In this document: positions 1 to 64,000 of the stretch, piece after piece | How the letters are laid out: each line of letters opens with the position of its first letter | How positions within the stretch are numbered: position 1 is the first letter of the stretch | DNA from: an uncultured Neisseria sp. | GTDB lineage: Bacteria; Pseudomonadota; Gammaproteobacteria; Burkholderiales; UBA11063 | Assembly (NCBI GenBank): GCA_964652705.1 | Contig: CAZZAV010000002.1 | Coordinates: forward strand, 47,306-111,305 | DNA length: 64,000 nt | Reading direction: 5' to 3' | Position numbers and translations under genes: made by a program | Notes under the pieces: model-generated | Databases searched by the model: none | The model's input: only the letters and a program-made list of their open reading frames with translations | What the model was told of the DNA's origin: nothing

Positions 1-2
1 AG

Positions 3-401
3 AGTAATGTTTCAATGAAAGACATTGTTAATCTAAAATCGGCAGATACAAGCTTAGTTTTTAATGATGATTCTTTTTTACCAAATCAAAGTGAGAGCCT
101 TTACTATATAGGAATCTGGGGAGTGGCTAATGAAAATAATGTTGATATAAGTGGAAATTTGTTTCCTCTCAGACCTGTTGATGTTAATAAACACTCAATC
201 CAATGGTTATTCTCAATGCCTAATAGGGTTAAAGAGCTTGAGTATTCTTATGCTATATTAAAAGAAAACATTAATTCAAAAGATTTATATATATCTGAAT
301 TAGAGGCGGCTAATCTTGTGTTAAAAGAAAATATTGAGATTAAAAATAAATATATTGAAGAGTTAGAGAATGCTTTAACTTTATGTCGAACTAAAAATTA
401 G
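3..401 (+). CDS. 5'-truncated polysaccharide-locus protein with C-terminal coiled coil
   Basis: The frame is open from the window edge (AGT AAT GTT TCA, then ATG at 15), so the true start is probably upstream. It ends in a heptad-rich tail, LKENINSKDLYISELEAANLVLKENIEIKNKYIEELEN. Confidence 0.6.
   Translation, partial: SNVSMKDIVNLKSADTSLVFNDDSFLPNQSESLYYIGIWGVANENNVDISGNLFPLRPVDVNKHSIQWLFSMPNRVKELEYSYAILKENINSKDLYISELEAANLVLKENIEIKNKYIEELENALTLCRTKN
258..383 (+). repeat. Imperfect 63-bp (21-codon) tandem repeat, 2 copies
   Basis: Units start ttaaaagaaaacatt (258) and ttaaaagaaaatatt (321) and encode LKENINSKDLYISELEAANLV / LKENIEIKNKYIEELENALTL. Confidence 0.75.
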
Positions 402-425
402 TAAATATATATTTTAGGTGTTTGT

Positions 426-1466
426 ATGAGTAAAGAAAATACCATTTTAGAAAAACTATCCCATGTACCATATTATTTAGCCAAAAATTTGTGTCTGGGT
501 AAGTCTATTTTGGATGCCGCTTGTGGGGATGGTGAGACAAGTAATTTATTGCTATCATTTGGTGCGGACAAAGTCACTGGTGTGGATTTAAGTGTCGAGC
601 TTATTAAAAAAGCACAAGATAATAATTTTGATCAAAAATTACAATTTCATGTCGCAAATGTTGAACAACTAGAAAATTTTTTTGAAAATGAGAAATTTGA
701 CGTAATTATTTCAAATCAAACAATTGAGCATGTTGTTGACGTTGACAAATTTATTGCTTCATTAAAGTATTTGATAAAAGAGGATGGAACTATCATTATT
801 TCTTGTCCTAATGAATCAGATTTGACCGAATCGTTATCTTTTGATAATCACCATACTAAGTTTTCATACGAGTCATTTGTTCATAAATTATCAGTAATTC
901 TAGATATGCCTTATGTGATAATTGGCTCTTATCCTATATCTGGCTTAATTAGCCAAAATATTTCAGGTGAAGTTAAACAAATCAGCCGCGCTGCTACCAT
1001 TATTCAAAATTCTTATGATAGCTTTAATCAAACAAATGCTAGGTTGTTTACTGCTGTTTTTTCGCGTAGTATAAATTTTGAACCCTTTATTGACTTGGAT
1101 ATCCATAGCCAAACATCTTGGAGTAGTTTAGTTAAATATGACTATCTGAACGAATTAAAAATCAACCGAGAGATCTTTGAATTAAAGCAACGGTCACTAA
1201 TCTCTGAAGCATTAAGGATTGAATTGGAGTTTTCCAATGATGTAATATGGCGGCTTAATAATGAATGTGACGTCCTTAAAAGTGATCTTGAATCATTGAA
1301 ATATAAATGCTTATCTTTAAAGTATGAATGTGACGTCCTTAAAAGTGATCTTGAATCATTGAAATATAAATGCTTATCTTTAAAGTATTGTATCAAGCAA
1401 GTAATCAAGCTATCTATTAAAAAGATCTTGCCGATCAAAATAATTAATTTCATGAAAAAGTCTTAA
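426..1466 (+). CDS. Class I SAM-dependent methyltransferase with C-terminal coiled coil and basic amphipathic tail (WbdD-like architecture)
   Basis: SAM motif ILDAACGDG, plus VTGVDLS and FDVIISNQTIEHV. The C-terminus is a heptad repeat followed by VIKLSIKKILPIKIINFMKKS. Confidence 0.8.
   Translation: MSKENTILEKLSHVPYYLAKNLCLGKSILDAACGDGETSNLLLSFGADKVTGVDLSVELIKKAQDNNFDQKLQFHVANVEQLENFFENEKFDVIISNQTIEHVVDVDKFIASLKYLIKEDGTIIISCPNESDLTESLSFDNHHTKFSYESFVHKLSVILDMPYVIIGSYPISGLISQNISGEVKQISRAATIIQNSYDSFNQTNARLFTAVFSRSINFEPFIDLDIHSQTSWSSLVKYDYLNELKINREIFELKQRSLISEALRIELEFSNDVIWRLNNECDVLKSDLESLKYKCLSLKYECDVLKSDLESLKYKCLSLKYCIKQVIKLSIKKILPIKIINFMKKS
1261..1388 (+). repeat. Exact 63-bp tandem duplication inside the methyltransferase coiled coil
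   Basis: 1261-1323 is identical to 1324-1386 (plus 2 nt). It encodes ECDVLKSDLESLKYKCLSLKY twice. Confidence 0.97.
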
Positions 1467-1467
1467 G

Positions 1468-3444
1468 ATGAAAGATATTCAACTTTTAAGCTTGTTAAAC
1501 AGAATTCCGCTAGGTCAGCGTGGTGTAGGCGTTTTAGGAGAAAATCTTACCATCTCCACCCTTTCATTAGAGAGGCCAAGTCTTACATTAAAGTTATTGA
1601 GTTCTATTGAAATACATATTAGCGGTTTTAGAGGAAAGATATTAATTGTTGACAATGGGTCAACAAAAGAGACAATTGACATCTTAGAAGAGTATATTAA
1701 AAAAAGCACTCTAAGTATTCGCTTGGTAAAGGCTAAAACAAATCTTGGGGTAGCTGGAGGCAGAAACTATTCTGCTCAATTTGTCGAAACTGATTGGGTC
1801 ATGTTTTTAGATAATGATATTTATATTGAGAATGATTTTTTATCAATACTGCATAATGAAATAGATGTTTTAGGAACTCATTTTATTTCATTGCCCTTGA
1901 AAAATCCTGATGGTACATTTTTTGCTCAGGGTGGAAAAATATTTATTACCAATATTGATGCTAAACAGATTCACATTGGTGGAGGTAATGCAGATTTAGA
2001 GTTAAATCATCCTGAATTATCTTCTTTTTTATTTGGTGGTGCGTCTGTTTTAAATGTACATTCTTTCAAAAAAGTTGGTATGTTCAATCAGGGTATGTTT
2101 ATAGGTTTTGAGGATACAGAATTTTCAATACGACTATGGCAGTTTGGATATAAAGTTGCGACGAGCACAGTTAAATGTTTTATTCATGATCATCCAATTG
2201 CAACAGCAGATGAAGATGTTAATTATGAAAAAAAAAGATTTTCAACAAATCATATTCTTCGGTCAGCAAAAGTTGGAGAATCTAAACACTTTTTTTCTTT
2301 TTTATCACCACATGATATGGAGTGGCTAAACTCTAAACTAGCTAATTATGATGATAATCAGATTGATGGGGCTAAAAATATTCCACATGCGAAAGAAATT
2401 AGTTGTAATAAATTAAAAATAGGTATTGTTCTGGATGTTGTGGACTGGGCATTTGCAAATATTATATTTAATGTTGTTAATTTAAAACAAAGTAAATTTG
2501 AATTTATTGTTGTGCCAGCAAATGATTTTATGTCTTTTGATGGTAATTTAGCTAGAATTATGATGTCTATTGAATCATGCTCAATTGTGCATTTTATGTG
2601 GCGAGCGCATCTTTTTAACTTAGAGGGGATTGTCAAAGATTTTTGCAATTCGAAAAAAATAAGTTATATAGATTTTGAGCTTCGATTTATTAAGTGCAAA
2701 CTTTTTTCAGCTTGTGTTTATGATCATTCGTTAGATCCGAGTGGTGATAAATTTATTTATGATTCATTTGTTAATCTTGTTAAAACTAATTATTATGTTT
2801 CCAGTAATGTGCTTCGCCATAACTATGAACAGATAGATGGTTTACCATCCCCAAGAGCTGTTTGTCCAGATGGTGTTGATCTAAAGCTTTTTAAACCATG
2901 TAATTTATCAAGATTTAATTTACCACAGTTGAATGATCGTGTCATTAAAATTGGCTGGACAGGAAATAGTAAATGGGGAGAAAATGACCATAAAGGTCTT
3001 CATACTATTATTAAGCCTGCAATTGAAAGACTACAATTGGATGGATATTTAGTAAAGCTTGAGATAGCAGATCGAAATATTGTTAAACGTGAACAATATG
3101 ATATGCCTGAGTTTTATAATTCAATTGATATTTATGCTTGTGCTTCGTTAAATGAGGGAACCCCGAATACGGTTCTAGAGTCAATGGCTTGCGGGATTAT
3201 GGTTGTAACCACAGACGTAGGAATAGTACGAGATGCATTAGGACCTAAGCAGCAGCAATATATAGCGGATAGAACAGTTGATGATTTCTATATTAAACTA
3301 AAAACATTATTAGATAATAAAAATCAGTGGTCGGAGTTAGGTAGAGAAAATTTGGAATATATAAAATCATGGGACTGGCCATTAAAAGCACAGCTAATTA
3401 TAGATTATTTTAGTGAATTAGCTCTTTCATTGCAAAAAGGATAA
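1468..3444 (+). CDS. Bifunctional glycosyltransferase (GT2 N-terminal + GT4 C-terminal)
   Basis: GT-A motifs IVDNGS, NLGVAGGRN, FLDND and GFEDTEFS. GT-B motif SLNEGTPNTVLESMACG. Confidence 0.85.
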   Translation: MKDIQLLSLLNRIPLGQRGVGVLGENLTISTLSLERPSLTLKLLSSIEIHISGFRGKILIVDNGSTKETIDILEEYIKKSTLSIRLVKAKTNLGVAGGRNYSAQFVETDWVMFLDNDIYIENDFLSILHNEIDVLGTHFISLPLKNPDGTFFAQGGKIFITNIDAKQIHIGGGNADLELNHPELSSFLFGGASVLNVHSFKKVGMFNQGMFIGFEDTEFSIRLWQFGYKVATSTVKCFIHDHPIATADEDVNYEKKRFSTNHILRSAKVGESKHFFSFLSPHDMEWLNSKLANYDDNQIDGAKNIPHAKEISCNKLKIGIVLDVVDWAFANIIFNVVNLKQSKFEFIVVPANDFMSFDGNLARIMMSIESCSIVHFMWRAHLFNLEGIVKDFCNSKKISYIDFELRFIKCKLFSACVYDHSLDPSGDKFIYDSFVNLVKTNYYVSSNVLRHNYEQIDGLPSPRAVCPDGVDLKLFKPCNLSRFNLPQLNDRVIKIGWTGNSKWGENDHKGLHTIIKPAIERLQLDGYLVKLEIADRNIVKREQYDMPEFYNSIDIYACASLNEGTPNTVLESMACGIMVVTTDVGIVRDALGPKQQQYIADRTVDDFYIKLKTLLDNKNQWSELGRENLEYIKSWDWPLKAQLIIDYFSELALSLQKG

Positions 3445-3447
3445 ATT

Positions 3448-4797
3448 ATGATATTAAAAAATAAATATAAAGTTATTATGCTTGTTATTTGGCTGTTTAT
3501 GGCTTGTTGTTTCTATGCTCTATACTCACCAGGGCTATTATCGCCAGATTCATGGGACCAGTTAAGTCAAGCATTAACTGGAAAATTTAATAATTGGCAA
3601 CCTGCTATTATGCAAATTCTATGGCATTGGTTGATTCCTGTGTTTGGTGTTTCTGCTTTATTGTTGTTTCATGTGGCTCTGTATTTTCTATCATTGATAC
3701 TGTTATCATTTTGGTTTATAAATAGGTTCAGGGTTTTTCCTGTAAGTATTATTTTGTTAGGTCTTTTCCCCACCTCTCTTTATGTGTTAATGTGGGTATG
3801 GAAAGATGTTGGTTTTGCAGTGGTATTGTTTATAATTGTAGTTCAGGTATTGGTTGTTGAAAATAAAAATAAATTTGTACACTGGGTTATATTGTTAATG
3901 TTATTTTGGTATGTGATAAATGTTAGAATTGGGAATTCTTTTGTAGTGTTACCAATTCTATACTATTTAATCAGTAAAAGTTATGTATTTTCAACTGGAG
4001 GTATTAAAAACAGAGTTTATTCATTTTTAACTTCAATAATTATTATCGTATGTAGTCTTGTATTTCAAATGTTAATAAATGCGTACTATGATGTAAAACC
4101 AAATAACGCATCACACCCATATTATATAGATATGGTTGCAACGCTTGTGCAAACTGGAAAACCATCTGCGATTAACGAATTTCCAGATTATTTAATGAAA
4201 GATCCTAAGAAAAAAGATGAGTTGGTAATTTTGTATAAAAAAGATCCCTATTGGGCAGATAATTTTGCTTGGGGTCCCGCTAGTAAGCTGGTTTATCCTA
4301 ATATTGGTTCGAAGGTGGTGGCTCCTTATTTAAGGATTATTTCAGCACACCCGCTAGCATACTTAGAGCACCGTATCTACTTTGGATTTTATTTATTAAT
4401 GACAAAAAGTATTGTTTGGTCTGCTATAAAAACCGAGGATTGTAGCCTAAATGAGTATCAAAAATCAGCGTTAAACAATAATATTAAATATATAAATACT
4501 GAGATACGGGGAAATATGGTAACGGGATTTTTCGATAAATATGTAAACATTTTATCTTTTTTATACATGCCATTAATTCATTTTATATTTGCAGTTATAA
4601 CATTATGCTATTTTACATATAAGAGGCAATTTACCTTAATTAGCGCTATATCAAGTTCGATCTTACTGTATTTTTGTATAATGTTTTTCTTTTGTCCAAT
4701 TATTGGGGAAACTCGTTATTTCTATTGGGTCTATTTATTAAATAATTTTAATATATGGTTATTATATATGCGTTTTAAATATAATATTGCTGTATAG
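3448..4797 (+). CDS. Polytopic membrane protein, probable GT-C glycosyltransferase (GtrX/GtrII-type)
   Basis: Many hydrophobic segments and a first loop SPDSWDQLSQALTG..WQP with acidic residues. It lies directly upstream of GtrA/GtrB homologues. Confidence 0.6.
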   Translation: MILKNKYKVIMLVIWLFMACCFYALYSPGLLSPDSWDQLSQALTGKFNNWQPAIMQILWHWLIPVFGVSALLLFHVALYFLSLILLSFWFINRFRVFPVSIILLGLFPTSLYVLMWVWKDVGFAVVLFIIVVQVLVVENKNKFVHWVILLMLFWYVINVRIGNSFVVLPILYYLISKSYVFSTGGIKNRVYSFLTSIIIIVCSLVFQMLINAYYDVKPNNASHPYYIDMVATLVQTGKPSAINEFPDYLMKDPKKKDELVILYKKDPYWADNFAWGPASKLVYPNIGSKVVAPYLRIISAHPLAYLEHRIYFGFYLLMTKSIVWSAIKTEDCSLNEYQKSALNNNIKYINTEIRGNMVTGFFDKYVNILSFLYMPLIHFIFAVITLCYFTYKRQFTLISAISSSILLYFCIMFFFCPIIGETRYFYWVYLLNNFNIWLLYMRFKYNIAV

Positions 4798-5190
4798 ATG
4801 ACTTATAGTATTTTTAGAGATATCCCAAACTTTATTAAATTTTTATTTATCGGTGGTTTTAATACAGCTGTTTGTATGCTATTATTTTGGCTACTAAATA
4901 GAACTGGCCTGAATTATTTGTTGTCTAGTGGATTGATGAATGTGTTTGGAGTAATCGAGGGTTATATCTTAAATGCTATTCTGCTCTACAAAAGTAAAAT
5001 CAGGTTTAAAGATTTACTGAAATATGGGAATGTGTATTTATTTGCTTTTATTGCAAATTTGTTGCTTATGTACGGATTTGTTACTGGCTTAAATTTGCCG
5101 AAATTGTTTTCTCAGATATTAACTACTGGTTTGTTAACAATAATAAATTATCAAATTATTAAATTATTTGTATTTAAGGTGAAAAACTAA
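4798..5190 (+). CDS. gtrA: GtrA-family undecaprenyl-P-sugar translocase
   Basis: 130 aa with 4 TM segments and FIKFLFIGGFNT at the N-terminus. It is adjacent to the GtrB homologue. Confidence 0.85.
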   Translation: MTYSIFRDIPNFIKFLFIGGFNTAVCMLLFWLLNRTGLNYLLSSGLMNVFGVIEGYILNAILLYKSKIRFKDLLKYGNVYLFAFIANLLLMYGFVTGLNLPKLFSQILTTGLLTIINYQIIKLFVFKVKN

Positions 5191-6143
5191 TGATGAATAA
5201 GAAAAAGATTGCAGTGTTAATTCCTGCTTATAATGAAGAACAAACTATTCGTGATGTTATTATTGATTTTTGGTTATATGGCAAAAAAGATCAATATGAC
5301 TATAAAATTTATGTTGTAGATAATAACTCAAATGACAAGACTAATCAAATAGCCAAGGAAACATTTTTGGAGTTAGGTGTTACAGGTGACGTTATGTTTG
5401 TTCGCCGTCAAGGAAAAGCTAATGCAGTAAAATATGCTTTCCAAAAAATCGATGCCGATGTTTATATTATGATTGATGCTGATTGTACTTATTGGGCAGA
5501 AGATATTGATAAATTTATTGATCCAATTTTAAATGAAGATATGGACATGGTCATAGGCGATAGAATGTCAACAGGGCATTATGCAGATGAAAACAAAAGA
5601 GCTTTTCATGGGTTTGGTAATTCATTAGTTAAAAACATGATTAATTACATATTTAAAGCTAATCTTAAAGATATTATGACTGGATATCGAGGGTTTAGTC
5701 GAAAATTAGTAAAAAACTATCCTATTTTGTGTGAGGGTTTTGAGTTAGAAACTGATATGAGTATATTTTGTTTAGAACATAAATTCAATATTGTAGAAGT
5801 GCCAATTAAGTTTACTGATCGACCAGATGGAAGTTTTTCTAAATTAAATACTTATACAGATGGTATGAAAGTAATCTTCACAATCCTGAATATGTTCAGA
5901 AACTATAAGCCTCTTCAGTTTTTCAGTCTTATTGGTTTCGTATTGCTAATACTCGGGCTTATAGCTGGAGCGTTCCCTATAGCCAACTATATAGAAACTA
6001 AATATGTGCAACAAATTCCTATGGCAATATTGTCTGTTGGATTGGTGATTACATCTATTTTAACTTTTTCAATAGGGTTAATCCTGAGTAGTGTTAGGCG
6101 ATATCAAAATATTAATTTTGAGGTGAGAATACTGAATGAATAA
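5190..6143 (+). CDS. gtrB: GtrB/DPM1-like polyprenol-phosphate glycosyltransferase (GT2)
   Basis: Motifs LIPAYNEE, VVDNNSND, MIDADCTY, DIMTGYRGF and GFELETDM. Two C-terminal TM helices. Confidence 0.85.
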   Translation: MMNKKKIAVLIPAYNEEQTIRDVIIDFWLYGKKDQYDYKIYVVDNNSNDKTNQIAKETFLELGVTGDVMFVRRQGKANAVKYAFQKIDADVYIMIDADCTYWAEDIDKFIDPILNEDMDMVIGDRMSTGHYADENKRAFHGFGNSLVKNMINYIFKANLKDIMTGYRGFSRKLVKNYPILCEGFELETDMSIFCLEHKFNIVEVPIKFTDRPDGSFSKLNTYTDGMKVIFTILNMFRNYKPLQFFSLIGFVLLILGLIAGAFPIANYIETKYVQQIPMAILSVGLVITSILTFSIGLILSSVRRYQNINFEVRILNE

Positions 6144-6362
6144 TTCTGAAATCGGTTTTGACCAAGGTTACAAAATTAAGTTGTTTATGGGGTAGTTTGC
6201 ATGTGTGAATTTTTTATTTAAAGTTAAGTATTTATAATATGTATTTTTTGGCTCTTTCGAGTTTCGTGTGGGTAAGGCTAAAAACTTAACCCACCCATTA
6301 CTAAATAAATTAACGCTTTAAAATGTATATTTAGTTATTTTAATTTTAATGATAATTTAATA

Positions 6363-6815
6363 ATGAGCTCAATATACTATTCATTTTATTTTTTTATTGG
6401 ATTTATACTATTTAAAAATAAGAGGGTTTTGACCTTATTTTTGTCTTCTGTTTATATACCGCTGTTTTTATCTATGTATGCAAGTGCTTTTTTTATTTCA
6501 AATTCTTTCATTAATAATATCGTTATACGTGATCTTCTTACCGGTGTTGGAGCATGTGGTTTTATTTGTATCGCATTAGAAAATAAAATAATAAGAAAAA
6601 TTCTAAGCATAAGTATAATAAATTTTTATGGAAAAATTTCGTATTCATTTTATTTGTTTCATTTACCAATAATGTACTTGGTCTTGTACACTATTAATGG
6701 TGATTTATTGTTTTGTAAGGTATTAATTTTTTTATTAACTTCTTTTGTAGCGTATATAAATTATTTATTAATTGAAGAAAGATTTATTAAAGTTGGTAAG
6801 GTCTTATTTAACTAG
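6363..6815 (+). pseudogene. C-terminal fragment of an acyltransferase-3 (OafA-like) O-acyltransferase
   Basis: GKISYSFYLFHLP and YLLIEERFIKVG match the C-terminus of the full-length paralogue at 30252-31217. The N-terminal half is absent and there is an in-frame stop at 6306-6308. Confidence 0.7.
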
Positions 6816-6862
6816 GCTAGTGTAGATTAAGTTATGCTTTTTACATCGAGGTGTGATATTTG

Positions 6863-8776
6863 ATGAGTACAATATTTATTGATTTTTTTGATACGATAGT
6901 GCATCGTGCTATACCACCAGAAGAGGTTAAGAAGCTTTGGGCTAAAATCTTGGCTGTTGATTTAAAACTAGAAGTGGATATTTACCAGCTACGTTTTAAA
7001 ATTGAGGCACAACTTTGTGCGGATAATTTTATCAAGCATCAAGAGAATGAGTTTCGTTATAATGATATGTGCGCTCTGCTATGGAATGATTTGAAAGGAT
7101 TTACTGATTTAAACTTTGAAAGATTTTTAATAATATGCCGTAGTTTAGAGCTGCGAATAGAAAAACAAGTTCAGTATGTAAATAACGATAATGTTAAATT
7201 TTTAATAGATTCTAAAAATAATGGTAAAAAGATTTATTTAATCAGTGACTTTTATTTTGATTTAGCACTATTTGAAGAGTTACTAAAGTTTCATAATTTG
7301 TCTGAATTGTTTAATGGTGTATTTATTTCTAGTGAATATATTGCGTCTAAGCGTAGTGGTAGGTTGTATCAGAAAGTACAAGAAATATTGAACCTTACCT
7401 CTTTTGATAATTCCCTTATGATCGGTGATAATCAAATTGCCGATGTAGTTAATGCTAAACAGGCTGGGTTAAATGTTCATTGGAGTGACGCATCGGTCAA
7501 GCATAAATATTATAGTACTACCTCAGCGACTGAAAACCTTGCATTATTAATTGGTAAGTTTAATTATGCCTATAATGTCAATCAAAAACTAATTTATCCA
7601 GAGTTAGCTTTATCTTTACATTTATTTATTGTTAAATTGGTGAGTGAATTAAAGATAGCTGGTGCAAAAGATGTTTTATTTATGGCTCGCGAAGGTGAAT
7701 TTTTAAAAAAACTATTTGATCAGTATGTATCTTTCACTGGCGATGCTATTCGTTCACATTATTTTTATGTATCGCGCCGATCAACGTTTTTGCCTTCTTT
7801 ATCTTCGCTAGACCAAGAAGACTTTCATGTTTTATTCCGTCAATATATAAACATTTCACCGCGTGAATTTTTATTAAATCTAAATTTTGAGGATATACAA
7901 ATACGCGAATTGCAAAATGTTATTGATTATGATTTTGCAGCTAGAGTAGATAATTTTCCAGAATCAATTGAGTTTCATCAACTCAAGCTTTGTCGTTTAT
8001 TTGGTGAATTATATGAGGATAATCGATTACAACAGCTTCAAAATTTTAACCATTATTTTTCCAGCTTTAATCTTGATTGCAATGAATTATTTATTGTTGA
8101 TGTCGGTTGGAAGGGAAGTATTCAGGATAATTTAGCAAATATCTTTAAAACGCTAAAAATTAATGGATATTACCTAGGCTTAAATATTGCGACAGGTGAG
8201 ACGACAAAGAGTACTAAAAAAGGTTTATTATTTGATCCATTGACAGCATTTGATATTTCATGTTCTAGTTCAATCTATAATGAATGTACTTCATTGTATG
8301 AAGTTATACTGGGTGCATCACACGGCAGTACCAGCAAGTATTTACCAGACGGTAGTGTGGAGTTGCTTGAAAATGAGATTGAGAGGAATTTATTTCATAA
8401 CACTATTCTACCCATTCAGCAAGAAATGTTAAACTATATACGACTAGTCGGTGGTATTTTTGCTTGGTCAAATAAAACTTCAAATGAAATTGAAAATTTT
8501 ATTGTGCGTAATTATGCCAATTTTATTTTTAATCCATCCGCGAAACAAGTTGAGCTGTTTTCCAGTGTCTATCATGTTGAAAGCTTTGGTGTTCATGAGA
8601 CAACTAAATTTATTTCTGGAGGTGGAAGTTTTTTTTCTAGCCTAAAGAAATTTATTAGAGCTCCAAAGAGGTATATAAAGACTTCTTTTTGGACCGCTCA
8701 AAAATTAACTGTAGAGAAGCTAGGTGTTTTGAAACCAATTTATAAATTTTATCGAATGAGAAAGATAGTTAAATGA
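6863..8776 (+). CDS. HAD phosphatase + phosphoribosyltransferase-like two-domain protein, probable ribofuranosyltransferase
   Basis: N-terminal HAD motifs IDFFDT, LISDFY, KRSG and MIGDN..AD. C-terminal FMAREG, VSRRS and a PRPP-loop-like FIVDVGWKGSIQ. The ATG at 6863 follows a GAGG RBS. Confidence 0.65.
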   Translation: MSTIFIDFFDTIVHRAIPPEEVKKLWAKILAVDLKLEVDIYQLRFKIEAQLCADNFIKHQENEFRYNDMCALLWNDLKGFTDLNFERFLIICRSLELRIEKQVQYVNNDNVKFLIDSKNNGKKIYLISDFYFDLALFEELLKFHNLSELFNGVFISSEYIASKRSGRLYQKVQEILNLTSFDNSLMIGDNQIADVVNAKQAGLNVHWSDASVKHKYYSTTSATENLALLIGKFNYAYNVNQKLIYPELALSLHLFIVKLVSELKIAGAKDVLFMAREGEFLKKLFDQYVSFTGDAIRSHYFYVSRRSTFLPSLSSLDQEDFHVLFRQYINISPREFLLNLNFEDIQIRELQNVIDYDFAARVDNFPESIEFHQLKLCRLFGELYEDNRLQQLQNFNHYFSSFNLDCNELFIVDVGWKGSIQDNLANIFKTLKINGYYLGLNIATGETTKSTKKGLLFDPLTAFDISCSSSIYNECTSLYEVILGASHGSTSKYLPDGSVELLENEIERNLFHNTILPIQQEMLNYIRLVGGIFAWSNKTSNEIENFIVRNYANFIFNPSAKQVELFSSVYHVESFGVHETTKFISGGGSFFSSLKKFIRAPKRYIKTSFWTAQKLTVEKLGVLKPIYKFYRMRKIVK

Positions 8777-9939
8777 AGATAGCATTTACATTAGGGTCTG
8801 AAAAAATCAGTGGTGGTACATATGTGATTTTTGAACATGCAATTAGAATAAATAGACAAGATAATTTTGAAGTAACGATTATCACCGAGCATGTAATTAA
8901 TAAAGATCTTGATTTATCTTGGCATCCAGAAGCTAGAGAGCTAAATTGGGGAACTTATGATTTGTGTAATGATGAATTTGATATATTAATTGGTACCTGG
9001 TGGCGAACTGTTTATGAAATGCCAAGAGTAAGAGCTAAAAATTATTGTTATTTTGTACAGTCTATCGAGTCAAAATTTTATAGTGCGCAAGATGAGAATA
9101 TAATTCGTCAATTAGTTGATTCCACTTATAAATTAGGTATGCCTATAATCACAGAGGCAACTTGGATTAAAGATTATTTATTGGATAATTATAATATTAA
9201 TGCTTACTTAGTTAAAAATGGAATACGTAAAGATGTTTATACCATCATGGGAGAATACATTGTACCGAAACTAGAAAAAGGTAAATTGCGTATTTTAGTA
9301 GAGGGGCCACTTGGAGTTGATTTTAAAAACACTGAAAAAGCTTTAGAGCTAGCACGTAAATCTGATGCGGATGAGATATGGTTAATGACGTCATCTCATA
9401 TTAAAACTCATAAGCTTGCTGATCGAGTATTTTCGCAAGTCCCGATATTTAAAACTCCTGAGATTTACCGTTCTTGTGACTTAGTGTTGAAGTTGAGTTA
9501 TGTGGAGGGTATGTTTGGGCCTCCATTAGAGATGTTTCATTGTGGTGGAACTGCGGTTGTTTACGATGTGACTGGACACGATGAGTATATGGTGCACAAA
9601 TATAATTCTTATGTTGTACATCGAGATAATGAGCAAAAAGTTATTGATTATCTTAATTACCTAAAAAAACATTATAACACCCTTAGTGAGTTAAAATATA
9701 ATGCATCTATTACGGCTGAGAATTGGTATGGCTGGGATGATGCAGCTGAGTGTTTTAAGCAATCATTATTTGATATTATTGAACACGGCACAATCAATCA
9801 AGATATTTTGAAACAAAATTGCACTTTCTTTTTTAATTGGTATGTAATTGCTGAAAATTATCGTCTAGTAAATAATAAAAACTTTAGCGGAAGAGTACGC
9901 GGCAAGCTTAGAAAGCTTAAAGTTAAATTTTTAGGTTAG
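8773..9939 (+). CDS. GT4-type (GT-B) glycosyltransferase, paralogue A
   Basis: ISGGTYVIFEHA, FVQSIESKFY and EGMFGPPLEMFHCG. Overlaps the previous gene by ATGA. Confidence 0.75.
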   Translation: MKIAFTLGSEKISGGTYVIFEHAIRINRQDNFEVTIITEHVINKDLDLSWHPEARELNWGTYDLCNDEFDILIGTWWRTVYEMPRVRAKNYCYFVQSIESKFYSAQDENIIRQLVDSTYKLGMPIITEATWIKDYLLDNYNINAYLVKNGIRKDVYTIMGEYIVPKLEKGKLRILVEGPLGVDFKNTEKALELARKSDADEIWLMTSSHIKTHKLADRVFSQVPIFKTPEIYRSCDLVLKLSYVEGMFGPPLEMFHCGGTAVVYDVTGHDEYMVHKYNSYVVHRDNEQKVIDYLNYLKKHYNTLSELKYNASITAENWYGWDDAAECFKQSLFDIIEHGTINQDILKQNCTFFFNWYVIAENYRLVNNKNFSGRVRGKLRKLKVKFLG

Positions 9940-9974
9940 TATGTTATTTTTCTTAGTTGTATGGGAGATTTATA

Positions 9975-11180
9975 GTGCAGATTGCATTTTTATTACCTCA
10001 GATTGGAATAAATGGTGGTATTTATGTTGTACTAGAGTATGCAACTAGAATAAATGTAAAGCCTAATGTTGAAGTTTTTATTATTACTGAAAAGCCTACA
10101 TTAATTGAAGATTATAGTTGGCATACAAGTGCACATGAGCTTAAATTTATAACTCTTCAAGAGGTAAATTGCTTTAAGTTTGATATCACTTTTGCTACAT
10201 CATGGAGTACTGTATTTTTTTTGCCAAGTGTAAAATCTTTGGTTTATGCTTATTTTGTTCAGTCTATTGAGTCTAGGTTTTTTCTTAATAAAGATCAATT
10301 ATTTCCGCTTATGGCAGATTTTACATACGCCTGCAATATACCGACAATTACTGAAGCAACTTGGATAAAAGAATATCTTTATGACAAATATGGAAGCAGT
10401 TCCTATTTAGTAAAAAATGGTATTCGTAAAGACCTTTATCGTACAGATGGTGCCTTAATTAAGCCACGAGATAGACATATATTAAGAGTGTTGGTTGAGG
10501 GGCCTCTTGGTGTAAGTTTTAAAAATGTGGAAAAAACTTTAACGTTATGTAAAAAATCCTTAGCTGATGAGGTTTGGCTGCTGACATCAAGTAAAACATC
10601 TGATCTATCTTTAGCAGATAGAGTTTTTTCACATATTACCATTGAACAAGTGCCATTAGTTTATCGTTCGTGTGATGTAATTGTAAAGCTTAGTTATGTT
10701 GAAGGTATGTTTGGGCCACCATTAGAGCTTTTTCATTGTGGAGGCACTGCTATTGTTTATGATGTTACTGGTCATGATGAATATATTATTAATAATCATA
10801 ACGGTATCGTAATTGCACCTGACGATGAAATTGGTGTGATAAACGCTATTAATGAGCTTAAGCGTAATCCAGATAAACTAGCGCAGCTTAAATTACATGC
10901 TCTTGAGACAGCCAACGCTTGGCATGATTGGGCGTCAGCCTCAGAAGATTTTTTTAATGCTTCTGAAGAGTTAATTAGTAATGCAAGTAATAATAACAAA
11001 AATAATAAACATCTCCTTGAATTAATTGATAATTTTAAACGCGTTGTGGAGTTGAGAGATGATCATACGATTTTAAACCAGATAATAAACTCTACTAGTT
11101 GGAGGTTAACCAAACCGTTACGTTATTTTAATCAATTACTTAAAAATTTAAAATGGAAATTAAATACGAAGTTTCGATAA
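9975..11180 (+). CDS. GT4-type (GT-B) glycosyltransferase, paralogue B, with C-terminal SWRLTKPLR tail
   Basis: Shares long motif blocks with paralogue A. GTG start at 9975 with GGGAG 7 nt upstream gives MQIAFL, aligning with MKIAFT. Confidence 0.75.
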   Translation: MQIAFLLPQIGINGGIYVVLEYATRINVKPNVEVFIITEKPTLIEDYSWHTSAHELKFITLQEVNCFKFDITFATSWSTVFFLPSVKSLVYAYFVQSIESRFFLNKDQLFPLMADFTYACNIPTITEATWIKEYLYDKYGSSSYLVKNGIRKDLYRTDGALIKPRDRHILRVLVEGPLGVSFKNVEKTLTLCKKSLADEVWLLTSSKTSDLSLADRVFSHITIEQVPLVYRSCDVIVKLSYVEGMFGPPLELFHCGGTAIVYDVTGHDEYIINNHNGIVIAPDDEIGVINAINELKRNPDKLAQLKLHALETANAWHDWASASEDFFNASEELISNASNNNKNNKHLLELIDNFKRVVELRDDHTILNQIINSTSWRLTKPLRYFNQLLKNLKWKLNTKFR

Positions 11181-11231
11181 ATTTAATATTATGTCTTCTA
11201 AGATTTATGCTACAAGCAACCTTCGGATTAA

Positions 11232-12149
11232 ATGAAAAAAATTATGATAAATATGTCAGTCGTTATGGCGACTTATAATGGTGCTAAATATATATCTGAG
11301 CAATTAGATAGTATCATTGCGCAAACCTTAGCTCCTGATGAAATTATCATTGTTGATGATTGTTCAAACGATAATACTTGGTTGGTTTTGAGTGAATATG
11401 CGCAGCGTTATCCGCAAATTAAACTTTATCGCAATGATGCTAATCTTGGGGTTGTTAAGACTTTTGAGGTTGCATTGATGTTATGTACTGGTGAATTTAT
11501 TGCACTTGCGGATCAAGATGATTATTGGTTACCGAATAAGCTTGAACTATTAATGGCGAATATTGGCAGCAACTGGCTAATCCATAGTGATGCTTATATT
11601 GTGGATGAGAGTCTTAATGTTATTAGTGAATCATATAACAGGATTAAACCTTATCATGACAATAGTTTAACTATGTATTTGCTACGTAACAATGTTACAG
11701 GTTGTACTGTATTACTTCATCGCGATTTATTAAAATTGGCATTACCGTTTCCACCCAATGTGATTATGCACGATCATTATTTGGCATTATGCGCTAAATA
11801 TTATGTTAAACTGATTTATTTGAATTTACCGTTATTGAAATATCGTCAACATGCTCAGAATGTAGTTGGCAGTGGAGAATCTCAGAGTTATTCGGCGATG
11901 GTTGCAAATTACCAAAAATACATTTTATTTTTGGATGGTTTATATTTTGCCAAAATTCAATTTGATCATGTTCAACTGGCTTGTGCTAAAAATTATTTTG
12001 TTTCCATTGTGAATGCACGCATGCCACAACTCGCTACGGTTAGAATGGTTAAGCAGTTATTCGGTTTAAAGAATGTTGTTGCATTATTTTTATATACGTT
12101 ATTTGGTAAGCGCTTTGCAAAATCTATGTTTGATAGAAAGAAAAGGTAG
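11232..12149 (+). CDS. GT2 glycosyltransferase (rhamnosyltransferase-like)
   Basis: SVVMATYNG, IVDDCS, ALADQDD, TGCT, MHDHYL and YRQH. Confidence 0.85.
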   Translation: MKKIMINMSVVMATYNGAKYISEQLDSIIAQTLAPDEIIIVDDCSNDNTWLVLSEYAQRYPQIKLYRNDANLGVVKTFEVALMLCTGEFIALADQDDYWLPNKLELLMANIGSNWLIHSDAYIVDESLNVISESYNRIKPYHDNSLTMYLLRNNVTGCTVLLHRDLLKLALPFPPNVIMHDHYLALCAKYYVKLIYLNLPLLKYRQHAQNVVGSGESQSYSAMVANYQKYILFLDGLYFAKIQFDHVQLACAKNYFVSIVNARMPQLATVRMVKQLFGLKNVVALFLYTLFGKRFAKSMFDRKKR

Positions 12150-12212
12150 TTCGATTGCTTATAAATTTTAACATAAGAAATCAATTTAACCAATTTATAA
12201 AAAGGATTTGAT

Positions 12213-12986
12213 ATGAAATGTGTGATCTTAGCAGGCGGTTTAGGTACTCGTTTATCTGAGGAGACGGTCTCGCGTCCAAAGCCGATGGTAGAAATTGGTG
12301 GTAAGCCCATTTTATGGCATATTATGAAACTTTATTCCTATTATGGTGTAAATGAATTTATTATTTGTTTGGGATATAAAGGTTATGTAATCAAAGAGTA
12401 TTTTGCGAATTATTTTTTGCATATGTCGGATGTAACTTTTGATATGTCGAATAATCAGATGACGGTGCATAATCAACATGCTGAGGCATGGAAAGTTACA
12501 TTGGTGGATACAGGTGATGAATCTATGACTGGTGGACGTTTGGCACGAGTAAAAGATTATGTTAAAGATGAAGAAGTTTTTTGCTTTACCTATGGCGATG
12601 GCGTTAGTGATGTAAATATTAATGATTTGATTGCCTATCATCAACAGCATGGTAAATTAGCTACGCTCACTGCTGTTACACCACCAGGTAGATTTGGCGC
12701 ATTAGATATTCAAGCTGGTAAAATTCGTAGTTTTAAAGAAAAGCCTAAAGGTGATGGAGCTTTGATTAACGGTGGGTTCTTTGTGTTATCGCCTAAAGTA
12801 ATTGATTTGATTGATGGTGATAGTTGTGTTTGGGAACAAGGACCTTTAGAGAGCCTCGCAAAAAGCTCTGAGTTAATGGCGTTTGATCATGATGGATTTT
12901 GGCAGCCAATGGATACGCTGCGTGATAAGCATCATTTGGAAGAGTTGTGGAGCTCGAATAAAGCGCCGTGGAAGTTATGGAAATGA
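12213..12986 (+). CDS. rfbF: Glucose-1-phosphate cytidylyltransferase
   Basis: [29 protein letters not shown] and [11 protein letters not shown]. Confidence 0.97.
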
Positions 12987-14056
12987 TAAATTCTCAATTT
13001 TGGCAAGGTAAGAAGGTTTTACTAACTGGTTGCACGGGCTTTAAAGGTAGCTGGATGACTATTTGGTTGAATATGCTGGGTGCTAAAGTGTTCGGTTATT
13101 CATTAGCCGCACCAACTAATCCCTCGATGTGGGAAGATATGCAGCTTGAGGCGCTATGTGCTGAGATGTGTTATGCCGATATTCGTGATTATGCTCGGTT
13201 GGAGAGCTATCTTCAGCAGGTGCAGCCTGAGATTGTTATTCATATGGCGGCGCAGCCGTTGGTGCGTTATTCATACCTACATCCACGTGAAACCTATGAA
13301 GTGAATGTAATGGGCACGGTTAATTTACTTGATGCCATTCGTAATACTGGATTTGGGCGTGCCGTGGTAAATGTGACGACTGATAAATGTTATGAAAATA
13401 AAGAATGGCTATGGGCTTATCGTGAAAATGAACCGATGGGTGGGCATGACCCTTATAGCAATAGTAAAGGTTGTTCTGAATTAGTTACATCAGCGTTTAT
13501 TAATTCGTATTTTGGACATTCAGATAGCCAAACGTTTGTTGCCAGTGGCCGTGCGGGTAATGTAATTGGCGGTGGTGATTGGGCCGAAGACCGCTTAATT
13601 CCTGATATCATTCGTAGCTTTAGCAAAAATGAGCCTGTTAGTATTCGTTTTCCAAATGCGGTGCGTCCTTGGCAACATGTGCTTGAACCACTTTCGGGTT
13701 ATTTATTGTTAGCTGAAAAATTATATAACGACAAACAGTATTATGTTGGCGGCTGGAATTTTGGTCCACTTGATAGCGATACCAAAACAGTTGCACAAAT
13801 TGTGGATCAGATGTGTGCTATTTGGGGCGATGTTGCAAGTTGGAGTCGCGATGGGAATGATAATCCACATGAAGCGAATTTATTACGCCTAGATTGTTCC
13901 AAAGCACGAATGTTGCTGAATTGGCAACCAGCTTGGAATAGTCAAATAACTTTAACTAAATTAACTTTATGGTATAAGGCTTATTTTGCAGGGCAGGATA
14001 TGTTAGATTTGAGTAAACAACAAATTAATGAGTATATGAAGGATATGCAATGCTAG
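12983..14056 (+). CDS. rfbG: CDP-glucose 4,6-dehydratase
   Basis: [35 protein letters not shown] and [14 protein letters not shown] overlap with rfbF. Confidence 0.97.
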
Positions 14057-15360
14057 AACAATTGCAAACAGAAATTTTAGATTTAGTGGGTAAATTTGCA
14101 GAGCAAAAATATGTTGCAAAACCATTTATAGCTGGTGAAACGGTTATTCCTCCAGCTGGTAAAGTTATTGGTGAATTAGAGCTTAAGTATATGGTTGAGG
14201 CTTCGTTAGATGGTTGGTTAACCACTGGGCACTTTAATACTAAGTTTGAACAAGGTTTGGCTAAATATTTGAACGTTAAACATTTAATTACGGTTAATTC
14301 TGGTTCATCAGCAAATTTGGTTGCTTTTAGTACCTTGACCTCGTATAAGCTTGGTGAGCGTGCTATAAAGCCTGGGGATGAAGTGATTTCAGTGGCGGCA
14401 GGATTTCCAACGACAATTAATCCAATTCTTCAACAGGGTGCTGTGCCAGTTTTTTTAGATGTTGATATCCCTACTTATAATATTGACGTAACTAAGTTGG
14501 AAGATGCGATTACTTCTAAAACTAAGGCAGTATTTATTGCGCATACTTTAGGCAATCCATTTAACCTAAAAGCTATCCGTGAGATTTGTGATAAATATAA
14601 GTTGTGGCTAATTGAAGATTGTTGTGATGCTCTTGGTTCAAAATATGATGGTAAACGAGTTGGTACTTTCGGTGATATAGGGACCGTTAGTTTTTATCCA
14701 GCTCATCATATAACTATGGGTGAAGGCGGTGCTGTATTTACGAATAATGATGAATTAAAAGTGATCGCTGAATCATTCCGCGACTGGGGGCGTGATTGTT
14801 ATTGTAATCCTGGTTGTGATAATACCTGTGGTAAACGTTATTGTCAACAGCTCGGTAAATTGCCTTTTGGTTATGATCATAAATATACATATTCTCATTT
14901 AGGTTATAATCTTAAAATTACAGATATGCAAGCTGCATGTGGTTTAGCTCAATTGGAACGCCTAGATGGATTTGTAGAGAAACGTAAAGAGAATTTCGAT
15001 TATTTAAAAAATAAATTACAAGAGTGTGCTGAGTTTTTAGTCCTACCTGAGGCAACTGAGAACTCAGAGCCTTCATGGTTTGGTTTCCCGATTACCATTA
15101 AGGAAAATGCTGGCTTTAAGCGTACCGATTTGTTGAATTACCTTGAAGATAATAAAATTGGCACACGGTTACTTTTTGCAGGAAATGTGACTAAACAGCC
15201 TTATATGCAAGGACGCAATTATCGCGTTGTAGGTGAGTTAATTAATTCTGATCGAATTATGAACCAAACTTTTTGGGTTGGAATTTATCCTGGTTTAACT
15301 GAGGAAATGTTAGACTTCACGGCAGAAACTATCAGCCAATTTTGTGGTGTTGGATTCTGA
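14050..15360 (+). CDS. rfbH: CDP-4-keto-6-deoxyglucose 3-dehydratase (E1)
   Basis: [16 protein letters not shown] and [14 protein letters not shown] (His in place of the PLP Lys). Also [14 protein letters not shown] and [14 protein letters not shown]. Confidence 0.96.
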
Positions 15361-15370
15361 AAGTGAATAA

Positions 15371-17149
15371 ATGAGCAAGATAAAAGCATCTGATTATATT
15401 GTTGAATGGTTTAGTAAAAATGGCGTAGACACTGTTTTTGGTTATCAAGGTGGTATGGTAACACATATTGCGGATTCTATAAATAATCATCCTATGGTTA
15501 GCTTTATACAGGCATATCATGAACAAAGTGCCGCTTTTGCGGCAGTTGGTTATGCACGATATAGGAATAGTATAGGTGTAGCTATTGCCACGAGTGGACC
15601 TGGTGCTACAAATATGATAACTGCTATTGCAGATGCTTTTTTTGATTCTGTTCCTGTGATTTTTATTACTGGTCAGGTAAATGCTTATGAATATAAATAT
15701 GATAGACCGATTAGACAGTTGGGGTTTCAAGAAACTAATGTTGTTGATATGGTTAAACCTATAACAAAATACGCTGCACTAGTTGATAAGGTTGAGGATA
15801 TTCCATTAGCCCTTGATAATGCTTTAAAAATTGCTTTGAGTGGCAGAATGGGTCCAGTTTTATTAGATTTGCCTATGAATGTGCAACGAGAGTTTATTAA
15901 TTTAGATGATGTAAGCCAGTGTGCATTTGTATGTTCTGATGAGCAGTTACCGGTATTCAATATCAATATAGATAATATTTTATCTGTAATAAATGAATCA
16001 AGTAAACCGCTTGTGTTAATAGGTGGTGGGGTATATAAAGACAATTGTGCCAAGGAAGTATTTGACTTTCTTAATAAAAATAATTTGCCTTTTATATCCT
16101 CTTTACATGGTAAAAATTCGTGTGATGAAACATCTGACTTATATCTTGGTACGATCGGTTCTTATGGCAATCGGTGTGCTAATATGGCATTAGGAAGTGC
16201 AGACTTGCTAATTGTATTGGGTGCGAGATTAGATGTTCGTCAAACTGGAGGTCTGCTAACTGGTTTTTTGCCACATGGTCAAATTATTCAAGTTGATATA
16301 GATGCCAATGAATTAAACTATGGTAGGGTAATAAATAAAAAATTAAACATAAATACCAACATAAGAAGTTTTATTGAAGCCTTGGAATCAATAGATTTAT
16401 TTGAATATAATCCTTCTTGGGTAAATTATTTAACCAATCTTAAATGCAAATATAATCAACAAAAAGAGATATTAAGAAATATAGACAATAGCTCTCCATA
16501 TAAACTGATGGAACTACTTAATAATACCGCGGAAGCAAATGATATTTTTTGTGCCGATGTTGGGCAGAATCAAATGTGGGCGATGCAAATGCTAAAGTTA
16601 CAAAAAAATCAACAGTTTCATACCTCTGGTGGCCTCGGTTCAATGGGGAGTTGCCTTCCAATCGCTGTAGGTATAGCGTTTGCAAAAAAAGACTCTTCTA
16701 CAGTATATGCAATTAATGGCGATGGTGGTTTGCATATGTCCTTACAAAGTTTGCTTTTAATTAGTCAATATGATTTACCAATTAAAGTTGTGCTCATCAA
16801 TAATAAAGCTCTTGGTATGATTACTCAGTTTCAGGAGTTATATTTTAATAATCAGATGGTTGGTACAAAGTTATCTGGTGGATATGCAGTTCCAAATTTT
16901 TTAGATATCGCAAGATCATATAACCTAAAGTATATTAAAGTTGATGTGACAAATAATCGCGAATTTAGTAATGATGAGTTTAGAGAGTTTTTTGTATCCA
17001 AAAATTGTATTTTAGAGTACGTTATTGATGATTGCAAGGTGTTTCCTAAGTTAGAATTTAATCAACCTAGTTATAATCCTTCACCAGTTTTACCTGAAGA
17101 CGAACTTTTGGATAATATGTTGATTACATCAGCTGAGGTGAATCAATAA
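15371..17149 (+). CDS. ThDP-dependent acetolactate-synthase-like enzyme, YerE-like (branched-chain sugar biosynthesis)
   Basis: Catalytic HEQSAAFAA, TSGPGATN and the ThDP motif GDGG...NN. It lies 10 nt after rfbH, with no AHAS small subunit nearby. Confidence 0.75.
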   Translation: MSKIKASDYIVEWFSKNGVDTVFGYQGGMVTHIADSINNHPMVSFIQAYHEQSAAFAAVGYARYRNSIGVAIATSGPGATNMITAIADAFFDSVPVIFITGQVNAYEYKYDRPIRQLGFQETNVVDMVKPITKYAALVDKVEDIPLALDNALKIALSGRMGPVLLDLPMNVQREFINLDDVSQCAFVCSDEQLPVFNINIDNILSVINESSKPLVLIGGGVYKDNCAKEVFDFLNKNNLPFISSLHGKNSCDETSDLYLGTIGSYGNRCANMALGSADLLIVLGARLDVRQTGGLLTGFLPHGQIIQVDIDANELNYGRVINKKLNINTNIRSFIEALESIDLFEYNPSWVNYLTNLKCKYNQQKEILRNIDNSSPYKLMELLNNTAEANDIFCADVGQNQMWAMQMLKLQKNQQFHTSGGLGSMGSCLPIAVGIAFAKKDSSTVYAINGDGGLHMSLQSLLLISQYDLPIKVVLINNKALGMITQFQELYFNNQMVGTKLSGGYAVPNFLDIARSYNLKYIKVDVTNNREFSNDEFREFFVSKNCILEYVIDDCKVFPKLEFNQPSYNPSPVLPEDELLDNMLITSAEVNQ

Positions 17150-18165
17150 TGGCATATGATGTAAGTTTAGGTAATATTAATTTGACTTTGCTTGCAAGCA
17201 AAAAGATTTTTATCACTGGTGGGACTGGTTTTTTGGGTAAAAATCTGCTGAAATTTTTAACCGATAATGATATTAATCCACATAATGTGACTATTTTAAC
17301 GCGTAATGAGAAGAAATTTAGGCAACAATTCCCAGAATTATCCAATCAAGAATGGCTAAACTTTGAGCAATCAGATATTAGAGAGCTACAGTGGAACAAT
17401 CATGAGTATGATTACTTTATCCATGCTGCAACAAGCGTTATAGATCAAGCAGATTCTGGAACCTTATTTGATGAAATAGTTATAGGAACCAAACAAGCCT
17501 TGATATTTGCTGAATTAGCTGGTGTTAAGAGTTTTATAAATATAAGCTCAGGAGCTGTTTATCAAACTAATTTTTTACTTAAAGGAATAACTGAAAATTC
17601 TCCATTGGTTCATCAATTAGATAATTACAAAAACACTTATGCAATAGCTAAAATAAGTGGCGAACATTTGGCATACTTATCTACGCATAATAAGACAATG
17701 AAAGTTACTACTCTACGGTGCTTTTGTTTTGCTGGTAGATATTTGGAATCAACTCATTTTGCAATAGGAGATTTTGTACAAAAAGCACTTAATCATGAAG
17801 ATATAATTGTACAGTCGGGTAATGGTGTTTATCGCTCTTATTTAACTGGAGCTGATTTGGCAAGACAAATATTTGAAACGTTGGCTTTATCTGAAATTCG
17901 CGCAAATAATTACGAGGTATTTAACCTTGGGTCTGATATTGCAATAAGCTTACCTGATTTGGCACATAAAGTAGTCGCAGTTTTAGGTGGTAAGTCCAAA
18001 GTTACTATACCAAATATAAACCATACAGATATTAACTATTATGTGCCAAATGTTGATAAGCTGCAACATTTGTTAAACAGTGATGTTAGAGCACTAGATT
18101 TAATTATTTTAGAAACTGCACAGTATTATAGCGAATTGTTTTATCAAGTAGGTAAATGGTGCTAA
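17149..18165 (+). CDS. Extended SDR NAD-dependent epimerase/reductase (YerF-like or 4-ketoreductase)
   Basis: ITGGTGFLG, SSGAVY and YAIAK. Translationally coupled to the ThDP gene (TAATG). Confidence 0.8.
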   Translation: MAYDVSLGNINLTLLASKKIFITGGTGFLGKNLLKFLTDNDINPHNVTILTRNEKKFRQQFPELSNQEWLNFEQSDIRELQWNNHEYDYFIHAATSVIDQADSGTLFDEIVIGTKQALIFAELAGVKSFINISSGAVYQTNFLLKGITENSPLVHQLDNYKNTYAIAKISGEHLAYLSTHNKTMKVTTLRCFCFAGRYLESTHFAIGDFVQKALNHEDIIVQSGNGVYRSYLTGADLARQIFETLALSEIRANNYEVFNLGSDIAISLPDLAHKVVAVLGGKSKVTIPNINHTDINYYVPNVDKLQHLLNSDVRALDLIILETAQYYSELFYQVGKWC

Positions 18166-18235
18166 TTAACATTTGGTGAATTTTATATACTTGATCAGTT
18201 AATAAAGCTGTTGATTTTATGAGAAAGGTTAGTTG

Positions 18236-19528
18236 ATGAAGATGCCAAAAACATTATTGATTGCTTCTGCTGGTTGGTCTAACAGAATTATTGCGGCATC
18301 AGTGCAAATTATTTCGATCCCTATCTTTATTCGGCTATTGGGGTTGGATGGTTATGCTGCATTTTCAGTTGTTTCTGGATTCATCTGTTGGTTTGCTTTA
18401 GCTGAGCTTGGTCTTGGTAGTGTTTTACAAAATGAAATTTCTGCACGCCAAGCGAGACATCAAGCATTAGATGGTGTTATTGAGAGACATCTTTCAATAT
18501 TAATTTTTACCACTATATTTTGTATCTTGCTTTATATCCCATTGAGTTTTTTAGTTAATCATTGGTTATCGAATACCTTCAGTTCATATCAGTATTTATT
18601 ATTGATTGCTGGTTGTTTTTATATGTTTTTATTTAACTCGAATGTAGTTTATAAGATATTTTTTGCTAAGCATTGTGGTTATATTAGTTATATTTTTCAG
18701 AGTATCGGTAATTTATTGTGGTTTGGGATTTTATTGTTGCTTACGTTTTGGAGTAAATTAAAGTTTTCTCCTGAACTGATTATTCTTGTAACCCTAATTC
18801 CTCAGATCTGTGTTTCACTTTTTCTGTATACTCGGCTTGAAATAAATTGGAAGAATGTTTGTAGTTTTCCTTCAGTTACTCTTTTTCAAGAGTACAAATC
18901 CATACTAAAAATGTCTATGAATTTTTTTTGGGTTAGCTTGATGTCCAATTTTGTTTTGGGTGTTGATTATTTTTTTATTGCAAAATTTTTAAACCAACAT
19001 GACATTGTAACCTACAATATTATTAATAAAATATACATTTTTGTTGCTTTTGGTTATAGCGTTTTATTAGCATCATTGTGGCCAATTTTATCCGAGTTAT
19101 ATGTTATTGGCGAAAAGTCTAGCTACAGGAAAGCTAATCGTACTTTAGTCAAATATATATTTTCTGCATTTTTTTACGTAATTTTTGCGTCTTCATTAAT
19201 TATAATATTTCGTGGTTATATCTCTTCAATCTTAGCTAAGTCAGCTATTGAGATATCAGTTCAATTAATTGTTTTATTCTGTGTATACTATTGTATTCGT
19301 GTTATCGTCGATTTCATTTGTGTAGCATTACAAAGTCGTGGTCAAGTGAGGGTTTTAATGGTAACAGCGCCACTACAAGCAATAGCAACCATTTTATTGA
19401 TGAAGGCTTTTGTGAATAAATATGCACTAATGGGAATTATGTATGCTTTAATACTGGGTTTTATTTTAACTGCATTTTGGATCTTACCAGTTTCTTATTT
19501 TCGGGGGAATAACCGTGCAACAGAATAA
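18236..19528 (+). CDS. wzx: Wzx O-unit flippase, RfbX type
   Basis: About 12 TM segments. LGSVLQNEIS, VDYFFIA, LWPILSEL and IRVIVD..LQS recall the Salmonella group B RfbX as I remember it. Confidence 0.8.
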   Translation: MKMPKTLLIASAGWSNRIIAASVQIISIPIFIRLLGLDGYAAFSVVSGFICWFALAELGLGSVLQNEISARQARHQALDGVIERHLSILIFTTIFCILLYIPLSFLVNHWLSNTFSSYQYLLLIAGCFYMFLFNSNVVYKIFFAKHCGYISYIFQSIGNLLWFGILLLLTFWSKLKFSPELIILVTLIPQICVSLFLYTRLEINWKNVCSFPSVTLFQEYKSILKMSMNFFWVSLMSNFVLGVDYFFIAKFLNQHDIVTYNIINKIYIFVAFGYSVLLASLWPILSELYVIGEKSSYRKANRTLVKYIFSAFFYVIFASSLIIIFRGYISSILAKSAIEISVQLIVLFCVYYCIRVIVDFICVALQSRGQVRVLMVTAPLQAIATILLMKAFVNKYALMGIMYALILGFILTAFWILPVSYFRGNNRATE

Positions 19529-20513
19529 AAAAATACTTTCAATTGCTATTCCCACTTACAATCGTAGTCATTATTTGGAGTTATTATTAGCATCGATACT
19601 TAGACAATATGACAGTTGTGCTTCATTAATTGAAATTATCATTTCGGATAATGCTTCAACTGATACAACTAATTTGGTTGTAAATAAGTATATTGAATAC
19701 GGACTAGAGATTCAATATGTACGTAATTCAAATAATTTAGGCGCCGATAGAAATATTGCTCAAGCTTTTATGTTGTCTTCATGTGAGTATGTTTGGGTTA
19801 TGGGTGATGATGATTATTTCTTAGATAAAGCCATTATTACTGTTTTAGATCTTATTCAAAATAATAGTAAAACTCCGCTTGGTATTATTTATCTTAATGC
19901 TACATCAGATAAAGTTGATATTAATTCTCAGGTCGGAGAAATTGAGTTTCAACAAAATATTTCTAGGGATGAGTTTGTAAAAAAAATAAACGTGTTTTTA
20001 ACTTTTATTTCTGGTAATGTGGTTAATAAAAAGATATTTTTGAATAATTATAATATAGAATCAATTAATCAATACATGGATACAAACTTGGTACAGTTGG
20101 GGTGGATATATCGGATAATTATTAATAGTAATAATTTTGCAATAATTGATACAAAGCTTTTATTTGCTCAGGCTGATAATTCTGGTGGATATAACATATT
20201 TAATGTTTTTGCCGTACATCAATCTAAAATTGCTCGTGCTGAGTTAAATAAATTTCCTAAGTATATAGCGTGGATTGAAAAAGGAACTATGTTGAAGTGT
20301 TTTCCTGTCTGGATTTATCTTCATTTATGTGAGGGATTAACTACATTTGATAAGTATGAGGTAGATATCTTTCAGGTTCTACAGCGATCTTACGGGAAGT
20401 ATTATGAGTATTGGATTTTTATTTATCCAATGAAGTTTATGCCAAATGTAATTCGGCGTATATTTAAAAAGATAGTTGTTTCTTTTTGGAATTTTAGTGT
20501 ACGATTCAGATAG
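19515..20513 (+). CDS. GT2 glycosyltransferase, RfbV/WbaV-like (candidate dideoxy/branched-sugar transferase)
   Basis: IAIPTYNR, ISDNASTD, NLGADRN and WVMGDDD. GTG start overlapping wzx. Confidence 0.7.
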   Translation: MQQNKKILSIAIPTYNRSHYLELLLASILRQYDSCASLIEIIISDNASTDTTNLVVNKYIEYGLEIQYVRNSNNLGADRNIAQAFMLSSCEYVWVMGDDDYFLDKAIITVLDLIQNNSKTPLGIIYLNATSDKVDINSQVGEIEFQQNISRDEFVKKINVFLTFISGNVVNKKIFLNNYNIESINQYMDTNLVQLGWIYRIIINSNNFAIIDTKLLFAQADNSGGYNIFNVFAVHQSKIARAELNKFPKYIAWIEKGTMLKCFPVWIYLHLCEGLTTFDKYEVDIFQVLQRSYGKYYEYWIFIYPMKFMPNVIRRIFKKIVVSFWNFSVRFR

Positions 20514-20566
20514 TATTTAGGTTTGTTTGATATGTGGTTTTAAAGATTTATTTATTACATTATTAG

Positions 20567-22849
20567 GTGATAAACTATTTTATGGTAAAAGTATTAAATT
20601 TTTTCAGTATGTTGAAACGAATTGAAAATAAAAAATTTTTATTCAAGATAATTTTAATTGATCTATTTATGGGTAGGCTATTTCAGTTTAAAATATACTA
20701 TAAGACTATTATCTTAAATAACGTCTCTTCATCAATTAGAACGCATAAATTTATTAGCAGTCCAAAAGATGACCGTGTTTTTGCAGGAATTAAGAAAATT
20801 TTCCTAGAGCATAATGGTAAATTATATATTAATTCAGTTGAATTTGGTGGAGCGTTCTCTTACATTCAAAATACATCTAAGAATTTTCCCGCTTTAATTT
20901 TTAATTCTACTGCGACCGATGTGATGCAAACTAATGTTGAATTTATTTTTGCTGAAATTAATCATGTGTTTGCGGTTCATGATCTTGTATCGTTGATTAA
21001 AGAGTTTAATATTTCTAGTTTGATTGTTAATCATTTGATTTGGTCAAGAAATTTCTTGATTGTAGACGAAATTATTCACATTGCTAAAATTATGCGTCTT
21101 GAAGTGTCTGTAATGGTTCATGACTTTTTTTATCTTTGCCCAAGCTTTAATTTATTGAATGATAAGGGGGAGTTTTGTAATTTGCCAGATGAAGCCACAT
21201 GCCGCAATTGTTTAAGTAGGTTGCATTTGGGTAATACATCACCTGATTTAGTTATTTATCGTGATACTATTAGGCTTTATCAAGGGAATCATGTCCTTAC
21301 ACATCATGAATGGAGGGGCAGATTTAATGCATTATTTGACTGTGCTTCAAGTATTATTTTTCCATCAAATTCTGCCCGAAATTTATTTTTAAAGATATTT
21401 GTACAGTTTGCGGACAAAAGTCAAGTCATTCATCATGATTTACGCTACCTTTCTCAGATCAATTCATTAACGACTATTCCAAAATCAGCAACTATGTGCG
21501 TGGCGATGATGGGAGATATTAAATATCACAAGGGGCGAAAAATATTAGAGCAAATCGTGCTTGCCAGTAGTAAGAATAAATTGAAAATTTCATTTTTAAT
21601 TATTGGCAGTTGTGATAGTGGAATAATAGCACGATCAGAAAACACTATTGTGTTAAATAAATATGCAATATCGGACTTAAATTCTATTTTGATTAAGCAT
21701 CAGGTAAGTTTATTTTTATTTTTGAGTATTTGGCCAGAAACTTTTTCATTTGTAATTCATGAGATGATGCGGGTTGAATTACCTATTATTTCCTTTAACT
21801 TGGGTGCTCCTGGTGAGTTCTTGAGTAATTATAAAGATGCTACGTTAATTAATGAGGTGTCATTTCAAGCAATTTATAATGCTTTATTACTCAAGTACTA
21901 TACTTATCAAGCAGGTCTACCCAATCGGGCAGAACTATTTAACTCATTTTCTATTTCAGTTGCAATGGCGACATATAATGGTGAAAAATATATTCAAGAG
22001 CAACTCGAGAGTATTTTGAAACAAACTCTTCCTGCTCAGGAAATTATTATTGTGGATGATTGTTCTACTGATTCAACATGGTCAATCCTTGAGAGTTTTG
22101 CAGCATACCATGAGTGCATTAAGATTTACAAAAATCCCAATAATTATGGTGTAGTAAAAACATTCAATCGGGCTTTGTCTTTGACCAATGGTGAGTATAT
22201 CGCATTAGCTGACCAAGATGATTTTTGGGTTTCGCATAAGTTAGAGGTTTTGATTGCTAATATTGGAGATAATTTATTAATTCATAGTGACGCTTATGTT
22301 GTTAATGATAAATTGCAGATAATTAATTCTTCTTTCTTAGGAACCAAGGCATTTACCAAAAAAATTAGTAATTATTTTGTGTTTAATGATGTACATGGAT
22401 GCACTGCGTTGGTTAGGCGTGAGCTGTTGAATTTAGCTTTGCCAATTCCTGATGGATTTTATTTACATGATCATTATTTGGCTATTTTTGCTGCTGCACT
22501 CAAGAAGATTACTTATATTGATCAGCCATTAATTTATTATCGTCAGCATGAGGCAAATGTGGTTGGAGTTAATAAAATAGACGACTATGAAGATTATCAG
22601 AACCATTTTCGTGTGTTGCATGATAGCTTAACTTTATTATCCCATCCTTCTTTTAAGCAAAGTTTGGAGTTGTCATATGGAGTTGATTTTTATCGTTCAA
22701 ACTTACTAAATACTCCAGCAGGGTTTAGAACTTACTGTTGGTATTTTAAAAATTTTTCATTGGCACGTTCGATATTTTTTGTTGGCAGAACTTGCTTTGG
22801 TCGTAGAATTGGGCGCTTAATTTTTAAGCTTAGAAATAAAATACAATGA
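20567..22849 (+). CDS. Bifunctional glycosyltransferase (GT4-like N-terminal + GT2 C-terminal)
   Basis: N-terminal HDFFYLCP, KG and SIWPETFSFVIHE. C-terminal VAMATYNG, DDCSTD and LADQDD. Confidence 0.8.
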   Translation: MINYFMVKVLNFFSMLKRIENKKFLFKIILIDLFMGRLFQFKIYYKTIILNNVSSSIRTHKFISSPKDDRVFAGIKKIFLEHNGKLYINSVEFGGAFSYIQNTSKNFPALIFNSTATDVMQTNVEFIFAEINHVFAVHDLVSLIKEFNISSLIVNHLIWSRNFLIVDEIIHIAKIMRLEVSVMVHDFFYLCPSFNLLNDKGEFCNLPDEATCRNCLSRLHLGNTSPDLVIYRDTIRLYQGNHVLTHHEWRGRFNALFDCASSIIFPSNSARNLFLKIFVQFADKSQVIHHDLRYLSQINSLTTIPKSATMCVAMMGDIKYHKGRKILEQIVLASSKNKLKISFLIIGSCDSGIIARSENTIVLNKYAISDLNSILIKHQVSLFLFLSIWPETFSFVIHEMMRVELPIISFNLGAPGEFLSNYKDATLINEVSFQAIYNALLLKYYTYQAGLPNRAELFNSFSISVAMATYNGEKYIQEQLESILKQTLPAQEIIIVDDCSTDSTWSILESFAAYHECIKIYKNPNNYGVVKTFNRALSLTNGEYIALADQDDFWVSHKLEVLIANIGDNLLIHSDAYVVNDKLQIINSSFLGTKAFTKKISNYFVFNDVHGCTALVRRELLNLALPIPDGFYLHDHYLAIFAAALKKITYIDQPLIYYRQHEANVVGVNKIDDYEDYQNHFRVLHDSLTLLSHPSFKQSLELSYGVDFYRSNLLNTPAGFRTYCWYFKNFSLARSIFFVGRTCFGRRIGRLIFKLRNKIQ

Positions 22850-23775
22850 TGAGTAATGAGTTGATTATTTCAGTTGCGATGGCAACTTACAATGGTGAAA
22901 AATATCTCAGAGAGCAATTGGATAGTATTCTGGTACAGACTCGTTTGGTTGATCAAATTATTGTTGTTGATGATGGATCTTCTGACAGTACGCTGTTGAT
23001 ATTGGATGAATATAAGCAACGTTATGAAAATATAAAGGTATTTTCAAATAAGATAAATTTAGGCGTTGTCAAAAGTTTTGAACTAGCGATTAGTTTGTGC
23101 TCAGGTGATTATATTGCTTTGTCTGATCAAGATGATGTGTGGTTTCCCAATAAAATTGCAGTGTTATTAGAACAAATAGGTAATAATTTACTCATTCATA
23201 GTGATGATGTTTTAGTTGATGATAGCTTGCAAGTAATTGAATCATCGCATTTTGCTTGGGGGAAACAGGTAGACAAAACTAACTTCTTTGATTATTTGGT
23301 GAATGTAAACGTTACGGGTTGTACTGTGATGTTTTCGCGTGAGTTAGTTAATTTAGCCTTACCATTTAAAAGTTATTCTTTGCCTCACGATTGGTATCTG
23401 ACCTATTATGCCGCATATCTATCAAGAATAAAATTATATTTACAACCTTTGTTGTATTATCGGCAGCATGAAATTAATGTCTCTGGAGCTCGTAAGAAGA
23501 CATTTGCACAATATGTTAGAAATTGTGTAGAAGTTGGTCTTGGGTTAAATGATGTTCTAAAAGATGATTTTTTTAGACGTGATTCTGATTTGATATTAAT
23601 GCGTAATTATAAGCAAGGAGTTGCTAAGCGCTCTTTACTAGGTTATAGAGAAACCTTTCAATTACTTAGAAAAGGTAAAGTTGGTTGTAAATTATTGATA
23701 TTTTATTGGCTGATGACGCTTCCTCCTTTATCGCTTAGTGAGAAAATTTACAATATAATTAGAAAGTATATTTAA
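22846..23775 (+). CDS. GT2 glycosyltransferase (paralogue of 11232-12149)
   Basis: VAMATYNG, VDDGSSD, LSDQDD, TGCT, PHDWYL and YRQH. Confidence 0.85.
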   Translation: MMSNELIISVAMATYNGEKYLREQLDSILVQTRLVDQIIVVDDGSSDSTLLILDEYKQRYENIKVFSNKINLGVVKSFELAISLCSGDYIALSDQDDVWFPNKIAVLLEQIGNNLLIHSDDVLVDDSLQVIESSHFAWGKQVDKTNFFDYLVNVNVTGCTVMFSRELVNLALPFKSYSLPHDWYLTYYAAYLSRIKLYLQPLLYYRQHEINVSGARKKTFAQYVRNCVEVGLGLNDVLKDDFFRRDSDLILMRNYKQGVAKRSLLGYRETFQLLRKGKVGCKLLIFYWLMTLPPLSLSEKIYNIIRKYI

Positions 23776-23784
23776 CAAAACATT

Positions 23785-23793
23785 TGCTACAAT
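23785..23793 (+). promoter_or_regulatory. Extended -10 promoter (TGcTACAAT) for the GT4-wbaP unit
   Basis: TGnTACAAT in the short intergenic gap, 30 nt before ATG 23823. Confidence 0.45.
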
Positions 23794-23822
23794 TTTAAAT
23801 TTATAAAGTGAAGAATATATTT

Positions 23823-24959
23823 ATGAAAATAGCCATAGTTCATGACTGGCTTTACACGTATGCTGGAGCTGAAAAGGTTTTAGAGCAAATTATTCAGTGT
23901 TTTCCAGAAGCAGACTTATTTAGTTTAATCGACTTTATTCCAAATGGTAAGCGTGATTTTATTGCAAATAAAGTTGTGAAAACTTCATTTATTCAGAACT
24001 TGCCATTGGCAAAAACTAAGCATCGCCATTATTTGCCATTGATGCCATTAGCAATTGAACAATTGGATGTAAGTGATTATGATGTGGTTATCAGCAGTTC
24101 ACATGCCGTTGCTAAAGGTGTTTTAACAGGTCCAAATCAATTACATATTTGTTACTGTCATTCACCAATTCGTTATGCTTGGGATATGCAACATCAGTAT
24201 TTACGTGAAGCAGGAATTACGCGAGGTTTTAAATCATGGCTTACACGCTATATTTTACATAAAATTCGGTTGTGGGATTATCGTACAGCTAATGGTGTAG
24301 ATTATTTTGTTGCCAATTCTAATTTTATTGCGCGAAGAATTTTTAAAGTTTATCGCCGTGACGCTAGTGTGATTTACCCAAATGTGGACATTGATAAATT
24401 CACGCTACAAAGTGACAAACAAGATTATTATTTAACCGCATCGCGCTTGGTTCCATATAAAAAAATTGTTTTAATTGCTGAAGCTTTTGCCAAAATGCCA
24501 GATAAACAATTGAAAATTGTTGGTACTGGTCCTGATCAAAAGAAAATTGCAGCTTTGGTGGCAACCGCACCTAATATAGAATATTTGGGATTTGTGGAAG
24601 ATAATGGTCTGGTTAATTTAATGCAAAATGCAAAAGCTTTTGTGTTTGCTGCAGAAGAGGATTTTGGAATTATTCCAGTTGAAGCTCAAGCCTGTGGTAC
24701 ACCAGTCATTGCTTATGGGCGCGGCGGAAGTCTTGAGACTGTAAATGGATTAAACAGTAGTTGCCCAACAGGAGTATTTTTTAATGAACAAAAAATTGAC
24801 AGTATCCTTGCCGCAATATCCCAATTTGAAAATCAGAATGTAATAACTTCTGATAATTGTCGTCAAAATGCGCTACGTTTTTCAGCACCGCGCTTTAGAT
24901 CTGATTTTCAGCAATTTGTGGAGCGTAAATATCAAGAATTTTGTGCGGGTATAAATTAA
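23823..24959 (+). CDS. GT4 glycosyltransferase (WbaZ-like mannosyltransferase)
   Basis: MKIAIVHDWL...GAEKVL, SRLVPYKK and EEDFGIIPVEAQACG. Confidence 0.8.
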   Translation: MKIAIVHDWLYTYAGAEKVLEQIIQCFPEADLFSLIDFIPNGKRDFIANKVVKTSFIQNLPLAKTKHRHYLPLMPLAIEQLDVSDYDVVISSSHAVAKGVLTGPNQLHICYCHSPIRYAWDMQHQYLREAGITRGFKSWLTRYILHKIRLWDYRTANGVDYFVANSNFIARRIFKVYRRDASVIYPNVDIDKFTLQSDKQDYYLTASRLVPYKKIVLIAEAFAKMPDKQLKIVGTGPDQKKIAALVATAPNIEYLGFVEDNGLVNLMQNAKAFVFAAEEDFGIIPVEAQACGTPVIAYGRGGSLETVNGLNSSCPTGVFFNEQKIDSILAAISQFENQNVITSDNCRQNALRFSAPRFRSDFQQFVERKYQEFCAGIN

Positions 24960-26374
24960 TGAAAAAGTTTTTATTACAAAAATGTGCTTTGGTAATGATC
25001 GATTTATTTTCATTGATATTTACTTATTGGCTTAGCATCCAGTTAGCGAATGTCGTTGAGCCAACTAGGGTGCATCGTTTTGATACTGATCACTTGGTAT
25101 TGGTTAAGGCGTTGAATGCGTTGGCAGTTATAGCCTTATTTTGGATTGCGGAGCTGTATGCAAAACGCCGTCCAACTTGGGAAGAGTTACGTATTATTTA
25201 TAAGCAGATTATGTATATTTTGGTGCTTGATTTTGTCGTAATTTCTTTGAGTAGGTCTGAGCATGTAACTTATTTATTTTTCTTTATGTTTTGGGCAATG
25301 CTGTTCATAATTCTACCATTGTTCAGGACATTTGCAATCCGAATTTTGTTACATTATAAATTATGGCAGCGTACTGTGTATATTGTTGGTTGTGGTGAGA
25401 CAGCACTGATGGCATATAATTTGCTTAAAAATCGCCGCTTAATGGGTTATCAGATTGCTGGTTTTGTTAATTTTGACGCGAGTAAAGAAATAACTAATTT
25501 AGAGCTTGATGGTAATTTTGTCCAAGTTTTAAATCTTGAGCAATTATTATCCCGTAGTCGGTATAGTGAAATTGTAGTTGCTTTGGATTCATTAGAGATG
25601 GTTAATAATTTGCAAAAAATTTTTAGTCTACAACGGCATTTTATTTTTGTGAGTTTGGTTCCTGATTTAGAGGGGCTTTCTCTATATGGTATGGAAATTA
25701 CGCATTTTTTTGGTAATGAACAGTTAATGTTGCGCTTGGAGAATAATCTAAATCGGCGCTTAAATAGATTGGTTAAAAAGATATTTGATTATCTAGTAGT
25801 TGTTGCATGTTTACCATTTATTGTGCCAATTATGATACTAATTAGTTTGTTTATTTTCTTAGAAGACAGGGGTAATCCATTTTTTATTCAGCCTCGGATT
25901 GGCAGAAATGGACGAGTGTTTGGTTGCTTTAAATTTCGTAGCATGCATAAAAACGCAGAAAAAATGTTGTTACAGTGGCGAGATGAAAATAATTTAATTT
26001 ATCAAGAGTATGTTGCAAACAATTTTAAATTAGCAAATGATCCGCGAGTAACGAGTATTGGACGGTTTTTACGTAAAACCAGCTTGGATGAGTTGGGGCA
26101 GTTGATCAATGTATTGCGCGGAGAAATGAGCTTAGTTGGTCCGCGTCCGTTGATTGAGCGTGAAATTGTTGATTATAATGATGGATTATTTTATTATAAA
26201 ATGGTGAGCCCTGGTATAACTGGAATGTGGCAAGTTAGTGGACGTAGTAAAACTTCTTTTAGTGATCGTTGCCGTTTGGATAGCTGGTACATCAAAAATT
26301 GGTCTCTTTGGTATGATGTTGTTATCTTGTTGAAAACGTTTGGAGTAGTTTTAAAGCGTGATGGAGCACATTAA
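24959..26374 (+). CDS. wbaP: Undecaprenyl-phosphate hexose-1-P transferase (WbaP-type initiating enzyme)
   Basis: N-terminal TM domain, then [28 protein letters not shown] and [13 protein letters not shown]. Confidence 0.9.
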
Positions 26375-26462
26375 TTGTGGCTTATTTATAAAAATCGTTC
26401 TAGTGATGATTAAATAAGTGTATAATTAAGGTTGAATTTTATTATTTTTTAGGAGTAGTGTC

Positions 26463-26987
26463 ATAAGCACTGAAAAGCAAACCCGTATCAATGGTGCGAT
26501 TAATGTACCCGAGGTTCGTTTAATTATTGATGAAACTAGTGAGCAGCTAGGAGTTGTTAGCATTCGTGAAGCATTGGCTAGGGCTGAAGAACTGCAATTA
26601 GATCTAGTGGAAATTTCTCCCAATGCCAATCCACCTGTATGCAAAATTATGGATTTTGGTAAATTTAAGTACCATGAGCAGAAAAAAGCTCATGCTGCTA
26701 AACAAAATCAAAAGCAGGTGCATGTCAAGGAAATTAAATTTCGCCCCGTGACTGATGATCATGATTATGAGATTAAAATGCGTAACGCAAGGCGTTTTTT
26801 GGAAGATGGCGATAAAGTTAAATTTATTGTACAATTTCGTGGACGTGAGATGGCTCATCAAGAGTTGGGTCTGCGTTACTTATTACGTGCTGAACAAGAT
26901 TTGATTGATTTAGTCGTAGTTGAATCTAAACCAAAAGTCGAAGGTCGTAATGCAATTATGATTGTGGCACCGAAAAAGAAAAAATAA
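26463..26987 (+). CDS. infC: Translation initiation factor IF-3, non-canonical ATA start
   Basis: AGGAG (26451-55) lies 7 nt before ATA at 26463. The continuous frame [21 protein letters not shown]...[11 protein letters not shown] joins the ORF-track protein with KEIKFRP and FRGRE. Confidence 0.95.
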
Positions 26988-26996
26988 GAGAGTAGT

Positions 26997-27869
26997 ATGA
27001 AAGTAAGCGGTTTTACTTTTCTGCGAAATGGAACAATTTTAGGCTATCCCTATGTGGAAAGCCTAAAATCATTATTGGCAGTTTGTGATGAAGTAGTAGT
27101 TGCACTTGGTGATAGTGATGATGACACTTTGGAGCAAGTTAAGGCTATTAATGATCCGCGTCTAAGAGTTATTCAAACTACGTGGAATGAAAATATGCAG
27201 GATCGTGGTTATACTTACGCGCAACAAAAGATGATTGCACAGTTCAATTGTACAGGTGATTGGGCATTTTATCTTGAGGGTGATGAAGTAATTCATGAGC
27301 AAGATTACGCAACGATTCGTGCTGCAATGGAAAAACATCTTGATGATAAGGATGTTGAAGCTCTAGTTTTTGATTACTATCATTTTTACGGTTCACCGAC
27401 TACCTATGCGTATTCTCCGCGTTGGTATCGTCGTGCGCCTCGAATTATTCGTAATAGTGTACGATCTTGGGCACCAGACGGTTTATTTTGGCTGATTATG
27501 AGTGAAAATAAGCGTGGACGTTATCCAAATGCAGCCTTGGTTGGTTGCCATTTGTATCATTATGGTCATGTGCGTTCAGTAGCCAAAATGAATGAAAAAC
27601 ATAAGCGAGTTGCTCATTATTGGGGGCAAAAATTGCCTGAGTTTGAGGGGTATGGCGATATTGACTCACAGAGTATTCTGAATTTTACGCAGACCCACCC
27701 TGCAATTTTAAAGCATTGGCTTGCGAATGATGCAGAGCAGAAGTTTGTTGCTAATATGGATTATCAGCTTTCAAAACGTGACAAAAAACATCGTTTAGTA
27801 AGTAAACTTGAGAAAATTCTTGGCGGTAAAGATTTTACTAAGAAACATTATAAGTTGATTAGAAAATAG
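26997..27869 (+). CDS. GT2-like glycosyltransferase
   Basis: MKVSGFTFLRNG..LGYP, DWAFYLEGDE and HYGHVR. Confidence 0.75.
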   Translation: MKVSGFTFLRNGTILGYPYVESLKSLLAVCDEVVVALGDSDDDTLEQVKAINDPRLRVIQTTWNENMQDRGYTYAQQKMIAQFNCTGDWAFYLEGDEVIHEQDYATIRAAMEKHLDDKDVEALVFDYYHFYGSPTTYAYSPRWYRRAPRIIRNSVRSWAPDGLFWLIMSENKRGRYPNAALVGCHLYHYGHVRSVAKMNEKHKRVAHYWGQKLPEFEGYGDIDSQSILNFTQTHPAILKHWLANDAEQKFVANMDYQLSKRDKKHRLVSKLEKILGGKDFTKKHYKLIRK

Positions 27870-27929
27870 TGTTATTATTAGCTGTATTTGACGCAAGTGG
27901 AGTCAGTTCCTTAAGAAGTAATATTTAAT

Positions 27930-28994
27930 ATGTTTCCTAAACTTAATCAAAGATTTATATTAGATTTTAGCACAAAAATACCTCATCAAATAGAAGAGTT
28001 CCGTCGCAGTGAACCATTCTTCAGTGCATTAAAGCAGACAATTCGTACGTATCGACGTTTTTTTACTTTGTTGTTTTTAAAGCAATTAAACCTTGAGCTA
28101 GATTTAATTCCTGAAAATGCGTCTAAAATACTTTGGCTGAATCCGTCCAGTACCAGTATTGGTGATTCTATTATGGAATTATCGGGGCGTAAGTTGTTAA
28201 ATCATACCAAATTTGAAGTGCATTTGCTAAGTGATCGTAAAAACAGCAGTTTATATTTAGAAGATTTAGTTTTTAGTAAAGTTTTTAATGATCCGTCTCA
28301 AATTGTCGAAACTTACGATTTAATTTTGATGGATGTATATAACACTAAATCGATTAAAATGAAATCTAAATATTTTCCTACTGTGCCATTTTGTGCTCTA
28401 CAGGGGTATTTTTATGGTGCTGATTTTAATCGATTATTATTTAGCTTTCATCGGGTCAATGCACTATTAAATTATCCGTATATTCAGAATGAGGTTGATT
28501 CATTAGCACATAATTATTTATGCATAAATGATTTATCCAAGGAAGATTTTCAAGTGGTAATTGCTGTTGGTGGTGAAGATTATTTACGGACTTACCTGTC
28601 ATGGAATGTGGTTATTGGTGAATTATTAGAGTTAAATCCACATTTGCGAATTTGTTTACTTGGTTCAGAAAATGGTTTAGTTTTTGCTGAAAATATTGTG
28701 GCTGAATTTGGTGATAGAGTTACTAGCCAGGTCGCCAAGTTGAGTCTTCTTGGTACTGCAGGCGTTATCGCCAGAGCTCAAGTTTTTATCGGAGCTGATG
28801 GTGGCTTAATGCATATTGCAACAGCATTTAATTTGAATGGTGTAGCTTTATTTGCAAAGTTTAGACCAGAGCTTCGTTTATCAAAAAATAGTAAAGTTAT
28901 TCCCATATTTTCTTCATCAAATGTTAATCAAATTAAACCATCACAAATTATTGCTGAATTGAAGCAATTAAATTTAGTACGGAGAGATTTATAG
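27930..28994 (+). CDS. GT9 (LPS heptosyltransferase family) protein
   Basis: SIGDSIM and SLLGTAGVIARAQVFIGADGGLMHIATA. Confidence 0.8.
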   Translation: MFPKLNQRFILDFSTKIPHQIEEFRRSEPFFSALKQTIRTYRRFFTLLFLKQLNLELDLIPENASKILWLNPSSTSIGDSIMELSGRKLLNHTKFEVHLLSDRKNSSLYLEDLVFSKVFNDPSQIVETYDLILMDVYNTKSIKMKSKYFPTVPFCALQGYFYGADFNRLLFSFHRVNALLNYPYIQNEVDSLAHNYLCINDLSKEDFQVVIAVGGEDYLRTYLSWNVVIGELLELNPHLRICLLGSENGLVFAENIVAEFGDRVTSQVAKLSLLGTAGVIARAQVFIGADGGLMHIATAFNLNGVALFAKFRPELRLSKNSKVIPIFSSSNVNQIKPSQIIAELKQLNLVRRDL

Positions 28995-28996
28995 TT

Positions 28997-30220
28997 ATGA
29001 ACTCGTGCATCGACAATAAATTAATACCTTTTGCCGCATTATTATTTGGTATTGGGATAGCAACTTCAACTGCTTTGATGTCAGGCAGCTATATTTTATT
29101 AATTGCCTTAGTGTTAATTAGCACTCAAGCTCGTTCTTTAATTGTTGAATCATTTAAAAATAAATTTGTTTTATGTGGTTTTATGTTTTATGTCTTAGTT
29201 TTATTAGGCATGCTTTGGAGTGATGCTGATTTTCATGATCGTAGTAAAATGGCATTGCGGGTAGTTGGTTTTGGATTTTTACCAATTTTTTTTGCTGGGT
29301 TACGAATTAGAAATTCTGCAAAATTATTATTAAAAGCTTTTATTGCTGGGGAAATTCTTAGTGCGGTTATTTCCATCAGTGCATGGGTCTTTAATCACCC
29401 AGTTTTAATGGGTTTGTCTGACGGTGTGACAGAGGGAGCAATTTTTAAATGGGTGGTTTTCCGTGGGCATTTGATTCATGTGGCGTTTTTAGCTATCGCG
29501 GCAAATTTCTTGTTATGGGAGATAATTAATAAATCAAATTCAGATAAAAGAAGATTATTATATGGTTTTTTTTATCTAATTAGTGTTTTTGATTTGATGT
29601 TTTTAGTTCAGGGGCGCACCGGTCAGGTAATGTTCTTAGGAATTACTTTTGTAGTTTTAATTAGTAAATTCAGACTAAAAGGATTACTAAGTTTTATTGT
29701 TATAATAGCCATTGCAGTTCCTGCATTATATAAATTTTCCCCAGCGGTTCGTAATGGCATTTTAGAATACTCCCATGAGCGGGCACAAATGGAGCAGGGT
29801 AATTATAATACAAGTGCTGGTTTAAGAGCACAATTTCATAAAAATAGTTTGATAATGTTTAAGCAAAGTCCATTGATTGGTCATGGTACAGGTAGTTATC
29901 CATCTCACTATAAAGCTTTAGTCGCAGGAACTAATCAGGCGATTAATACTCAGCCACATGGTGATTTATACTTGGTTGCGGTTGAACTTGGAGTTCTTGG
30001 GTTGTTGGCTTTTGTTGCGATGTTGTTGGCAAATGTTTTTGAATTATTTAAAATGAAGAATCGAACCACACAAACTATGGGGTTGGTTTTGTTGACAGGC
30101 TATTTAATTGCTCTAACTCAAAACTCATTTTTCACTGATAATGTAACTGGATTGGCATTTATGCTTTTGATGTTGAGTATTCAAGCAGTTAGCATGAATT
30201 GCTCTAGAACGCTACCATAA
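28997..30220 (+). CDS. waaL: O-antigen ligase family protein
   Basis: About 12 TM segments with GRTG, SAGLR, PLIGHGTGS and PHG.Y....ELG..GL. Confidence 0.8.
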   Translation: MNSCIDNKLIPFAALLFGIGIATSTALMSGSYILLIALVLISTQARSLIVESFKNKFVLCGFMFYVLVLLGMLWSDADFHDRSKMALRVVGFGFLPIFFAGLRIRNSAKLLLKAFIAGEILSAVISISAWVFNHPVLMGLSDGVTEGAIFKWVVFRGHLIHVAFLAIAANFLLWEIINKSNSDKRRLLYGFFYLISVFDLMFLVQGRTGQVMFLGITFVVLISKFRLKGLLSFIVIIAIAVPALYKFSPAVRNGILEYSHERAQMEQGNYNTSAGLRAQFHKNSLIMFKQSPLIGHGTGSYPSHYKALVAGTNQAINTQPHGDLYLVAVELGVLGLLAFVAMLLANVFELFKMKNRTTQTMGLVLLTGYLIALTQNSFFTDNVTGLAFMLLMLSIQAVSMNCSRTLP

Positions 30221-30251
30221 GCAGTTTTATGTTCGGAAGTATATTCTCTTT

Positions 30252-31217
30252 ATGAAAAATAGATTATTTTTTATTGATGTATTGCGTGGAATTGCTGCTT
30301 GTATGGTTATTTTTCAGCATTTGTTTGAGATAAAGTCTGCATGGTTTCATCGCTTTTCTAGTGATTACTTTCAAGCCGGAGTTTTTGGTGTTAGTCTATT
30401 TTTTATAATTAGTGGTTTTGTAATAACTTTATCAATTGAAAAAGCATCATCGTTGGTTGGTTTTTGGATAAAGCGTTTTTTTAGAATTTATCCGCTGTAT
30501 TTATTTTGCTTAGCCTCCGTTGTGTGTCTTGGCCTCAGTAATGGAGAGCATTTTAGTGTCGTAAAGTTGTTACTCAATGTATTGATGGTTAATGAACCAG
30601 CATCAATGCGAATTATTGGTTTATCGTGGACGCTAACTTTTGAAGTGATTTTTTACGTTTTAATTACTGGTTTAGTATTAATAAAATTGCAAGGGAAGTT
30701 ATTGCAGATTAATTGCGGATTAATCATTCTAGCGTTATTGATGGCAATTTTAAAAAATAGTTATGCCGCTGTAGTTTTGATTTATTTTATAAATTTCTTT
30801 GCTGGTGGTATCTGTTATTTATATTATACAAAGCGCTTAAGTCCACAGGTTTTTTATAGTTTTATTGTCTTTTTATTAATTAGCTTTGTCGTAGTTAATT
30901 ATTATGGATTAGCCCATGTAACAGATGCTGCGATTGGTAGTCGAGCATTTCTTCCGCGCACTTCGGCTAATATTTTGGCTTTGATAGTGTTTTGTTTGGC
31001 ATTAAATTTACAAATGAATAAAATAATGCAAAATCGTGTGTTTTTGTATCTGGGTGAGATTAGTTATTCATTGTATTTAATGCAGGCAATAGGTCTTGGT
31101 TTGGCAAGTAATGCATTGGTTGCATTTATCCTAACTTTGATTATTGCAACATTAACTTATTATTTAATTGAAAAACCTTTTATTCGTCTTGGTCATAAAT
31201 TAGCGCATAGTTTTTAA
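30252..31217 (+). CDS. Acyltransferase-3 family O-acyltransferase
   Basis: IDVLRGIAA, GVSLFFIISGF, KRFFRIYP, WTLTFEVIFY and GEISYSLYL. Confidence 0.9.
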   Translation: MKNRLFFIDVLRGIAACMVIFQHLFEIKSAWFHRFSSDYFQAGVFGVSLFFIISGFVITLSIEKASSLVGFWIKRFFRIYPLYLFCLASVVCLGLSNGEHFSVVKLLLNVLMVNEPASMRIIGLSWTLTFEVIFYVLITGLVLIKLQGKLLQINCGLIILALLMAILKNSYAAVVLIYFINFFAGGICYLYYTKRLSPQVFYSFIVFLLISFVVVNYYGLAHVTDAAIGSRAFLPRTSANILALIVFCLALNLQMNKIMQNRVFLYLGEISYSLYLMQAIGLGLASNALVAFILTLIIATLTYYLIEKPFIRLGHKLAHSF

Positions 31218-31260
31218 ATTAATTCGCAAGCACAGATGCTTTATGTTTTTTGGAGATTTT

Positions 31261-32196
31261 ATGCTGGTAAATTCACGCATAGCATTAGTTATTCCTTGTT
31301 ATAACGAAGAAATTACGATTGGTACAGTAATTGATGATGCGAAAAAATATGCACCACAAGCTGAGATTTATGTAATTGATAATAATTCTTCAGATGCTAC
31401 GGCTGAAATTGCTCGAGCACGTGGTGCTAACGTTATTCATGAATATAAAGTTGGTAAAGCATATGCGATTAAAACTGCATTTCGAGTTATTGATGCAGAT
31501 ATTTATGTAATGATTGATGGCGATGATACTTACCCACTTGATCAAATTGACAAAATTATCGAACCAGTTGCCGCTGGTCGTGCGGATATGTCGGTCGGTG
31601 ATCGTCATTCTCTGGGGCATTATAGTGCTGAAAATACCCGTAAATTTCATGGTTTTGGTAATGGCTTAGTAAAAAAGACTATTAATTTGTTTTTTGCTGC
31701 TAAGCTAAATGATATTTTATCTGGTTATCGTGCATTTAGTCGCAGTTTTGTAAAGAATTATCCATTGATTTGTGAGGGATTTGAAATTGAGGCTGATATG
31801 ACGATTCATGCTCTTCATTATGACTATAAAGTGCTAGAAGTTCCAATTACTTTCCAAGAACGCCCGGATGGCTCTGAGTCTAAGTTAAATACCTACAGTG
31901 ATGGAATTAAGATTATGAGTTTAATTGTTGAATTGTATAAAGATAATCGCCCATTAGCGTTCTTTTCAATTTTCTCAGGAATTATCTTTCTTTTTTCATT
32001 GATAAGCGGGGGTGTAGTTATTGATGAGTTTTTAAAAACCCAATACATTACACATGTTCCGTTGGCAATATTGAGTTCTTCGAGCTTTGTTTTAGCGATT
32101 TTGCTTTTTATTAGTGGTTTAATATTAGATACCTTAGTTAAGCAAGATAAGAAAAATCATGCATTACGCTTACTTAGTGACGGTAATGTTCGTTAA
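31261..32196 (+). CDS. gtrB: GtrB/DPM1-like polyprenol-phosphate glycosyltransferase, second copy
   Basis: IPCYNEE, IDNNSSD, IDGDDTY and DILSGYRAF. Strongly similar to 5190-6143. GGAG RBS before ATG 31261. Confidence 0.85.
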   Translation: MLVNSRIALVIPCYNEEITIGTVIDDAKKYAPQAEIYVIDNNSSDATAEIARARGANVIHEYKVGKAYAIKTAFRVIDADIYVMIDGDDTYPLDQIDKIIEPVAAGRADMSVGDRHSLGHYSAENTRKFHGFGNGLVKKTINLFFAAKLNDILSGYRAFSRSFVKNYPLICEGFEIEADMTIHALHYDYKVLEVPITFQERPDGSESKLNTYSDGIKIMSLIVELYKDNRPLAFFSIFSGIIFLFSLISGGVVIDEFLKTQYITHVPLAILSSSSFVLAILLFISGLILDTLVKQDKKNHALRLLSDGNVR

Positions 32197-32587
32197 GTTT
32201 CTGCAATCAAGGTTTTTTAAATTTTTAATCTCCGGTGGTTTAAATACACTAATTTGTCTATTGTTATACTGGATTCTAATTCATAATCAGGTTAATTATA
32301 TTTTTGCAAGTACACTGATGTTTATTTTTGGTGTGATTGAAGGGTATATTCTTAGCGCAATTTTCATTTTTAAACATAAGATAAATTTCTTACATATGGT
32401 GAAGTATACGAGTGTTTATATTAGTTCGTATATTTTAAATATTGCTATTTTAGCGATTGGTGTTGAATTAATTGGACTTAGCCATTTTATGTCGCAGGTG
32501 GTTACTTCGGCATTAGTTGCGGTACTTAATTATTTCTTGGTTAAAATTTTTGTTTTTAAGCAAAAGACAGCAAATGACTTCAAATAA
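32186..32587 (+). CDS. gtrA: GtrA-family translocase, second copy
   Basis: FFKFLISGGLNT and FGVIEGYIL, both shared with 4798-5190. Confidence 0.85.
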   Translation: MFVKFLQSRFFKFLISGGLNTLICLLLYWILIHNQVNYIFASTLMFIFGVIEGYILSAIFIFKHKINFLHMVKYTSVYISSYILNIAILAIGVELIGLSHFMSQVVTSALVAVLNYFLVKIFVFKQKTANDFK

Positions 32588-34682
32588 AATATTTCAATTT
32601 TCATTAATCAAACTCTGGCTTTTATTGAGCATAATTTTAAGCACATTGCTTGTCTCGATTAGCAGTGTTTCAATGCAATTGGAGCGTCTGTCCACCAACC
32701 TACAATCTGGTAATATTAATTACCATTCTAAATCTTTTAATACTGACTCCATTTTTGTTAATTTTGGTTTTAATTTGCCAAATAACGATAAGAATCAATT
32801 GACTACCGACATTGCTTATCCAGAAATTTATGAGATGCGAATTAATCAACTTAAGATTAATACATTGTTTAGCACCAAGCCGTTAATAATTAACTTAAAG
32901 CAAAAGACCCAGTTAATTGAAATACTTAAACTAGATCGCAATTTGACCACTCCTGTTTCTGTGAGCGTCGTTAATAATGACGAATTACCAATTATTGCCG
33001 CTAACCAATTACTACTTGGTGTACTTAAGGTTGTTTTAATTTTTGCTATTTTTGGATTAGTATTGAGTTTATTTAATGGTCTGAGATTTGCTTATTTAAG
33101 ATTTATTCGGTTAGACCCTAAGCTCCTTGAGCTACCTTATAGTAATAAACTTATACTACTTGGTTTAGTCATCGTAAGTGGCTTGTATTCTCTGTGTCGT
33201 GGCCAAGATTTTAATTGGGATTTACAAAATTATCATTTTTACAACCCATATGCTTTTTTAAATAATCGTTTATTATTTGATATTGAACCTGTTGGCGTAC
33301 ATAGTTATTTTAGCCCAATTTTGGATATCTTTAGTTATTTAATTATTCGTAATTTTAATCCAATCTTGAGTGCTTTTACGCTTGGTGCAGCCAGTGGTTT
33401 GTTTGCTTTTGCAGTTTATAAGATTATTCGTCTGATATATACACAAGATATTAAGTTAGCAGCCCTTCGATTAAATAATCCACAATTATACATGGCAAGT
33501 ATTATATTGAGTTTGTTGCTGGCAATTACTGGATTTGCGAATTTAACGCAAATTGGTACGACCATGAATGAAAATTTTGTTGCAATACCAGTTGTTTGGT
33601 CATACTATTATTTGTTGAAATACCAAGATTCAAATACATCAAATTTCCTGTTTTTATCTGGTCTTTTAATTGGAGTCGCATTAGGTTTAAAGTTAACCGC
33701 AATTGTATTTGTGTTATCTTTGGTGATAAGTTTTATTCTTGTTAATCCGCGTAAAGTTTTTCATCATAATGCGGTTGTATTTGGTTTAACCATTATCGCG
33801 GGTTTTTTATTGATCAATGGAATTTGGTTAGTAAAAATGTACCAAGTTTTTGGCAATCCATTTTTTCCAAATTTAGGTAGCTGGTTTAATCCAGATACAG
33901 CTGTGGCATTCGCACCAGATACAACGTTTTTGCCAAAAGATTGGTTACACGGTGTGTTTCTTCCGTTTTACTTATTGTTTCCAAGTCATTTAACCAGTGA
34001 GCAAACAGTTGTTGAGCCACGTTATGCATTGGTATTGCTCTTGTTAGCCTGTGCGGTGTTTAAAACTAAAGATTTTTTTAATAATAAATTATTAAGAGTA
34101 TTACTAATTAATTTGATTGTTGGCTATATTTTATGGGAAATAATCTTTTCAATTCAACGTTATACTGTATCATTAGAAGCATTGTGTGGAATTTTGGGAG
34201 TTGTTTTATTGAATTATTTATTTTATGCAAACGGTAATGCGCATAAAATAATTTTAACTATCAGTATTGTGGTATTGCTAATTTCTAAAGCTGGGAATTT
34301 TAATCACATTGGCTACGCGCATAAGTTTACTGATTTAGGAATTCCAGATACGGAGCTGCCGCATAATGCTTTAGTTATTTATGGTAATTATCCGATGGCA
34401 TATTTATCGGAACCATTAGGATCTAGTAATGTTTATATGAATCGACCTGGCGATAAAGGCTCTAAATTTAATGAAGCACGCAAGCAACAAGCTTTGACAC
34501 AGTTTAGTCGTTCTGGGCGAGATGTGTTTTTAATTGATAAAAACCCAGAAGAAATGCTAGCTGATAACGCTTTATGGTTAGAAGTTTATTCATTAAAAAT
34601 TGGAAAATGCTTAACCTTTAATAACACTCCACGACAAATCATGTGTCGTCTAATTTATACTGATAAATCTAATGTTAAATAA
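32574..34682 (+). CDS. Large polytopic membrane protein, probable GT-C glycosyltransferase with N-terminal extracytoplasmic extension
   Basis: GQDFNWDLQNYHFYNPY acidic loop, GLKLT motif and many TM segments. It follows gtrB-gtrA. Confidence 0.6.
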   Translation: MTSNKIFQFSLIKLWLLLSIILSTLLVSISSVSMQLERLSTNLQSGNINYHSKSFNTDSIFVNFGFNLPNNDKNQLTTDIAYPEIYEMRINQLKINTLFSTKPLIINLKQKTQLIEILKLDRNLTTPVSVSVVNNDELPIIAANQLLLGVLKVVLIFAIFGLVLSLFNGLRFAYLRFIRLDPKLLELPYSNKLILLGLVIVSGLYSLCRGQDFNWDLQNYHFYNPYAFLNNRLLFDIEPVGVHSYFSPILDIFSYLIIRNFNPILSAFTLGAASGLFAFAVYKIIRLIYTQDIKLAALRLNNPQLYMASIILSLLLAITGFANLTQIGTTMNENFVAIPVVWSYYYLLKYQDSNTSNFLFLSGLLIGVALGLKLTAIVFVLSLVISFILVNPRKVFHHNAVVFGLTIIAGFLLINGIWLVKMYQVFGNPFFPNLGSWFNPDTAVAFAPDTTFLPKDWLHGVFLPFYLLFPSHLTSEQTVVEPRYALVLLLLACAVFKTKDFFNNKLLRVLLINLIVGYILWEIIFSIQRYTVSLEALCGILGVVLLNYLFYANGNAHKIILTISIVVLLISKAGNFNHIGYAHKFTDLGIPDTELPHNALVIYGNYPMAYLSEPLGSSNVYMNRPGDKGSKFNEARKQQALTQFSRSGRDVFLIDKNPEEMLADNALWLEVYSLKIGKCLTFNNTPRQIMCRLIYTDKSNVK

Positions 34683-35436
34683 ATTAAGCTTAGTGGTTAT
34701 TACGCATAATGAAGAAATTGCTCTTGAGAGTTGTTTACAATCTTGTGTCGATTTAGTTGATGAAATTATTATTGTGGATAGTGGTAGCACCGATCAGACG
34801 GAATCAATTGCTGAAAAATATAATGCTAAATTTACATATCAAGAGTGGTTGGGTTTTGGACCACAGAAGAATTATGCTGTGAAATTAGCTAAAAATGATT
34901 GGGTGTTATGTCTTGATGCAGATGAATTCTTAACTCCAGAATTAGCGTTGGAAACTCGCAATGAGTTAAATCAGCCACAGGCGAATGCTTACCAGCTGGT
35001 GCGTTGTAATAAATTTCTGGGTAGATATTTACGTAACGGTGCTGGATATCCAGATCGTTCAATTCGCCTATTTAATCGGCAATTTGCCAATTGGTCAAAT
35101 GATTTGGTGCATGAAAAAGTCGAGCTAATCAATAATGGCAAAATTGTTACACTAAAGCACGACTATTTACATAATAGCGGTGAAGATTTTATCAAGTATT
35201 TGCACAAACAAGATCGTTATACGACCACTCAAGCCTTGAGAATGTTTGAATTAAATAAACCAGTTAAACTGCGCAAATTGTTTCTCTCACCATTTGTACA
35301 TTTTATCAAATATTATTTGCTAAAAAGAGGTTTTTTGGATGGGGTAGCCGGGTTTATTCATATTGGAATTGGCTCAATTAATTCATTTCAAAAATATGCT
35401 AAGCTCTATGCCTTGTATCAACAAAGGAAATCATAA
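34672..35436 (+). CDS. GT2 LPS core glycosyltransferase (WaaE/KdtX/LgtF-like)
   Basis: ITHNEE, VDSGSTD, WLGFGPQKN, LDADE and VHEKV. Confidence 0.85.
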   Translation: MLNKLSLVVITHNEEIALESCLQSCVDLVDEIIIVDSGSTDQTESIAEKYNAKFTYQEWLGFGPQKNYAVKLAKNDWVLCLDADEFLTPELALETRNELNQPQANAYQLVRCNKFLGRYLRNGAGYPDRSIRLFNRQFANWSNDLVHEKVELINNGKIVTLKHDYLHNSGEDFIKYLHKQDRYTTTQALRMFELNKPVKLRKLFLSPFVHFIKYYLLKRGFLDGVAGFIHIGIGSINSFQKYAKLYALYQQRKS

Positions 35437-36327
35437 ATGCATTTTGATCATCCAATTATTTATTTTAGGAATCCTGCGCCACGCGAATCCATGTTTTCTA
35501 TTTTAATTCCAAGCTGGAATAATTTGGAGATGCTCAAACTATGTATTGCGAGTATCCAAAAAAATTCAAGTTTCGCCCACCAAATTATTATACATGTTAA
35601 TGATGGGTCAGATGGGACGCTTGAGTGGCTTAAAACTCAAGAATTTAGTTATTCTATTAGTACCGAAAATGTTGGGGTCTGTTATGCTATGAATGCGATG
35701 GCGACCTTGGCAACTACTGATTACTTGCTATATATTAATGATGATATGTATGTTTGTCCTTTGTGGGATAAAATTTTATATGAACAAATTCAAAAAGTAG
35801 GGCACAAATTATTTTATTATTCGGCAACGATGATTGAACCAACTTTTTCACGTAATCAGTGTGCAGTTGCACCACATGATTTTGGGCATTCACCAGGTGA
35901 TTTTAAAGAAGCTGAATTACTGGAATTTGCCACTCAGATTGTTAAAAATGACTGGTATGGTGCGTCATGGCCACCGTCGGTTGTACACCGTGAAACTTGG
36001 GATAAAGTTGGTGGTTTTAGTGTAGAATTCTCCCCTGGTTTTGGGTCTGACCCTGATTTCAGTATGAAGCTTTGGAATCTTGGGGTTAGAGATTTTCGCG
36101 GTTTTGGTAAAAGTTTGGTTTATCATTTTCAATCTAAAAGCACTGGGCGTGTGGTTAAAAATGATGGTCGTCGTGATTTTGCCAAAAAATGGGGGATTAC
36201 CATTCGCTTCTTTTACCGCAAAGTTTTATGCTTTGGCGTAGTTGTTGATGGACGTGAATTGAAATTTACCAAAGGCTTTAATTATTATTTGGCCAGATTT
36301 AAAGCTTGGAAAATTGCGCGTGGCTAA
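35437..36327 (+). CDS. GT2 glycosyltransferase
   Basis: ILIPSWNN, HVNDGSD, YINDDMY and GSDPDF. Confidence 0.8.
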   Translation: MHFDHPIIYFRNPAPRESMFSILIPSWNNLEMLKLCIASIQKNSSFAHQIIIHVNDGSDGTLEWLKTQEFSYSISTENVGVCYAMNAMATLATTDYLLYINDDMYVCPLWDKILYEQIQKVGHKLFYYSATMIEPTFSRNQCAVAPHDFGHSPGDFKEAELLEFATQIVKNDWYGASWPPSVVHRETWDKVGGFSVEFSPGFGSDPDFSMKLWNLGVRDFRGFGKSLVYHFQSKSTGRVVKNDGRRDFAKKWGITIRFFYRKVLCFGVVVDGRELKFTKGFNYYLARFKAWKIARG

Positions 36328-36365
36328 ATATTATAAAGTTAGTTTAAATAGGTAAATTGTTAAAG

Positions 36366-37022
36366 ATGATTCGTCGTTTTATATTTTTATATGTGCTTGG
36401 CATAACAATGTTGTATGCGCAAAATAATATTGAAGGTTTTTATACTGGAGTTGGTACTGGTTTTAATGTGACTTCAAATAGTAATTTAATTAAAACGAAC
36501 GGAGTTGATCAACAAATAAATGGTATTCGTGAGCTAGGCAATCCATCAGGGTATTCATTACCAATTTTAGTTGATGCTGGTTATCGTTTCAACCCCTACC
36601 TTGCCGCTGAGTTTAATTATAGTTATAGTGGTAATCAGCAATATGTTGGACCTGTGGGTGTCTCTGGGGGTAATAATGTATTTTGGGGTTCACAAAATAT
36701 GTTTGGTTTATCTGCAATAGGATATTTACCATTGACGACAGATTTATATTTAAAAGGTCGTTTGGGTTTAGCGTATGCAATGGCGACTATGACCACATAC
36801 ATTGGTGATCCAGGAACTAAAATGATTACTTCTGAATTTGGTGTTGGGTTACAATATTTTATGAGCAAATATTTGTCATTAGATTTTGATTATATTAATT
36901 ATGGATTATTAATGCCGATGCAATTACAGTATAATTCTCCAGGACCAAGCACACCAAATTTAGGTGTAATTGACACAATTAATAATAATCAATTTTTTGT
37001 AAGTTTGACCGTACATTATTGA
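36366..37022 (+). CDS. Outer-membrane beta-barrel protein (OmpA-TM/OMP_b-brl-like)
   Basis: Signal peptide, GYRFNPYLAAEFNY, LPLTTDLYLKGRLGLAY and a C-terminal aromatic residue (SLTVHY). No periplasmic OmpA-C domain. Confidence 0.75.
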   Translation: MIRRFIFLYVLGITMLYAQNNIEGFYTGVGTGFNVTSNSNLIKTNGVDQQINGIRELGNPSGYSLPILVDAGYRFNPYLAAEFNYSYSGNQQYVGPVGVSGGNNVFWGSQNMFGLSAIGYLPLTTDLYLKGRLGLAYAMATMTTYIGDPGTKMITSEFGVGLQYFMSKYLSLDFDYINYGLLMPMQLQYNSPGPSTPNLGVIDTINNNQFFVSLTVHY

Positions 37023-37074
37023 ATTTGTCAGTCTGGGGTTGTTGCTAAAATATTCTCAGTTGTTGATTTAATTA

Positions 37075-37083
37075 TGATATAAT
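37075..37083 (+). promoter_or_regulatory. Extended -10 promoter TGaTATAAT upstream of rpmI
   Basis: Perfect TGnTATAAT about 100 nt upstream of the rpmI start. Confidence 0.6.
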
Positions 37084-37180
37084 CTATCCCTCAAAATGGT
37101 GGGTAGTTAGGTTCCTCAAGTTCTCGTTTATCGAGCACCTTCTATCTGAATTACAACTGCGATTAATACAAGGTTCAAAC

Positions 37181-37378
37181 ATGCCTAAAATGAAATCAAA
37201 GTCTGGTGCTAAAAAACGCTTTATCGTTCAAGGTAGCGGCGGCATCAAACGTTCTAAAGCATTCAAACGTCATATATTGACTAAGAAAACAACTAAAAAC
37301 AAACGTCAATTACGTGGTACAGTACAAATTCACCCTAGCGATATGGGTCATGTACGTAGCATGTTGCCTTACGCATAA
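37181..37378 (+). CDS. rpmI: 50S ribosomal protein L35
   Basis: [14 protein letters not shown]...[10 protein letters not shown]. Confidence 0.98.
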
Positions 37379-37394
37379 ATTAGGGAGTTAAAGA

Positions 37395-37751
37395 ATGCCT
37401 AGAGTAAAACGTGGTGTCGTAGCACGTGCACGTCACAAAAAAATTATCGCTTTAGCTAAAGGCTATCGCGGTCGTCGCAACAACGTATTCCGTGTTGCTA
37501 AAGAAGCGGTGATGAAAGCTGGTCAATATGCTTACCGTGATCGTCGTCAAAGAAAACGTCAATTCCGTAGTCTATGGATTGCGCGGATTAATGCTGGTTG
37601 CCGTGAATTAGGTTTGACTTATAGCCGTTTTATTAACGGTCTATTAAAAGCTGAAGTTGCTGTTGATCGTAAAGTATTGTCTGATTTGGCAATTACTGAT
37701 AAATTAGCATTCGCTAAATTTGTTGAGCTTGCTAAAAGCAAATTAGCGTAA
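37395..37751 (+). CDS. rplT: 50S ribosomal protein L20
   Basis: [15 protein letters not shown]...KGYRG...[22 protein letters not shown]. Confidence 0.99.
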
Positions 37752-37773
37752 TAAAGCCAGTTGCTTTATAATA

Positions 37774-37805
37774 ATGGGGGCTAGAGAATAGTCCTCATTT
37801 TTTTT
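37774..37805 (+). terminator. Intrinsic terminator after rplT
   Basis: Stem ATGGGGGCTA / TAGTCCTCAT (two G-U pairs), loop GAGAA, then a T run. Confidence 0.8.
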
Positions 37806-37816
37806 GCGTGGATTTT

Positions 37817-38500
37817 ATGAATAAAACCTCTATTGGTGATAAAGAATTACAGCAACGGGTAGTGCATTCGTTAGAAAAAGTTTGGGATTTAACCGATGAT
37901 TTAGTTGAGTTTTATCCATCTTATGATAATTATAGTGTTACGGTATTTGGATCTGCTAGGATTAGTGAGAATTCAAGTGCCTATCAAGATGTGATGGAGT
38001 TTGCCAAAAATCTTGCTCGCCTAGAGTGTAATGTAATTAGTGGTGGTGGACCAGGGGTTATGGAAGCTGCTAATCGCGGTGCAATGTCTGGTAAATTGAC
38101 GGATTCACCGATTAAATCTGTAGGGATTAATATTGAGTTGCCATTTGAGCAACGAAACAATCAATATTTAGATGAGTGCTTCCCGCATAAAACTTTTTTT
38201 ACACGGTTACAGCATTTTACGGCAGTTAGTGATTGTTTTGTGGCTTTTTATGGCGGAATTGGCACGGTACTAGAAATTTTAACGGTATTACAATTGATGC
38301 AGGTCAAGCAAATCTCGGATCGCAAATTAATTTTGGTGGGTAGTATGTGGCCTGGTCTAATTAAATGGTTTGAAGCCGAAATGTTAAATGAAGACATGCA
38401 GCTTATTCATAGTGGTGATTTATTAATTCCACATTTGGTGCCTCATTATCAGGATGCTTTAGAAATAATTAAGCAACATAAAATGCAGCTGGATTTATAA
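37817..38500 (+). CDS. LOG-family (Lonely Guy/TIGR00730-type) nucleotide phosphoribohydrolase
   Basis: VTVFGSAR, SGGGPGVMEAANRGA, GINIELPFEQ, FFTR and YGGIGTVLE. Confidence 0.85.
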   Translation: MNKTSIGDKELQQRVVHSLEKVWDLTDDLVEFYPSYDNYSVTVFGSARISENSSAYQDVMEFAKNLARLECNVISGGGPGVMEAANRGAMSGKLTDSPIKSVGINIELPFEQRNNQYLDECFPHKTFFTRLQHFTAVSDCFVAFYGGIGTVLEILTVLQLMQVKQISDRKLILVGSMWPGLIKWFEAEMLNEDMQLIHSGDLLIPHLVPHYQDALEIIKQHKMQLDL

Positions 38501-38515
38501 ACGATTAATTTAAAA

Positions 38516-39529
38516 TTGAAAGAATTAGAGATGGTGGAACAACTTACTCAAGTTTTGGTAACTGCGCTTAGTGAAATGCAAGCAGTTGCTTCTATTCATG
38601 AATTGGAGCAATTCAAGTCGCGTTATGTTGGTAAACAGGGTTTAATTACCGCGTTCATGCAAAAATTAAAAGATTTAGCGCCAGATGAGCGTAAAGCTTT
38701 TGGTGCGCAAGTAAATCAGGTTAAAACTGAATTTGAAGTAGCTTTAAATGAACAGCGTGCTGGGATTATTGCACACGAATTAAATAATAAGTTAGCCACT
38801 GAGACTATTGATGTTACTTTGCCTGGTCGTGGAATTGCAGCTGGAAGTTTGCACCCTGTCACGCTTGCATTAAATCGGATCGTAAAGATTTTTGCTCAAT
38901 TGGGTTTTGCGGTATCAGATGGTCCAGAAATTGAAAATGATTATTATAATTTTAAAGCCTTAAATATTCCTGATAATCATCCAGCTCGTGCGATGCAAGA
39001 TACTTTCTATACTGAAGCTGGTAATGTTTTACGTACGCACACTTCGCCAATTCAGGTTCGTTATGCTGAGACACGTACTCCGCCGATTAAAATTGTAGCA
39101 CCTGGACGTGTCTATCGTGTGGACATGGATGCAACTCATTCTCCTATGTTTCATCAAATGGAATTATTGTGGATTGAAGAAGGAATTAGTTTTGCCAATT
39201 TAAAAGCAATTATCATTGAATTTATGCGTAAATTTTTTGAAGATGATAGCTTGCAAGTACGTTTTAGAGCATCATTTTTCCCATTTACGGAACCTTCAGC
39301 AGAGATTGACATTTTCTTTAGCAAGACTGGTAAATGGCTAGAAGTTGGTGGCTGTGGGATGGTTCATCCAAGAGTGCTTAATTATATGAATATTTCAAGT
39401 CATGAATATACCGGCTTTGCGTTTGGTTTTGGGATTGATCGTTTAGCTATGCTTAAATACGGTATAACTGATTTACGTTTAATGTTCGATAATGATTTAG
39501 ATTTCTTGGCGCAGTTTAAGGGTTTATAA
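38516..39529 (+). CDS. pheS: Phenylalanyl-tRNA synthetase alpha subunit
   Basis: HPARAMQDTFY, LRTHTSPIQ, FRASFFPFTEPSAE and GFAFGFGIDRLAML. Confidence 0.98.
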   Translation: MKELEMVEQLTQVLVTALSEMQAVASIHELEQFKSRYVGKQGLITAFMQKLKDLAPDERKAFGAQVNQVKTEFEVALNEQRAGIIAHELNNKLATETIDVTLPGRGIAAGSLHPVTLALNRIVKIFAQLGFAVSDGPEIENDYYNFKALNIPDNHPARAMQDTFYTEAGNVLRTHTSPIQVRYAETRTPPIKIVAPGRVYRVDMDATHSPMFHQMELLWIEEGISFANLKAIIIEFMRKFFEDDSLQVRFRASFFPFTEPSAEIDIFFSKTGKWLEVGGCGMVHPRVLNYMNISSHEYTGFAFGFGIDRLAMLKYGITDLRLMFDNDLDFLAQFKGL

Positions 39530-39530
39530 G

Positions 39531-41903
39531 ATGAAAATTTCATGGAATCATTTGCAAGGTTTTTTTAGTGAAACCTTGGATAAAAATTTGGTATTAGAGC
39601 GCTTAACGATGGCAGGTTTAGAGGTTGAAGATGATCAACCAGTTGCGCCAGAGTTTAGCGGTATTGTGATTGGTTTGGTGACTGAGTGCATTAAGCATCC
39701 TGATGCAGATAAGCTTTCTTTATGTAAAGTTGATGTTGGCACAGGTGAGGACTTACAAATTATCTGTGGTGCAAGCAATGTTGCTGTTGGGGTTAAAGTT
39801 CCATGTGCTAAAGTTGGTGCCGTTTTACCAGAAAACTTTAAAATAACCGAACGTAAAATGCGTGGAATATTTTCCTATGGAATGTTGTGCAGTGGCGATG
39901 AGTTAGGTTGTCCAAATGATATCGACGGATTGCTACTTTTGCCAGAAGATGCACCAATTGGTGTTGATGTGCGTGAGTATTTAGATTTAAATGATCGCAT
40001 TGTTGAGTTTAAGATTACCCCTAATCGTGGTGACTGCTTATCTTATACTGGTTTGGCACGTGAAATTAGTGCACTAACTGGATTTAAGTTAAAAGAATCA
40101 ACTGATAGTATTAATTACCTTCAGCAAATTAGTTCAAATTTGGCGGTAACAGTTGATGCACCGCAAGATTGTCCGCATTATGTAGGTTTAATTGTTAGTA
40201 ATATTAATAATTCTCAGGCTAGTCCGTCTTGGTTAATTAAGTTGTTAGAACGAAGTGGTGTGCGTACAATTTCTCCAGTTGTAGATATTACTAATTATGT
40301 GATGTTACACCTTGGTCAACCGATGCATGCTTTTGACCTCAATGCAGTACAATTTGGAATTACAGTGCGTATGGCTAATGTTGGTGAACAATTAAAGCTA
40401 TTGGATGGTAAGGTTGCTAATTTAGCGTCAAATACATTGATAATTAGTAATGCAGAAAGTAACCCACTAGCAATTGCTGGTGTAATGGGTGGATTAGACT
40501 CTGGTGTGCAGATAACCACTACATCTTTAGTTTTGGAAAGTGCATTCTTTGCTCCAGCAACAGTTCAAGGCAAAGCTAAGCAGTATGGAGTTAGTTCTGA
40601 TTCGGCTTTCCGTTTTGAGCGCGGTATTGATCCGCAATTACAACATGATGCAATTAATTTGGCAGCGCAATTGCTGGTTGAAATTTGTGGTGGTATGCCA
40701 GCGGATTATTTACATTTTTCAGCACCACAAGCTACGAATCAAGCTCTATCAATTGAGTTAAATTTTAATGAAATTGATAATTTAATTGGTGAAAAAATTG
40801 CGCATGAACAAATAATTAGTATTTTACGTGATTTAGGTTGTCAATTAACTCTTATGGCAGATGGGTTTATTGTAACACCACCAAGTTATCGTTTTGACTT
40901 AAACATTAAGCAAGATTTTATTGAAGAAATTATTCGTGTTTATGGTTATGATAAAATTGAAGCAAAAATGCCTAAATTAACCTATACTTTAAATTCATTA
41001 GATGAGCGCCAAATTCAATTTAATAATTTTAAGCAAACTTTACTTGGGCATGGATTTAATGAAATCGTTAGTTATGCGTTTATTGAAGATAAATATGCCG
41101 ATTTATTTGTCAATCAACAAATTAAAATGGTTAAATTGCAAAATCCAATTGCAGGGTTAAATGTTTTAAGAAACAATTTATTGCCAGGTTTAATTAAGAG
41201 TTTGCAGTATAATTTGAATCGTGGTTATGATCATGCGCGCTTGTTTGAGTTGGCTCGAGTGTTTCATAGTGAAGATGCTAATCAACAGCCATTGCATTTG
41301 GCTGGATTAATTTATGGTAAAATCTCTGCCTTAAATTGGACGCCAATGGCACAGCAAGTTGATTTTTATGATTTACGTTTAGTGGTTGAAGAATTATTGG
41401 CTGGTTATGTTGGATTGACGTTAGTTAAAAGCGATACAACACATCAACTTTGCCATCCAGGACGCAGTGCGTTAATTCAGATTGGTGAGCTTGTAATTGG
41501 TTTTATTGGTCAATTGCATCCAAAATTTGCAAGCGAAATTAATGGCGTTGATTTGCCGTATGTTTTTGAAATTAATTTGGATATCTTACCAAGTTCAAAC
41601 TCATTTAAATTAAAAGCAAGTAGTAAATTTCAGAAAGTATCGCGAGATTTAGCGTTTGTTTTAAATAAAAATGTGCAAGTTGGTACGTTAATGCAACAGA
41701 TTAAACAACTTGAGATTGTTGAATTAATTGATTTGGCTGTATTCGATATTTTTGTCGGTGGGAATTTGGCGGCGAATGAGAAAAGCGTTGCCTTTAATTT
41801 TGTTTTCCAAGCTGAGAAAACCCTAGGTGATGAAGAAATTAACTTATGGTTGAATTCAATCAAATCTTTAGTATGTGATAAATTTGCAGCAAAGCTGCGT
41901 TAA
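39531..41903 (+). CDS. pheT: Phenylalanyl-tRNA synthetase beta subunit
   Basis: HPDADKL, ITPNRGDCLS, SAFRFERG and a C-terminal anticodon-binding domain (SRDLAFV). Confidence 0.97.
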   Translation: MKISWNHLQGFFSETLDKNLVLERLTMAGLEVEDDQPVAPEFSGIVIGLVTECIKHPDADKLSLCKVDVGTGEDLQIICGASNVAVGVKVPCAKVGAVLPENFKITERKMRGIFSYGMLCSGDELGCPNDIDGLLLLPEDAPIGVDVREYLDLNDRIVEFKITPNRGDCLSYTGLAREISALTGFKLKESTDSINYLQQISSNLAVTVDAPQDCPHYVGLIVSNINNSQASPSWLIKLLERSGVRTISPVVDITNYVMLHLGQPMHAFDLNAVQFGITVRMANVGEQLKLLDGKVANLASNTLIISNAESNPLAIAGVMGGLDSGVQITTTSLVLESAFFAPATVQGKAKQYGVSSDSAFRFERGIDPQLQHDAINLAAQLLVEICGGMPADYLHFSAPQATNQALSIELNFNEIDNLIGEKIAHEQIISILRDLGCQLTLMADGFIVTPPSYRFDLNIKQDFIEEIIRVYGYDKIEAKMPKLTYTLNSLDERQIQFNNFKQTLLGHGFNEIVSYAFIEDKYADLFVNQQIKMVKLQNPIAGLNVLRNNLLPGLIKSLQYNLNRGYDHARLFELARVFHSEDANQQPLHLAGLIYGKISALNWTPMAQQVDFYDLRLVVEELLAGYVGLTLVKSDTTHQLCHPGRSALIQIGELVIGFIGQLHPKFASEINGVDLPYVFEINLDILPSSNSFKLKASSKFQKVSRDLAFVLNKNVQVGTLMQQIKQLEIVELIDLAVFDIFVGGNLAANEKSVAFNFVFQAEKTLGDEEINLWLNSIKSLVCDKFAAKLR

Positions 41904-41939
41904 TTTTAAATTTTAATTATTTATTTTTCTGAGGAAAAT

Positions 41940-42239
41940 ATGACAAGTACAGTAACAAAAAATGATTTAATTCAGGTGGTTATGTCTAATTCTGAGTTAA
42001 CGCGTGTTGAGTCATACCGTTTGGTAGAAGACTTCTTTGATGTAATGAGTAAGAGTTTAGAGGATGGGTCAGAGGTTAAAGTTTCTGGTTTTGGTAATTT
42101 CGTATTACGTGACAAAAGCCCACGTGTTGGTCGTAACCCAAAAACTAAAGAAGAGTTTCCAATTAATGCGCGTCGTGTAGTATCTTTTCATACTAGTAAC
42201 TTATTGAAAGAGCAGATAAAAGGATTTAAACCAGAGTAG
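41940..42239 (+). CDS. ihfA: Integration host factor alpha subunit
   Basis: VKVSGFGNF..RDK..R.GRNPKT, directly after pheT. Confidence 0.93.
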   Translation: MTSTVTKNDLIQVVMSNSELTRVESYRLVEDFFDVMSKSLEDGSEVKVSGFGNFVLRDKSPRVGRNPKTKEEFPINARRVVSFHTSNLLKEQIKGFKPE

Positions 42240-42311
42240 TTTACTGGGATAAATCTCCTACTGGTTCAGTGGGTTATAACCACAAAATTAATATGGTGAT
42301 TAGCGGTTTTA

Positions 42312-42320
42312 TGTTAAAAT
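42312..42320 (+). promoter_or_regulatory. Extended -10 promoter TGtTAAAAT for the cyd operon
   Basis: TGnTAAAAT 33 nt upstream of the cydP start. Confidence 0.45.
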
Positions 42321-42352
42321 AACGGCTAGAGAAATCATGAAAGGATTCTACA

Positions 42353-42490
42353 ATGTTTAAACAATATTGGAAAGAGATTTTCTGCTTACTCGTAATAAAG
42401 GCCGTTTTATTAACTGGATTGTGGTACAAGTCATTTCGGACACCTCCGCAATTAGATGATAAAGCTGCTGGTGAGCACATCATTTATTAA
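42353..42490 (+). CDS. cydP: 45-aa single-TM protein, CydP-like cytochrome bd small subunit (not in ORF track)
   Basis: AAAGGA RBS, then MFKQYWKEIFCLLVIKAVLLTGLWYKSFRTPPQLDDKAAGEHIIY*. The EI..L..K..L...W...F pattern matches CydP and the stop is 17 nt before cydA. Confidence 0.7.
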   Translation: MFKQYWKEIFCLLVIKAVLLTGLWYKSFRTPPQLDDKAAGEHIIY

Positions 42491-42507
42491 TTTTTGAGGG
42501 TTAAACT

Positions 42508-44064
42508 ATGGAAACACTAGTTGACTTATCGCGGTTACAATTCGCGATAACTGCGCTATACCATTTTATTTTCGTGCCATTAACTTTGGGCATGACATGG
42601 TTATTAGTAATTATGGAGACTATCTACGTAATTACTGGTAAGCAAATCTATAAGGATATGACTAAATTCTGGGGTAAGCTTTTTGGTATTAACTTTGCAA
42701 TTGGAGTTACCACTGGTCTTACCATGGAATTCCAGTTTGGTACTAATTGGGCGTATTATTCACACTATGTTGGCGATATTTTTGGCGTTCCTTTAGCCAT
42801 TGAAGGCTTGATGGCGTTTTTCTTAGAGTCAACATTCATTGGAATGTTCTTCTTTGCGTGGGATCGCGTATCGAAGAAACAACATTTATTCTTTACAATC
42901 TTAGTTGCTATTGGTTCAAATTTATCTGCATTGTGGATTTTGGTCGCTAATGGCTGGATGCAAGATCCAGTTGGAACAGTTTTTAATCCAATTACTATGC
43001 GTATGGAAATGTCAAGTTTCTACGCGGTGTTATTTAGCCCTGTTGCACAAGCTAAATTTTTCCATACAACCTGTGCTGGTTATGTAACTGCTTCAGTGTT
43101 TGTGATGGGAATCTCTGCTTTCTATTTGTTGAAAAAACAAGATCTACCTTTTGCCCGCCGTTCATTTAAAGTTTCTGCGCTATTCGGTTTTTTTGCTTCA
43201 ATCGCGGTGATTATTATGGGTGATCAGTCTGGTTTATATGTGTATCATGCGCAACCATCAAAATTAGTTGCAATTGAAGGTATTTGGCACACTGAGAAAG
43301 CACCTGTGCCATGGTCATTAGTGGCTTGGCCAGATCAAAAGACTCATTCTAATCTTTTTGATGTTAAAGTTCCATATCTTGGTAGTTTAATCTTAACACA
43401 TGATTTTACGACTGATGTTAAAGGTGCCGATGAGATCATTGCAGAAAATAAAGTTAAGATTGTTAAGGGGCAACAGGTTCTATTACAACTTGAACAATTT
43501 AGAAAAAATCCTCATGATACATCATTGGTCGCACAAATTCAGGCTAATTCTGAATATCTTGGTTATGGATTGTTATTGAAAAAATATACCGAAGATTTAC
43601 ATAATGTTACACCGCAGATGGTTGATCAAGCTGCTGAAAGCACAATTCCTGGTGTTTTACCGTTGTATTATAGCTTTAGAATCATGGCGTTTCTGGGTGC
43701 ATCTTTCTTTATGTTATTTGGTTTAGCTAGTTGGTATTCATTTGGTAAACGTAAATCTTATGAAGCCAAAACTTGGCTACTAAAATGGGCCTTATGGTGG
43801 ATGCCAACTCCGTGGATTGCTTGTTGGGCTGGTTGGATTGTTGCAGAATATGGCCGTCAACCATGGTCAATCTTTGGAATTTTACCAACTTATTTATCTG
43901 CATCAAGTTTAACTAGTGGTGAAGTTATTTTCTCGTTGGTTGGATTTGTGGTAATTTATACCTTATTACTAATTGTTGAATTATGGTTGATGTTTAAGTA
44001 TGCACGCTTAGGTCCATCAAGTCTTGGTACTGGAAAATATCATTTTGAATTAGAGGGGAAATAA
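42508..44064 (+). CDS. cydA: Cytochrome bd ubiquinol oxidase subunit I (long Q-loop)
   Basis: LSRLQFA..ALYHF.FVPLT, MEFQFGTNW, EGLMAFFLES, QPSKL.AIEG and EYGRQPW. Confidence 0.98.
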   Translation: METLVDLSRLQFAITALYHFIFVPLTLGMTWLLVIMETIYVITGKQIYKDMTKFWGKLFGINFAIGVTTGLTMEFQFGTNWAYYSHYVGDIFGVPLAIEGLMAFFLESTFIGMFFFAWDRVSKKQHLFFTILVAIGSNLSALWILVANGWMQDPVGTVFNPITMRMEMSSFYAVLFSPVAQAKFFHTTCAGYVTASVFVMGISAFYLLKKQDLPFARRSFKVSALFGFFASIAVIIMGDQSGLYVYHAQPSKLVAIEGIWHTEKAPVPWSLVAWPDQKTHSNLFDVKVPYLGSLILTHDFTTDVKGADEIIAENKVKIVKGQQVLLQLEQFRKNPHDTSLVAQIQANSEYLGYGLLLKKYTEDLHNVTPQMVDQAAESTIPGVLPLYYSFRIMAFLGASFFMLFGLASWYSFGKRKSYEAKTWLLKWALWWMPTPWIACWAGWIVAEYGRQPWSIFGILPTYLSASSLTSGEVIFSLVGFVVIYTLLLIVELWLMFKYARLGPSSLGTGKYHFELEGK

Positions 44065-44065
44065 C

Positions 44066-45211
44066 ATGGAATATGCAATTCTTCGCGTAATTTGGTGGGT
44101 GCTGGTTGCCGTGTTGATGGTTGGTTTGATGATTATGGATGGTCATGATATGGGGGTTGGAACTTTATCGCCATTTGTAGGTAAAACAGACTCTGAACGC
44201 CGTGCTGCAATTAACTCGGTTGCTCCGCATTGGGATGGAAATCAGGTTTGGTTTATTACTGGTGGTGGTGCAGTTTTTGCTGCGTGGCCACTAGTTTATG
44301 CTGCATCATTTTCAATGCTATATCTTGCGATCTTAGCAGTATTGTGGACATTATTCTTACGTGCTCCTGCATTTGATTATCGTTCTAAGATTGCTAATCC
44401 AACATGGCGTGCAACTTGGGACTGGGTCTTATTTGTTGGTTCTGCAGTTCCGCCATTGTTATTTGGTGTGGCTGTCGGTAATGTCATGCTAGGTATTCCA
44501 TTTCACTTTGATGATAGTATGCGTTTGACGAGTGATGCAACTAATCCAATTTTTGGATTTTTAGGATTACTGTCACCATTTGCATTATTATGTGGCTTGG
44601 TTTCTTTGTGTATGACTATTGCGCATGGCGGGGTTTATTTGTCAATTCGTACTGAAGGTGGTATGCAGTCTCGTGCTAAAAAAGCTGCTACAATATTCTC
44701 GATTTTGGCAATTGTGTTGTTTGCTATTGGTGGTTTAATGGTAGGTCATATTAATGGCTATGTTGCGACTAACTTGGATCCTAGTGCTGCATCAGATCCG
44801 CTGATGAAAACAGTTGAAGTAGTGAAGGGGGCTTGGTTAAATAATTATAAACTGTATCCAATTACTATGTTAGTGCCTGCACTAGGTTTTATTGGGCTAT
44901 TGGGTTCAATGATATTCAATGTTAAAGGAAAATCAGTAATTGCGTTTATTTTTAGTGGCGTTGGGATTGCAGGTATTATTTTAACTGCTGGGGTGTCGAT
45001 GTTCCCATTTATTATGCCATCTAGTACTAACCCGATTAGTAGTTTAACTGCTTGGGATGCTACCTCATCTGAGCACACTTTGCTTTTAATGTTGGTTGCT
45101 GCAATTATTTTTGTGCCAATTATTTTGTGCTATACTAGTTGGGTATACAAAATAATGCGCGGTAAATTAACTGCTGCACGAATTGAAGAAAATTCACATT
45201 CAATGTATTAA
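44066..45211 (+). CDS. cydB: Cytochrome bd ubiquinol oxidase subunit II
   Basis: DGHDMGVG, PHWDGNQVW, FAAWP and SLTAWDATSS..TL. Confidence 0.97.
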   Translation: MEYAILRVIWWVLVAVLMVGLMIMDGHDMGVGTLSPFVGKTDSERRAAINSVAPHWDGNQVWFITGGGAVFAAWPLVYAASFSMLYLAILAVLWTLFLRAPAFDYRSKIANPTWRATWDWVLFVGSAVPPLLFGVAVGNVMLGIPFHFDDSMRLTSDATNPIFGFLGLLSPFALLCGLVSLCMTIAHGGVYLSIRTEGGMQSRAKKAATIFSILAIVLFAIGGLMVGHINGYVATNLDPSAASDPLMKTVEVVKGAWLNNYKLYPITMLVPALGFIGLLGSMIFNVKGKSVIAFIFSGVGIAGIILTAGVSMFPFIMPSSTNPISSLTAWDATSSEHTLLLMLVAAIIFVPIILCYTSWVYKIMRGKLTAARIEENSHSMY

Positions 45212-45221
45212 GGAGAACTAT

Positions 45222-45323
45222 ATGACATTCTTAGTTTGGGCGATTGGCGCCTACATTATAGTACGTATTGTAAGTGATAGCCTAGTTAAGCAAGAACGCG
45301 ATCCAAGTGATTTAGATCGTTAG
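45222..45323 (+). CDS. cydX: 33-aa single-TM protein, divergent CydX-like subunit (not in ORF track)
   Basis: AAGGAG RBS overlapping the cydB stop, then MTFLVWAIGAYIIVRIVSDSLVKQERDPSDLDR*. W6 and G9 are placed as in E. coli CydX. Confidence 0.65.
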   Translation: MTFLVWAIGAYIIVRIVSDSLVKQERDPSDLDR

Positions 45324-45340
45324 TCTCAAAATTTAATTTT

Positions 45341-45377
45341 AATCCCCACTTAGATTTAAAAGTCTAGTGGGGATTTT
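45341..45377 (+). terminator. Intrinsic terminator after the cyd operon
   Basis: AATCCCCACT(T)AGA / TCTAGTGGGGATT stem followed by T residues. Confidence 0.8.
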
Positions 45378-45697
45378 AATTATATAAAGTTCAAATTTAT
45401 GATTTAATGAGGATCTTTATCCTAATTTTTTGTATCGACTGGTCTAGTTTTTCTATGTTATGATACGGTCTTATTAACTTTATATCACAAAATCTTCAAC
45501 TATAGTTTATTTTACTTTCCAATATCCGTATAACTATATACAATTAAATTGTAGAGCTAATTGTTTGGTCTGCTTCAGGTACAGGCAGTTTTTTGATGAA
45601 GAAGTTTATGATATATCGTACTACATGTCATCGCCAAACGTGAAACGTGAGATTGATTTGAAGTTTAAATATATTTAATCCTGTTAAGTAGGGCATT

Positions 45698-46063
45698 ATG
45701 CAAATTTTAAAGTATGTGTTTTTAGGAATTATATCGGTAAGTGCTTTAGTTGGATGTAATCATCAAAAAAGAAATACCCATAAGCTATTAGTTAACCCAG
45801 AATATGTTGGACGTTGGACCGATTCTTCTGGATGTAATCTTGAATTGGCTAATGATAGTAATCACCTGAAATTAGTATCTTTTTCTAATGGACAGCAACA
45901 TTATGCAGATGTCTTTTTAGAAGTTCAAAAAGATGGTATCTTTACGCGTATTCAATCTGAAAGCTCTACAGGTATAGCGTTCTCAGGAATATTCTCTGAA
46001 GGGTTTTTAATGATTGATAATAAGCTATGTAAGCAAGCTTTACATAAAGATAGTAATCAATAG
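45698..46063 (+). CDS. Hypothetical lipoprotein
   Basis: Basic N-terminus, hydrophobic core and lipobox LVGC at residue 20. No family recognised. Confidence 0.65.
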   Translation: MQILKYVFLGIISVSALVGCNHQKRNTHKLLVNPEYVGRWTDSSGCNLELANDSNHLKLVSFSNGQQHYADVFLEVQKDGIFTRIQSESSTGIAFSGIFSEGFLMIDNKLCKQALHKDSNQ

Positions 46064-46108
46064 TGTTGCATATTTGTTAATTTATCAAAATTGATTTTAG
46101 TTAGTCGA

Positions 46109-46122
46109 TTGATAATGAACAA
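46109..46122. promoter_or_regulatory. FNR-box-like site upstream of cyoA
   Basis: TTGAT-aatg-AACAA, 9/10 match to TTGAT-N4-ATCAA. The AT-rich background weakens this. Confidence 0.3.
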
Positions 46123-46317
46123 AAACCTAATTCAGCCATATTTAATTTACTTCGAGTCATTAAAGTTAAGAGAAAGTGTTTGTTTTAATTGTTAATGATT
46201 GATTCATTAATCATAGATTTATTGATTTATTAAACCTAAGTTATATAAATTTTTATGATTTAAGACTTTATACTAGTAAAATTAAGCTTAATAACCTTGT
46301 TGGTACGCAATGGTTAA

Positions 46318-46326
46318 TGATAAAAT
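46318..46326 (+). promoter_or_regulatory. Extended -10 promoter TGaTAAAAT for the cyo operon
   Basis: TGnTAAAAT about 60 nt upstream of cyoA. Confidence 0.45.
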
Positions 46327-46388
46327 CTACGTTTAAATGTGCTTATTAGGTAATTTTAACAACTCATTCATAAGGGATTTTGAAAAAT

Positions 46389-47276
46389 ATGAATAAGAAA
46401 TGGAAAGCTTTCTTATCCGGATGTGCTGCCCTTGGGGTTATGGCATCGCTTAGTGGTTGTAAAGAAGCAGTGCTCATTCACTCTAAAGGTATGATCGGAC
46501 GTGATGAAAGAGATTTAATTTATACGGCATTGATTTTAATGCTTTTAATCGTTGTGCCAGTTATTATCATGGTATTTGTATTTGCTTGGAAGTACCGAGC
46601 TTCAAATACGAATGCACGATATGAACCAGATTGGCATCATAGCAATAAAATTGAGGTGGCTATTTGGGGTATTCCAATTTTAATTATCGTAATTTTAGCA
46701 ACCATTACGTGGAAAACTACCCATGAATTGGATCCATATAAGCCAATTGAAATGAATGGCGTGAAGCCAGTTACCATTCAAGTGGTTGCACTGGATTGGA
46801 AATGGTTATTTATTTACCCAGAGCAAAAAATAGCTACTTTAAACTATGTGGCTTTCCCTGCGAACGTGCCAATTGAATTTAAGGTTACTGCTGATGCTCC
46901 GATGAATTCATTTATGATTCCGCAGCTTGGTGGTCAAATTTATGCAATGGGTGGAATGCAAACTAAATTGCATCTAATTGCTGATGAAGCTGGTGATTAT
47001 GGCGGTCGTTCGGTAAGCTATAGTGGTGGTGGTTTTAATGGTATGATATTTACTGCTCATGTGACAAAATCGCAACAAGATTTTGATGCGTGGGTTGAGC
47101 AAATTAAACAAAATCCAGCTACCCTTGATGGTGCAAAATATCTTGAATTAGTTAAGCCAAGCGAATACAATAAACCGCAATATTTTGGTTCCGTTCAAGA
47201 TAATTTATTCGACGATATTTTGATGAAGTTTATGATGCCTGGTATGGATAATATGCAGGGAATGGATCATAAATAA
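46389..47276 (+). CDS. cyoA: Cytochrome bo3 ubiquinol oxidase subunit II
   Basis: Lipobox LSGC, WHHSNKIE, QVVALDWKWLFIYP and MNSFMIPQLGGQIYAM. No CuA cysteines. Confidence 0.96.
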   Translation: MNKKWKAFLSGCAALGVMASLSGCKEAVLIHSKGMIGRDERDLIYTALILMLLIVVPVIIMVFVFAWKYRASNTNARYEPDWHHSNKIEVAIWGIPILIIVILATITWKTTHELDPYKPIEMNGVKPVTIQVVALDWKWLFIYPEQKIATLNYVAFPANVPIEFKVTADAPMNSFMIPQLGGQIYAMGGMQTKLHLIADEAGDYGGRSVSYSGGGFNGMIFTAHVTKSQQDFDAWVEQIKQNPATLDGAKYLELVKPSEYNKPQYFGSVQDNLFDDILMKFMMPGMDNMQGMDHK

Positions 47277-47316
47277 TCTAGTTTGGTAATTTATTTGTTT
47301 TAAGTTAGGAAGTGTA

Positions 47317-49296
47317 ATGTTTGATTTAATGGGAAGATTGTCATGGGATTCAATACCAATCCATGAACCGCCTGCAATAATTGCGGGTGGTGGTATGGTT
47401 GGTGGTGCAATAGCCCTATTTGCCCTAATTACCTACTTAGGTAAATGGCGTTATTTGTGGACCGAGTGGTTGACGACAGTTGATCATAAAAAAATCGGGG
47501 TCATGTATATCATAGTTGCAATCGTAATGTTATTGCGTGGTTTTGCGGATGCATTATTAATGCGTACTCAGCAGGCGATTTCGGTAGGATCTAATTATGG
47601 ATTCTTACCGCCAAGCCATTATGATCAAATCTTTACAGCGCATGGCGTAATCATGATTTTCTTTATGGCTATGCCGCTAGTAATTGGTCTAATGAATATC
47701 GCGGTGCCATTGCAAATTGGTGCACGTGACGTGGCGTTCCCATTCTTAAACTCATTAAGCTTTTGGCTATTTGTAGTTGGAATGGTCTTGATCATGATTT
47801 CATTGATCGTTGGTGAATTTGGGAAAACTGGTTGGTTGGCATATCCTCCATTATCAGAAACCCAATATAGTCCAGGGGTCGGTGTTGATTATTATTTGTG
47901 GGCACTGCAGATATCAGGTATTGGTACCTTAATTTCGGGGATTAATTTCTTTGTAACAATTATTAAAATGCGTTGTCCTGGTATGACGTTAATGAGAATG
48001 CCTGTGTTTACTTGGGCTTCATTATGTGCAAATATTTTAATTATTATTGCTTTCCCGATTTTAACTGTAACTTTGGGTATGTTGTGTTTAGACCGTTACT
48101 TAGATTTCCATTTCTTTACTAATGATTTTGGTGGAAATCCAATGATGTATATTAATATGATTTGGGCTTGGGGTCATCCTGAAGTTTATATTCTTATTTT
48201 GCCATTGTTTGGGGTTTATTCAGAGATCGTTGCGACATTCTCTAAAAAACGCTTATTTGGCTACACAACAATGGTTTATGCAACAGTATGTATTACTATT
48301 TTATCATTCATCGTTTGGTTGCATCATTTCTTCACGATGGGTGCTGGCGCGAATGTAAATGCATTCTTTGGTATTACAACTATGATTATTGCAATTCCAA
48401 CTGGGGTTAAGATTTTCAACTGGTTGTTTACAATGTATCGTGGACGAATTACCTTTACAGCTCCAATGTATTGGTTAATTGGGTTTATGGTGACATTTAC
48501 AGTTGGTGGTTTAACAGGTGTATTGCTTGCAGTTCCTGGTGCTGACTTCTTATTACATAACAGCTTATTCCTAATTGCCCATTTCCATAATGTTATTATC
48601 GGTGGTGTGGTTTTTGGTTGTATGGCTGGTTTGTCATTTTGGTTTCCAAAAGCCTTTGGTTTTAAATTACATGAAGGTCTAGGTAAAGCGTCTTTCTGGT
48701 GTTGGATTGTTGGATTCTTCGTAGCATTTATGCCGTTGTATATCTTGGGGTTCATGGGCGCTACGCGTCGTTTAAGCCATTATGATGCTTCAACTGGTTG
48801 GCATCCATTCTTTGTAGTTGCGTTCTTTGGTGCTTTAATTATTTTTGCTGGGATTGGTTTCCAATTATTGCAAATCGTAGTTAGTATTATTCAGCGTAAA
48901 CAAAATATGGATTTAACTGGTGATCCATGGGATGGTCGTACATTAGAGTGGTCAACTCATTCACCAACTCCATTCTATAACTTTGCTTTTGTTCCAGAAG
49001 TTAATAGCTTAGAGCCTTTCTGGGATGCTAAACAAGCAGGTATAAAACCTGAAACTCGTCCATATGAAGATATCCATATGCCGAAAAATTCAGGCTTAGG
49101 GGTAATTATTGGTGGGTTTGCCTTTTTATTCGGTTTTGGTTTAGTTTGGTATATGTGGTGGTTAGCAGCAATTGGTGCAGTTGGAATGATTGTTAGCGTT
49201 TTTGCTCGCTCATTTGACTACGACATCGACTACTATGTTAAAGCTGAAGAAGTTGAAAGAATAGAAAATGAATATCTCAAGAGGAAAAATGGATAA
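47317..49296 (+). CDS. cyoB: Cytochrome bo3 ubiquinol oxidase subunit I
   Basis: [26 protein letters not shown] and AHFHNV. Confidence 0.98.
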
Positions 49297-49907
49297 TGGC
49301 AACAAATGCACTTAATAATCATGCCGAACATCATGAACATGATGATCATGGGGCAACCTCGCGAGTAGTATTTGGTTTCTGGATCTATATTATGAGCGAT
49401 TGCATATTGTTTGCATGTATTTTTGCAACTTATGCAGTGTTACATGGCAATACTTATGGTGGACCTGGAGCAAAAGAGCTCTTTGAAATGCCATATGTTT
49501 TGACTGAAACATTTATTTTATTGACTAGTAGCTTTACTTACGGTTTAGCAATGCTTGCTGTACACAAGGGTAATAAAAATCAAGTTTTAGTTTGGTTATT
49601 CGTAACCTTCTTACTTGGTTTCTCTTTCATGTGTATGGAAGTTCACGAGTTCCGCAACTTGATCGCAGAAGGTCATGGTCCGCAACATAGCGCGTTTCTA
49701 TCATCATTTTTCACTTTAGTTGGGACTCATGGTTTGCACGTAACGTGTGGTTTAATTTGGATGGTTTTGATGATGTTACAAGTGTCTAAACATGGCATTA
49801 CTAACGTTACGATTCGCAAATTAACTTGCTTAAGCTTATTCTGGCATTTCTTAGATATCGTGTGGATTTTTGTCTTTACGATTGTATATTTGATGGGAGC
49901 AATGTAA
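49296..49907 (+). CDS. cyoC: Cytochrome bo3 subunit III
   Basis: FGFWIYIMSDCILF, FFTLVGTHGLHV and FWHFLDIVWI. Confidence 0.97.
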   Translation: MATNALNNHAEHHEHDDHGATSRVVFGFWIYIMSDCILFACIFATYAVLHGNTYGGPGAKELFEMPYVLTETFILLTSSFTYGLAMLAVHKGNKNQVLVWLFVTFLLGFSFMCMEVHEFRNLIAEGHGPQHSAFLSSFFTLVGTHGLHVTCGLIWMVLMMLQVSKHGITNVTIRKLTCLSLFWHFLDIVWIFVFTIVYLMGAM

Positions 49908-50245
49908 TGTCTAATCAACATCATATTGATGTCGAAACTGGAGCCGGTCACGGTACGATGAAATCTTATGTGATTGGTTTTATTTTATCGATCTTGTTAA
50001 CTATAATTCCATATCTGATAGTTGTTGACCATATGCTAGTTGGTACTGCATTAGTTGCGTCTATTGTGATTTTGGGTATATTTCAATTGTTGGTTCAATT
50101 AGTGTTTTTCTTACACTTAAGTGCTAAGTCTGAGCAGCGTTGGAATTTATTAACTTTTATTTTTACTTTGGTAATTGTATTGATTTTAGTTGTTGGTTCG
50201 TTATGGATCATGTGGAATCTGAATTATCATATGATGGAACACTAA
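49907..50245 (+). CDS. cyoD: Cytochrome bo3 subunit IV
   Basis: SYVIGFILS..LT.IP, QL.VQLVFFLH and GSLWIMWNLN. ATG overlaps the cyoC stop (TAATG). Confidence 0.95.
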   Translation: MSNQHHIDVETGAGHGTMKSYVIGFILSILLTIIPYLIVVDHMLVGTALVASIVILGIFQLLVQLVFFLHLSAKSEQRWNLLTFIFTLVIVLILVVGSLWIMWNLNYHMMEH

Positions 50246-50273
50246 TCTATTTAAATTAGGACGTTCCTTTGAT

Positions 50274-50330
50274 GGTGGCTAACTCAGCTAAGCGTATAGC
50301 TTAATCCGTTTTGAGTTAGCCATTTTCTTA
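50274..50330 (+). terminator. Long nested hairpin with U-tract between cyoD and cyoE
   Basis: TGGCTAACTCA (50276-86) / TGAGTTAGCCA (50312-22), with an inner TAAGC-gtata-GCTTA stem, then TTTTCTT. Confidence 0.6.
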
Positions 50331-50451
50331 TTTGCATTATTGAACAATTAAGCTGTGGTAAAACTAAGGGTCTATTAACTGATATAAATTGTATCGGTCT
50401 AAGCCATGATGGTAATAGAGTTCATAGTTATTAAAAAGGTATTATATTTTG

Positions 50452-51318
50452 ATGAAGAAATTTATTTCCATTACCAAACCAGGAATTATATTTGGTAATT
50501 TAATCACAGTTGCAGGCGGGTTTGGCTTGGCATCGCAAGGGTCATATAATTTAATTCTACTTTTATCCACCTTAGTGGGAATCTCTTTAATTATTGCATC
50601 TGGTTGTGTATTTAATAATATTATTGATCGTGATATTGATAGCTTGATGGAGCGGACTAAAGAACGCGTAATGGTTAAAGGGCATCTTGGGCCAAAAGTT
50701 GCTTTAGTTTATGGTGTTTTACTTGGCTTTCTAGGTGCTTGGATGTTATACCATTGGGCAAATATTTTGACAGTGTATGTGGCATTAATTGGTTTGTTTT
50801 TTTACGTAGTTGTATATAGTCTGTGGTTCAAGCGTAATTCAATTTATGGAACTTTAATTGGTAGTATTTCTGGATCAATTCCTCCTGTGGTTGGCTATTG
50901 TGCAGTTAGCAATAAATTTGATTTAGGTGCATTAATTTTATTTGTTTTGTTAAGTGTTTGGCAAATGCCACATTCATATGCAATTGCGATTTTTAGATTT
51001 AATGATTATTCGGCAGCAGGAATTCCTGTTCTTCCGGTTAAAAAAGGTATTCAAATAGCCAAGCGCAATATGTTGTTATATGTAGTTGTTTTCATGCTGG
51101 TTTCAAGTTTATTGACAATTTGTGGCTATACAGGGCAATATTATTTAATTGTATCTTTAGCCGTTGGTTTTTGGTGGATTCGTTTGGCTGTTAGTGGTTT
51201 TAGTAAATTAGCCAATGATATTTCTTGGGCGCGTAAAATGTTTGGTTTTTCGATTATAGCGATTACGTTATTATCGGTGATGATGGCGTTAAACTCGACC
51301 TCACATCCATTAATGTAA
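50452..51318 (+). CDS. cyoE: Heme O synthase (protoheme IX farnesyltransferase)
   Basis: [26 protein letters not shown] and [10 protein letters not shown]. Confidence 0.96.
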
Positions 51319-51350
51319 AATTATAATTTACAATTTCACAGAAAATTATT

Positions 51351-52592
51351 ATGAATAAAAGCAATAAAATCTTGTGGATTATTTTTCTAACGATTTTTAT
51401 TGATATGCTTGGAATTGGAATTCTTATTCCGGTTTTTCCGTTATTGATTACTCATGGTTCAGAATTTAGGGTTACGCCTGATAATTGGAGCACTACTCAA
51501 GGTTTTGTAATGGCTGGTTGGTTACTGGCTGCGTATCCATTAGCACAGTTTTTTTGCACACCAATTTTAGGGCAATTGTCTGATCAATTTGGTCGTAAAA
51601 AACTTTTGGGCCTGTCAATTAGCGGTACTGTAATTTCTTATTTATTGTTTGGTGTTGGAATCATTACTAAAAATTTACCTCTACTTTTTTTTGCGCGAGT
51701 TCTGGATGGCATGTCTGGTGGCAATATTTCTATTGCACAGGCTGTGATTGGCGATGTCAGTAGTCCTGAAAATCGAGCCAGAAACTTTGGTCTGATTGGT
51801 GTTTCAATTGGAGTTGGCTTTGTCCTAGGTCCATTTATTGGTGGTAAATTATCGGATCCATCTTTGTCCATTTATTTTAATGCCTCTACGCCATTTTGGT
51901 TTGCGGCTTTGCTCAGTTCAATTAATGTCTTTTGGGTAGTTTATTTTTTGCCTGAAACTTTAAAAATCAGAGCTACCAAAACGTTTAATTTACTACGTCC
52001 ACTACATAATCTGCAGCAAATTTTTAAACATGATTATTTACGTATGGTCATTCCTGCTTTATTTTTATTTAATGCAGGGTTTACTTTTTTTACAACCTTT
52101 TGGGGCATAATTTTGGTTGAGCAATTTGGTTTTAATCAAGGTCAGGTTGGTAATTTTTTTGCTTACTTAGGGATAATGATTATCTTGGCGCAAGGTGGGT
52201 TTGTGCGGCGACTTTCTGGTAAAGTGAGAGATTATAAGGTCTTAAATATCTCGATGTTTTTAACCTCAGCGTGTTTATTCGTGTATTATTTCTTACCAAA
52301 TAATTTTATACTAGGAATTTATTTAGTTCCACCAATATTGGCAATTGGAACTGCATTGACAAAATCATTTAGTAGTGCTGTAATTACACGCTTATCTCCG
52401 TCTGATTCTCTCGGTGAATCAATGGGAGCTAGCTCGAGTGCAAATGCTTTAGCTCAAGTATTGCCTGCCTTATTGGCGGGTTATGTTGCAGCGTTTCATG
52501 CACGCTTGCCTGTTTTGGTTGGCGCAGTAATTGTTAGTTTAGCTGGGTTAATTTTTATCATTTCATTTAGTCAGCGTTACAAACTTAAATAA
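51351..52592 (+). CDS. MFS transporter, DHA1/TetA-like
   Basis: DMLGIGILIPVFP, motif A GQLSDQFGRKK and motif C GFVLGPFIGG. Confidence 0.88.
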   Translation: MNKSNKILWIIFLTIFIDMLGIGILIPVFPLLITHGSEFRVTPDNWSTTQGFVMAGWLLAAYPLAQFFCTPILGQLSDQFGRKKLLGLSISGTVISYLLFGVGIITKNLPLLFFARVLDGMSGGNISIAQAVIGDVSSPENRARNFGLIGVSIGVGFVLGPFIGGKLSDPSLSIYFNASTPFWFAALLSSINVFWVVYFLPETLKIRATKTFNLLRPLHNLQQIFKHDYLRMVIPALFLFNAGFTFFTTFWGIILVEQFGFNQGQVGNFFAYLGIMIILAQGGFVRRLSGKVRDYKVLNISMFLTSACLFVYYFLPNNFILGIYLVPPILAIGTALTKSFSSAVITRLSPSDSLGESMGASSSANALAQVLPALLAGYVAAFHARLPVLVGAVIVSLAGLIFIISFSQRYKLK

Positions 52593-52657
52593 TCACAAAA
52601 GTAATTTGGTTCTAAGATATAATTTTACACTTTATAGCATTTGAGGATAGAATTTAG

Positions 52658-53131
52658 ATGATGTATATAGATAATGTGAAATTTGCCAAAAGTGGTAAAG
52701 AAATTAAGGGTAAACTTGATTTACTTAAGTGTGAACGTATTCAGGAAATTGATAAATTTAGTGGCGAGATTTCTTATAGGTTAGTTGGTTGTGTGGACAC
52801 ACTAAATAGACCTACACTTAAATTATCAATTTATGGTATAATCGGCACTTTATGTCAAAATTGTTTGCAGGATATGGAGCTTGAGCTCGATAATCAGTCA
52901 CGTATAACAGTTTTTTTTAATGAGGAACAGCTTGATGCTGCGTTATTTGCAGAGGAAGATTCCGATGTCGAAGACGGGGTGCTTGCTGAAGCTGAGTTTG
53001 ATGTCATGCAGTTGCTTGAGGATGAAGTAATTATGTTACTTCCTTATGCAAGTAAGCATGAGTCTTGTATTGGGATGAGCTATCATGATAGCGCAGATAA
53101 CCCATTTGATATTTTAAAGAACATTATTTAG
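52658..53131 (+). CDS. yceD: YceD/DUF177 family protein
   Basis: CQNCL and [10 protein letters not shown]. Conserved position before rpmF. Confidence 0.85.
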
Positions 53132-53142
53132 AGGTAATAATC

Positions 53143-53322
53143 ATGGCAGTTCAACAAAATAAAAAATCTCCTTCTAAACGTGGTATGCACCGCTCTCATG
53201 ACGCAATTACTGCGCCATCTACAGCAATTGAAGCAACAACTGGTGAAGTACATTTACGTCATCATATTAGCCCTAACGGTGTTTACCGTGGTAAAAAAGT
53301 TCTTAAAACTAAAGGTGATTAA
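53143..53322 (+). CDS. rpmF: 50S ribosomal protein L32 (59 aa; not in ORF track)
   Basis: GAGG RBS, then [20 protein letters not shown]...[22 protein letters not shown]. Cys-free (non-Zn) type. Confidence 0.97.
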
Positions 53323-53343
53323 TTCTTATAAAGTAGCATAGCT

Positions 53344-54402
53344 ATGGCGATAATTCTTGCAGTAGATGCTATGGGTGGTGATCACGGTGTCAACATTACC
53401 GTACCATCTTGTTTGCGCTTTTTGAATGAAACTCCAGATGTTAATGTAATCTTGGTTGGTGACCGTGATGCAATTTATAAACAAATTGGTGATAAATTAT
53501 CTCAATATAGCGATAGAATAGAAGTTGTCCATGCAACTCAAGTGGTTGGTATGGATGAGGCACCACAAAGTGCCATGCGCACCAAACGCGATTCGTCTAT
53601 GCGAGTTGCAATTAATTTGGTTAAAGAAGGTAAGGCGAATGCGATTGTCTCCGCAGGTAATACTGGGGCGTTAATGGCTATTTCGCGTTATGTTCTACGG
53701 ACAATGGATGGCATTGATCGCCCAGCGATTGCCAAACTGTTACCTACCGTCAAAGGTGAGGTTTGTATGCTGGATCTAGGTGCCAATATTGAATGTTCTC
53801 CAGAGCATTTAGTTCAATTCGGTATCATGGGTGCCCAATTAATGCGTGGTGTGACTGGCAAAGCTTCTCCAAGTGTTGGTATTTTAAATATCGGTAGCGA
53901 AGATATTAAGGGTAATGAAACGGTTAAAAAGGCCGCAGAGTTATTGAAAAAGACTAACCTTAATTTCTACGGTAACGTTGAGGGTGATGATATTTTTAAA
54001 AGTGTGGTTGATGTAGTTGTTACTGATGGCTTTACTGGAAATGTTTCTTTGAAAACTACTGAAGGTGTTGCCAAAATGATTGCGTTCTTTTTAAAAGAAG
54101 AATTTACCAGTAGCTGGCTTACTAAACTAATTGCTTTGATTTCTTATCCAGTTTTAAAGCGTCTTAAGTTGCGTTTAAATCCAAGTAAATATAATGGTGC
54201 GGTTTTACTTGGTTTAAATGGATTAGTTATAAAAAGCCATGGTGGTGCTGATATTGACGGATTTTATTATGCTTTAATGCAAGCTCATCATGAGGTTGAT
54301 GCTGGAGTAATTGGTCTTTTACAAGATTACTTACAAAATAATAAGCATATTGATGATGAGAGTGATGAACTTATTGAGTTTAATGATTTGAAAAGCTTAT
54401 AA
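53344..54402 (+). CDS. plsX: Phosphate acyltransferase
   Basis: AVDAMGGDHG, SAGNTGALM, RPAIA, VTDGFTGN and KSHG. Confidence 0.97.
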   Translation: MAIILAVDAMGGDHGVNITVPSCLRFLNETPDVNVILVGDRDAIYKQIGDKLSQYSDRIEVVHATQVVGMDEAPQSAMRTKRDSSMRVAINLVKEGKANAIVSAGNTGALMAISRYVLRTMDGIDRPAIAKLLPTVKGEVCMLDLGANIECSPEHLVQFGIMGAQLMRGVTGKASPSVGILNIGSEDIKGNETVKKAAELLKKTNLNFYGNVEGDDIFKSVVDVVVTDGFTGNVSLKTTEGVAKMIAFFLKEEFTSSWLTKLIALISYPVLKRLKLRLNPSKYNGAVLLGLNGLVIKSHGGADIDGFYYALMQAHHEVDAGVIGLLQDYLQNNKHIDDESDELIEFNDLKSL

Positions 54403-54478
54403 TTTTTAAAATAAATAGTATATAAATTTAAAAAAGTTGTTTAGTGGTAAATTGTTAATCAAAATAAGGTATAATTTG

Positions 54479-54510
54479 GGCGGGGTTTCAACCCTGCCTT
54501 TTATTTTTTC
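54479..54510 (+). terminator. Terminator-like hairpin between plsX and fabH
   Basis: GGCGGGGT-ttca-ACCCTGCC followed by TTTTATTTTTT. Confidence 0.7.
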
Positions 54511-54529
54511 TTAGGGTAGTAAAGTTAGT

Positions 54530-55489
54530 ATGAAATATTCAAAAGTTATCGCTACCGGAAGTTATTTGCCAGAGAAAGTTTTAACAAATAAAGATTTGGA
54601 ACAATTAGTTGAAACCAATGATGAATGGATTTTCGAACGTACTGGGATTCGTCAGCGGAGAATTGTTGCTGAAGGTGAAAAAACTAGCGATATGGCTTAC
54701 CAGGCTACATTGAATGCTTTAGCAATGGCGCAAATAGAGGTTAGTGAAATTGATTTGATAATTTTTGCAACCAGTACTCCAGATGTGATTTTTCCATCAA
54801 CTGCGTGTATTTTACAAAATAAGTTGGGTATTAAAACCAAGGGTTCATTTGATCTTCAGGCAGCGTGCACGGGATTTATTTACGCATTAACTACTGCAGA
54901 TTGCTATATTCGTTCAGGCATGGCAAAAACAGTTCTAGTAGTTGGTGCTGATTCTATGTCAAGAATTGTGGACTATACTGATCGTGGAACATGTATCTTA
55001 TTTGGCGATGGCGCTGGTGCGGTTATTTTACAAGCGAGTGATGAACCAGGAGTCCTTGGTTGTGATATCCGTGCGGATGGAGAATATAATTCCATCTTAA
55101 CTTGTGATGGACATTTATATAATGGTGAGATTTTGGGTAATCCATATGTGCAGATGGATGGGCAAGCCGTATTTAAATTTGCGGTTCGTGCATTAACTGC
55201 GGTTGCTAAAGATTTGGCCAAAAAAATAGAAATAAATTTGAAGGGTGTGAAATGGGTAATTCCACATCAGGCGAATATTCGCATTTTGGAAGCTACGGCT
55301 AAACTGCTTGGTACTGATATGGATCATGTAGTAACAACAGTTGAGAATCATGGCAATACTTCAGCTGCGTCTATACCATTGGCATTTGATTGTGCTGTGC
55401 GCGATGGTAGAATTAAGCGAGGGGATCTTTTACTGCTCGAAGGGGTTGGTGCAGGGTTCTCGTGGGGTGCTGCGTTTATTAAATTTTAA
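54530..55489 (+). CDS. fabH: 3-oxoacyl-ACP synthase III
   Basis: AACTGF, FGDGAGA, PHQAN and GNTSAAS (C-H-N triad). Confidence 0.97.
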   Translation: MKYSKVIATGSYLPEKVLTNKDLEQLVETNDEWIFERTGIRQRRIVAEGEKTSDMAYQATLNALAMAQIEVSEIDLIIFATSTPDVIFPSTACILQNKLGIKTKGSFDLQAACTGFIYALTTADCYIRSGMAKTVLVVGADSMSRIVDYTDRGTCILFGDGAGAVILQASDEPGVLGCDIRADGEYNSILTCDGHLYNGEILGNPYVQMDGQAVFKFAVRALTAVAKDLAKKIEINLKGVKWVIPHQANIRILEATAKLLGTDMDHVVTTVENHGNTSAASIPLAFDCAVRDGRIKRGDLLLLEGVGAGFSWGAAFIKF

Positions 55490-55507
55490 TTTATGGGAAT
55501 ATCGATT

Positions 55508-56446
55508 ATGACTAAATTTGCATTTGTTTTTCCTGGGCAAGGCTCACAAGCTTTGAAGATGATGGATAATTTAGCAGAGTTTGTTGTGGTTAAACAGACT
55601 TTTGCGGAAGCTTCGGCTGAAATTGGAGTCGATTTATGGGCAATGTTACAAGAAGAGAATGCAGATAATATTAATCAAACTATAAATACTCAGCCTTTGT
55701 TGTTAACGGCAAGTTATGCTACATATTTAGTTTGGTTAGAGCAATCTGGAAATAAAGCCCCTGATTATGTTGCTGGACATAGTTTAGGTGAATATACCGC
55801 TCTAGTAGCTAGTGGTATTCTAAATTTTGTTGATGCAGTTAAATTGGTGCGAAAACGTGCTGAGTTCATGCAAGAAGCAGTTAAACCTGGTGAAGGTGGT
55901 ATGGCGGCAGTTTTGGGACTTGCCGATGAGCTAGTAGTTGAAGGTTGTGCTGAAGTTATGGCTAGTGGTTTTGGTGTGGTGCAAGGTGTTAACTTTAATT
56001 CAGTGGGACAAGTTGTTATTGCAGGTAACAAGGTCGCAGTGGATAAGGCTGCAGAAGTACTTAAAGCTAAAGGTGCACGTAAAGTTATGCCTTTGCCAGT
56101 ATCAGTACCATCACATTGTGATTTAATGAAACCTGCTGCTGAGAAATTAGCGTTAGAATTAAATAGTGTTACGTTTAATTCGGCTAAAATTCCATTGGTA
56201 CAAAATGTAAATGGTGAAGTTGCTAATGATGTGGCAGCAATTAAAGATGGATTGATTAAACAATTATATTCACCAGTTCTTTGGACTAAATCAGTTGCTA
56301 CTTTAGCCGATAATCAAGTTATGATAATTGTGGAGTGTGGTCCAGGTAAAGTTTTGTCTGGATTGAATAAACGTATTCATGAAAGTGCTGCATTGTTTAA
56401 TTTAAATTCTGCTGCTAGTATTGCAACCTTACAAGAGTCTTTGTAA
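55508..56446 (+). CDS. fabD: Malonyl-CoA:ACP transacylase
   Basis: FPGQGSQ, TQP, GHSLGEY and SVPSH. Confidence 0.97.
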   Translation: MTKFAFVFPGQGSQALKMMDNLAEFVVVKQTFAEASAEIGVDLWAMLQEENADNINQTINTQPLLLTASYATYLVWLEQSGNKAPDYVAGHSLGEYTALVASGILNFVDAVKLVRKRAEFMQEAVKPGEGGMAAVLGLADELVVEGCAEVMASGFGVVQGVNFNSVGQVVIAGNKVAVDKAAEVLKAKGARKVMPLPVSVPSHCDLMKPAAEKLALELNSVTFNSAKIPLVQNVNGEVANDVAAIKDGLIKQLYSPVLWTKSVATLADNQVMIIVECGPGKVLSGLNKRIHESAALFNLNSAASIATLQESL

Positions 56447-56453
56447 TTTTAAT

Positions 56454-56966
56454 ATGCTAAGTACAGAGCAACAAATTATTTTAAGGCATATGCTTATTGC
56501 TGTGTTGGTTGTATTAAGTTTAGTTGTATTTTCATGGTGTATACCGTTGAATTTGCCATTTAGTCGACTTTATGTTTTTCTGTTAGCATTAATTTTACCG
56601 ATATTTAGTTATATTATTGGAATTGGACGGATTGCTGGTTTACGCTTTTTTGATGAAAGTGTTAGTAATCCATTAATTGTGATGAATAATAAAAATTTGA
56701 ATGCATTTAAACAATATTTGAGTAATACTCATGAACAGATTTTTTTGGCTGTAGTTGTTTATGTTGTTTTGTCAGTAACTTTGCCATCACAGCAATTATA
56801 TTTACTTTTATTATTTAGCTTATGCTTTGCAATTGGTCGAATTTTGTTTGCACAAGGTTATACACGTGGTGCAAGTGGTCGCAGCTTAGGATTTGCACTT
56901 ACATTTTATTCTAATGTGATTGGGTTTGTTCTTGGTGTTGCGTGGTTAATTAAAGCTATTGTGTAA
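56454..56966 (+). CDS. MAPEG-family membrane protein
   Basis: Four TM segments with YLSNTHEQ, GRILFAQGY and RSLGFALTFY. Starts 7 nt after the fabD stop. Confidence 0.75.
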   Translation: MLSTEQQIILRHMLIAVLVVLSLVVFSWCIPLNLPFSRLYVFLLALILPIFSYIIGIGRIAGLRFFDESVSNPLIVMNNKNLNAFKQYLSNTHEQIFLAVVVYVVLSVTLPSQQLYLLLLFSLCFAIGRILFAQGYTRGASGRSLGFALTFYSNVIGFVLGVAWLIKAIV

Positions 56967-57043
56967 ATGTTAATTTGATTTAAATTTAGAATTATAAGAT
57001 AGTCATAGATAAAATTAATTGGATAATTTATTAGGAGTTATTT

Positions 57044-57778
57044 ATGTCAGAAATTAAAAAAATTGCCTTGGTAACTGGTGCAAGCCGTGGTATTGGTCGT
57101 TCAATTGCAATTACCTTAGCTCAGAGTGGTGTAATTGTAATTGGTACGGCAACTAGTGAAAGTGGTGCTGAAGCGATTACATCGTATTTAAAAGAATTTG
57201 GTGGGCGTGGGGTTGCATTAAACGTAAATGATAAAGATAATATTGACGCGGTAGTTAAAGATATTGCGAGCAATGAAGGTGATTTGACTATCTTGGTAAA
57301 TAATGCGGGAATTACTAAAGATGGCTTATTGATGCGTATGAAAGAAGAAGATTGGGATGCTGTTTTGGATACTAATTTGAAATCAGTGTTTTTATTGGTT
57401 AAAGCAGCAATTCGTGGCATGACCAAAGCGAAATTTGGTCGAATCATTAATGTGGCATCAGTAGTTGGATTTATGGGTAATCCTGGGCAGATAAATTATT
57501 CTGCAGCTAAAGGTGGAATGATTGCAATGACTAAATCATTAGCCAAAGAATTTGGTAGCCGTAATGTGACGGCGAATTGCGTTGCACCTGGTTTTATTCA
57601 AACTGATATGACGGATAAATTGCCTGAAGATGTACGCGATTCATATATTAAAAATATTCCACTTGGACGCTTTGGTCAGGTTGAAGATATTGCTAATGCA
57701 GTGAAGTATTTAGCTAGCGATGAAGCTGGTTATGTGACTGGCTCTACTATTCACGTAAATGGTGGATTATACGTCTAA
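57044..57778 (+). CDS. fabG: 3-oxoacyl-ACP reductase
   Basis: VTGASRGIG, NNAGIT.D.L.MRM, NYSAAK and VAPGFIQTDM. Confidence 0.97.
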   Translation: MSEIKKIALVTGASRGIGRSIAITLAQSGVIVIGTATSESGAEAITSYLKEFGGRGVALNVNDKDNIDAVVKDIASNEGDLTILVNNAGITKDGLLMRMKEEDWDAVLDTNLKSVFLLVKAAIRGMTKAKFGRIINVASVVGFMGNPGQINYSAAKGGMIAMTKSLAKEFGSRNVTANCVAPGFIQTDMTDKLPEDVRDSYIKNIPLGRFGQVEDIANAVKYLASDEAGYVTGSTIHVNGGLYV

Positions 57779-57851
57779 TTTGATTGTAAAGATCTTAATT
57801 TGTAGCTATTATTAAATCAAGTAATATTTATAAATAATCAGTGTAAGTATC

Positions 57852-57896
57852 AATAATGTTGTTTATGGCTATCTTCGATAAATAAACAACATTATT
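57852..57896. repeat. Perfect 15-bp inverted repeat with 15-nt spacer upstream of dabB
   Basis: AATAATGTTGTTTAT (57852-66) and ATAAACAACATTATT (57882-96). Confidence 0.9.
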
Positions 57897-57987
57897 TTAC
57901 ATAATTTGTGCAATCTGTGTGTAACATCAATTAAATAACCAATCAATTCCTCATAGTATTATCGAATAATTTTGTAGAATTTTATAC

Positions 57988-60276
57988 ATGACAGTATTTT
58001 TCATTTTACCGCTTATCCCACTAATTGGTGGGATTTTTACGTTAATTAATTATTTCCGCCAAAAAGACACCAAGTTACTTAGTAATGTTTTTAGTGGACT
58101 TTTGTTTGTATGCGCTTTATTGGCGGCTTTCACCTATAAAACACCACTAGTATTCAATATTAATTTTTTTGAGGGTGCAGATAATATTATTCAAGATATT
58201 AAGCTGCAACTTGAAGGTCTATCATTATTCATGATAGTTTTGGTAAGTTCAATAAGTTATTTTGTGCATCAATTTGCTAGTCGATATTTGAGCTCTGATG
58301 CAAGCCAAGGGCGTTTTATGGCGCAGTTATCATTATTAACTGCCGCAGTGTTATTTCTAGTTATGGGGGGAAATCTCTTAAGCTGCTTTTTAGGGTGGGA
58401 GTTTGTTGGATTAACATTATATTTATTATTAAATCATTATCACTATGATCAAAGAGCGAATCGTGCTGCCAAAAAAGAATTTATTATTAACCGGCTGGGT
58501 GATGCTGCCTTCATGGTTGCAATAATATTATGTTTATTCTATTTTAACTCAAGTGAGTTTAGTGTATTAGCATCAAAACCGGTAATTATCTGGAGTGGGT
58601 TTGGCAGAACATTGTCATTACAAACATTAATAGTGTTTTTAATTTTTATTGCCATAATGACAAAGTCAGCACAATTCCCATTTCATATCTGGTTACCTGA
58701 CACCATGCAAGCTCCAACACCAGTATCAGCAATGATGCATGCTGGAGTAATAAACATCGGTGGATTCTTATTAGCACGGCTTAGTCCATATATTCCACTT
58801 GGTTCGGTATTAAGCGGTTTCATCTATACTATTGGCATGATTTCAATGGTTGCTGCAGCATTTTTTGGACTTAGTCAACACGATATTAAACGTCAACTAG
58901 CGTACTCTACCATGGGACAAATGGGCTATATGATAGTACAAACTGGATTAGGCTTTTTCTCTGCTGCGGTCTTTCATTTAGCTGCGCATGGTTTTTTTAA
59001 AGCTTATTTGTTTTTGTCTGCAGGTAGCACTATCGGTCATAAATATGAAAGCCATGGAGGCTCACTAAGACAAGGTTTAACTGCGATAAAAATCTCCGCG
59101 CTAACCTTCATTATTTTTGCCGAATATAACATCCTAGTTTATCATCATTTTCCAACATCCGTTGCTATTGTTGGAATGTTTGTTTCAATGTCACTTGGAC
59201 AATATATGTCCGAATTAACAATGTTAAGGATATCCAATAATCAAAAAGTTGTTATTTATCTTATCAGCTTAGTATTTTTAACGATCTATGTTTATTTGAT
59301 TAATGGATTGGATGATTATTTAAATTTATCTGTGGTAAATCAAACATCAAATGTCTCTTGGTATAAACTTGTGATTGCAATCTTGGTTATGCTATTACAA
59401 GTTTTTGTTTGGATAAAACCTTTAATCAAAAATGAAATATCCGTTATTGTGACGATTCGCGCATATTATTTCAGTGTGAATAAATTATTTATAGAGGAGT
59501 TTTTTCGTAAATTTATACTACAACCTTACGAGAAACTCTCTATTAAATTAAATGAACTTTGTTTATACCGAGCGTTTAAATTACCATTAGGTGCAGTAAT
59601 ATTTGGTTTTATTTCTGTTATCGTTATGTTACATGGATTGTTTGATTTAACAGGTGATGAGCAGAATAATTTATTAGTACTGCTAATTTTGACATTACTT
59701 GTGATTTCATTAATAACAGCATATAGGGCTAACACTTTAGGTCAAATAAATTATTATCTATTTATAGCTCAAATTAATATGGCAAGTATTGGCTTGTGTA
59801 GTATGACTAGGGGGTTTTTACGAACTCTTTCACTACTACAACTATTGAATGCTACTTTAATTTTTATTGGCATATATTATATCCAAAATTCATACCAGCA
59901 GACTGACCATGAACCGCCAAAAAGTGTTGGTAATAAACTTATTTGGTCAAGTTTTTATTATTGTATTTTAATGTTTTTGTTAGTTGGAGTACCATTTACC
60001 ACAAGCTTCACTTCAGAGTTATACATTCTTAGTGATGTTTTACAAGGTAGTCCATGCTTTGTTGTGATCGTAGCATTATCATTTGTATTTTTGGCTATGG
60101 CAATATTAAATGCATTACAAGAATATGTATTTAATGCTGAATCGATATTGCTGAAGCAAAATACTCAAATTAGCAGAATAGGCCATGTTTTTCTATTAGC
60201 ATGTATTTTTTTTAATATCATAAACGGTTTGGCGCCTAGTTGGTTGGTTCGTCACATTTATCTTTTTGGGGCGTAA
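57988..60276 (+). CDS. dabB: NuoL/ND5-like membrane subunit of a DAB inorganic-carbon pump, with C-terminal NuoM/N-like extension
   Basis: GWEFVG, NRLGD, KSAQFPFHIWLPD.MQAPTPVSAMMHAG, AYSTMGQMG and HGFFKAYLFL. Stand-alone (no other nuo genes) and 2 nt upstream of dabA. Confidence 0.85.
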   Translation: MTVFFILPLIPLIGGIFTLINYFRQKDTKLLSNVFSGLLFVCALLAAFTYKTPLVFNINFFEGADNIIQDIKLQLEGLSLFMIVLVSSISYFVHQFASRYLSSDASQGRFMAQLSLLTAAVLFLVMGGNLLSCFLGWEFVGLTLYLLLNHYHYDQRANRAAKKEFIINRLGDAAFMVAIILCLFYFNSSEFSVLASKPVIIWSGFGRTLSLQTLIVFLIFIAIMTKSAQFPFHIWLPDTMQAPTPVSAMMHAGVINIGGFLLARLSPYIPLGSVLSGFIYTIGMISMVAAAFFGLSQHDIKRQLAYSTMGQMGYMIVQTGLGFFSAAVFHLAAHGFFKAYLFLSAGSTIGHKYESHGGSLRQGLTAIKISALTFIIFAEYNILVYHHFPTSVAIVGMFVSMSLGQYMSELTMLRISNNQKVVIYLISLVFLTIYVYLINGLDDYLNLSVVNQTSNVSWYKLVIAILVMLLQVFVWIKPLIKNEISVIVTIRAYYFSVNKLFIEEFFRKFILQPYEKLSIKLNELCLYRAFKLPLGAVIFGFISVIVMLHGLFDLTGDEQNNLLVLLILTLLVISLITAYRANTLGQINYYLFIAQINMASIGLCSMTRGFLRTLSLLQLLNATLIFIGIYYIQNSYQQTDHEPPKSVGNKLIWSSFYYCILMFLLVGVPFTTSFTSELYILSDVLQGSPCFVVIVALSFVFLAMAILNALQEYVFNAESILLKQNTQISRIGHVFLLACIFFNIINGLAPSWLVRHIYLFGA

Positions 60277-60278
60277 TA

Positions 60279-62606
60279 ATGATTGAAGCTTTGATCAACA
60301 AAATTACAAAGTGCATACCAAGCTACCCACCATTACAGTCATTTAATGCGAGTAATCCTCTAATTGGACTCCATGAGTTACCGTTTGATGAGGCTATCGC
60401 ATCTGTTGCTAAATATGCACCGATATCAGGCACTCTCTCACTACATAAATATCATGCCTTTTGGCAATCTGGTAAAATAAATATCAATGACTTGAGCTTT
60501 GCGATTAAAGACTTTTTGGTTCAACAAAATATTCAAACGATAACTGAAGATACAATTTTAGAACTATTATTAGATAAATCCTTGCAAAGTAAATTTGCTG
60601 ATATTGATAGCAAAGTTAGACGTAATTTTTCGGCACAAATTTCTGGATGGTATGTTCAAAGCAATCAACGTGTATTTAGCTTTGTGGCACGCTTTTTTGA
60701 TATAGGTCAAGCGAAATGGCAAATGCCAGTAAAAAGCAATCAACTCTATTTAGCATGGCTTGAATACGCTAAGGTGAATTACTCTCGATATGCAATAATG
60801 CACCAGATGACAGACAATGTTTATACATCAATCAGAAACATGTTAAATTTAGCAGATATTCATGAAGATAATATTGAAGACTATTTACTTAAAGTGTTAT
60901 TTCAAATAATTGGCTGGGCTAGCTTTGTTCATTGGTTAGAGTTAGTAGAGATTAATCCATATGTTGATAAGCGGGGTAAAGTAGCAGATATTATTGCAAT
61001 TTGGCTTGCTGAGACATCAATTTTACATGGGAAACTTATGGAGTTTCCTGATAGTGTTTTTACCAATGTCGACAGCGAATTTGAAGAGGTTCTTCGTGAA
61101 TATTTCAAAAAATACAATGCCGATGAAGAATGTTTAGTAAAATTAAACCGTCATAATTGGAACTTAATTTGGCAATTGGCACTAGAGCATAATTACCGAG
61201 ATAATCTAGTTCGCCAGATCAAATTAAACAAGCATCGAACGATAGCAAAACCAACTGCACAACTATTATTTTGTGTAGATGTACGTTCTGAAGGATTACG
61301 TAGATATCTTGAAAGTTATAATAATTATCAAACTTTTGGCACTGCTGGTTTTTTTGGAGTTGGATTTGACTTTCATCACCAACATAATGTAACAAGGCAA
61401 AGCCCAGATTGGAGTACATCTCATCATTACTTACATGTCCCGACAAAACGGTTAACTCCATTACATAATGTTTTCAAAAATTTAGTTAATGGCTTATTAC
61501 GAACCAAAAAAAGTTTTTTGGCTCCATTGGTATTATTTGACGTTGTAGGTCTATGGTTTAGCTTAAGAATTATGGCAAATACTCTAATGCCATGGAAGAA
61601 GAAATTAATTGGTAAGCATCACCAATTAGAATATAATAGTTTTGATATTTTTCAAGACAGTAATTATTCGATTCAAGAATTAAGTCAACAAATAGCTAAA
61701 CTTCTCAGAAGCATTGGGCTATGTAACAATTTTTCTGAATTAATAGTGGTATGTGGACATTTAAGTGAGTCAGTAAATAATCCTTTTATTTCGAGTCTTC
61801 ATTGCGGTGCATGTGGTGGTAATAGTGGAGCACCAAATGCAATTGCATTCTGTCAAGCAATCAATGATCCACGAGTGAGAAGTCACCTAAGCCATCATGA
61901 AAATATTCATATTCCTGTTTACGTACAATTTGTTGCGGCTACTCATAATACAACTACTGATCAAGTGGATTATTACTATAATCAACATGTACTAAGTATT
62001 GATAATATCGAAAGATTAGATAGGTTAAAAAGGGATCTTGAGTTAGCAGGGAGAGACTTGTGCAATGAAAGGCAGTTACACATGGATGCCGAGCAAAGCG
62101 TTGATGTGCGTAAAGGTGACTGGGCTGAACTACAGCCTGAATTGGGGCAGGTTAATAATGCAGCATTAGTCATCGGACCGCGCGGAATCACCAGAAATAT
62201 TAATTTACAACGAAGCGTATTTCTTCAATCCTATGATTCTAAATTTGATCTTGATGGATCAATCTTGAATGATATTTTTAATTCAACAGTAAAAGTCGTC
62301 AACATGATAAATAGTCAATATTATTTTTCAACTACTGATCAAAATCTTTTTGGTAGTGGCAATAAAGTATTACATAACATTGTTTCACAATTGGGTGTTA
62401 TGGAAGGCAATAGTTCAGACTTAAAAATTGGCTTCTCACAACAAAGTTTATTTTACAAAGGTGAATCAGTGCATTTACCGCTAAGGTTATGCATCATTGT
62501 ATGTGCCCCTGAAAGTTTAGTAACTGAAACCTTGGCTAAAAATAGGCTATTAACTAAATTAATTGAGGGAAAATGGCTTAACTTTTATCAAATAGATCGC
62601 CAGTAA
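60279..62606 (+). CDS. dabA: DabA (DUF2309/MpsB) beta-carbonic-anhydrase-like subunit
   Basis: PLQSFNASNPL..L...PF, FCVDVRSE, TFGTAGFFG, CGH...NNP...LHCGACGG and GN-K-LHN. The C/D/H/C Zn ligand set is present. Confidence 0.9.
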   Translation: MIEALINKITKCIPSYPPLQSFNASNPLIGLHELPFDEAIASVAKYAPISGTLSLHKYHAFWQSGKININDLSFAIKDFLVQQNIQTITEDTILELLLDKSLQSKFADIDSKVRRNFSAQISGWYVQSNQRVFSFVARFFDIGQAKWQMPVKSNQLYLAWLEYAKVNYSRYAIMHQMTDNVYTSIRNMLNLADIHEDNIEDYLLKVLFQIIGWASFVHWLELVEINPYVDKRGKVADIIAIWLAETSILHGKLMEFPDSVFTNVDSEFEEVLREYFKKYNADEECLVKLNRHNWNLIWQLALEHNYRDNLVRQIKLNKHRTIAKPTAQLLFCVDVRSEGLRRYLESYNNYQTFGTAGFFGVGFDFHHQHNVTRQSPDWSTSHHYLHVPTKRLTPLHNVFKNLVNGLLRTKKSFLAPLVLFDVVGLWFSLRIMANTLMPWKKKLIGKHHQLEYNSFDIFQDSNYSIQELSQQIAKLLRSIGLCNNFSELIVVCGHLSESVNNPFISSLHCGACGGNSGAPNAIAFCQAINDPRVRSHLSHHENIHIPVYVQFVAATHNTTTDQVDYYYNQHVLSIDNIERLDRLKRDLELAGRDLCNERQLHMDAEQSVDVRKGDWAELQPELGQVNNAALVIGPRGITRNINLQRSVFLQSYDSKFDLDGSILNDIFNSTVKVVNMINSQYYFSTTDQNLFGSGNKVLHNIVSQLGVMEGNSSDLKIGFSQQSLFYKGESVHLPLRLCIIVCAPESLVTETLAKNRLLTKLIEGKWLNFYQIDRQ

Positions 62607-62651
62607 GATGTATATAATTATCCAGCATTAAGTGGCGTTATCTTAATATTT

Positions 62652-63896
62652 TTAGTCATTTGATAGTTTTGTAATTGCCCATTTAAATGTGGAGCCTTGA
62701 ATTAAAATTGAAGCTAGAACTACAACGTAGGTAATTGCGACTAGACTGTCAGGAAATTTATCGATAGATAATGCTAGAGCTATTGATAATCCACCGCGAA
62801 TCCCACCCCAAGCTAAAAGAGTACTTTTTTTGTAAGAAAAGCTAGCTTGGCGTTGAAAAAGCATACTTAGTAAAAAGTCAGGCGCCCATACGCTGATTAG
62901 GCGCGCAATAAATACAATAATAATACATACAACTCCAAGTATTATTGCGGCTTGATCAACTTTGATTGTTAGCATCATTAGTCCGATTAGAACAAACAAG
63001 AATGCATTTAATATTTCGTCAATTAACTCCCAAAAGTTATTTAAAACTAAAGTAGTTTCTTTGCGGAAATGCTGTTTTTTAGAGTATCCGCCGATGATTA
63101 ATCCAGCTACAACCATTGTAATTACGCCAGATACATGAAAGCGGTTAGCAACGACATAACCTACGCTTGATGCCGCAATTGAGATTAATGTAGCAACTTC
63201 TGGTGAGCGTGATTTCTTTAGTAAACGGCTGCAAATGACTCCGACAATGATTCCTAATATAATTCCACCACCAGTTTCGTGGATTAAACTTTCTGCTATA
63301 TGTGCAAATGTAATATGCGCATTCTCATAAACCATTTGGCTTAAAATTACTAACATTAAAATGGCACCCGCGTCATTAAATAAACCTTCACCTGTGATTA
63401 GAGTTTTTAGCCGCTGCGGTGGGTTAGGAATTGCTTTAAATGTTCCTAACACAGCAATTGCATCGGTGGGAGAAATTAATGCTCCAAAAATTAAACATTC
63501 GCCTAAAGTAAATGGAACGTTAAATATGTGCGCAATATAATAAAGCATATAGCCTGTTAGAAATGTTGAGATTACGATGCCTAGGCTAGCTAGATAAACA
63601 ACCGGCACAATTTCTTTTTTTAGTTCAATTGAGTTGACGTGTAGACCACTGGCAAAAAGTAGGTAACCAAGCATTACATCTAAGACAGTAGTTTTAAAAT
63701 CAACACTTTTAACCATTAAATATAATGGTCCAGCAAATGTCGGATTACGTGCTGAAATTATACTAACACCAATTGCGATGGTTATACTGATGATGGTAAG
63801 TGCGATAGTTTTTGGGAGGCGTAAATAACGGTCATTGATATAGCTGGCAAGTGCGGTTACCAAAACTAAAGTGGCAAATAATTCATGTAAACTCAT
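62652..63896 (-). CDS. CPA1-family Na+/H+ antiporter (NhaP-like)
   Basis: ISPTDAIAV, GEGLFNDA and WGGIRGGLSIALA. Minus strand, convergent on dabA. Confidence 0.9.
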   Translation of the reverse strand: MSLHELFATLVLVTALASYINDRYLRLPKTIALTIISITIAIGVSIISARNPTFAGPLYLMVKSVDFKTTVLDVMLGYLLFASGLHVNSIELKKEIVPVVYLASLGIVISTFLTGYMLYYIAHIFNVPFTLGECLIFGALISPTDAIAVLGTFKAIPNPPQRLKTLITGEGLFNDAGAILMLVILSQMVYENAHITFAHIAESLIHETGGGIILGIIVGVICSRLLKKSRSPEVATLISIAASSVGYVVANRFHVSGVITMVVAGLIIGGYSKKQHFRKETTLVLNNFWELIDEILNAFLFVLIGLMMLTIKVDQAAIILGVVCIIIVFIARLISVWAPDFLLSMLFQRQASFSYKKSTLLAWGGIRGGLSIALALSIDKFPDSLVAITYVVVLASILIQGSTFKWAITKLSND

Positions 63897-63937
63897 CTGG
63901 TAATTGATCTCCTAAATAATTGATTAATTTAGTGGTT

Positions 63938-63946
63938 ATTATAACA
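63938..63946 (-). promoter_or_regulatory. Extended -10 promoter TGtTATAAT for the antiporter
   Basis: The reverse complement of ATTATAACA is TGTTATAAT, 42 nt upstream of the start codon. Confidence 0.55.
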
Positions 63947-64000
63947 GATTGTGAGTTTTTTAAATGAATTGAAATACAGACCTCCTTTTGTTTTTATCAC

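What the first reader, a model, noticed from the sequence alone, without database searches (positions are those of the whole stretch)
426..1466. Methyltransferase with a recently duplicated 3-heptad coiled-coil unit: candidate tunable glycan chain-length ruler
Seen: an exact, in-frame 63-bp duplication (1261-1388) lies in a heptad tail that ends in a basic amphipathic helix. Known: E. coli O9a WbdD caps O-polysaccharide by phosphorylation/methylation, and the length of its coiled coil sets chain length. Inference: copy-number change by slippage or recombination could give heritable, stepwise O-antigen length variation that keeps heptad register. This protein has no kinase domain, so capping would be by methylation alone.
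Basis: partly seen in the sequence, partly recalled or inferred. Interest (0 to 1): 0.72.

Follow-up and report, generated by a model that had tools for sequence, protein, structure and literature searches.

The report
Glycan-capping methyltransferase with duplicated stalk
This gene encodes a methyl-adding enzyme on a helical stalk, placed beside a polysaccharide export pump like the known "molecular ruler" enzymes that cap cell-surface sugar chains, and its stalk was recently lengthened by an exact three-heptad duplication; close relatives carry stalks of 3, 5, 6 and 8 heptads.

Summary
Window 1261-1388 is an exact 63-bp tandem duplication, the only strong tandem repeat in 64 kb. It is in frame and adds 21 residues (three heptads) to a predicted continuous helix (residues 240-334) in a 346-aa class I SAM methyltransferase. 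The protein ends in a 25-residue tail with net charge +7.

A GT2+GT4 dual glycosyltransferase follows one base after the stop codon. This is the gene order and architecture of methyl-only WbdD in E. coli O8 / Klebsiella O5, so capping by methylation alone is not new. The catalytic domain is not a WbdD orthologue (25% identity over the SAM core).

The five known alleles of this gene differ only by indels of 7-codon multiples in the stalk (3, 5, 6, 6 and 8 heptads). Two alleles that are otherwise identical differ by exactly two heptads. In the wider family, 12 of 18 internal stalk repeats have periods that are multiples of seven.

No chain-length effect is shown. Verdict: a new member of a known kind with an informative natural allelic series.

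The parts
3..401 (+). 3' part of methyltransferase 1 (MT1). The whole gene is G000 C2:46714-47706 (L001 17409-18401), 330 aa from MIERIP.
   Evidence: MT1 has a class I SAM methyltransferase domain (Pfam Methyltransf_31/23/11). It is 39% identical to MT2 over 164 residues. It has a heptad-rich C-terminal tail without a basic end, and the tail's last ~26 residues are identical in three lineages. The MT1 start overlaps the wzt stop. MT1-like and MT2-like domains are fused in this order in P0010 (612 aa).
426..1466 (+). Methyltransferase 2 (MT2, P0001, 346 aa). This is the gene of the finding and the proposed membrane-tethered chain terminator.
   Evidence: Translation; Pfam class I methyltransferase on residues 25-141; AF2 model with pLDDT 89.4. 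dN/dS against orthologues is about 0.2, so the gene is under purifying selection. An AGGTG motif lies 7 nt before the ATG.
426..1070 (+). Catalytic Rossmann-fold methyltransferase domain (residues 1 to about 215).
   Evidence: The SAM-binding motifs LDAACGDG and VTGVDLS are present. G36 and D54 are invariant, and D30, C33, G34 and D92 nearly invariant, in the 110-sequence family alignment. The best structural matches are generic class I methyltransferases such as XrdM, BamL and ToxA.
1143..1427 (+). Predicted continuous alpha-helical coiled-coil stalk (residues 240-334, about 14 nm).
   Evidence: AF2 helix H240-334 has pLDDT 93-98 over residues 250-320. One heptad register is continuous over 236-321.
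1261..1388 (+). Exact 63-bp tandem duplication (2 copies plus 2 nt). It encodes (ECDVLKS DLESLKY KCLSLKY) twice.
   Evidence: There are zero differences between the copies, although the gene is 8-9% diverged from its nearest orthologues. A 2-nt AT microhomology sits at the unit borders.
1389..1463 (+). Basic, hydrophobic C-terminal tail (residues 322-346, net +7, Pro336). Proposed membrane-association and partner-recruitment end.
   Evidence: The tail is nearly invariant among orthologues. 114 of 140 family relatives have a basic last 25 residues.
1468..3444 (+). Dual-domain glycosyltransferase (GT2 at the N-terminus, GT4 at the C-terminus, 658 aa). Candidate polymerase.
   Evidence: Pfam Glycos_transf_2 on residues 57-139 and Glycos_transf_1 on 530-623. 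Its start codon lies 1 nt after the MT2 stop. It always follows MT2 in related loci.

Best explanation
MT2 (426-1466) is most likely the membrane-tethered, chain-terminating methyltransferase of an ABC-transporter-dependent O-polysaccharide pathway in an uncultured low-GC freshwater betaproteobacterium. It is built like the methyl-only WbdD of E. coli O8 / Klebsiella O5.

Proposed mechanism, inferred by analogy. The basic C-terminal tail holds the protein at the inner membrane near the GT2+GT4 polymerase encoded next to it. The coiled-coil stalk of about 95 residues holds the catalytic domain about 14 nm away. A growing undecaprenyl-linked chain is O-methylated at its non-reducing end once it reaches that distance. 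The cap stops elongation and is read by the C-terminal domain of Wzt, which licenses export. The paralogous coiled-coil methyltransferase MT1, encoded directly upstream and fused to an MT2-like domain in another organism, probably works in the same complex and adds a second methyl group or a partly redundant one.

The 63-bp duplication is a recent replication-slippage or unequal-recombination event. It lengthened the stalk by three heptads, about 3.1 nm, without disturbing the register. Stalk length is evolutionarily labile in this orthologue group and in the wider family, and it changes in heptad units.

Shown here: the anatomy, the genomic context, the allelic series, and purifying selection. 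Inferred: terminal methylation, membrane binding, the oligomeric state, and any effect on chain length.
For: Context. The order wzm ... wzt(423 aa)-MT1-MT2-GT2/GT4 is tightly packed or overlapping. The core wzt-MT1-MT2-dual GT is conserved in related contigs from at least six samples. E. coli IAI1 (O8) has the same order: wzm-wzt-methyltransferase(425 aa)-WbdA. The Wzt ATPase domain matches the Aquifex O-antigen transporter Wzt at E=3.5e-70. Its C-terminal domain hits Pfam Wzt_C in 4 of 4 orthologues.

Architecture. N-terminal methyltransferase, a 95-residue helix and a basic tail. Of 140 relatives of 700 aa or fewer, 103 share a coil plus a basic tail, with heptad-like stretches of 29-258 residues.

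Allelic series. The stalk segment between WRLNN and the tail has 3 heptads (P0003), 5 (P0002), 6 (window), 6 (P0004) and 8 (P0159). The indels are 21, 42 or 63 bp, some copies are exact, and there is no other indel except one residue in P0004. L187 and L008 are identical over 5.3 kb except for the 42-bp stalk indel and a 10-bp repeat unit.

Recency. There are no differences in 63 nt, although the gene is 7.5-9% diverged from its nearest orthologues. P=0.004 if the copies were as old as that split.

Selection. dN/dS is about 0.2.

Family pattern. Internal repeat periods are multiples of 7 in 12 of 18 unrelated family members (binomial p=6e-7).

MT1-MT2 link. They are fused in P0010.

Literature. 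Methyl-only capping and the coiled-coil ruler: PMC11231755, PMC5082667, PMC3482155.
Against: There is no biochemical or structural evidence for the glycan, its terminus or its length. The methyltransferase domain is only 25% identical to WbdD(O8) over the SAM-binding core. WbdD ranks below many generic methyltransferases in the profile search and is absent from the top 50 structural matches, so the assignment rests on architecture and context rather than orthology.

The Wzt_C match of the window's own Wzt is just under Pfam's cut-off (29.9 against 30.4 bits). In P. aeruginosa CPA, two WbdD(O8)-like methyltransferases in an ABC-transporter locus do not behave as WbdD-type length regulators (PMC3560663).

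Heptad-multiple indels are the only length changes a coiled coil tolerates easily, so the pattern may reflect structural constraint and not selection on length. The copy number in short-read assemblies could be under-counted, and reads could not be inspected.
Confidence: 0.6

Rival explanations
1. MT2 is a glycan methyltransferase whose stalk serves only for oligomerisation, tethering or scaffolding. It may methylate internal residues or act redundantly with MT1. Under this view stalk length does not set chain length, and the heptad-unit indels are nearly neutral changes that survive only because other indels would break the coiled coil.
For: In the P. aeruginosa CPA locus, the two WbdD(O8)-like methyltransferases are partly redundant and do not act as WbdD-type length regulators (PMC3560663). 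The catalytic domain is not specifically WbdD-like. Each allele is fixed and identical across the samples that carry it, as expected for drift. MT1 also has a coil but no membrane tail.
Against: The architecture of coil plus basic tail plus adjacent polymerase plus Wzt with a C-terminal domain is what the literature calls a characteristic marker of the terminator strategy (PMC11231755). All five alleles differ in stalk length while the rest of the tail is nearly invariant. That is a lot of change for a neutral trait in a gene with dN/dS of 0.2.
Confidence: 0.25
2. The repeated heptads are binding sites and not a spacer. Each ECxxLKS-type unit, with a cysteine at the core 'a' position, would dock a partner such as MT1, the polymerase or a metal ion. 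Copy number would then change stoichiometry or regulation instead of distance.
For: Cys occupies 'a' positions in every repeated unit in all alleles (ECDVLKS, KCLSLKY, ECEVLKS, ECEKYRS), which is unusual for a plain structural coil. The MT1 tail is invariant across lineages, as an interaction motif would be.
Against: There is no partner or metal evidence. The repeated units differ in sequence between lineages (ECEVLKS against ECEKYRS), while the presumed partners are conserved. Other family members repeat unrelated heptad sequences, which fits length better than a specific motif.
Confidence: 0.1
3. The duplication is an assembly artefact and the real gene has one copy.
For: Reads could not be inspected. 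The genome is a 99-contig draft. Tandem repeats are error-prone in short-read assemblies.
Against: This is an inference. The junction sequence (end of the unit joined to the start of the unit) exists only if at least two copies are present in reads, and de Bruijn assemblers tend to under-count tandem copies, not invent junctions. The duplication is in frame and preserves the heptad register. Analogous exact duplications occur in independent assemblies of relatives. The exact 346-aa product is recorded on 3 contigs in the protein collection.
Confidence: 0.04

Closest known systems
WbdD of E. coli O8 / Klebsiella pneumoniae O5 (methyltransferase-only chain terminator)
   Same: Both have an N-terminal class I SAM methyltransferase, then a coiled coil, then a basic C-terminal region. 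Neither has a kinase domain. Both are encoded directly after wzm-wzt and before the multi-domain polymerase (E. coli IAI1 locus). Capping is by methyl alone (PMC3482155, PMC11231755).
   Different: Identity is only 25% over about 120 residues of the SAM core. WbdD(O8) is 425 aa and has an NSRSWRITQPLRW-type motif and a longer C-terminal region that MT2 lacks. The present locus has two paralogous coiled-coil methyltransferases instead of one. Its sugars and polymerase (GT2+GT4, 658 aa) are unrelated to the polymannose WbdA.
WbdD of E. coli O9a / K. pneumoniae O3 (kinase-methyltransferase with a coiled-coil molecular ruler)
   Same: [quoted passage not shown] The system also has a Wzt with a cap-reading C-terminal domain.
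   Different: WbdD(O9a) is 708 aa, has a eukaryotic-like kinase domain, a coil of about 20 nm, and caps with methyl-phosphate. MT2 has no kinase and a predicted stalk of about 14 nm. The family profile matches the WbdD methyltransferase domain only at E=1.8e-9, below many generic methyltransferases.
K. pneumoniae O7 ORF6 and O12 WbbB (terminator, coiled coil and polymerase GT modules in one polypeptide)
   Same: The terminator sits at the distal end of a coiled coil in an ABC-transporter-dependent pathway (PMC11231755).
   Different: In those systems the GT modules are fused to the coil protein. Here terminator and polymerase are separate proteins, as in the WbdD/WbdA system.
PA5457 / PA5459 of the Pseudomonas aeruginosa common polysaccharide antigen locus
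   Same: There are two WbdD(O8)-like methyltransferases in one ABC-transporter-dependent O-polysaccharide locus. They are partly redundant, and the double mutant makes no polymer (PMC3560663).
   Different: The Pseudomonas proteins lack the membrane-interaction and GT-interaction domains and do not act as WbdD-type length regulators. MT1 and MT2 here both carry coiled coils, and MT2 has a basic tail.

Membership tests
WbdD-type chain terminator of ABC-transporter-dependent glycan assembly (functional class) | Encoded in a locus with wzm/wzt, next to the polymerising glycosyltransferase(s) | tested here: met
   wzm (ABC2_membrane) and wzt (ABC_tran) lie 5 kb and 0.6 kb upstream, and a GT2+GT4 protein starts 1 nt after the MT2 stop. 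The order is conserved in related contigs from at least six samples.
WbdD-type chain terminator of ABC-transporter-dependent glycan assembly (functional class) | Partner Wzt carries a C-terminal carbohydrate-binding domain that reads the cap | tested here: inconclusive
   The 423-aa Wzt has an extension of about 185 residues. It matches Pfam Wzt_C at E=6e-7 with 29.9 bits, just under the 30.4-bit cut-off. All 4 orthologues match, best at 5e-8. A profile search against the PDB found no Wzt-C structure.
WbdD-type chain terminator of ABC-transporter-dependent glycan assembly (functional class) | N-terminal terminating catalytic domain (methyltransferase, with or without kinase) | tested here: met
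   Class I SAM methyltransferase with intact SAM-binding motifs. There is no kinase, as in WbdD(O8).
WbdD-type chain terminator of ABC-transporter-dependent glycan assembly (functional class) | Extended coiled coil between the catalytic domain and the membrane-proximal end | tested here: met
   This is prediction only. There is a continuous helix at 240-334 with high confidence and one unbroken heptad register with 75% a/d occupancy. The oligomeric state is unknown.
WbdD-type chain terminator of ABC-transporter-dependent glycan assembly (functional class) | C-terminal membrane-associating amphipathic helix and polymerase recruitment site | not testable with these tools
   The tail at 322-346 is basic (+7, no acidic residue), hydrophobic and conserved. 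Membrane binding and polymerase recruitment need experiments.
WbdD-type chain terminator of ABC-transporter-dependent glycan assembly (functional class) | Modifies the non-reducing terminal sugar, and coil length sets modal chain length | not testable with these tools
   No glycan data exist. The only indirect support is the allelic series in heptad units.
WbdD protein family (sequence orthology to E. coli O8/O9a WbdD) | Methyltransferase domain specifically related to WbdD rather than to class I methyltransferases in general | tested here: not met
   Identity to WbdD(O8) is 25% over the SAM core, pairwise E=3e-4. WbdD(O9a) is absent at E<=0.01 with the single sequence. With the family profile it reaches only E=1.8e-9, behind more than 40 generic methyltransferases. 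It is not in the top 50 Foldseek matches.
Class I SAM-dependent methyltransferases (Pfam Methyltransf_11/25/31) | Rossmann-like fold with the glycine-rich SAM-binding motif, and scores above the Pfam cut-offs | tested here: met
   Methyltransf_31 scores 72.2 bits (cut-off 27) and Methyltransf_11 68.9 bits (cut-off 21.2). Structural matches have probability 1.00.

The most novel reading that the evidence does not exclude
Stalk length of glycan chain terminators may be a naturally adjustable trait. Slippage or unequal recombination in register-preserving repeats of 21 nt or its multiples would generate allelic series (here 3, 5, 6 and 8 heptads, about 1 nm per heptad) within freshwater bacterial populations. 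These would yield different modal O-polysaccharide lengths on which phages, grazers or other surface-directed pressures select. On this reading the window's 63-bp duplication is one such natural ruler mutation. The same mode of change would operate across a family of thousands of methyltransferase-coil-basic-tail proteins.
Probability: 0.3. Interest if true: 0.7.

Novelty: new member of a known kind. Interest (0 to 1): 0.45.

Why it matters
The coiled-coil ruler that sets O-antigen length was established with engineered insertions and deletions in E. coli O9a WbdD and Klebsiella WbbB. In the searches I ran, I found no paper in the held library that describes natural copy-number variation of the ruler.

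This locus offers a compact natural series: 3, 5, 6, 6 and 8 heptads, including two alleles identical except for two heptads. The system is small and methyl-only, with a 346-aa terminator and a separate 658-aa polymerase. It could be moved into a laboratory E. coli strain to ask whether nature uses ruler length as an adjustable parameter.

The locus also shows a two-methyltransferase terminator module that is fused into one protein elsewhere. Otherwise the biology is what the known model predicts for an ABC-transporter-dependent O-polysaccharide locus.

Tried and rejected
- Exact look-up of P0001 in public contigs returned nothing, because records of the window's own genome are withheld.
- The first AlphaFold2 run with only 4 sequences was unusable (pLDDT 45). 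It was replaced by a run with 110 sequences.
- The metagenome scan gave only one true orthologue, which was already known, plus distant methyltransferases. The genome-contig scan gave only distant hits.
- A search of 60 related genomes, 36 of them species representatives of the same genus, found no orthologue of MT2. The one moderate hit, in G007, is MT1-like.
- A profile of the Wzt C-terminal domain against the PDB gave only spurious leucine-rich-repeat matches to its low-complexity linker.
- Promoter and terminator scans around the operon were no better than shuffled sequence for promoters and gave only weak terminator-like sites.
- The antisense ORF at 1142-1453 (103 aa) was considered and rejected. 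It lies wholly inside MT2, which is conserved and under purifying selection.
- Hagelueken 2015 (PMC4650267) is not held, so its results are cited through PMC5082667 and PMC11231755.
Full report
**1. The observation**

Window 1261-1388 holds two exact, head-to-tail copies of a 63-nt unit, and the match runs 2 nt further. TRF reports period 63, 2.0 copies, 100% matches and score 256. The only other TRF row in the window is a 29-nt array scoring 51.

The repeat lies inside ORF 426-1466 (346 aa, P0001). It is in frame and encodes ECDVLKSDLESLKYKCLSLKY twice, which is 21 residues or three heptads. An AGGTG motif lies 7 nt before the ATG.

One heptad register places L/I/C at 75% of a/d positions across residues 236-321 and runs unbroken through both copies. 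An AlphaFold2 model made with a 110-sequence alignment has mean pLDDT 89.4. It shows a Rossmann-type domain (residues 1 to about 215), one continuous helix at 240-334 (pLDDT 93-98 over 250-320), a break at Pro336 and a short helix at 337-344.

The last 25 residues carry 7 Lys and no acidic residue.

**2. What surrounds the gene**

The window starts inside the operon, so I read the contig upstream (window = C2:47306-111305 of a 2.46-Mb, 99-contig draft with about 34-36% G+C). Reading downstream towards the window, the genes are:
- UDP-galactopyranose mutase and an epimerase/dehydratase.
- An AAA-ATPase/PD-(D/E)XK protein.
- wzm (ABC2_membrane, 264 aa).
- A HEPN/nucleotidyltransferase pair.
- A 496-aa arylsulfotransferase-like lipoprotein.
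- wzt (423 aa, ABC_tran plus a C-terminal extension).
- A 330-aa class I methyltransferase, MT1, whose start overlaps the wzt stop. The window contains only its last 132 codons (3-401).
- MT2, the gene of the finding.

One nucleotide after the MT2 stop begins a 658-aa GT2+GT4 dual glycosyltransferase. It is followed by a 449-aa protein with no family match, GtrA, a GT2 with a below-cut-off match to the AglJ model, and more glycosyltransferases.

The Wzt ATPase domain is closest to the Aquifex aeolicus O-antigen transporter Wzt (E=3.5e-70). Its C-terminal 184 residues hit Pfam Wzt_C at 29.9 bits, against a cut-off of 30.4. All four orthologues tested hit the same model.

PheS from the window is 90-91% identical to PheS of uncultured Burkholderiales/Neisseriales MAGs.

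**3. Relatives and the allelic series**

A search of 5.8 billion proteins found only three close relatives. A cluster look-up added a fifth allele. Every locus has wzt-MT1-MT2-dual GT in the same order.

The segment between the conserved WRLNN and the conserved basic tail reads as follows:

| Allele | Length | Source | Stalk segment | Heptads |
|---|---|---|---|---|
| P0003 | 325 aa | three samples | ECEVLKS DIESLKY KCSSLKY | 3 |
| P0002 | 339 aa | four contigs | ECEVLKS ECEVLKS ECDVLKI DIESLKY KCLSLKY (first two copies identical in DNA) | 5 |
| Window (P0001) | 346 aa | this genome | (ECDVLKS DLESLKY KCLSLKY) x2 | 6 |
| P0004 | 347 aa | L008 | ECEKYRI ECEKYRS x2 ECEYFKH LNNVYQS QMQSLKF | 6 |
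| P0159 | 361 aa | L187 | as P0004, with ECEKYRS x4 | 8 |

- L187 and L008 are identical over 5.3 kb. The only differences are this 42-bp indel and one unit of a 10-bp repeat at the 3' end of the GT gene.
- There are at least four separate length changes, and all are multiples of 7 codons. Apart from one residue in P0004, they are the only indels in the protein.
- If in-frame indels were otherwise unconstrained, each would be a heptad multiple with probability 1/7.
- The gene is under purifying selection (dN/dS about 0.2, against 0.09-0.26 for wzt and the GT).
- It is 7.5-9% diverged in DNA from its nearest orthologues (dS 0.2-0.3), yet the window's two copies are identical. The chance of that would be about 0.004 if the copies were as old as that divergence. 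The duplication is therefore recent, or has been kept uniform by gene conversion.
- Each allele is identical in every sample that carries it. Nothing here suggests high-frequency switching.

**4. The wider family**

An exhaustive HMMER search of 1.84 billion representatives gave 17,287 hits at E<=0.001.
- Of the best 140 proteins of 700 aa or fewer, 122 have at least 28 heptad-like residues after the catalytic domain, 114 have a basic last 25 residues, and 103 have both. The heptad-like stretch ranges from 29 to 258 residues. That scoring is a simple one of my own, not a published predictor.
- Twenty-two proteins contain a clear internal repeat in the stalk. Excluding the orthologues, 12 of 18 have a period that is a multiple of seven (7, 14, 28, 35 or 70). 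The binomial p is 6e-7 against an expectation of 1/7. One protein has at least seven nearly exact 14-residue units.
- P0010 (612 aa) fuses an MT1-like half, coil included (48% identity), to an MT2-like half (35% identity). This argues that MT1 and MT2 act together.
- In another species of the same genus, a wzt gene is followed by a coiled-coil methyltransferase with a 28-residue internal repeat and then a GT.

**5. Comparison with known systems**

According to PMC11231755:
- WbdD caps Klebsiella O5 (= E. coli O8) with methyl and O3 (= O9a) with methyl-phosphate.
- The length of the coil helps set the size distribution.
- A coiled-coil protein is a characteristic marker of this strategy.

PMC5082667 summarises that insertions or truncations in the WbdD coil raise or lower modal length. 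PMC3482155 notes that a methyltransferase-only homologue suffices in O8.

I retrieved the O8 locus of E. coli IAI1. Its order is wzm-wzt-methyltransferase(425 aa)-WbdA, the same as here. The sequence relationship is weak, however:
- MT2 and WbdD(O8) share 25% identity over the SAM-binding core only.
- WbdD(O9a) is not found with the single sequence.
- It ranks behind more than 40 generic methyltransferases with the family profile.
- It is not among the top 50 structural matches.

MT2 therefore works like a WbdD(O8) by architecture and context, but it is not a member of the WbdD sequence family. A two-methyltransferase precedent exists in the P. aeruginosa CPA locus. Those proteins lack the interaction domains and do not behave as length regulators (PMC3560663), which is the main reason to keep the 'scaffold only' rival alive.

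**6. Mechanism proposed**

Shown: the domains, the continuous helical stalk, the basic tail, the operon context, a Wzt with an extra domain, the allelic series, and purifying selection.

Inferred by analogy: the tail binds the inner membrane and the polymerase. The stalk of about 95 residues (about 14 nm at 0.148 nm per residue) holds the methyltransferase away from the membrane. Chains long enough to reach it are methylated at the non-reducing end. The cap stops growth and licenses export through Wzm/Wzt. MT1 joins through its coil and adds a second or redundant methyl group.

The 63-bp duplication adds about 3.1 nm. It has 2-nt AT microhomology at its borders, consistent with slippage or illegitimate recombination.

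**7. Artefact question**

Reads could not be examined. My inference is that a de Bruijn assembler cannot produce the unit-to-unit junction unless reads contain it. The risk is therefore under-counting of copies, not a false duplication. The same caveat applies to L008 (3x coverage) against L187.

The exact 346-aa product is recorded on 3 contigs in the protein collection.

**8. Verdict**

This is an ordinary system in kind: a WbdD(O8)-like methyl-capping terminator module in an ABC-transporter-dependent O-polysaccharide locus. Two features go modestly beyond the textbook case. One is a paired or fused two-methyltransferase head. The other is a clear natural series of ruler lengths that change in heptad units, which is mirrored across the family.

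Earlier notes of this scan report similar stalk duplications in other genomes. I did not test those, and they are not independent evidence. In the searches I ran, I found no paper in the held library on natural ruler-length variation.

Noticed in passing
L001 13791-14525 (G000 C2:43096-43830, about 3.5-4.2 kb upstream of the window); compare L002 2891-7673: A HEPN (NTase_sub_bind) and minimal nucleotidyltransferase pair sits inside the wzm-wzt interval, and it is also present in the diverged L008 locus. In the L002 lineage the same interval holds Abi_2 and AAA_15/21 genes instead. The gap between wzm and wzt seems to be a landing site for toxin-antitoxin and defence modules.
   Followed up: partly
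L001 14631-16121 (G000 C2:43936-45426): A 496-aa arylsulfotransferase-like (ASST) protein lies between wzm and wzt. It has a lipoprotein signal peptide (MKSIVLLTAIALSASLISC) and is conserved in L008. It may modify the glycan in the periplasm, for example by sulfation, or it may be unrelated to the pathway.
   Followed up: partly
window 1264-1385; L008 5153-6196; L187 2668-3753: Cysteine occupies the core 'a' position in the repeated heptads of every allele (ECDVLKS/KCLSLKY, ECEVLKS, ECEKYRS with Tyr at 'd'). In L187 this makes a ladder of up to six Cys layers. That is unusual for a structural coiled coil and could mean metal binding or redox-dependent cross-linking.
   Followed up: no
L187 5727-5776 compared with L008 (at the 3' end of the GT gene): A 10-bp unit ATAGATTGTT is present 5 times in L187 and 4 times in L008. 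This and the 42-bp stalk indel are the only differences over 5.3 kb. By contrast, the first ~650 bp of wzt differ at 86 positions, which marks a recombination boundary inside wzt.
   Followed up: partly
window 3-401 (MT1 tail) and L002, L006: The last ~26 residues of MT1 (LKENIEIKNKYIEELENALTLCRTKN) are identical in three lineages whose genes differ by dS 0.27-0.39. The segment just before them is replaced by an unrelated stretch 11 residues longer in L002 and L008. The invariant end looks like a protein-interaction motif.
   Followed up: partly
window 426-3444 compared with L002: Between the window and L002, wzt and the GT are 96.7-96.8% identical in protein, while MT1 and MT2 are only 81.7% and 87.9% identical. 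The methyltransferase pair therefore evolves faster than its flanks, or was exchanged by recombination.
   Followed up: partly
P0053 (476 aa, family relative, residues 343-445): A 14-residue unit ERETILESNAALKL is repeated at least seven times, almost exactly (87/89 identities at offset 14), in the stalk of a distant family member. This is a much larger recent expansion of the same kind.
   Followed up: no

Follow-up and report, generated by a model that had tools for sequence, protein, structure and literature searches.

A five-gene cassette predicted to build a CDP-activated, C4-branched 3,6-dideoxyhexose in a low-GC betaproteobacterium

Five closely spaced ORFs on the forward strand at positions 12213-18165 of the window, the 64,000-nucleotide stretch of an uncultured Neisseria sp. 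analysed here, probably direct the synthesis of a CDP-activated 4-C-(1-hydroxyalkyl)-3,6-dideoxyhexose. The product is most likely yersiniose, in which the branch is a hydroxyethyl group, or one of its stereoisomers. The analysis shows the identity of the genes, the family placement of their products, the conservation of synteny and the presence of catalytic motifs; all reactions of the pathway, the donor, the cofactor, the transferase and the origin of the E3 function are inferred. The cassette adds another case to a pathway type that is already known.

Layout of the cassette and the proposed pathway

The five ORFs lie where the original prediction had placed them.

12213..12986, + strand: rfbF/ddhA, glucose-1-phosphate cytidylyltransferase, CDP-glucose formation (TIGR02623, 475 bits; cut-off 300)
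12968..14056, + strand: rfbG/ddhB, CDP-glucose 4,6-dehydratase (TIGR02622, 502 bits; cut-off 278)
14050..15360, + strand: rfbH/ddhC (E1), CDP-6-deoxy-L-threo-D-glycero-4-hexulose 3-dehydrase, Fe-S type (NF011936, 757 bits; cut-off 423)
15371..17149, + strand: YerE-like ThDP-dependent carboligase, putative C4 branching enzyme, 592 aa (PF02776, PF00205, PF02775)
17149..18165, + strand: extended SDR, 338 aa, proposed acyl-branch ketoreductase, analogue but not orthologue of YerF (PF01370)

The products of rfbF, rfbG and rfbH all score far above the NCBIfam equivalog cut-offs and are 72% (DdhA), 56% (DdhB) and 67-68% (DdhC) identical to the Yersinia vastinensis orthologues. The position of an AHAS-like gene 10 nt past rfbH, coupled to an SDR gene, was verified by reading both junctions directly. 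The TGA of rfbH ends at 15360 and the ATG of the ThDP gene begins at 15371, leaving a gap of 10 nt. The start codon of the SDR gene overlaps the ThDP stop codon by 1 nt (TAA and ATG as TAATG), which supports the predicted translational coupling of the reductase gene to the ThDP gene. A promoter and terminator scan gave no signal above chance. The cassette (GC3 0.22-0.34) and the three housekeeping genes checked (GC3 0.24-0.32) span overlapping ranges, and the composition thus carries no sign of recent transfer.

In the proposed pathway, RfbF would form CDP-glucose and RfbG would convert it to CDP-4-keto-6-deoxyglucose, from which RfbH (E1, with PMP and a [2Fe-2S] cluster) would take off the C3 hydroxyl to give CDP-4-keto-3,6-dideoxyglucose, using electrons from a reductase encoded outside the cluster. 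The YerE-like enzyme would decarboxylate a 2-oxo acid, most likely pyruvate, and join the activated aldehyde to the ketone at C4, yielding a tertiary alcohol that bears an acyl branch. The SDR would reduce the ketone of this branch, probably with NADPH, and a GT2 enzyme of the cluster would transfer the finished sugar.

The same set of rfbF, rfbG, rfbH, ThDP and SDR genes recurs in varying order in the related loci L096-L100, L106 and L021. The ThDP gene accompanies 4-keto-deoxy-sugar genes, as in the window, in these loci and in L107 and L026. The Yersinia vastinensis locus L026 carries ddhD-A-B-C, the YerE orthologue and then a gene for a 310-aa SDR, which is taken from its position to be YerF; this gene order is that of the yersiniose A pathway of Yersinia pseudotuberculosis O:6 (ddhDABC-yerE-yerF). 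The window shares with that pathway the DdhA, DdhB and DdhC orthologues, a YerE-like gene right after ddhC and an extended SDR gene next to it. It differs in lacking ddhD, in the subclade of its ThDP enzyme and in an SDR that is not a YerF orthologue.

The ThDP enzyme, its partner reductase and the donor

The ThDP enzyme is supported as a YerE-like enzyme and is distinct from the housekeeping AHAS. Its best PDB match is 5AHK (PpYerE of Pseudomonas protegens; 359 bits, residues 2-567 aligned), whereas AHAS structures score at most 283 bits; PDB 8RPH, which we take as possibly JanthE, scores 229 bits. The best AHAS models reach 422 bits, under every AHAS cut-off (538-738). In a tree against YerE and AHAS, as suggested with the original prediction, the window enzyme joins PpYerE and the Yersinia YerE orthologue in a YerE-like clade with 100/100 support, and the AHAS of the same genome places apart from it in the AHAS clade; the tree was built without the ErwE, MMAR_2332, MyGE and JanthE sequences. 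All six columns that distinguish YerE from AHAS are in the YerE state, including Phe487 in place of the conserved AHAS Trp and RLDVRQTG in place of RFDDRVTG. The catalytic Glu51 and the residues Gly450-Asp451-Gly452 and Asn477-Asn478 (GDG-x26-NN) are present and are invariant in the family alignment. With PpYerE the enzyme shares the three-domain fold, the catalytic Glu, the GDG motif and the YerE-type residues, but at ~36% identity PpYerE groups with Yersinia YerE rather than with the window enzyme.

The ThDP enzyme belongs to the same decarboxylase superfamily as IlvB, IlvI and IlvG and has the same domain order, with ~33-35% identity. It differs from them in scoring under the AHAS cut-offs, in its separate clade and diagnostic Phe, and in having no adjoining small subunit. 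The genome encodes a canonical AHAS large subunit elsewhere (contig C5:12629-14290, 699 bits, over the cut-off), directly followed by the single match in the genome to the small-subunit model TIGR00119 (C5:14339-14572, a 91-aa frame that scores 45.5 bits, under the 56.9 cut-off). No small-subunit gene was found near the ThDP gene, as the original prediction had stated. A role as a spare AHAS is ruled out by the AHAS cut-offs, the separate genomic AHAS, the tree and the diagnostic residues.

Within the YerE-like clade, the window enzyme falls in a subclade that has no characterised member and whose homologues were found in Burkholderiales, Bacteroidia and Cetobacterium MAGs. The contig search with the YerE family alignment picked up generic ThDP motifs, and the loci listed are mostly AHAS genes; at least ten or so of the 80 loci listed are YerE-like, and none comes from Pectobacterium (ErwE), Pseudomonas protegens or the window record itself.

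The SDR has an intact Rossmann motif (GxxGxxG) and Ser-Tyr-Lys triad (Ser134, Tyr164 and Lys168). The window SDR is not orthologous to YerF. It matches the Yersinia YerF orthologue with 33 bits, at 30% identity across a stretch of 118 residues and ~19% in a multiple alignment, whereas the identity between Yersinia YerF and a YerF-type protein encoded by genome G219 is 47%. We propose that the SDR is a functional analogue of YerF from another SDR lineage. The SDRs that adjoin ThDP homologues in L096 and L098 share 66% and 48% identity with the window SDR, and more distant homologues (34-40% identity) adjoin YerE-like or split-transketolase genes in distant taxa. This SDR lineage neighbours ThDP branching enzymes of two unrelated superfamilies. 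The same-genus genome G273 encodes the SDR as a fusion with a GT2 domain. The co-occurrence with ThDP genes and the SDR-GT2 fusion point to the C1' keto group of the acyl branch as the probable site of reduction.

An Arg without an acidic residue in β2 favours NADPH in SDR enzymes. The β2 region of the window SDR (VTILTRN) contains an Arg and no acidic residue, so NADPH-dependent reduction is favoured. The best PDB match is 8VR2; the second-best (41 bits) is 8V4G, the CDP-6-D-fructose reductase of Campylobacter jejuni HS:5 (8V4G/8V4H; PMC10918830). This extended SDR reduces the ketone of a CDP-linked sugar with NADPH, as proposed for the window SDR, but it is distant and acts on another substrate. 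A tyvelose-epimerase-like role for the SDR was rejected, as no CDP-tyvelose 2-epimerase structure appears among the PDB matches and the β2 region favours NADPH reduction.

The cluster contains no aldolase gene for a longer branch, which makes pyruvate the most likely donor; under the scheme of PMC9306805, the absence of an aldolase implies a short, pyruvate-derived branch. The ErwE/ErwF (erwiniose), MMAR_2332 and MyGE clusters follow the same scheme as the window, pairing CDP-4-keto-3,6-dideoxyglucose genes with genes for a ThDP carboligase and a reductase that uses NAD(P)H (PMC9306805). They also encode an aldolase, in some cases together with an acetaldehyde dehydrogenase, to build a long donor, whereas the window cluster has neither. 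The window enzyme is only 37-38% identical to the Yersinia YerE orthologue and its subclade has no characterised member, so the donor, the branch length and the stereochemistry are putative.

The same pathway logic with another common 2-oxo acid (2-oxobutyrate, hydroxypyruvate or a similar donor) or with the opposite stereochemistry would give an undescribed analogue or stereoisomer. The distance of the ThDP enzyme from YerE, the separate lineage of the reductase and the widely varying donor range of characterised YerE-like enzymes (PMC9306805, PMC12247030), among which ErwE rejects pyruvate (PMC9306805), are consistent with this alternative. However, the cluster holds no aldolase or other donor-supplying gene and the founding members of the family default to pyruvate, and we regard the alternative as rather unlikely. 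Tentatively, the product may be a branched 3,6-dideoxyhexose that is still undescribed, differing from yersiniose A either in branch length or oxidation state (through a non-pyruvate donor) or in the configuration of the branch carbinol; it would then come from a YerE subclade without a characterised member, acting with a reductase lineage that is unrelated to YerF and also serves transketolase-type systems for sugar branching in LPS-like clusters. The prediction of yersiniose or a new stereoisomer or analogue is thus sustained in part: the YerE-like enzyme, the acceptor genes, the coupled reductase and the lack of an aldolase support it, whereas the SDR is not YerF and the cluster contains no E3.

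Possible electron supply to E1, and unlikely alternatives to the pathway

The three genes for the CDP-3,6-dideoxyhexose (DdhA, DdhB and DdhC) are all present, and RfbH has the His in place of Lys and the [2Fe-2S] cysteines of an E1. His220 and Cys193, Cys251, Cys253 and Cys261 are retained in Yersinia numbering, which we take from the Yersinia E1 literature and which agrees with the Cys positions in the Yersinia orthologue. Conversely, no Fer2/FNR gene for E3 (ddhD/rfbI/ascD) was found between 1 and 32 kb of the window, where the LPS genes lie. E3 is absent from most related cassettes as well; of those fetched, the Yersinia cassette L026 is the only one that encodes a complete E3.

Two unlinked Fer2-FNR genes with the domain layout of E3 are located elsewhere in the genome (contigs C37 and C21). 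Their products are 34-35% identical to Yersinia DdhD over the full length and score equally against the BenC and MmoC reductases. Such genes also occur in same-genus genomes that have no cassette or YerE-like match, so neither is likely to be a dedicated E3. In the E1/E3 system, unrelated reductases can replace E3 in vitro.

Without E3, deoxygenation at C3 might fail, and the ThDP enzyme would then branch CDP-4-keto-6-deoxyglucose to a 4-C-branched 6-deoxyhexose, or the module would be inactive. The Bacillota cassette L016, which has rfbF, rfbG, ThDP and SDR genes but no rfbH on its 7.4-kb contig, fits such a scheme, as does the missing E3 gene. Yet rfbH is intact in the window, with 67% identity to Yersinia DdhC and all cofactor ligands kept, and it is conserved in most cassettes that lack E3, suggesting selection for its function. 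Together with the two E3-like reductases in the genome and the exchangeability of E3 in vitro, this makes a loss of C3 deoxygenation very improbable.

In the least probable reading, the SDR would act as a paratose/abequose synthase-type ketoreductase at C4 and the ThDP enzyme would serve another purpose, forming for example acetolactate or acetoin: both reductase types are extended SDRs and Salmonella rfbJ likewise sits after rfbH, but the ThDP enzyme is clearly YerE-like in a genome with its own AHAS, the SDR lineage tracks ThDP branching enzymes (transketolase-type included) across distant taxa, and reduction at C4 would remove the acceptor of YerE.

Host, operon context and significance

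The description of the host as a low-GC betaproteobacterium fits the genome GC of 34.8% and PheS, for which the best named relatives come from MAGs of Burkholderiales and Neisseriaceae (~80% identity). The cassette is most likely one module inside an O-antigen/LPS operon, with these genes on either side:

11232..12149, + strand: GT2 glycosyltransferase, alternative transferase candidate (PF00535, 104 bits; 63 nt upstream of rfbF)
18233..19528, + strand: polytopic membrane protein, possibly a Wzx-type flippase (12 TM-like segments)
19515..20513, + strand: GT2 glycosyltransferase, candidate branched-sugar transferase (PF00535)

The membrane protein has no match in a Pfam search, even at E 0.01; it has a 19-bit match to an ORF of L105 whose position corresponds to that of a PF01943-bearing gene in the parallel locus L096. 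The best matches of the downstream GT2 among the fetched loci are GT2 genes that flank cassettes (L016, 92 bits; L096, 32 bits), and the upstream GT2 shows weak matches only (17-40 bits) to cassette-adjacent GT2 genes. All comparisons of the window GT2 enzymes with cassette-adjacent GT2 enzymes are weak except that of 19515-20513 with L016, which makes this gene the best, though tentative, candidate for transfer of the branched sugar.

The view that such sugars are rare is overstated at the gene level, since YerE-like clusters have already been surveyed in the literature and more than 200 are predicted. Every YerE-like member characterised so far comes from one of a few clades, and the window enzyme stands for a large uncharacterised subclade. 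YerE-like enzymes are in demand for biocatalysis, since they attach carbon units to unactivated ketones and thereby yield chiral tertiary alcohols, and the compact, putatively co-transcribed substrate pathway should lend itself to reconstitution. How yersiniose-type sugars undergo stereospecific reduction has been poorly characterised to date (PMC4753412); the window SDR, from a lineage distinct from YerF, is therefore a useful candidate. The organism itself probably has an O-antigen bearing an unusual branched sugar, which would represent no more than ordinary serotype variation.

The gene cassette and its acceptor pathway

The gene observation at 12213-18165 is confirmed, and the genes support, in kind, the reading of this cassette as a module for a yersiniose-type branched 3,6-dideoxyhexose. 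Five ORFs lie in one direction with almost no intergenic space, and RfbF, RfbG and RfbH are all equivalog-level NCBIfam matches.

ORFs of the cassette, in order, all on the (+) strand
ORF 1: glucose-1-phosphate cytidylyltransferase (RfbF); NCBIfam TIGR02623, 475 bits (cut-off 300)
ORF 2: CDP-glucose 4,6-dehydratase (RfbG); NCBIfam TIGR02622, 502 bits (cut-off 278)
ORF 3: RfbH; NCBIfam NF011936, 757 bits (cut-off 423)
ORF 4, 15371-17149: ThDP enzyme, 592 aa; all three ThDP-enzyme domains found
ORF 5, 17149-18165: SDR, 338 aa; extended SDR, PF01370

The junctions read as originally described: 10 nt separate the rfbH stop from the ThDP start, and the ThDP stop and the SDR start share one base (TAATG). 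The surrounding 32 kb form an LPS/O-antigen locus with many GT1 and GT2 genes, a WbaP-type initiating transferase, an O-antigen ligase, a heptosyltransferase and acyltransferases. A promoter and terminator scan gave no signal above chance, which is consistent with a single long operon. The ORFs at 3448-4797 and 18233-19528, which encode polytopic membrane proteins, and at 6860-8776, with one TM-like segment, have no Pfam match. For the 431-aa product of 18233-19528, which has 12 TM-like segments, Pfam matches are absent even at E 0.01, and the one similarity seen, weak at 19 bits, is with an ORF of L105, the locus of comparison genome G190; the parallel metagenomic locus L096 has a PF01943 (Wzx-family) gene in that place.

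RfbF, RfbG and RfbH are 72%, 56% and 68% identical to Yersinia DdhA, DdhB and DdhC. The Yersinia vastinensis locus has the order ddhD-ddhA-ddhB-ddhC, followed by a YerE orthologue and a 310-aa SDR that we take from its position to be YerF. In RfbH, His takes the place of the PLP lysine, and all four cysteines that make up the unusual [2Fe-2S] motif are kept, which by sequence marks it as a true E1 requiring an electron donor. The positions are those described for the Yersinia E1, and the Yersinia orthologue has its cysteines at the same places.

A domain scan of the ORFs in the LPS part found no gene for E3, the electron-donating partner (ddhD/rfbI/ascD), in the cluster. Among all cassettes compared, a full E3 is present only in the Yersinia locus, where it adjoins ddhA. 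In the metagenomic locus L109, a shorter FNR-like gene lies between the rfbH-like gene and an SDR; its 229-aa product lacks a ferredoxin domain. Elsewhere in the window's genome, two unlinked genes encode proteins that share the domain order of E3, with a plant-type 2Fe-2S domain ahead of an FNR-like domain.

C37:9670-10650 (+), E3-layout reductase
C21:16501-17484 (-), E3-layout reductase

These paralogues, 63% identical to each other and unlinked to the LPS cluster, each show 34-35% identity to Yersinia DdhD over the full length, and the BenC and MmoC reductases match them equally well. Proteins of this layout occur in all seven genomes of the genus, one or two per genome, including genomes without a YerE-like match. 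It is plausible that the E3 function is supplied in trans.

The ThDP enzyme and the predicted branch

Four lines of evidence, namely the best structural match, a separate genomic AHAS, the tree and the diagnostic columns, point to a YerE-like enzyme, not an AHAS. Against the acetolactate synthase models the window enzyme reaches at best 422 bits (cut-offs 538-738). Its closest solved structure is 5AHK (359 bits over residues 2-567), and true AHAS structures all score at most 283 bits. This entry, deposited as acetolactate synthase II, is the YerE of Pseudomonas protegens, PpYerE (Hampel et al. 2018, as cited in PMC12247030). A canonical AHAS large subunit is encoded separately in the genome, at C5:12629-14290 (699 bits, above the cut-off), with a small-subunit-like gene directly after it.

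In a maximum-likelihood tree of 39 sequences (LG+C20, ultrafast bootstrap and SH-aLRT), the YerE-like clade is split from the AHAS clade at 100/100, and a quick tree agrees. The window enzyme groups with PpYerE and the Yersinia enzyme, as the original prediction of a YerE-like enzyme would have it, and the genome's own AHAS falls in the AHAS clade. Three more AHAS-like ThDP enzymes in the genome (C22:14641-16260, C1:184300-185964 and C2:111862-113436, the last beginning about 560 nt beyond the window end) score 300, 279 and 69 bits to TIGR00118, respectively, and sit on very long branches outside both clades.

Six alignment columns distinguish the two clades by their conserved residue, and at each of them the window enzyme is of the YerE type: K109, G118, Y265, L287, Q291 and F487, where AHAS has G, A, H, F, V and W. 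In place of the AHAS motif RFDDRVTG it has RLDVRQTG, and Phe replaces the Trp that AHAS conserves in GMVxQWQ. The catalytic Glu (E51) and the ThDP motif (GDG-x26-NN) are both intact.

The window enzyme shares only 37-38% identity with the Yersinia YerE orthologue. Its subclade (11 members, 100/100) contains metagenomic homologues labelled Burkholderiales, Bacteroidia, Paludibacter and Cetobacterium; the other YerE-like subclade comprises PpYerE and the enzymes of Yersinia and a betaproteobacterial genome (G219). In this tree, which leaves out ErwE, MMAR_2332, MyGE and JanthE, the window enzyme's subclade has no member known to be characterised.

In clusters for longer branches, the 2-oxo acid donor is made by an aldolase encoded in the cluster itself (ErwI/ErwJ, MMAR_2331 and MygI; PMC9306805). 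Unlike these, the window cluster yielded no aldolase among all ORFs of at least 150 aa scanned in the LPS part, and by this rule a pyruvate-derived C2 branch would be the default prediction. Another common 2-oxo acid is a possible donor, given that the subclade has no known characterised member.

The reductase and its relatives

The window SDR contains GxxGxxG and the triad Ser134-Tyr164-Lys168. Its beta2 segment (VTILTRN) has Arg and no acidic residue, a pattern that by the usual SDR rules goes with NADPH, which suggests NADPH as the cofactor. The second-best PDB relative, the C. jejuni CDP-6-D-fructose reductase (8V4G), is NADPH-dependent (PMC10918830).

The SDR matches Yersinia YerF at 33 bits (30% identity over 118 residues; 19% in the multiple alignment), whereas Yersinia YerF is 47% identical to the YerF-type protein adjoining the G219 enzyme; the window SDR is not a YerF orthologue. 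Its close family is small: among 5.8 billion proteins there are about 25 clusters of at least 45% identity, after which identity falls to 37% or below.

More distant homologues (34-40% identity) directly adjoin a ThDP-dependent enzyme in all three contigs looked at: a YerE-like enzyme in L110, and a split transketolase (Transketolase_N plus Transket_pyr/C) in L109 and in L108, the contig carrying P0311, labelled Candidatus Rickettsiella isopodorum by one source. All three pairs are set among nucleotide-sugar dehydratase, DegT-family or cytidylyltransferase genes. An acyl-branched keto product would be common to these flanking ThDP systems, which makes branch ketoreductase the most economical reading of the window SDR. 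The clusters at L108:2661-8788 and L109:670-7328 (cytidylyltransferase/4,6-dehydratase(/DegT), also with GtrA-GT2 or Wzx genes) resemble a transketolase-type sugar-branching system within cell-surface glycan loci. In L110, a DegT/E1-like gene (2558-4225) is called as a 555-aa product with a PemK toxin domain at its N-terminus. Genes for 23S-rRNA intervening-sequence proteins and an ISL3 transposase lie nearby; the gene may have been miscalled, or the locus may be rearranged.

In another genome of the genus, G273, a single 672-aa protein (L106:5935-7953 (-)) joins an SDR homologue to a GT2 domain; GtrA and a large membrane protein (553 aa, no Pfam match) come after it. This order suggests that the branched sugar is loaded onto polyprenyl phosphate, Gtr-style. 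In G190, the frame that contains a 69% identical SDR homologue (C126:14266-15240) is 683 aa long and is not on the contig with the rfbFGH-ThDP genes. Such fusions would connect the SDR to the last step before sugar transfer. Window GtrA-family ORFs at 4798-5187 and 32159-32584 match the GtrA after the G273 fusion (94 and 86 bits); a GtrA cassette at one of these places could be a route for the branched sugar, with no specific link to either.

Distribution and overall reading

The assembly (2.46 Mb, 99 contigs, 99.9% complete) has 34.8% GC, and the best named PheS relatives are Burkholderiales and Neisseriaceae MAGs at about 80% identity, so the description as a low-GC betaproteobacterium is correct. 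Of 301 genomes sampled evenly from the order, only four have a YerE-like gene (E 1e-110 or better), the window's genome included. The other three carriers are one genome of another family (41% identity) and two of the six further genomes in the genus (64% and 60%). PheS relatives reach 85-93% identity, so by sequence housekeeping genes have diverged far less than the cassette. The chromosomal place differs too: in G190 and L096 the cassette lies immediately upstream of rplN in the ribosomal protein operon. At L105:4003-9575 in G190, rfbF-rfbG-rfbH-ThDP is followed by about 190 nt and rplN, with no SDR between; the near-identical L096 has an SDR between the ThDP gene and rplN. Divergence together with a varying chromosomal place is typical of O-antigen diversity.

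The proposed yersiniose-type module stands in kind, as genes for a branched 3,6-dideoxyhexose, with three points to correct: the reductase is not YerF, the cluster has no E3 gene, and the rarity of such sugars was overstated. The protein family itself is not rare, with 119 other clusters at least 50% identical to the window enzyme, and more than 200 YerE-like gene clusters have reportedly been predicted (Krug et al. 2024, cited in PMC12247030). The points of note are modest: a YerE subclade without a known characterised member, an SDR lineage shared with transketolase-type branching clusters, and SDR-GT2 fusions in congeners.

Follow-up and report, generated by a model that had tools for sequence, protein, structure and literature searches.

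A predicted Wzx-type flippase gene in a branched-sugar cassette within an ABC-transporter-dependent O-polysaccharide operon: a tentative model of one starter with two exits

In textbooks, assembly of O-antigens through Wzx/Wzy and assembly through ABC transporters figure as alternatives, each with genes of its own. ABC systems of the Escherichia coli O8/O9a and Klebsiella O5/O12 type comprise Wzm, Wzt with a carbohydrate-binding domain, and a WbdD-like terminator, together with multidomain glycosyltransferases (GTs), initiation by WecA, and ligation by WaaL. The wbm route of Bordetella also uses an ABC exporter. In this betaproteobacterium, the band A trisaccharide (wlb) is an unpolymerised unit on lipid A-core, and the O polymer is encoded by the adjacent wbm cluster (PMC2279256). 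In the galactose-initiated O-antigen clusters of Yersinia pseudotuberculosis and Salmonella enterica, ddhA/B/C (rfbF/G/H) and the rest of the side-branch sugar module are followed by wzx and the transferase of that sugar, the main-chain GTs come next, and the initiating phosphoglycosyl transferase (PGT) stands last; wzx varies together with the sugar of the side branch, and wzy may sit outside the cluster (PMC5399914, PMC3715488). The ogcXABEI genes of Burkholderia, which serve PglL, encode an initiating transferase, a few GTs, and a flippase of the Wzx type, whereas Wzy and Wzz are lacking (10.1101/2024.11.21.624715). Furthermore, the lactococcal and streptococcal dual-chain Rha-CWPS systems unite in one locus an ABC exporter for the rhamnan and a Wzx-family flippase (WpsG/GacK), with a GT-C enzyme (WpsJ/GacL) (PMC9574508).

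The locus described here lies on a DNA stretch of 64,000 nucleotides (the window), in which all features with window coordinates are on the plus strand; positions prefixed C2 are those of the whole contig. A CDP-sugar module at 12213–18165, recognised by NCBIfam and Pfam, comprises rfbF, rfbG, rfbH, a gene for a ThDP (YerE-like) enzyme, and an SDR (YerF-like) gene, with NCBIfam scores of 502 bits for CDP-glucose 4,6-dehydratase, 757 for RfbH, and 422 for an acetolactate-synthase-like protein. Two genes overlapping by 14 nucleotides follow, wzx (18236–19528) and a GT2 gene (19515–20513), and these coordinates bear out the original prediction that a Wzx and a GT come after the branched-sugar genes. 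The order rfbFGH-ThDP-SDR-wzx-GT2 is kept in four other contexts, and the seven genes appear to form a movable cassette of side-branch sugar module, wzx, and sugar transferase. The arrangement, with further GTs and a PGT at the end, is that of the Yersinia and Salmonella clusters; by contrast, the window cassette lies inside an ABC-transporter operon, in a locus without Wzy or Wzz, its flippase is too divergent for Pfam, and no ddhD-like gene was noted beside rfbFGH. The GT2 (332 amino acids; Pfam GT2 81.9 bits) has no transmembrane (TM) segment, its NCBIfam matches are all Leloir GT2s, PglI and WcaA among them, and orthologues of 48–67% identity stand immediately 3′ of wzx in the loci L015, L016, and L040. 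It presumably transfers the branched dideoxy sugar, and its earlier description as RfbV-like holds by position and GT family only. The GT2 is always found together with wzx.

The wzx reading frame starts with ATG, has AGAAAGG 8 nucleotides upstream, and encodes 430 amino acids with 12 hydrophobic segments by TM prediction. The protein has no Pfam or NCBIfam match even at E ≤ 1 and no gathering-score match to Polysacc_synt, Polysacc_synt_3, MurJ, or MatE, a whole-genome scan with PF01943 did not pick it up, and profiles A1 and A3 gave no match among PDB sequences. Likewise, no related locus was found when the genome contigs were searched with the flippase protein alone. Its AlphaFold model (pLDDT 84.8) is all-helical, and Foldseek returned the lipid III flippase WzxE as the best match (9g9n/9g9p; E 2e-8 to 1e-7, TM 0.72–0.78), followed by MATE 6fhz and MurJ 6nc6; among 36 sampled relatives, 20 match MatE and 13 match Polysacc_synt. 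The earlier label of Wzx is thus upheld by modelled fold and by family, without a direct domain match, and the product is predicted to be a functional Wzx-type flippase of the MOP superfamily. The analysis thereby brings out a Wzx subfamily that annotation does not see; with its profile, about 23,000 cluster representatives are reached at E ≤ 0.001. The window's wzx itself is present in only three other species genomes. Compared with three orthologues from the same ABC-type locus, its dN/dS is about 0.10–0.15, values that are rough with dS near saturation, and the gene is under purifying selection. Translocation of an Und-PP-oligosaccharide is predicted for the flippase from its context, since the genes around wzx are those of sugar-nucleotide enzymes, GTs, and a PGT.

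No wzm or wzt had been seen at first, which is literally true inside the window; both genes lie just outside, 0.6–5 kb upstream of its first base, wzm at C2:42292–43086 (ABC2_membrane 70.8 bits) and wzt at C2:45443–46714 (ABC_tran 92.6 bits). Because they do, an ABC-transporter-dependent O-polysaccharide pathway appears complete at the gene level. The tail of Wzt is Wzt_C-like (27.8 bits, E 3e-6, under the gathering score of 30.4), a toxin-antitoxin-like pair and an arylsulfotransferase-like gene lie between wzm and wzt, and wzm/wzt orthologues occur in about 22 of the 38 genomes of the genus. The start of a first SAM methyltransferase gene (C2:46702–47706; Methyltransf_31/23/11) overlaps the wzt stop, 603 nucleotides before the window; its 3′ end, at 1–401, encodes a coiled-coil-like C-terminal tail with only a weak Csm1_N match. 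A second methyltransferase (426–1466; Methyltransf_31 72 bits) is a candidate chain terminator, and a bifunctional GT2+GT1 of 658 amino acids (1468–3444; Pfam) may be the processive polymerase that serves the ABC route. Methyl-capping of the ABC polymer is suggested by the two methyltransferase genes 3′ of wzt. A variable part of the operon follows at 6860–12149, with a HAD-like two-domain transferase, two GT1s, and GT2b (Pfam), the last 90–93% identical in other dideoxyhexose-bearing lineages. Downstream of the cassette, at 20567–26374, stand the conserved primer and adaptor genes for a GT1-GT2 fusion, GT2c, GT4, and PGT2 (Pfam; for PGT2, 24941–26374, Bac_transf 211 bits). A WaaL-type O-antigen ligase gene (28997–30220; Wzy_C 58 bits, no PglL_A or Wzy_C_2) adjoins a GT9 gene, and WaaL homologues occur in species with wzt and without the wzx cassette.

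Two GtrA/GtrB sets complete the inventory: gtrA1 and gtrB1 at 4798–6143 (GtrA_DPMS_TM 61.6 bits; Glycos_transf_2, a GT2 with two C-terminal TM helices), and gtrB2, gtrA2, and a PMT_2-like GT-C of 721 amino acids at 31243–34682 (Pfam). The coiled-coil methyltransferase, bifunctional GTs, and two Gtr systems that had been named from the sequence are all present in the window. The operon resembles the E. coli and Klebsiella ABC systems in its wzm, its wzt with a Wzt_C-like tail, its helical-tailed methyltransferases directly 3′ of wzt, its multidomain GTs, and its WaaL, and differs from them in that the initiator is a 3′-end Bac_transf PGT, not WecA, that wzm and wzt are separated by other genes, and that a Wzx cassette stands mid-operon. 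A promoter and terminator scan of 7500–27000 gave counts not above those of shuffled sequence, and operon boundaries are unreadable from it.

Comparison within the genus places the cassette more precisely. Six wzm/wzt species without a flippase in the operon (G037, G031, G035, G001, G016, and G032) have the order wzm-wzt-...-GT2c-GT4′-GT4-PGT2-infC, the GT2c/GT4/PGT2 orthologues being 45–77% identical to those at 20567–26374 and lying beside infC, and none of the six has a polytopic or MOP protein between wzt and PGT2. Since GT2c, GT4, and the PGT form the 3′ end of the ABC operon in these flippase-less sisters, the sugar-wzx-GT2 cassette is taken to be inserted inside the ABC operon, and sequence comparison puts the insertion point between its variable polymer-specific part and its conserved primer and adaptor part. 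A self-contained Wzx module reaching from rfbF to PGT2 was considered and dropped, the downstream GTs and PGT2 being orthologues of the 3′ genes of flippase-less ABC operons. Depending on the genome, this slot is occupied in the genus by wzm/wzt alone, by a flippase alone, or by the two together. In G018, wzm/wzt are missing; its corresponding operon combines the shared adaptor genes with a gene for a MOP protein and contains no Wzy candidate, so that a PGT2-primed oligosaccharide is a plausible Wzx substrate in the genus. A second lineage (L027) repeats the layout: wzt is present, the dideoxyhexose is another one, and the MOP flippase is only very distantly related. In all five variants of the thrS-infC type (the window's own, L015, L040, L041, and L027), only soluble GTs lie between wzx and the PGT; the L015 and L040 contigs end before the position where wzm/wzt would lie.

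Wzy proteins often escape all profile models, and in Salmonella groups B1 and D1 wzy is at the separate rfc locus. Profile searches found no Wzy-family protein or Wzz in the glycan region, taken as the roughly 65-kb thrS-infC-rpmI region, no match to EpsG or O-ag_pol_Wzy anywhere in the genome, and no polytopic reading frame between the window's wzx and PGT2. The Wzy_C matches in the genome are the WaaL-type protein and three PglL-type proteins of PglL_A + Wzy_C + Wzy_C_2 architecture, and the sole Wzz, a Wzz+GNVR protein, is encoded on contig C11, where a separate Wza/Wzc-type locus also has a wzx of its own and a Wzy candidate that has no Pfam match. The original prediction had described a locus without recognisable wzy or wzz and had set against this a wzy and wzz just outside the window; such an adjacent pair is not there, and the flanks contain wzm and wzt and no wzy or wzz. 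In gene content, wzx is embedded in a complete ABC operon without wzy/wzz, as had been proposed in outline, and the arrangement recurs in the second lineage.

The reading that we prefer, tentatively and with a little less than even confidence, is that one PGT-primed starter has two exits, as either a long Wzm/Wzt polymer or an unpolymerised, Wzx-flipped capped unit. PGT2 and the adaptor GTs would build one Und-PP-linked oligosaccharide as the branch point. At the first exit, the polymerising GTs would extend this oligosaccharide, which would then receive a methyl cap and leave through Wzm/Wzt; at the second, the GT2 would add the branched dideoxy sugar and Wzx would flip the single unpolymerised unit. 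The adjacent WaaL would ligate both products to lipid A-core, giving a long-chain form of LPS and a short form of core plus one unit. The model joins the observed gene identities, positions, and orthology, the locus without recognisable Wzy or Wzz, and the purifying selection on wzx with what we infer, a primer common to both routes, a unit that stays single, and its acceptance by WaaL. The earlier alternative of two interleaved glycans is closer to these data, although the glycans appear to share one primer and not to be independent. A parallel for an unpolymerised unit beside an O polymer is Bordetella, in which, unlike the window locus, wlb and wbm are separate units with their own genes and no dideoxyhexose cassette. 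The genome holds other possible primers, a second PGT upstream (43% identical) and WecA on contig C34; either could prime one of the two routes, and the primer would then not be shared. An orphan wzy may also exist elsewhere in the genome, which would speak against the model. What the locus presents is a flippase cassette under purifying selection in an ABC-type operon, without a polymerase, and it appears to share the initiating and adaptor transferases. If the shared-primer model is true, LPS could be switched or split between a long polymer and a short rare-sugar-capped form by gain or loss of the seven-gene cassette, which matters for the resistance of environmental bacteria to phages and grazers and for the evolution of O-antigen diversity.

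Among the alternatives, an ordinary Wzx/Wzy O-antigen made beside the ABC-dependent one, with an unrecognised Wzy polymerising the flipped units, is unlikely and survives best. In its gene order the cassette matches classical Wzy-dependent clusters, and the orthologous cassettes of G018 and G035 lie in loci with Wza and Wzz, each followed by a Wzy candidate, which in G018 is EpsG; EpsG, however, is absent from this genome, where the only Wzz belongs to the C11 locus, and none of the five thrS-infC-type variants has a polytopic protein between wzx and the PGT. The Wzy in question would be an orphan gene, invisible to Pfam as Wzy often is and as the C11 candidate is, or P0002 (3448–4797), an orphan polytopic membrane protein of 449 amino acids with 8–9 TM segments and a 157-residue loop. 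P0002 has no Pfam or NCBIfam match, and a homologue search among 5.8 billion proteins returned one relative, of 43% identity. Its fold is unclassified by model search (AlphaFold pLDDT 54, with meaningless Foldseek matches to GPCRs), hhalign gave no sign of a relation to the GtrC-like protein of L045 or the 556-residue protein of L027, and BLAST comparison with candidates for Wzy, WaaL, and GT-C found no similarity. It abuts gtrA-gtrB, as a GtrC would, and is presumed to be a GtrC-type GT-C, although it could alternatively be Wzy.

A true hybrid, in which the methyl-capped polymer exported by the ABC transporter would receive in the periplasm, through a GT-C, either a Wzx-flipped branched-sugar unit or the branched sugar linked to Und-P, seems improbable to us. 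A phosphoglycosyl transferase of the Bac_transf type makes Und-PP-linked donors, which are substrates of WaaL, Wzy, and PglL and not of Gtr-type GT-C enzymes. The PGT at the operon end would accordingly yield Und-PP-linked, not Und-P-linked, intermediates, the GT2 beside wzx lacks a TM anchor and is Leloir-like, and the two GT-C candidates (3448–4797 and 32517–34682) each stand beside their own gtrA/gtrB; on these grounds, the proposal that a separately flipped unit is joined outside the membrane by a GT-C was not sustained. A precedent does exist, in which a Wzx-family flippase works with a GT-C that grafts onto an ABC-made rhamnan (PMC9574508), and the window shares with it the ABC exporter and flippase in one locus and the presence of GT-C enzymes. 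The Rha-CWPS systems, however, belong to the cell wall of Gram-positive bacteria, and their side chain starts on Und-P with a GacI/WpsA-type GT2 and a small activator, and neither such a pair nor any GtrB/GacI-type polyprenyl-phosphate GT lies next to the window's wzx. Further points in favour of the hybrid are the purifying selection on wzx and the recurrence in L027 of wzt and a dideoxyhexose-MOP cassette in one operon, with another sugar and a very distant MOP. In L040 and L041, moreover, the last sugar enzyme, YerF, is fused to a GtrB-like polyprenyl-phosphate GT (DGDLQDPPE motif, two C-terminal TM segments), followed in L040 by gtrA, which hints that periplasmic delivery of the branched sugar is also possible; against this, the window's cassette and the whole genome hold no such GtrB-like domain. 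That the locus is a Gram-negative counterpart of the lactococcal dual-chain assembly, with one O-antigen, two export routes, and one operon, or a weaker version in which rare-sugar capping of a shared Und-PP primer is the switch from the ABC to the Wzx route, is in our view a slim prospect.

The flipped unit might instead feed protein O-glycosylation, with any of the three PglL-type oligosaccharyltransferases as the enzyme that transfers it, on the pattern of Burkholderia (ogcX + PglL) or Neisseria; we consider this doubtful to the same degree as the hybrid. PglL-type genes occur in 37 of the 38 genomes of the genus, and such a pathway needs a flippase and no polymerase, Wzx without Wzy being the norm in these systems (10.1101/2024.11.21.624715). 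Furthermore, the known substrates of PglL enzymes include O-antigen and capsule units. The genus nevertheless seems to have a dedicated flippase, since a different Wzx (contig C39) is kept in 34 of the 38 genomes and lies 4–9 kb from the main PglL in several, whereas the window's strain-variable wzx, with its few carriers, is in an LPS locus beside WaaL. The C39 wzx neighbourhood is not recognisable as a pgl-type set and holds GNAT, GT4, and hexapeptide acetyltransferase genes. Finally, it is very improbable that wzx is a passenger from a Wzy-dependent locus with no role here, the branched sugar being added to the ABC polymer in the cytoplasm: the cassette clearly moves between locus types and ABC pathways need no flippase, but the reading frame is intact, its dN/dS is low, and a very distant MOP protein fills the same slot in the L027 lineage.

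The gene at window positions 18236–19528 (+ strand) encodes a protein of 430 aa with 12 hydrophobic segments, is preceded by a ribosome-binding site (AGAAAGG, 8 nt 5′ of the start), and overlaps the following gene on the same strand. No Pfam or NCBIfam model matches the protein, even at E ≤ 1, and a whole-genome scan with PF01943 found three other Wzx-like genes and missed this one. The nearest relatives (56–78% identity) bear in some cases the annotation "O-antigen/teichoic acid export membrane protein"; two of them carry PF01943. A profile of the family retrieved 23,324 cluster representatives; among 36 sampled matches, MatE was found in 20, Polysacc_synt in 13, and MurJ in two. The best structural match of the AlphaFold model (pLDDT 84.8) is the lipid III flippase WzxE (E 2e-8, TM 0.72–0.78), followed by MATE and MurJ proteins. 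Owing to these names, domain matches, and fold match, the product is assigned, by sequence and predicted structure, to the Wzx-type flippases of the MOP superfamily. The gene is under purifying selection where it accompanies an ABC exporter (dN/dS 0.10–0.15, with dS near saturation), which makes it very improbable that wzx is a passenger gene. The adjoining gene (19515–20513, + strand) encodes a soluble 332-aa protein with a Pfam GT2 domain, resembling Leloir-type GT2 enzymes; the original prediction termed it RfbV-like, a label that is justified by GT family and position and by nothing beyond these two grounds.

The source assembly comprises 2.46 Mb in 99 contigs, with a GC content of about 33% and a completeness of 99.9%; the window covers C2:47306–111305. 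The 54 kb interval between thrS (C2:17310–19202) and infC (window 26574–26987) contains glycan genes throughout, and genes for core, ligase, and decoration functions occupy another 10 kb from infC to rplT. The ABC pathway, previously inferred from hallmarks, is complete because wzm (C2:42292–43086; ABC2_membrane) and wzt (C2:45443–46714; ABC_tran with a Wzt_C-like tail) are located just 5′ of the window; a methyltransferase gene following wzt runs from just upstream into window positions 1–401. Sister species have the two exporter genes side by side; in this genome, an arylsulfotransferase-like gene and a nucleotidyltransferase-substrate-binding (HEPN-like)/MNT-like pair come between them (C2:43096–45426; L001:15791–18121). 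Immediately 5′ of wzm are a further MNT/HEPN-like pair and a gene of the AAA-ATPase/PD-(D/E)XK type.

Among 38 surveyed species genomes of the genus, the window wzx is found in only three others, whereas orthologues of wzt and of the phosphoglycosyl transferase PGT2 (24941–26374) occur in about 22 and in 34, respectively. Six wzm/wzt-bearing species (G037, G031, G035, G001, G016, and G032) share the operon order wzm-wzt-...GTs...-GT2-GT2c-GT4′-GT4-PGT2-infC. From wzt to PGT2, this operon encodes neither a MOP protein nor any other polytopic protein, and its 3′ genes are 45–77% identical to window 20567–26374. Since these orthologues form the 3′ end of flippase-less wzm/wzt operons, the window genes are, judged by orthology, the ABC pathway's own primer/adaptor genes, and the sugar-wzx-GT2 cassette is inserted inside the ABC operon, with the variable part on one side and the conserved part on the other. 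A self-contained Wzx module from rfbF to PGT2, abutting an ABC module, was dropped because its 3′ genes belong to the ABC operon in the flippase-less species. One species, G018, lacks a wzt orthologue; the operon with these adaptor genes there encodes a MOP protein other than the window Wzx, without any Wzy candidate, and resembles a natural exchange of exporters within a single slot. This MOP protein (426 aa; L036, G018:C12, 11624–12904, − strand) lies upstream of GT2c-GT4′-GT4-PGT2-infC, and G018 has neither wzm nor wzt. A further lineage (L037 and L027/L038) has wzt with Wzt_C, a methyltransferase, RgpF/WsaF-type GTs, and a Gtr-like set, together with rfbFGH plus epimerase and reductase genes for a different dideoxyhexose and a very distantly related MOP protein (hhalign 94%), followed by GTs, a GT4, and a PGT. 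The wzm/wzt-only species, G018, and the own genome with the L037 lineage thus define three states of the slot, as gene content indicates: ABC exporter only, flippase only, and both.

The seven genes rfbF-rfbG-rfbH-ThDP enzyme-SDR-wzx-GT2 recur together as a block. In G018 (L016), the block is inside a capsule-type locus with Wza and Wzz, ending in WecA; G035 (L024) probably has it in a locus of this type, on a short contig that shows the 3′ part alone (ThDP enzyme, SDR, wzx, and GT2) and likewise terminates in WecA. A Wzy candidate follows the block in both (EpsG in G018). In the own genome, L015, L040, and L041 (Wzx 73–77% identical), the cassette is 5′ of GT4-PGT2-infC, with soluble GTs only between wzx and the PGT. 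The same order of side-branch sugar module, wzx, sugar transferase, main-chain GTs, and initiating transferase last is found in Yersinia pseudotuberculosis and Salmonella, in which wzx co-varies with the dideoxyhexose; in Salmonella B1/D1, wzy is at a separate locus (PMC5399914, PMC3715488). In the window, no ddhD/rfbI-type reductase gene was noticed beside rfbF, rfbG, and rfbH (12213–15360).

The original prediction that the locus lacks wzy and wzz was borne out, as none is recognisable there. EpsG and O-ag_pol_Wzy have no matches in the whole genome, and the sole Wzz (with GNVR) is encoded on contig C11, where a distinct locus reads Wza-Wzz-wzx-GT-[419-aa polytopic protein]. Four Wzy_C proteins occur genome-wide. 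The one in the window (407 aa) adjoins a GT9 gene, has neither PglL_A nor Wzy_C_2, and has homologues in species with wzt and without this wzx, and therefore fits WaaL; the remaining three combine PglL_A, Wzy_C, and Wzy_C_2, as is typical of O-oligosaccharyltransferases. Just one polytopic protein in the thrS-infC region is left unexplained, P0002 (3448–4797; 449 aa): a search of 5.8 billion proteins gave a single homologue (43%), no family model matches it, and its structure prediction is not usable. Its gene directly abuts gtrA, stop to start, and gtrA overlaps gtrB, a placement that would suit a GtrC.

From these gene identities and orthologies, we infer a shared primer, a single-unit fate, and a common ligase step, a proposal given slightly less than an even chance. 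PGT2 and the adaptor GTs would build a single Und-PP-linked oligosaccharide as the branch point. Multidomain GTs could elongate it for methyl capping and export via Wzm/Wzt; alternatively, the GT2 beside wzx would add the branched dideoxy sugar and Wzx would flip the single unit, either product being ligated by WaaL. Polymerisation of the flipped unit by a hidden Wzy is unlikely, as polytopic genes are systematically absent after wzx in this locus type. True periplasmic hybrid assembly has a lactococcal/streptococcal precedent (PMC9574508) and is favoured by the recurrence of the combination in a second lineage. It is also favoured by L041 (7807–9855) and L040 (7744–9950), with Wzx identities of 73–76%, in which the last sugar enzyme, a YerF-like reductase, forms a fusion with a GtrB/ArnC-like polyprenyl-phosphate GT2 domain (DGDLQDPPE motif, two C-terminal TM helices), with a GtrA gene next in L040; this suggests a route from CDP-branched sugar to Und-P-sugar for periplasmic glycosylation. 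However, this genome has no counterpart of the fusion domain, the GT2 next to wzx is soluble, a PGT terminates the operon, and each GT-C candidate already has its own GtrA/GtrB, so that such assembly is rather improbable here. Equally doubtful is supply of the flipped unit to PglL: PglL-type enzymes are present in 37 of the 38 genomes, but another Wzx is conserved in 34, separated from the main PglL by 4–9 kb in several of these. The three PglL-type paralogues (C23:3377–5113, − strand; C73:574–2421; C30:19771–21597) and the separate Wzx (C39:17774–19045, − strand) likely constitute a genus-wide protein O-glycosylation system.

Every component belongs to a known kind: the MOP flippase, the dideoxyhexose cassette including wzx and its GT, the ABC operon for O-polysaccharide including a capping enzyme, the WaaL ligase, and the Gtr sets. 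A wzx without wzy next to wzm/wzt has been noted in Oxalobacteraceae (PMC9834719), adjacent loci encode a non-polymerised unit and an O-polymer in Bordetella (PMC2279256), and a Burkholderia Wzx cluster without Wzy serves PglL. What is apparently new is the location of the cassette within an ABC operon whose initiating and adaptor transferases it appears to share; three states of one slot within a single genus and a Wzx subfamily invisible to annotation also seem new.

Upstream, C2:20222–35993 (L002/L001) holds a second Wzy-less module with gmd, an fcl-like gene, an aminotransferase, a weak Wzx-like gene (PF01943, 24 bits), a methyltransferase, GT6 beside GT11, GT2, GT1, AsnB-like, GT9, and DedA (VTT) genes, and a second PGT; its GT6, GT11, and GDP-fucose set recalls blood-group-like O-antigens such as that of E. 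coli O86. A 150-aa ORF (6363–6815) matching only positions 188–318 of the Acyl_transf_3 model is probably a truncated acyltransferase remnant. With an ATG, GTG, or TTG start, infC encodes only 137 aa, with most of IF3_N absent, against 183–189 aa in relatives' gene calls, which is consistent with the unusual (AUU-type) start codon known for this gene.

Follow-up and report, generated by a model that had tools for sequence, protein, structure and literature searches.

Ten envelope genes separate infC from rpmI in the stretch of DNA analysed here (64,000 nt, hereafter the window), and comparison with related genomes indicates that this break, with the LPS genes it holds, is a real, lineage-specific change of gene order in one genus. 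The host group is a single genus of uncultured low-GC betaproteobacteria (Burkholderiales), the only genus in its family, and the genome under study is a 99-contig draft of 99.9% completeness. In it, infC stands at the head of a compact series of LPS core, ligase and modification genes, all on one strand. Judging by gene order across the genus, the arrangement is almost certainly genuine and ancestral to it; weighed jointly with the claims on transcription made below, it forms part of what we regard as the best explanation overall, and a likely one.

The housekeeping string and its interruptions

In E. coli the genes are ordered thrS-infC-rpmI-rplT-pheMST-ihfA, with IF3 feedback on an AUU start and an L20 operator at the infC/rpmI junction (PMC3616713). 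Gene order and strand are kept in our genome as in that region (PMC3616713), but here glycan genes part thrS from infC (54.6 kb) and infC from rpmI (10.2 kb). The earlier note had described the thrS-infC-rpmI-rplT string as broken, which our analysis confirmed on both sides of infC, but its statement that thrS is absent has to be corrected, as the gene is located 5' of infC at the distance given, on the contig of infC and in the same orientation. The interval is filled by about 50 co-directional glycan genes, and the end gene of this 54-kb cluster codes for a WbaP-like initiating sugar-phosphate transferase (24941..26374, + strand; Pfam Bac_transf, E = 1.1e-62), which is also found directly 5' of infC in G011, G013, G019, G024, G041 and G042. 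On the other side, a LOG/Lysine_decarbox-family gene, pheS, pheT and ihfA (37808..42239, + strand; Pfam and translations) make up the rest of the housekeeping string in an order conserved in congeners; unlike in E. coli, the LOG-family gene takes the place of pheM before pheS.

infC itself (26463..26987, + strand) codes for an IF3 of 174 aa with both the IF3_N and IF3_C domains, and scores 248 bits with TIGR00168 (cut-off 60). The frame is open from 26436, the actual start is an ATA at 26463 that follows the ribosome-binding site AGGAG (26451-26455) by 7 nt, and the TAA stop ends at 26987. As in E. coli, the start is a non-AUG isoleucine codon, and all 14 congeners checked start infC at ATA or ATT and have a GGAG site. 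From reading of the sequence, a TATAAT box about 36 nt 5' of the start (26421..26426, + strand) is a candidate infC promoter, and it occurs at equal distance in every congener with glycan genes 5' of infC.

Genes of the insert

Between 26988 and 37180 there are ten open reading frames, all on the + strand and all envelope genes, in agreement with the earlier count of ten between infC (ending at 26987) and rpmI (starting at 37181), the first of them 9 nt after infC. From infC to the tenth gene the successive gaps are 9, 60, 2, 31, 25, -38, -71, -11, 0 and 29 nt; within the ten-gene unit every gap is therefore at most 60 nt, and the tenth gene is followed by 158 nt before rpmI.

The first gene, g1 (26997..27869, + strand), codes for a GT2-like glycosyltransferase of 290 aa with weak Pfam matches, reaching 26.8 bits against Glycos_transf_2 (cut-off 23.3, E = 5.8e-6) and 26.7 bits against Glyco_tranf_2_4, slightly under the 27.5 cut-off. 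Next comes a GT9-family, heptosyltransferase-like glycosyltransferase (27930..28994, + strand; Pfam Glyco_transf_9, E = 7.7e-11), whose matches to the NCBIfam heptosyltransferase models were all far under their cut-offs. The third product, g3 (28997..30220, + strand; Pfam Wzy_C, E = 1e-15), is probably the O-antigen ligase WaaL, and the membrane acyltransferase after it (30252..31217, + strand; Pfam Acyl_transf_3, E = 2.9e-24) is probably a glycan O-acetyltransferase. A Gtr-like three-gene set (31243..34682, + strand) consists of a GT2 polyprenyl-phosphate hexose transferase (31243-32196, + strand; TIGR04182 at 246.7 bits, under the 325 cut-off), a GtrA-family protein (32159-32587, + strand; GtrA_DPMS_TM, E = 6.5e-16) and a 721-aa polytopic GT-C-like protein (32517-34682, + strand; weak PMT_2 match under the cut-off, E = 2e-4). 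Two GT2 glycosyltransferases follow (34672-35436 and 35437-36327, both + strand; Pfam Glycos_transf_2, E = 2.6e-22 and 3.2e-14), and the final insert gene codes for a small outer-membrane beta-barrel protein (36357..37022, + strand; OMP_b-brl, E = 7.2e-10; OmpA_membrane, E = 1.9e-7). In congener G002 the Gtr-like set is kept at 68-86% identity, the segment of GT9, ligase and acyltransferase genes has either been exchanged or diverged strongly between flanking genes that are 68-90% identical, and the beta-barrel gene has no counterpart in the insert.

Comparison across the genus and the order

The sequence could be read beyond the end of infC in 23 congeners, and not one has rpmI as the next gene. 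The set includes G041, a closed one-contig genome of 2.82 Mb with the order thrS, 29.7 kb, infC, 14 kb, rpmI. The insert measures 4.5-14 kb wherever infC and rpmI share a contig, and the infC-rplT distance is 4.7-13.5 kb in the nine genomes (eight congeners and this one) with both genes on one contig; in the rest of the order, 14 of 15 families have the genes side by side, with infC and rplT about 300-400 bp apart.

Eighteen of the 23 congeners have g1 (65-90% identical) next after infC. Its start is mostly 0-10 nt past the infC stop codon, with spacings of as much as about 90 nt in two genomes, while in G020 stop and start overlap (TAATG). Four congeners (G004, G008, G022 and G050) have infC without g1 behind it, and a fifth, G005, has no glycan genes after infC. 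An O-antigen-ligase gene with a changing glycosyltransferase set is almost always found in the insert: a Wzy_C gene is present in most congeners, by Pfam in G010 and G022, whose inserts hold Wzy_C, GT9, GT2, GT25 and PMT_2 genes, and in nine further genomes through its similarity to g3. Other congener inserts contain genes homologous to g1, to the ligase gene and to the GT9 gene, and the only content that recurs across species is g1 and a ligase. It had been suggested that this position protects the glycan genes from deletion, but the idea is contradicted by the turnover of content, with the range of insert sizes given above, and by G005, which has lost the glycan genes from this place.

The recurrence of the junctions also bears on whether a chimeric metagenome contig could have fused infC with an unrelated glycan locus. 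Such an artefact would be in keeping with a draft of 99 contigs, but wbaP/infC recurs in six genomes, infC/g1 in 18 and the junction of insert and rpmI leader in 12, all independent assemblies, the layout is present in the single-contig genome, and only one infC and one rplT are carried by the genome studied here; we regard the chance of an artefact as negligible. The earlier note had proposed synteny and the search for a second infC as checks, and the results of both favour a real arrangement: the infC/rpmI break recurs in the 23 congeners, one-contig genome included, and no second infC was found in this 99.9%-complete genome.

Outside the genus, the claim that infC-rpmI-rplT is a highly conserved gene order held for 14 of the 15 sister families and for 43 beta- and gammaproteobacterial loci, but not for about 30 alphaproteobacterial loci, mostly from Rhodobacterales, in which neither rpmI nor rplT lies within 10 kb of infC and thrS does in two. 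The stand-alone infC of Rhodobacterales is like ours in being parted from rpmI-rplT; unlike there, the order and strand of the string are kept here and the junctions alone are expanded.

Origin of the arrangement

The comparison shows that in the ancestor of the family an LPS outer-core/O-antigen-ligase locus, consisting of a GT2-like gene, waaL and further glycosyltransferases, lodged between the infC stop and the promoter and leader of rpmI, and that the place has since then been a site of variable cassettes with conserved housekeeping genes on either side. Another, larger O-antigen or exopolysaccharide cluster (22-55 kb, with wbaP at its end) later filled the thrS-infC junction in the sub-branch to which this genome belongs. 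The order of the two events is read from the congeners: the more distant ones (PheS 60-70% identical) have thrS directly beside infC, and the closer ones (PheS 77-91% identical) have glycan genes before infC. Away from infC, a g1 homologue (about 67% identical) followed by a Wzy_C gene is found in Chitinibacter and Andreprevotia, the Chitinibacter pair being located near msbA-like and lpxC genes.

A mobile genomic island of recent acquisition would be consistent with insert content that differs among species, but the insert has the composition of its genome (GC 0.336 vs 0.348, with GC3 equal to that of the housekeeping genes) and the site is filled in all genus members. Moreover, no tRNA gene was found in the window, no direct or inverted repeats were found flanking the insert and no integrase or transposase domain was detected by Pfam or NCBIfam in any of the ten genes, and we consider such an island very improbable.

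The locus has parallels in the waa (rfa) clusters of Enterobacteria and in the g1-waaL module of Chitinibacter and Andreprevotia, which share the Wzy_C ligase, GT9, GT2 and acyltransferase genes. Like these, it is on one strand and tightly packed, with a hypervariable outer and a conserved inner part; unlike them, it is headed by infC and not by a long leader of its own, and a search for the ops/JUMPStart element (GGCGGTAG) did not find it. The O-antigen locus of E. coli, between galF and gnd, is another surface-glycan cassette held by housekeeping genes. As in that locus, a variable glycan cassette has conserved flanks, content is mosaic between close species, and the flanks can serve as homologous-recombination anchors for exchange, but in our genome the cassette is flanked by essential translation genes, which are members of a single operon in other bacteria, and two glycan loci are nested in one housekeeping string.

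Probable co-transcription of infC with the glycan genes

Spacing and the missing terminator make it fairly likely that infC and g1 are on one transcript, and the chances that the entire 10-kb run is on one transcript are about even. The terminator scan returned 11 terminator-like sites against 9.6 expected, and its sole strong terminator, the first strong one 3' of infC, is the one after rplT; the previous observation of no terminator within the unit was borne out, with no convincing site before it. At the infC/g1 junction there is no stable hairpin, and folding was not better than for shuffled sequence (z = +1.2). The mRNA of infC and at least g1 probably begins at the TATAAT box or further upstream, and translation of g1 is probably coupled to that of infC through their closely juxtaposed stop and start codons. 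Without a terminator in between, transcription may continue across the ten genes and rpmI-rplT as far as the terminator that follows rplT.

Alternatively, the infC mRNA could end or be processed at the stop codon and the glycan genes be expressed from their own promoters in or after infC, their position being a historical accident without regulatory meaning. This agrees with G005, in which infC, lacking g1, is a stand-alone unit with a textbook terminator right after it (z = -3.7), with the lack of g1 after infC in five of the 23 congeners and with the many promoter-like sites of AT-rich DNA. An internal promoter may exist for g1 or later genes, and the promoter consensus scan (65 sites vs 65.3 expected) is uninformative because of that same AT-richness. 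However, mere co-location does not account well for stop-to-start distances of 0-10 nt, or an overlap, in most of the 18 congeners with g1, nor for a junction without a hairpin. Synonymous sites at the infC 3' end also had no extra conservation, and therefore gave no sign of an embedded promoter, in what is a weak test with 13 sequences of biased composition. We find this explanation rather unlikely.

Going beyond a shared infC-g1 transcript, selection could have retained g1 for the benefit of making the output of LPS core and ligase follow growth rate and the autoregulation of IF3, by way of one mRNA and coupled translation. Retention of the infC/g1 junction spans the full depth of the genus, with gene content changing past g1 and the ligase, and the non-AUG start, the target of IF3 feedback in E. 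coli, is conserved here. On the other hand, at least four lineages that keep the ligase locus have lost the junction (G004, G008, G022 and G050), G005 has wholly lost junction and glycan genes, and Chitinibacter and Andreprevotia have the g1-ligase pair, but not near infC. The infC-glycan link is dispensable, because those four lack g1 and G005 terminates infC, and we consider selected coupling improbable.

The rpmI-rplT unit

rpmI (37181-37378, + strand; from its translation, with relatives matched by tblastn) and the single-copy rplT (37395-37751, + strand; TIGR01032, E = 2e-47) were not orphaned by the break, having their own conserved putative promoter and leader. The former, read from the sequence, is an extended -10 element, TGATATAAT (37075..37083, + strand), and a TGnTA(T/A)AAT box has the same position in all 12 congeners examined, which also keep the leader. 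The leader (37098..37152, + strand) is a candidate L20 operator described by our model R1, with GGUAG/CUAUC and AGGU/ACCU stems that enclose a variable hairpin. In it, 90% of cells are paired vs 32-54% in slid controls, and R1 scored 77.8 bits in the window and 31.6 and 23.3 bits in the held-out congeners G007 and G009. It had no Rfam match at E <= 1, and a canonical betaproteobacterial leader model gave only a local, non-significant match (3.4 bits, E = 3.8). Because of this promoter and the conserved stem-loop leader, rpmI-rplT appear independent of read-through, and the leader probably still allows L20 to repress its own synthesis.

A conserved structured RNA before the L35/L20 genes is a feature shared with the Firmicutes L20 leader (RF00558) and the E. 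coli L20 operator. The Bacillus leader precedes infC, whereas the one described here is directly before rpmI and behind its own promoter. The long-range L20 pseudoknot of E. coli uses infC coding sequence and is impossible here in that form; the leader is instead a compact stem of about 55 nt. As in E. coli, a structured leader before rpmI is combined with closely spaced rpmI and rplT, 16 nt apart, and with a terminator past rplT, here an intrinsic one (37773..37807, + strand; scan match 37773-37799) with an 11-bp stem and a T8 run that folds at -18 kcal/mol (z = -2.4).

Results

In the canonical thrS-infC-rpmI-rplT operon, rpmI-rplT directly follows infC, no more than a few hundred nucleotides away, whereas in the window, as in the genus, this is not the case, and 10,193 nt with ten genes separate infC from rpmI (37181). 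The ten ORFs (26997-37022, forward strand), assigned by Pfam/NCBIfam matches, code in order for a GT2-like glycosyltransferase (g1, 26997-27869), a GT9-family protein, a Wzy_C protein of the O-antigen-ligase type, an Acyl_transf_3 protein, a Gtr-like trio, two GT2 proteins and, last, a small OMP beta-barrel protein. The earlier note had described ten tightly packed envelope genes, the first 9 nt after infC, and this description is correct: the gaps from infC through the insert are 9, 60, 2, 31, 25, -38, -71, -11, 0 and 29 nt, followed by a 158-nt spacer before rpmI. After rpmI, the string continues with rplT and its strong terminator (37773-37799), and then with a LOG-family gene, pheS, pheT and ihfA.

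Judged by its gene content, the insert is the LPS core and ligase locus of the genus, with a content that changes. As expected of the WaaL-type polytopic ligase of a waa-type locus, the Wzy_C gene product (407 aa) matches Wzy_C with E = 1e-15, a domain that alone cannot tell a ligase from a polymerase. Beside it are the glycosyltransferases of such a locus, one GT9 (E = 7.7e-11) and four GT2 or GT2-like genes, and all of the insert's glycosyltransferases score below the cut-offs of the NCBIfam models for named heptosyltransferases. The trio resembles the Gtr-type three-component system, in which a GtrA-family protein, a GtrB-type polyprenyl-phosphate glycosyltransferase and a GT-C transferase are coded side by side; it comprises a GtrA-family protein (GtrA domain, E = 6.5e-16), a GT2 of the polyprenyl-phosphate-hexose type, whose matches to AglJ/dolichyl-phosphate-hexose models fall below the cut-offs, and a 721-aa polytopic GT-C-like protein with a PMT_2 match below cut-off. 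A PDB sequence search with g1 returned no informative match. Enterobacterial waa-type loci carry ops/JUMPStart for RfaH-dependent read-through, but the window locus lacks it, with neither GGCGGTAG nor GG[CT]GGTAG present in positions 15000-90000 of the window's contig (C2).

The identity of infC itself is clear. Its open frame runs from 26436 on the forward strand, with an ATA start at 26463, 7 nt 3' of AGGAG, and a stop ending at 26987, and its product has both the IF3_N and IF3_C domains and matches TIGR00168 with 248 bits, where the cut-off is 60. The start codon is ATA or ATT, with a GGAG site in front, in all 14 congeners checked. A non-AUG (AUU-class) infC start codon is the target of IF3 feedback in E. 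coli; the window shares a non-AUG start with the canonical operon, a candidate target for such feedback. The window's own genome (G000; 99.9% complete, 99 contigs) holds a single infC and a single rplT; a second infC next to thrS, which the earlier note had proposed looking for, does not exist, and the gene right after thrS codes for an OmpA-family protein. In some congeners IF3 carries a C-terminal extension, to 202 aa in G020 (locus L095) and 186 aa in G009 (locus L098) vs 174 aa, and the stop of the lengthened G020 gene overlaps the start codon of g1 as TAATG.

Regions were fetched from relatives and their ORFs labelled against the window's proteins, which gave readable sequence downstream of infC in 23 genomes; rpmI adjoins infC in none of them. 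The insert between infC and rpmI measures 4.5-14 kb in the 12 genomes with both genes on one contig, and infC and rplT lie 4.7-13.5 kb apart on one contig in nine genus genomes (eight congeners and G000). A misassembled junction was rejected as the cause of the layout: the broken order recurs genus-wide, including in the closed, one-contig genome G041, which reads thrS, 29.7 kb, a wbaP-like gene, infC, g1 with another 14 genes behind it (together 14 kb) and rpmI, and then rplT, LOG, pheS, pheT and ihfA.

The content of the insert varies around a recurrent beginning. The insert begins with g1, at 65-90% identity, in 18 of the 23 genomes, and in most of these 18 a Wzy_C gene follows directly or one gene later; in G004 and G008 a ligase gene comes directly after infC. 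Other sets are found in G010 (Wzy_C, two GT2, two PMT_2), in G022 (DUF2079, GT25, Wzy_C, two GT9, GT2, PMT_2) and in G050, where the set is related to that of G022 but different. Unrelated passenger genes occur as well, RPE65 and GH18 in G007 and DUF924 in G022. The closest relative, G002, with an IF3 98% identical, retains g1 (like the last five glycan genes, 68-90% identical); between these it has a GT9 gene of only 46% identity, beside two genes that match neither the ligase nor the acyltransferase of the window. The idea that proximity to an essential gene protects the glycan genes from deletion is contradicted by this turnover and by losses at the insert. In G009 (L098:3925-16695) the place of a ligase locus after infC-g1 is taken by two very long ORFs, of 1871 and 2167 aa.

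The host is an uncultured betaproteobacterium (34.8% GC) of the order that GTDB calls Burkholderiales, and its family is represented in the collection by this genus alone. In 14 of the 15 other families of the order infC and rplT are ~300-400 bp apart; the exception, G036, has them 246 kb apart on opposite strands (C4:449910, 696430). The infC-rpmI adjacency was also seen in 43 beta/gammaproteobacterial loci, with spacers of 98-354 nt. The view that this is among the most conserved bacterial gene orders therefore stands for the order and for these 43 loci, but not universally, since ~30 alphaproteobacterial loci, mostly of Rhodobacterales, have infC without rpmI or rplT within 10 kb. A published survey placed infC among ten 'weak operon' genes, yet recovered the infC-rpmI-rplT cluster (PMC2837039). 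The arrangement in the window is real, old and lineage-wide, and it varies on two known phenomena, the rearrangement of operons and the placing of a glycan locus between housekeeping genes.

A second opening lies ahead of infC. In the canonical operon thrS is directly upstream of infC, an order kept in more distant congeners but not in the window. The gene is not absent, as had been supposed, but present on the same contig and strand (C2:17523-19184), 54.6 kb upstream of infC (C2:73777). The gap between them (G000:C2:19202-73767; window 1-26374 plus 28 kb upstream) holds ~50 co-directional genes, mostly for glycan synthesis; among the 46 scanned, most are glycan genes, including 7 GT2, 6 GT1, 5 NDP-sugar dehydratases/epimerases, aminotransferases, a UDP-galactopyranose mutase and a WbaP-like transferase. 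This very long one-strand run has only nine intergenic gaps above 70 nt. On the same contig, thrS is 21.6 kb upstream in G010, 28.9 kb in G011, 29.7 kb in G041 and 54.6 kb in G000.

These two states follow relatedness. Glycan genes precede infC in G000, G011, G013, G019, G024, G041, G042 and G049, a branch with PheS 77-91% identical to that of the window in the genomes compared. The congeners in which thrS adjoins infC (G003, G004, G006, G007, G008, G009, G015, G020, G022, G043, G045, G046, G047 and G050) are more distant, with PheS 60-70% identical in the five with pheS compared; G017 has one extra ORF between the two genes. In the simplest history, the infC-rpmI junction was opened by an insertion at the base of the genus, and the thrS-infC junction by a later insertion in one sub-branch.

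As for the origin of the insert, the g1 family is widespread and well conserved. Chitinibacter and Andreprevotia have a g1 homologue ~67% identical, followed by a Wzy_C gene, and the pair lies away from infC (in Chitinibacter, near msbA-like and lpxC genes), so what docked behind infC in the window's lineage was a pre-existing LPS module. A mobile genomic island would be another source for such a block, but this was ruled out because the insert has the composition of its own genome (GC 0.336 vs 0.348, with matching GC3), the window has no tRNA gene, no flanking or att repeats were found, and no integrase, transposase or recombinase domain is coded in the insert. By these sequence features, the insert is old and is not a mobile island.

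On the far side of the insert, rpmI-rplT appears to be autonomous, with its own candidate promoter and leader. A TGnTA(T/A)AAT box lies ~100-140 nt upstream of rpmI in every congener examined (37075-37083 in the window), and after it the genus leader forms GGUAG/CUAUC and AGGU/ACCU stems around a variable hairpin. RNAalifold on raw MAFFT alignments recovered no more than the inner hairpin or a stem of 4 bp, and the longer structure was supplied by hand; in its nine sequences 90% of cells pair, vs 32-54% in slid controls, with modest covariation. A model of this leader (R1) finds two held-out congeners (31.6 and 23.3 bits). An Rfam search of window positions 24000-39000 gave no match at E <= 1. 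The canonical operon has an L20-binding structured RNA before rpmI, and the conserved stem-loop leader of the window is a candidate L20 site.

Canonical betaproteobacteria have a similar stem in their 100-350-nt infC-rpmI spacers. Their stem-loop leader, AAGUGGU..CAGGU-AAG-hairpin-CACCUG..CAU, is common to Thauera, Aromatoleum, other Rhodocyclaceae, Gallionella/Sideroxydans and Polynucleobacter, and occupies 57 nt ending ~10-20 nt before rpmI in loci L011-L082 (e.g. L013:10590-10656). Compensatory changes occur in 12 of its 16 pairs, the observed values were reached by none of 500 shuffles, and a model of it (R2) finds held-out canonical examples. At the gathering threshold Rfam reports no leader family in five canonical loci, only tRNAs, and this RNA may be an undescribed L20-type ribosomal-protein leader. 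The genus and canonical leaders look alike by eye (AGGUUc..AAG-hairpin-CACCU), but neither model reaches the other group significantly: R1 finds none of the canonical leaders, its sole match outside the genus being at chance level and elsewhere in L022, and R2 has only a local, non-significant match to the window leader (3.4 bits, E = 3.8). The best R2 match in the window is inside the rplT coding sequence (37500-37550; 11.6 bits, E = 0.033 in 2 kb) and is probably due to chance. Given the similar stem in canonical spacers, the insertion likely fell between the infC stop and the ancestral rpmI leader.

The glycan genes, for their part, seem joined to infC. In most congeners g1 starts 0-10 nt past the infC stop (TAAtaATG, TAGcATG), or overlaps it, as in G020; no stable fold is seen at this junction (z = +1.2), and members of the branch that has glycan genes ahead of infC share a TATAAT box ~36 nt before the ATA start. 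The absence of a terminator within the unit, reported from the sequence alone, was borne out, the first convincing one after infC being that which follows rplT. Because of this spacing, the unstructured junction, the lack of a terminator and the conserved TATAAT, co-transcription of at least infC and g1 is favoured, and we consider it probable; for the whole 10-kb run a single transcript is an even call. A promoter hidden in the 3' end of infC would offer g1 a separate start, but synonymous-site conservation, a weak test, gave no extra signal there in its favour, the sole raised stretch being a lysine-rich linker that is probably a composition effect. In G005, the sole congener whose infC is not followed by glycan genes, a textbook intrinsic terminator comes immediately behind infC (L097:2616-2660; AAAGCGCC-uuua-GGCGCUUUUAUU, z = -3.7) and rplT is on another contig; this genome represents a natural 'uncoupled' control.

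Discussion

The arrangement is better framed as a variable surface-glycan cassette between conserved housekeeping flanks, occurring twice within one translation-gene string. A regulatory reading of it is plausible. In most of the genus the g1 start adjoins or overlaps the infC stop, and the ATA/ATT start of infC is kept, so that ribosomes finishing infC may be the main source of initiation on g1; core and ligase enzymes would then be supplied in step with the translation-initiation capacity of the cell. The junctions of the string could be favoured because transcription there is constitutive and linked to growth, and because their conserved flanks allow cassettes to be exchanged. That IF3 autoregulation has been passed to LPS assembly, and that the thrS-infC-rpmI-rplT-pheST junctions are favoured, long-lived slots for surface glycans, is nevertheless a speculative proposal that we hold to be rather unlikely. 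Our literature searches for infC with waaL, or for thrS/infC with O-antigen, found nothing relevant, and a link between glycans and translation is apparently undescribed. If the mRNA is shared and translation coupled, the output of outer-membrane glycan would be linked to the cell's capacity for translation.

The genus offers a natural experiment, in which a supposedly fixed operon was opened at two junctions and has stayed open through the whole radiation. Its candidate feedback elements are retained, infC keeping a non-AUG start and rpmI its promoter and leader, and the opened operon separates those parts of the IF3/L35/L20 circuit that depend on physical linkage from those that do without it. 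The gene order can also serve as a practical marker, by which the LPS ligase/outer-core locus of these uncultured betaproteobacteria is located between infC and rpmI and, in one sub-branch, the O-antigen locus between thrS and infC. Further along the string, a LOG/Lysine_decarbox-family gene (37808-38500) lies between rplT and pheS in the window, at the site where E. coli has the pheM leader; it is likewise present in G002, G011, G013, G020, G024, G041 and G042, and absent in G007, G008, G009 and G022.
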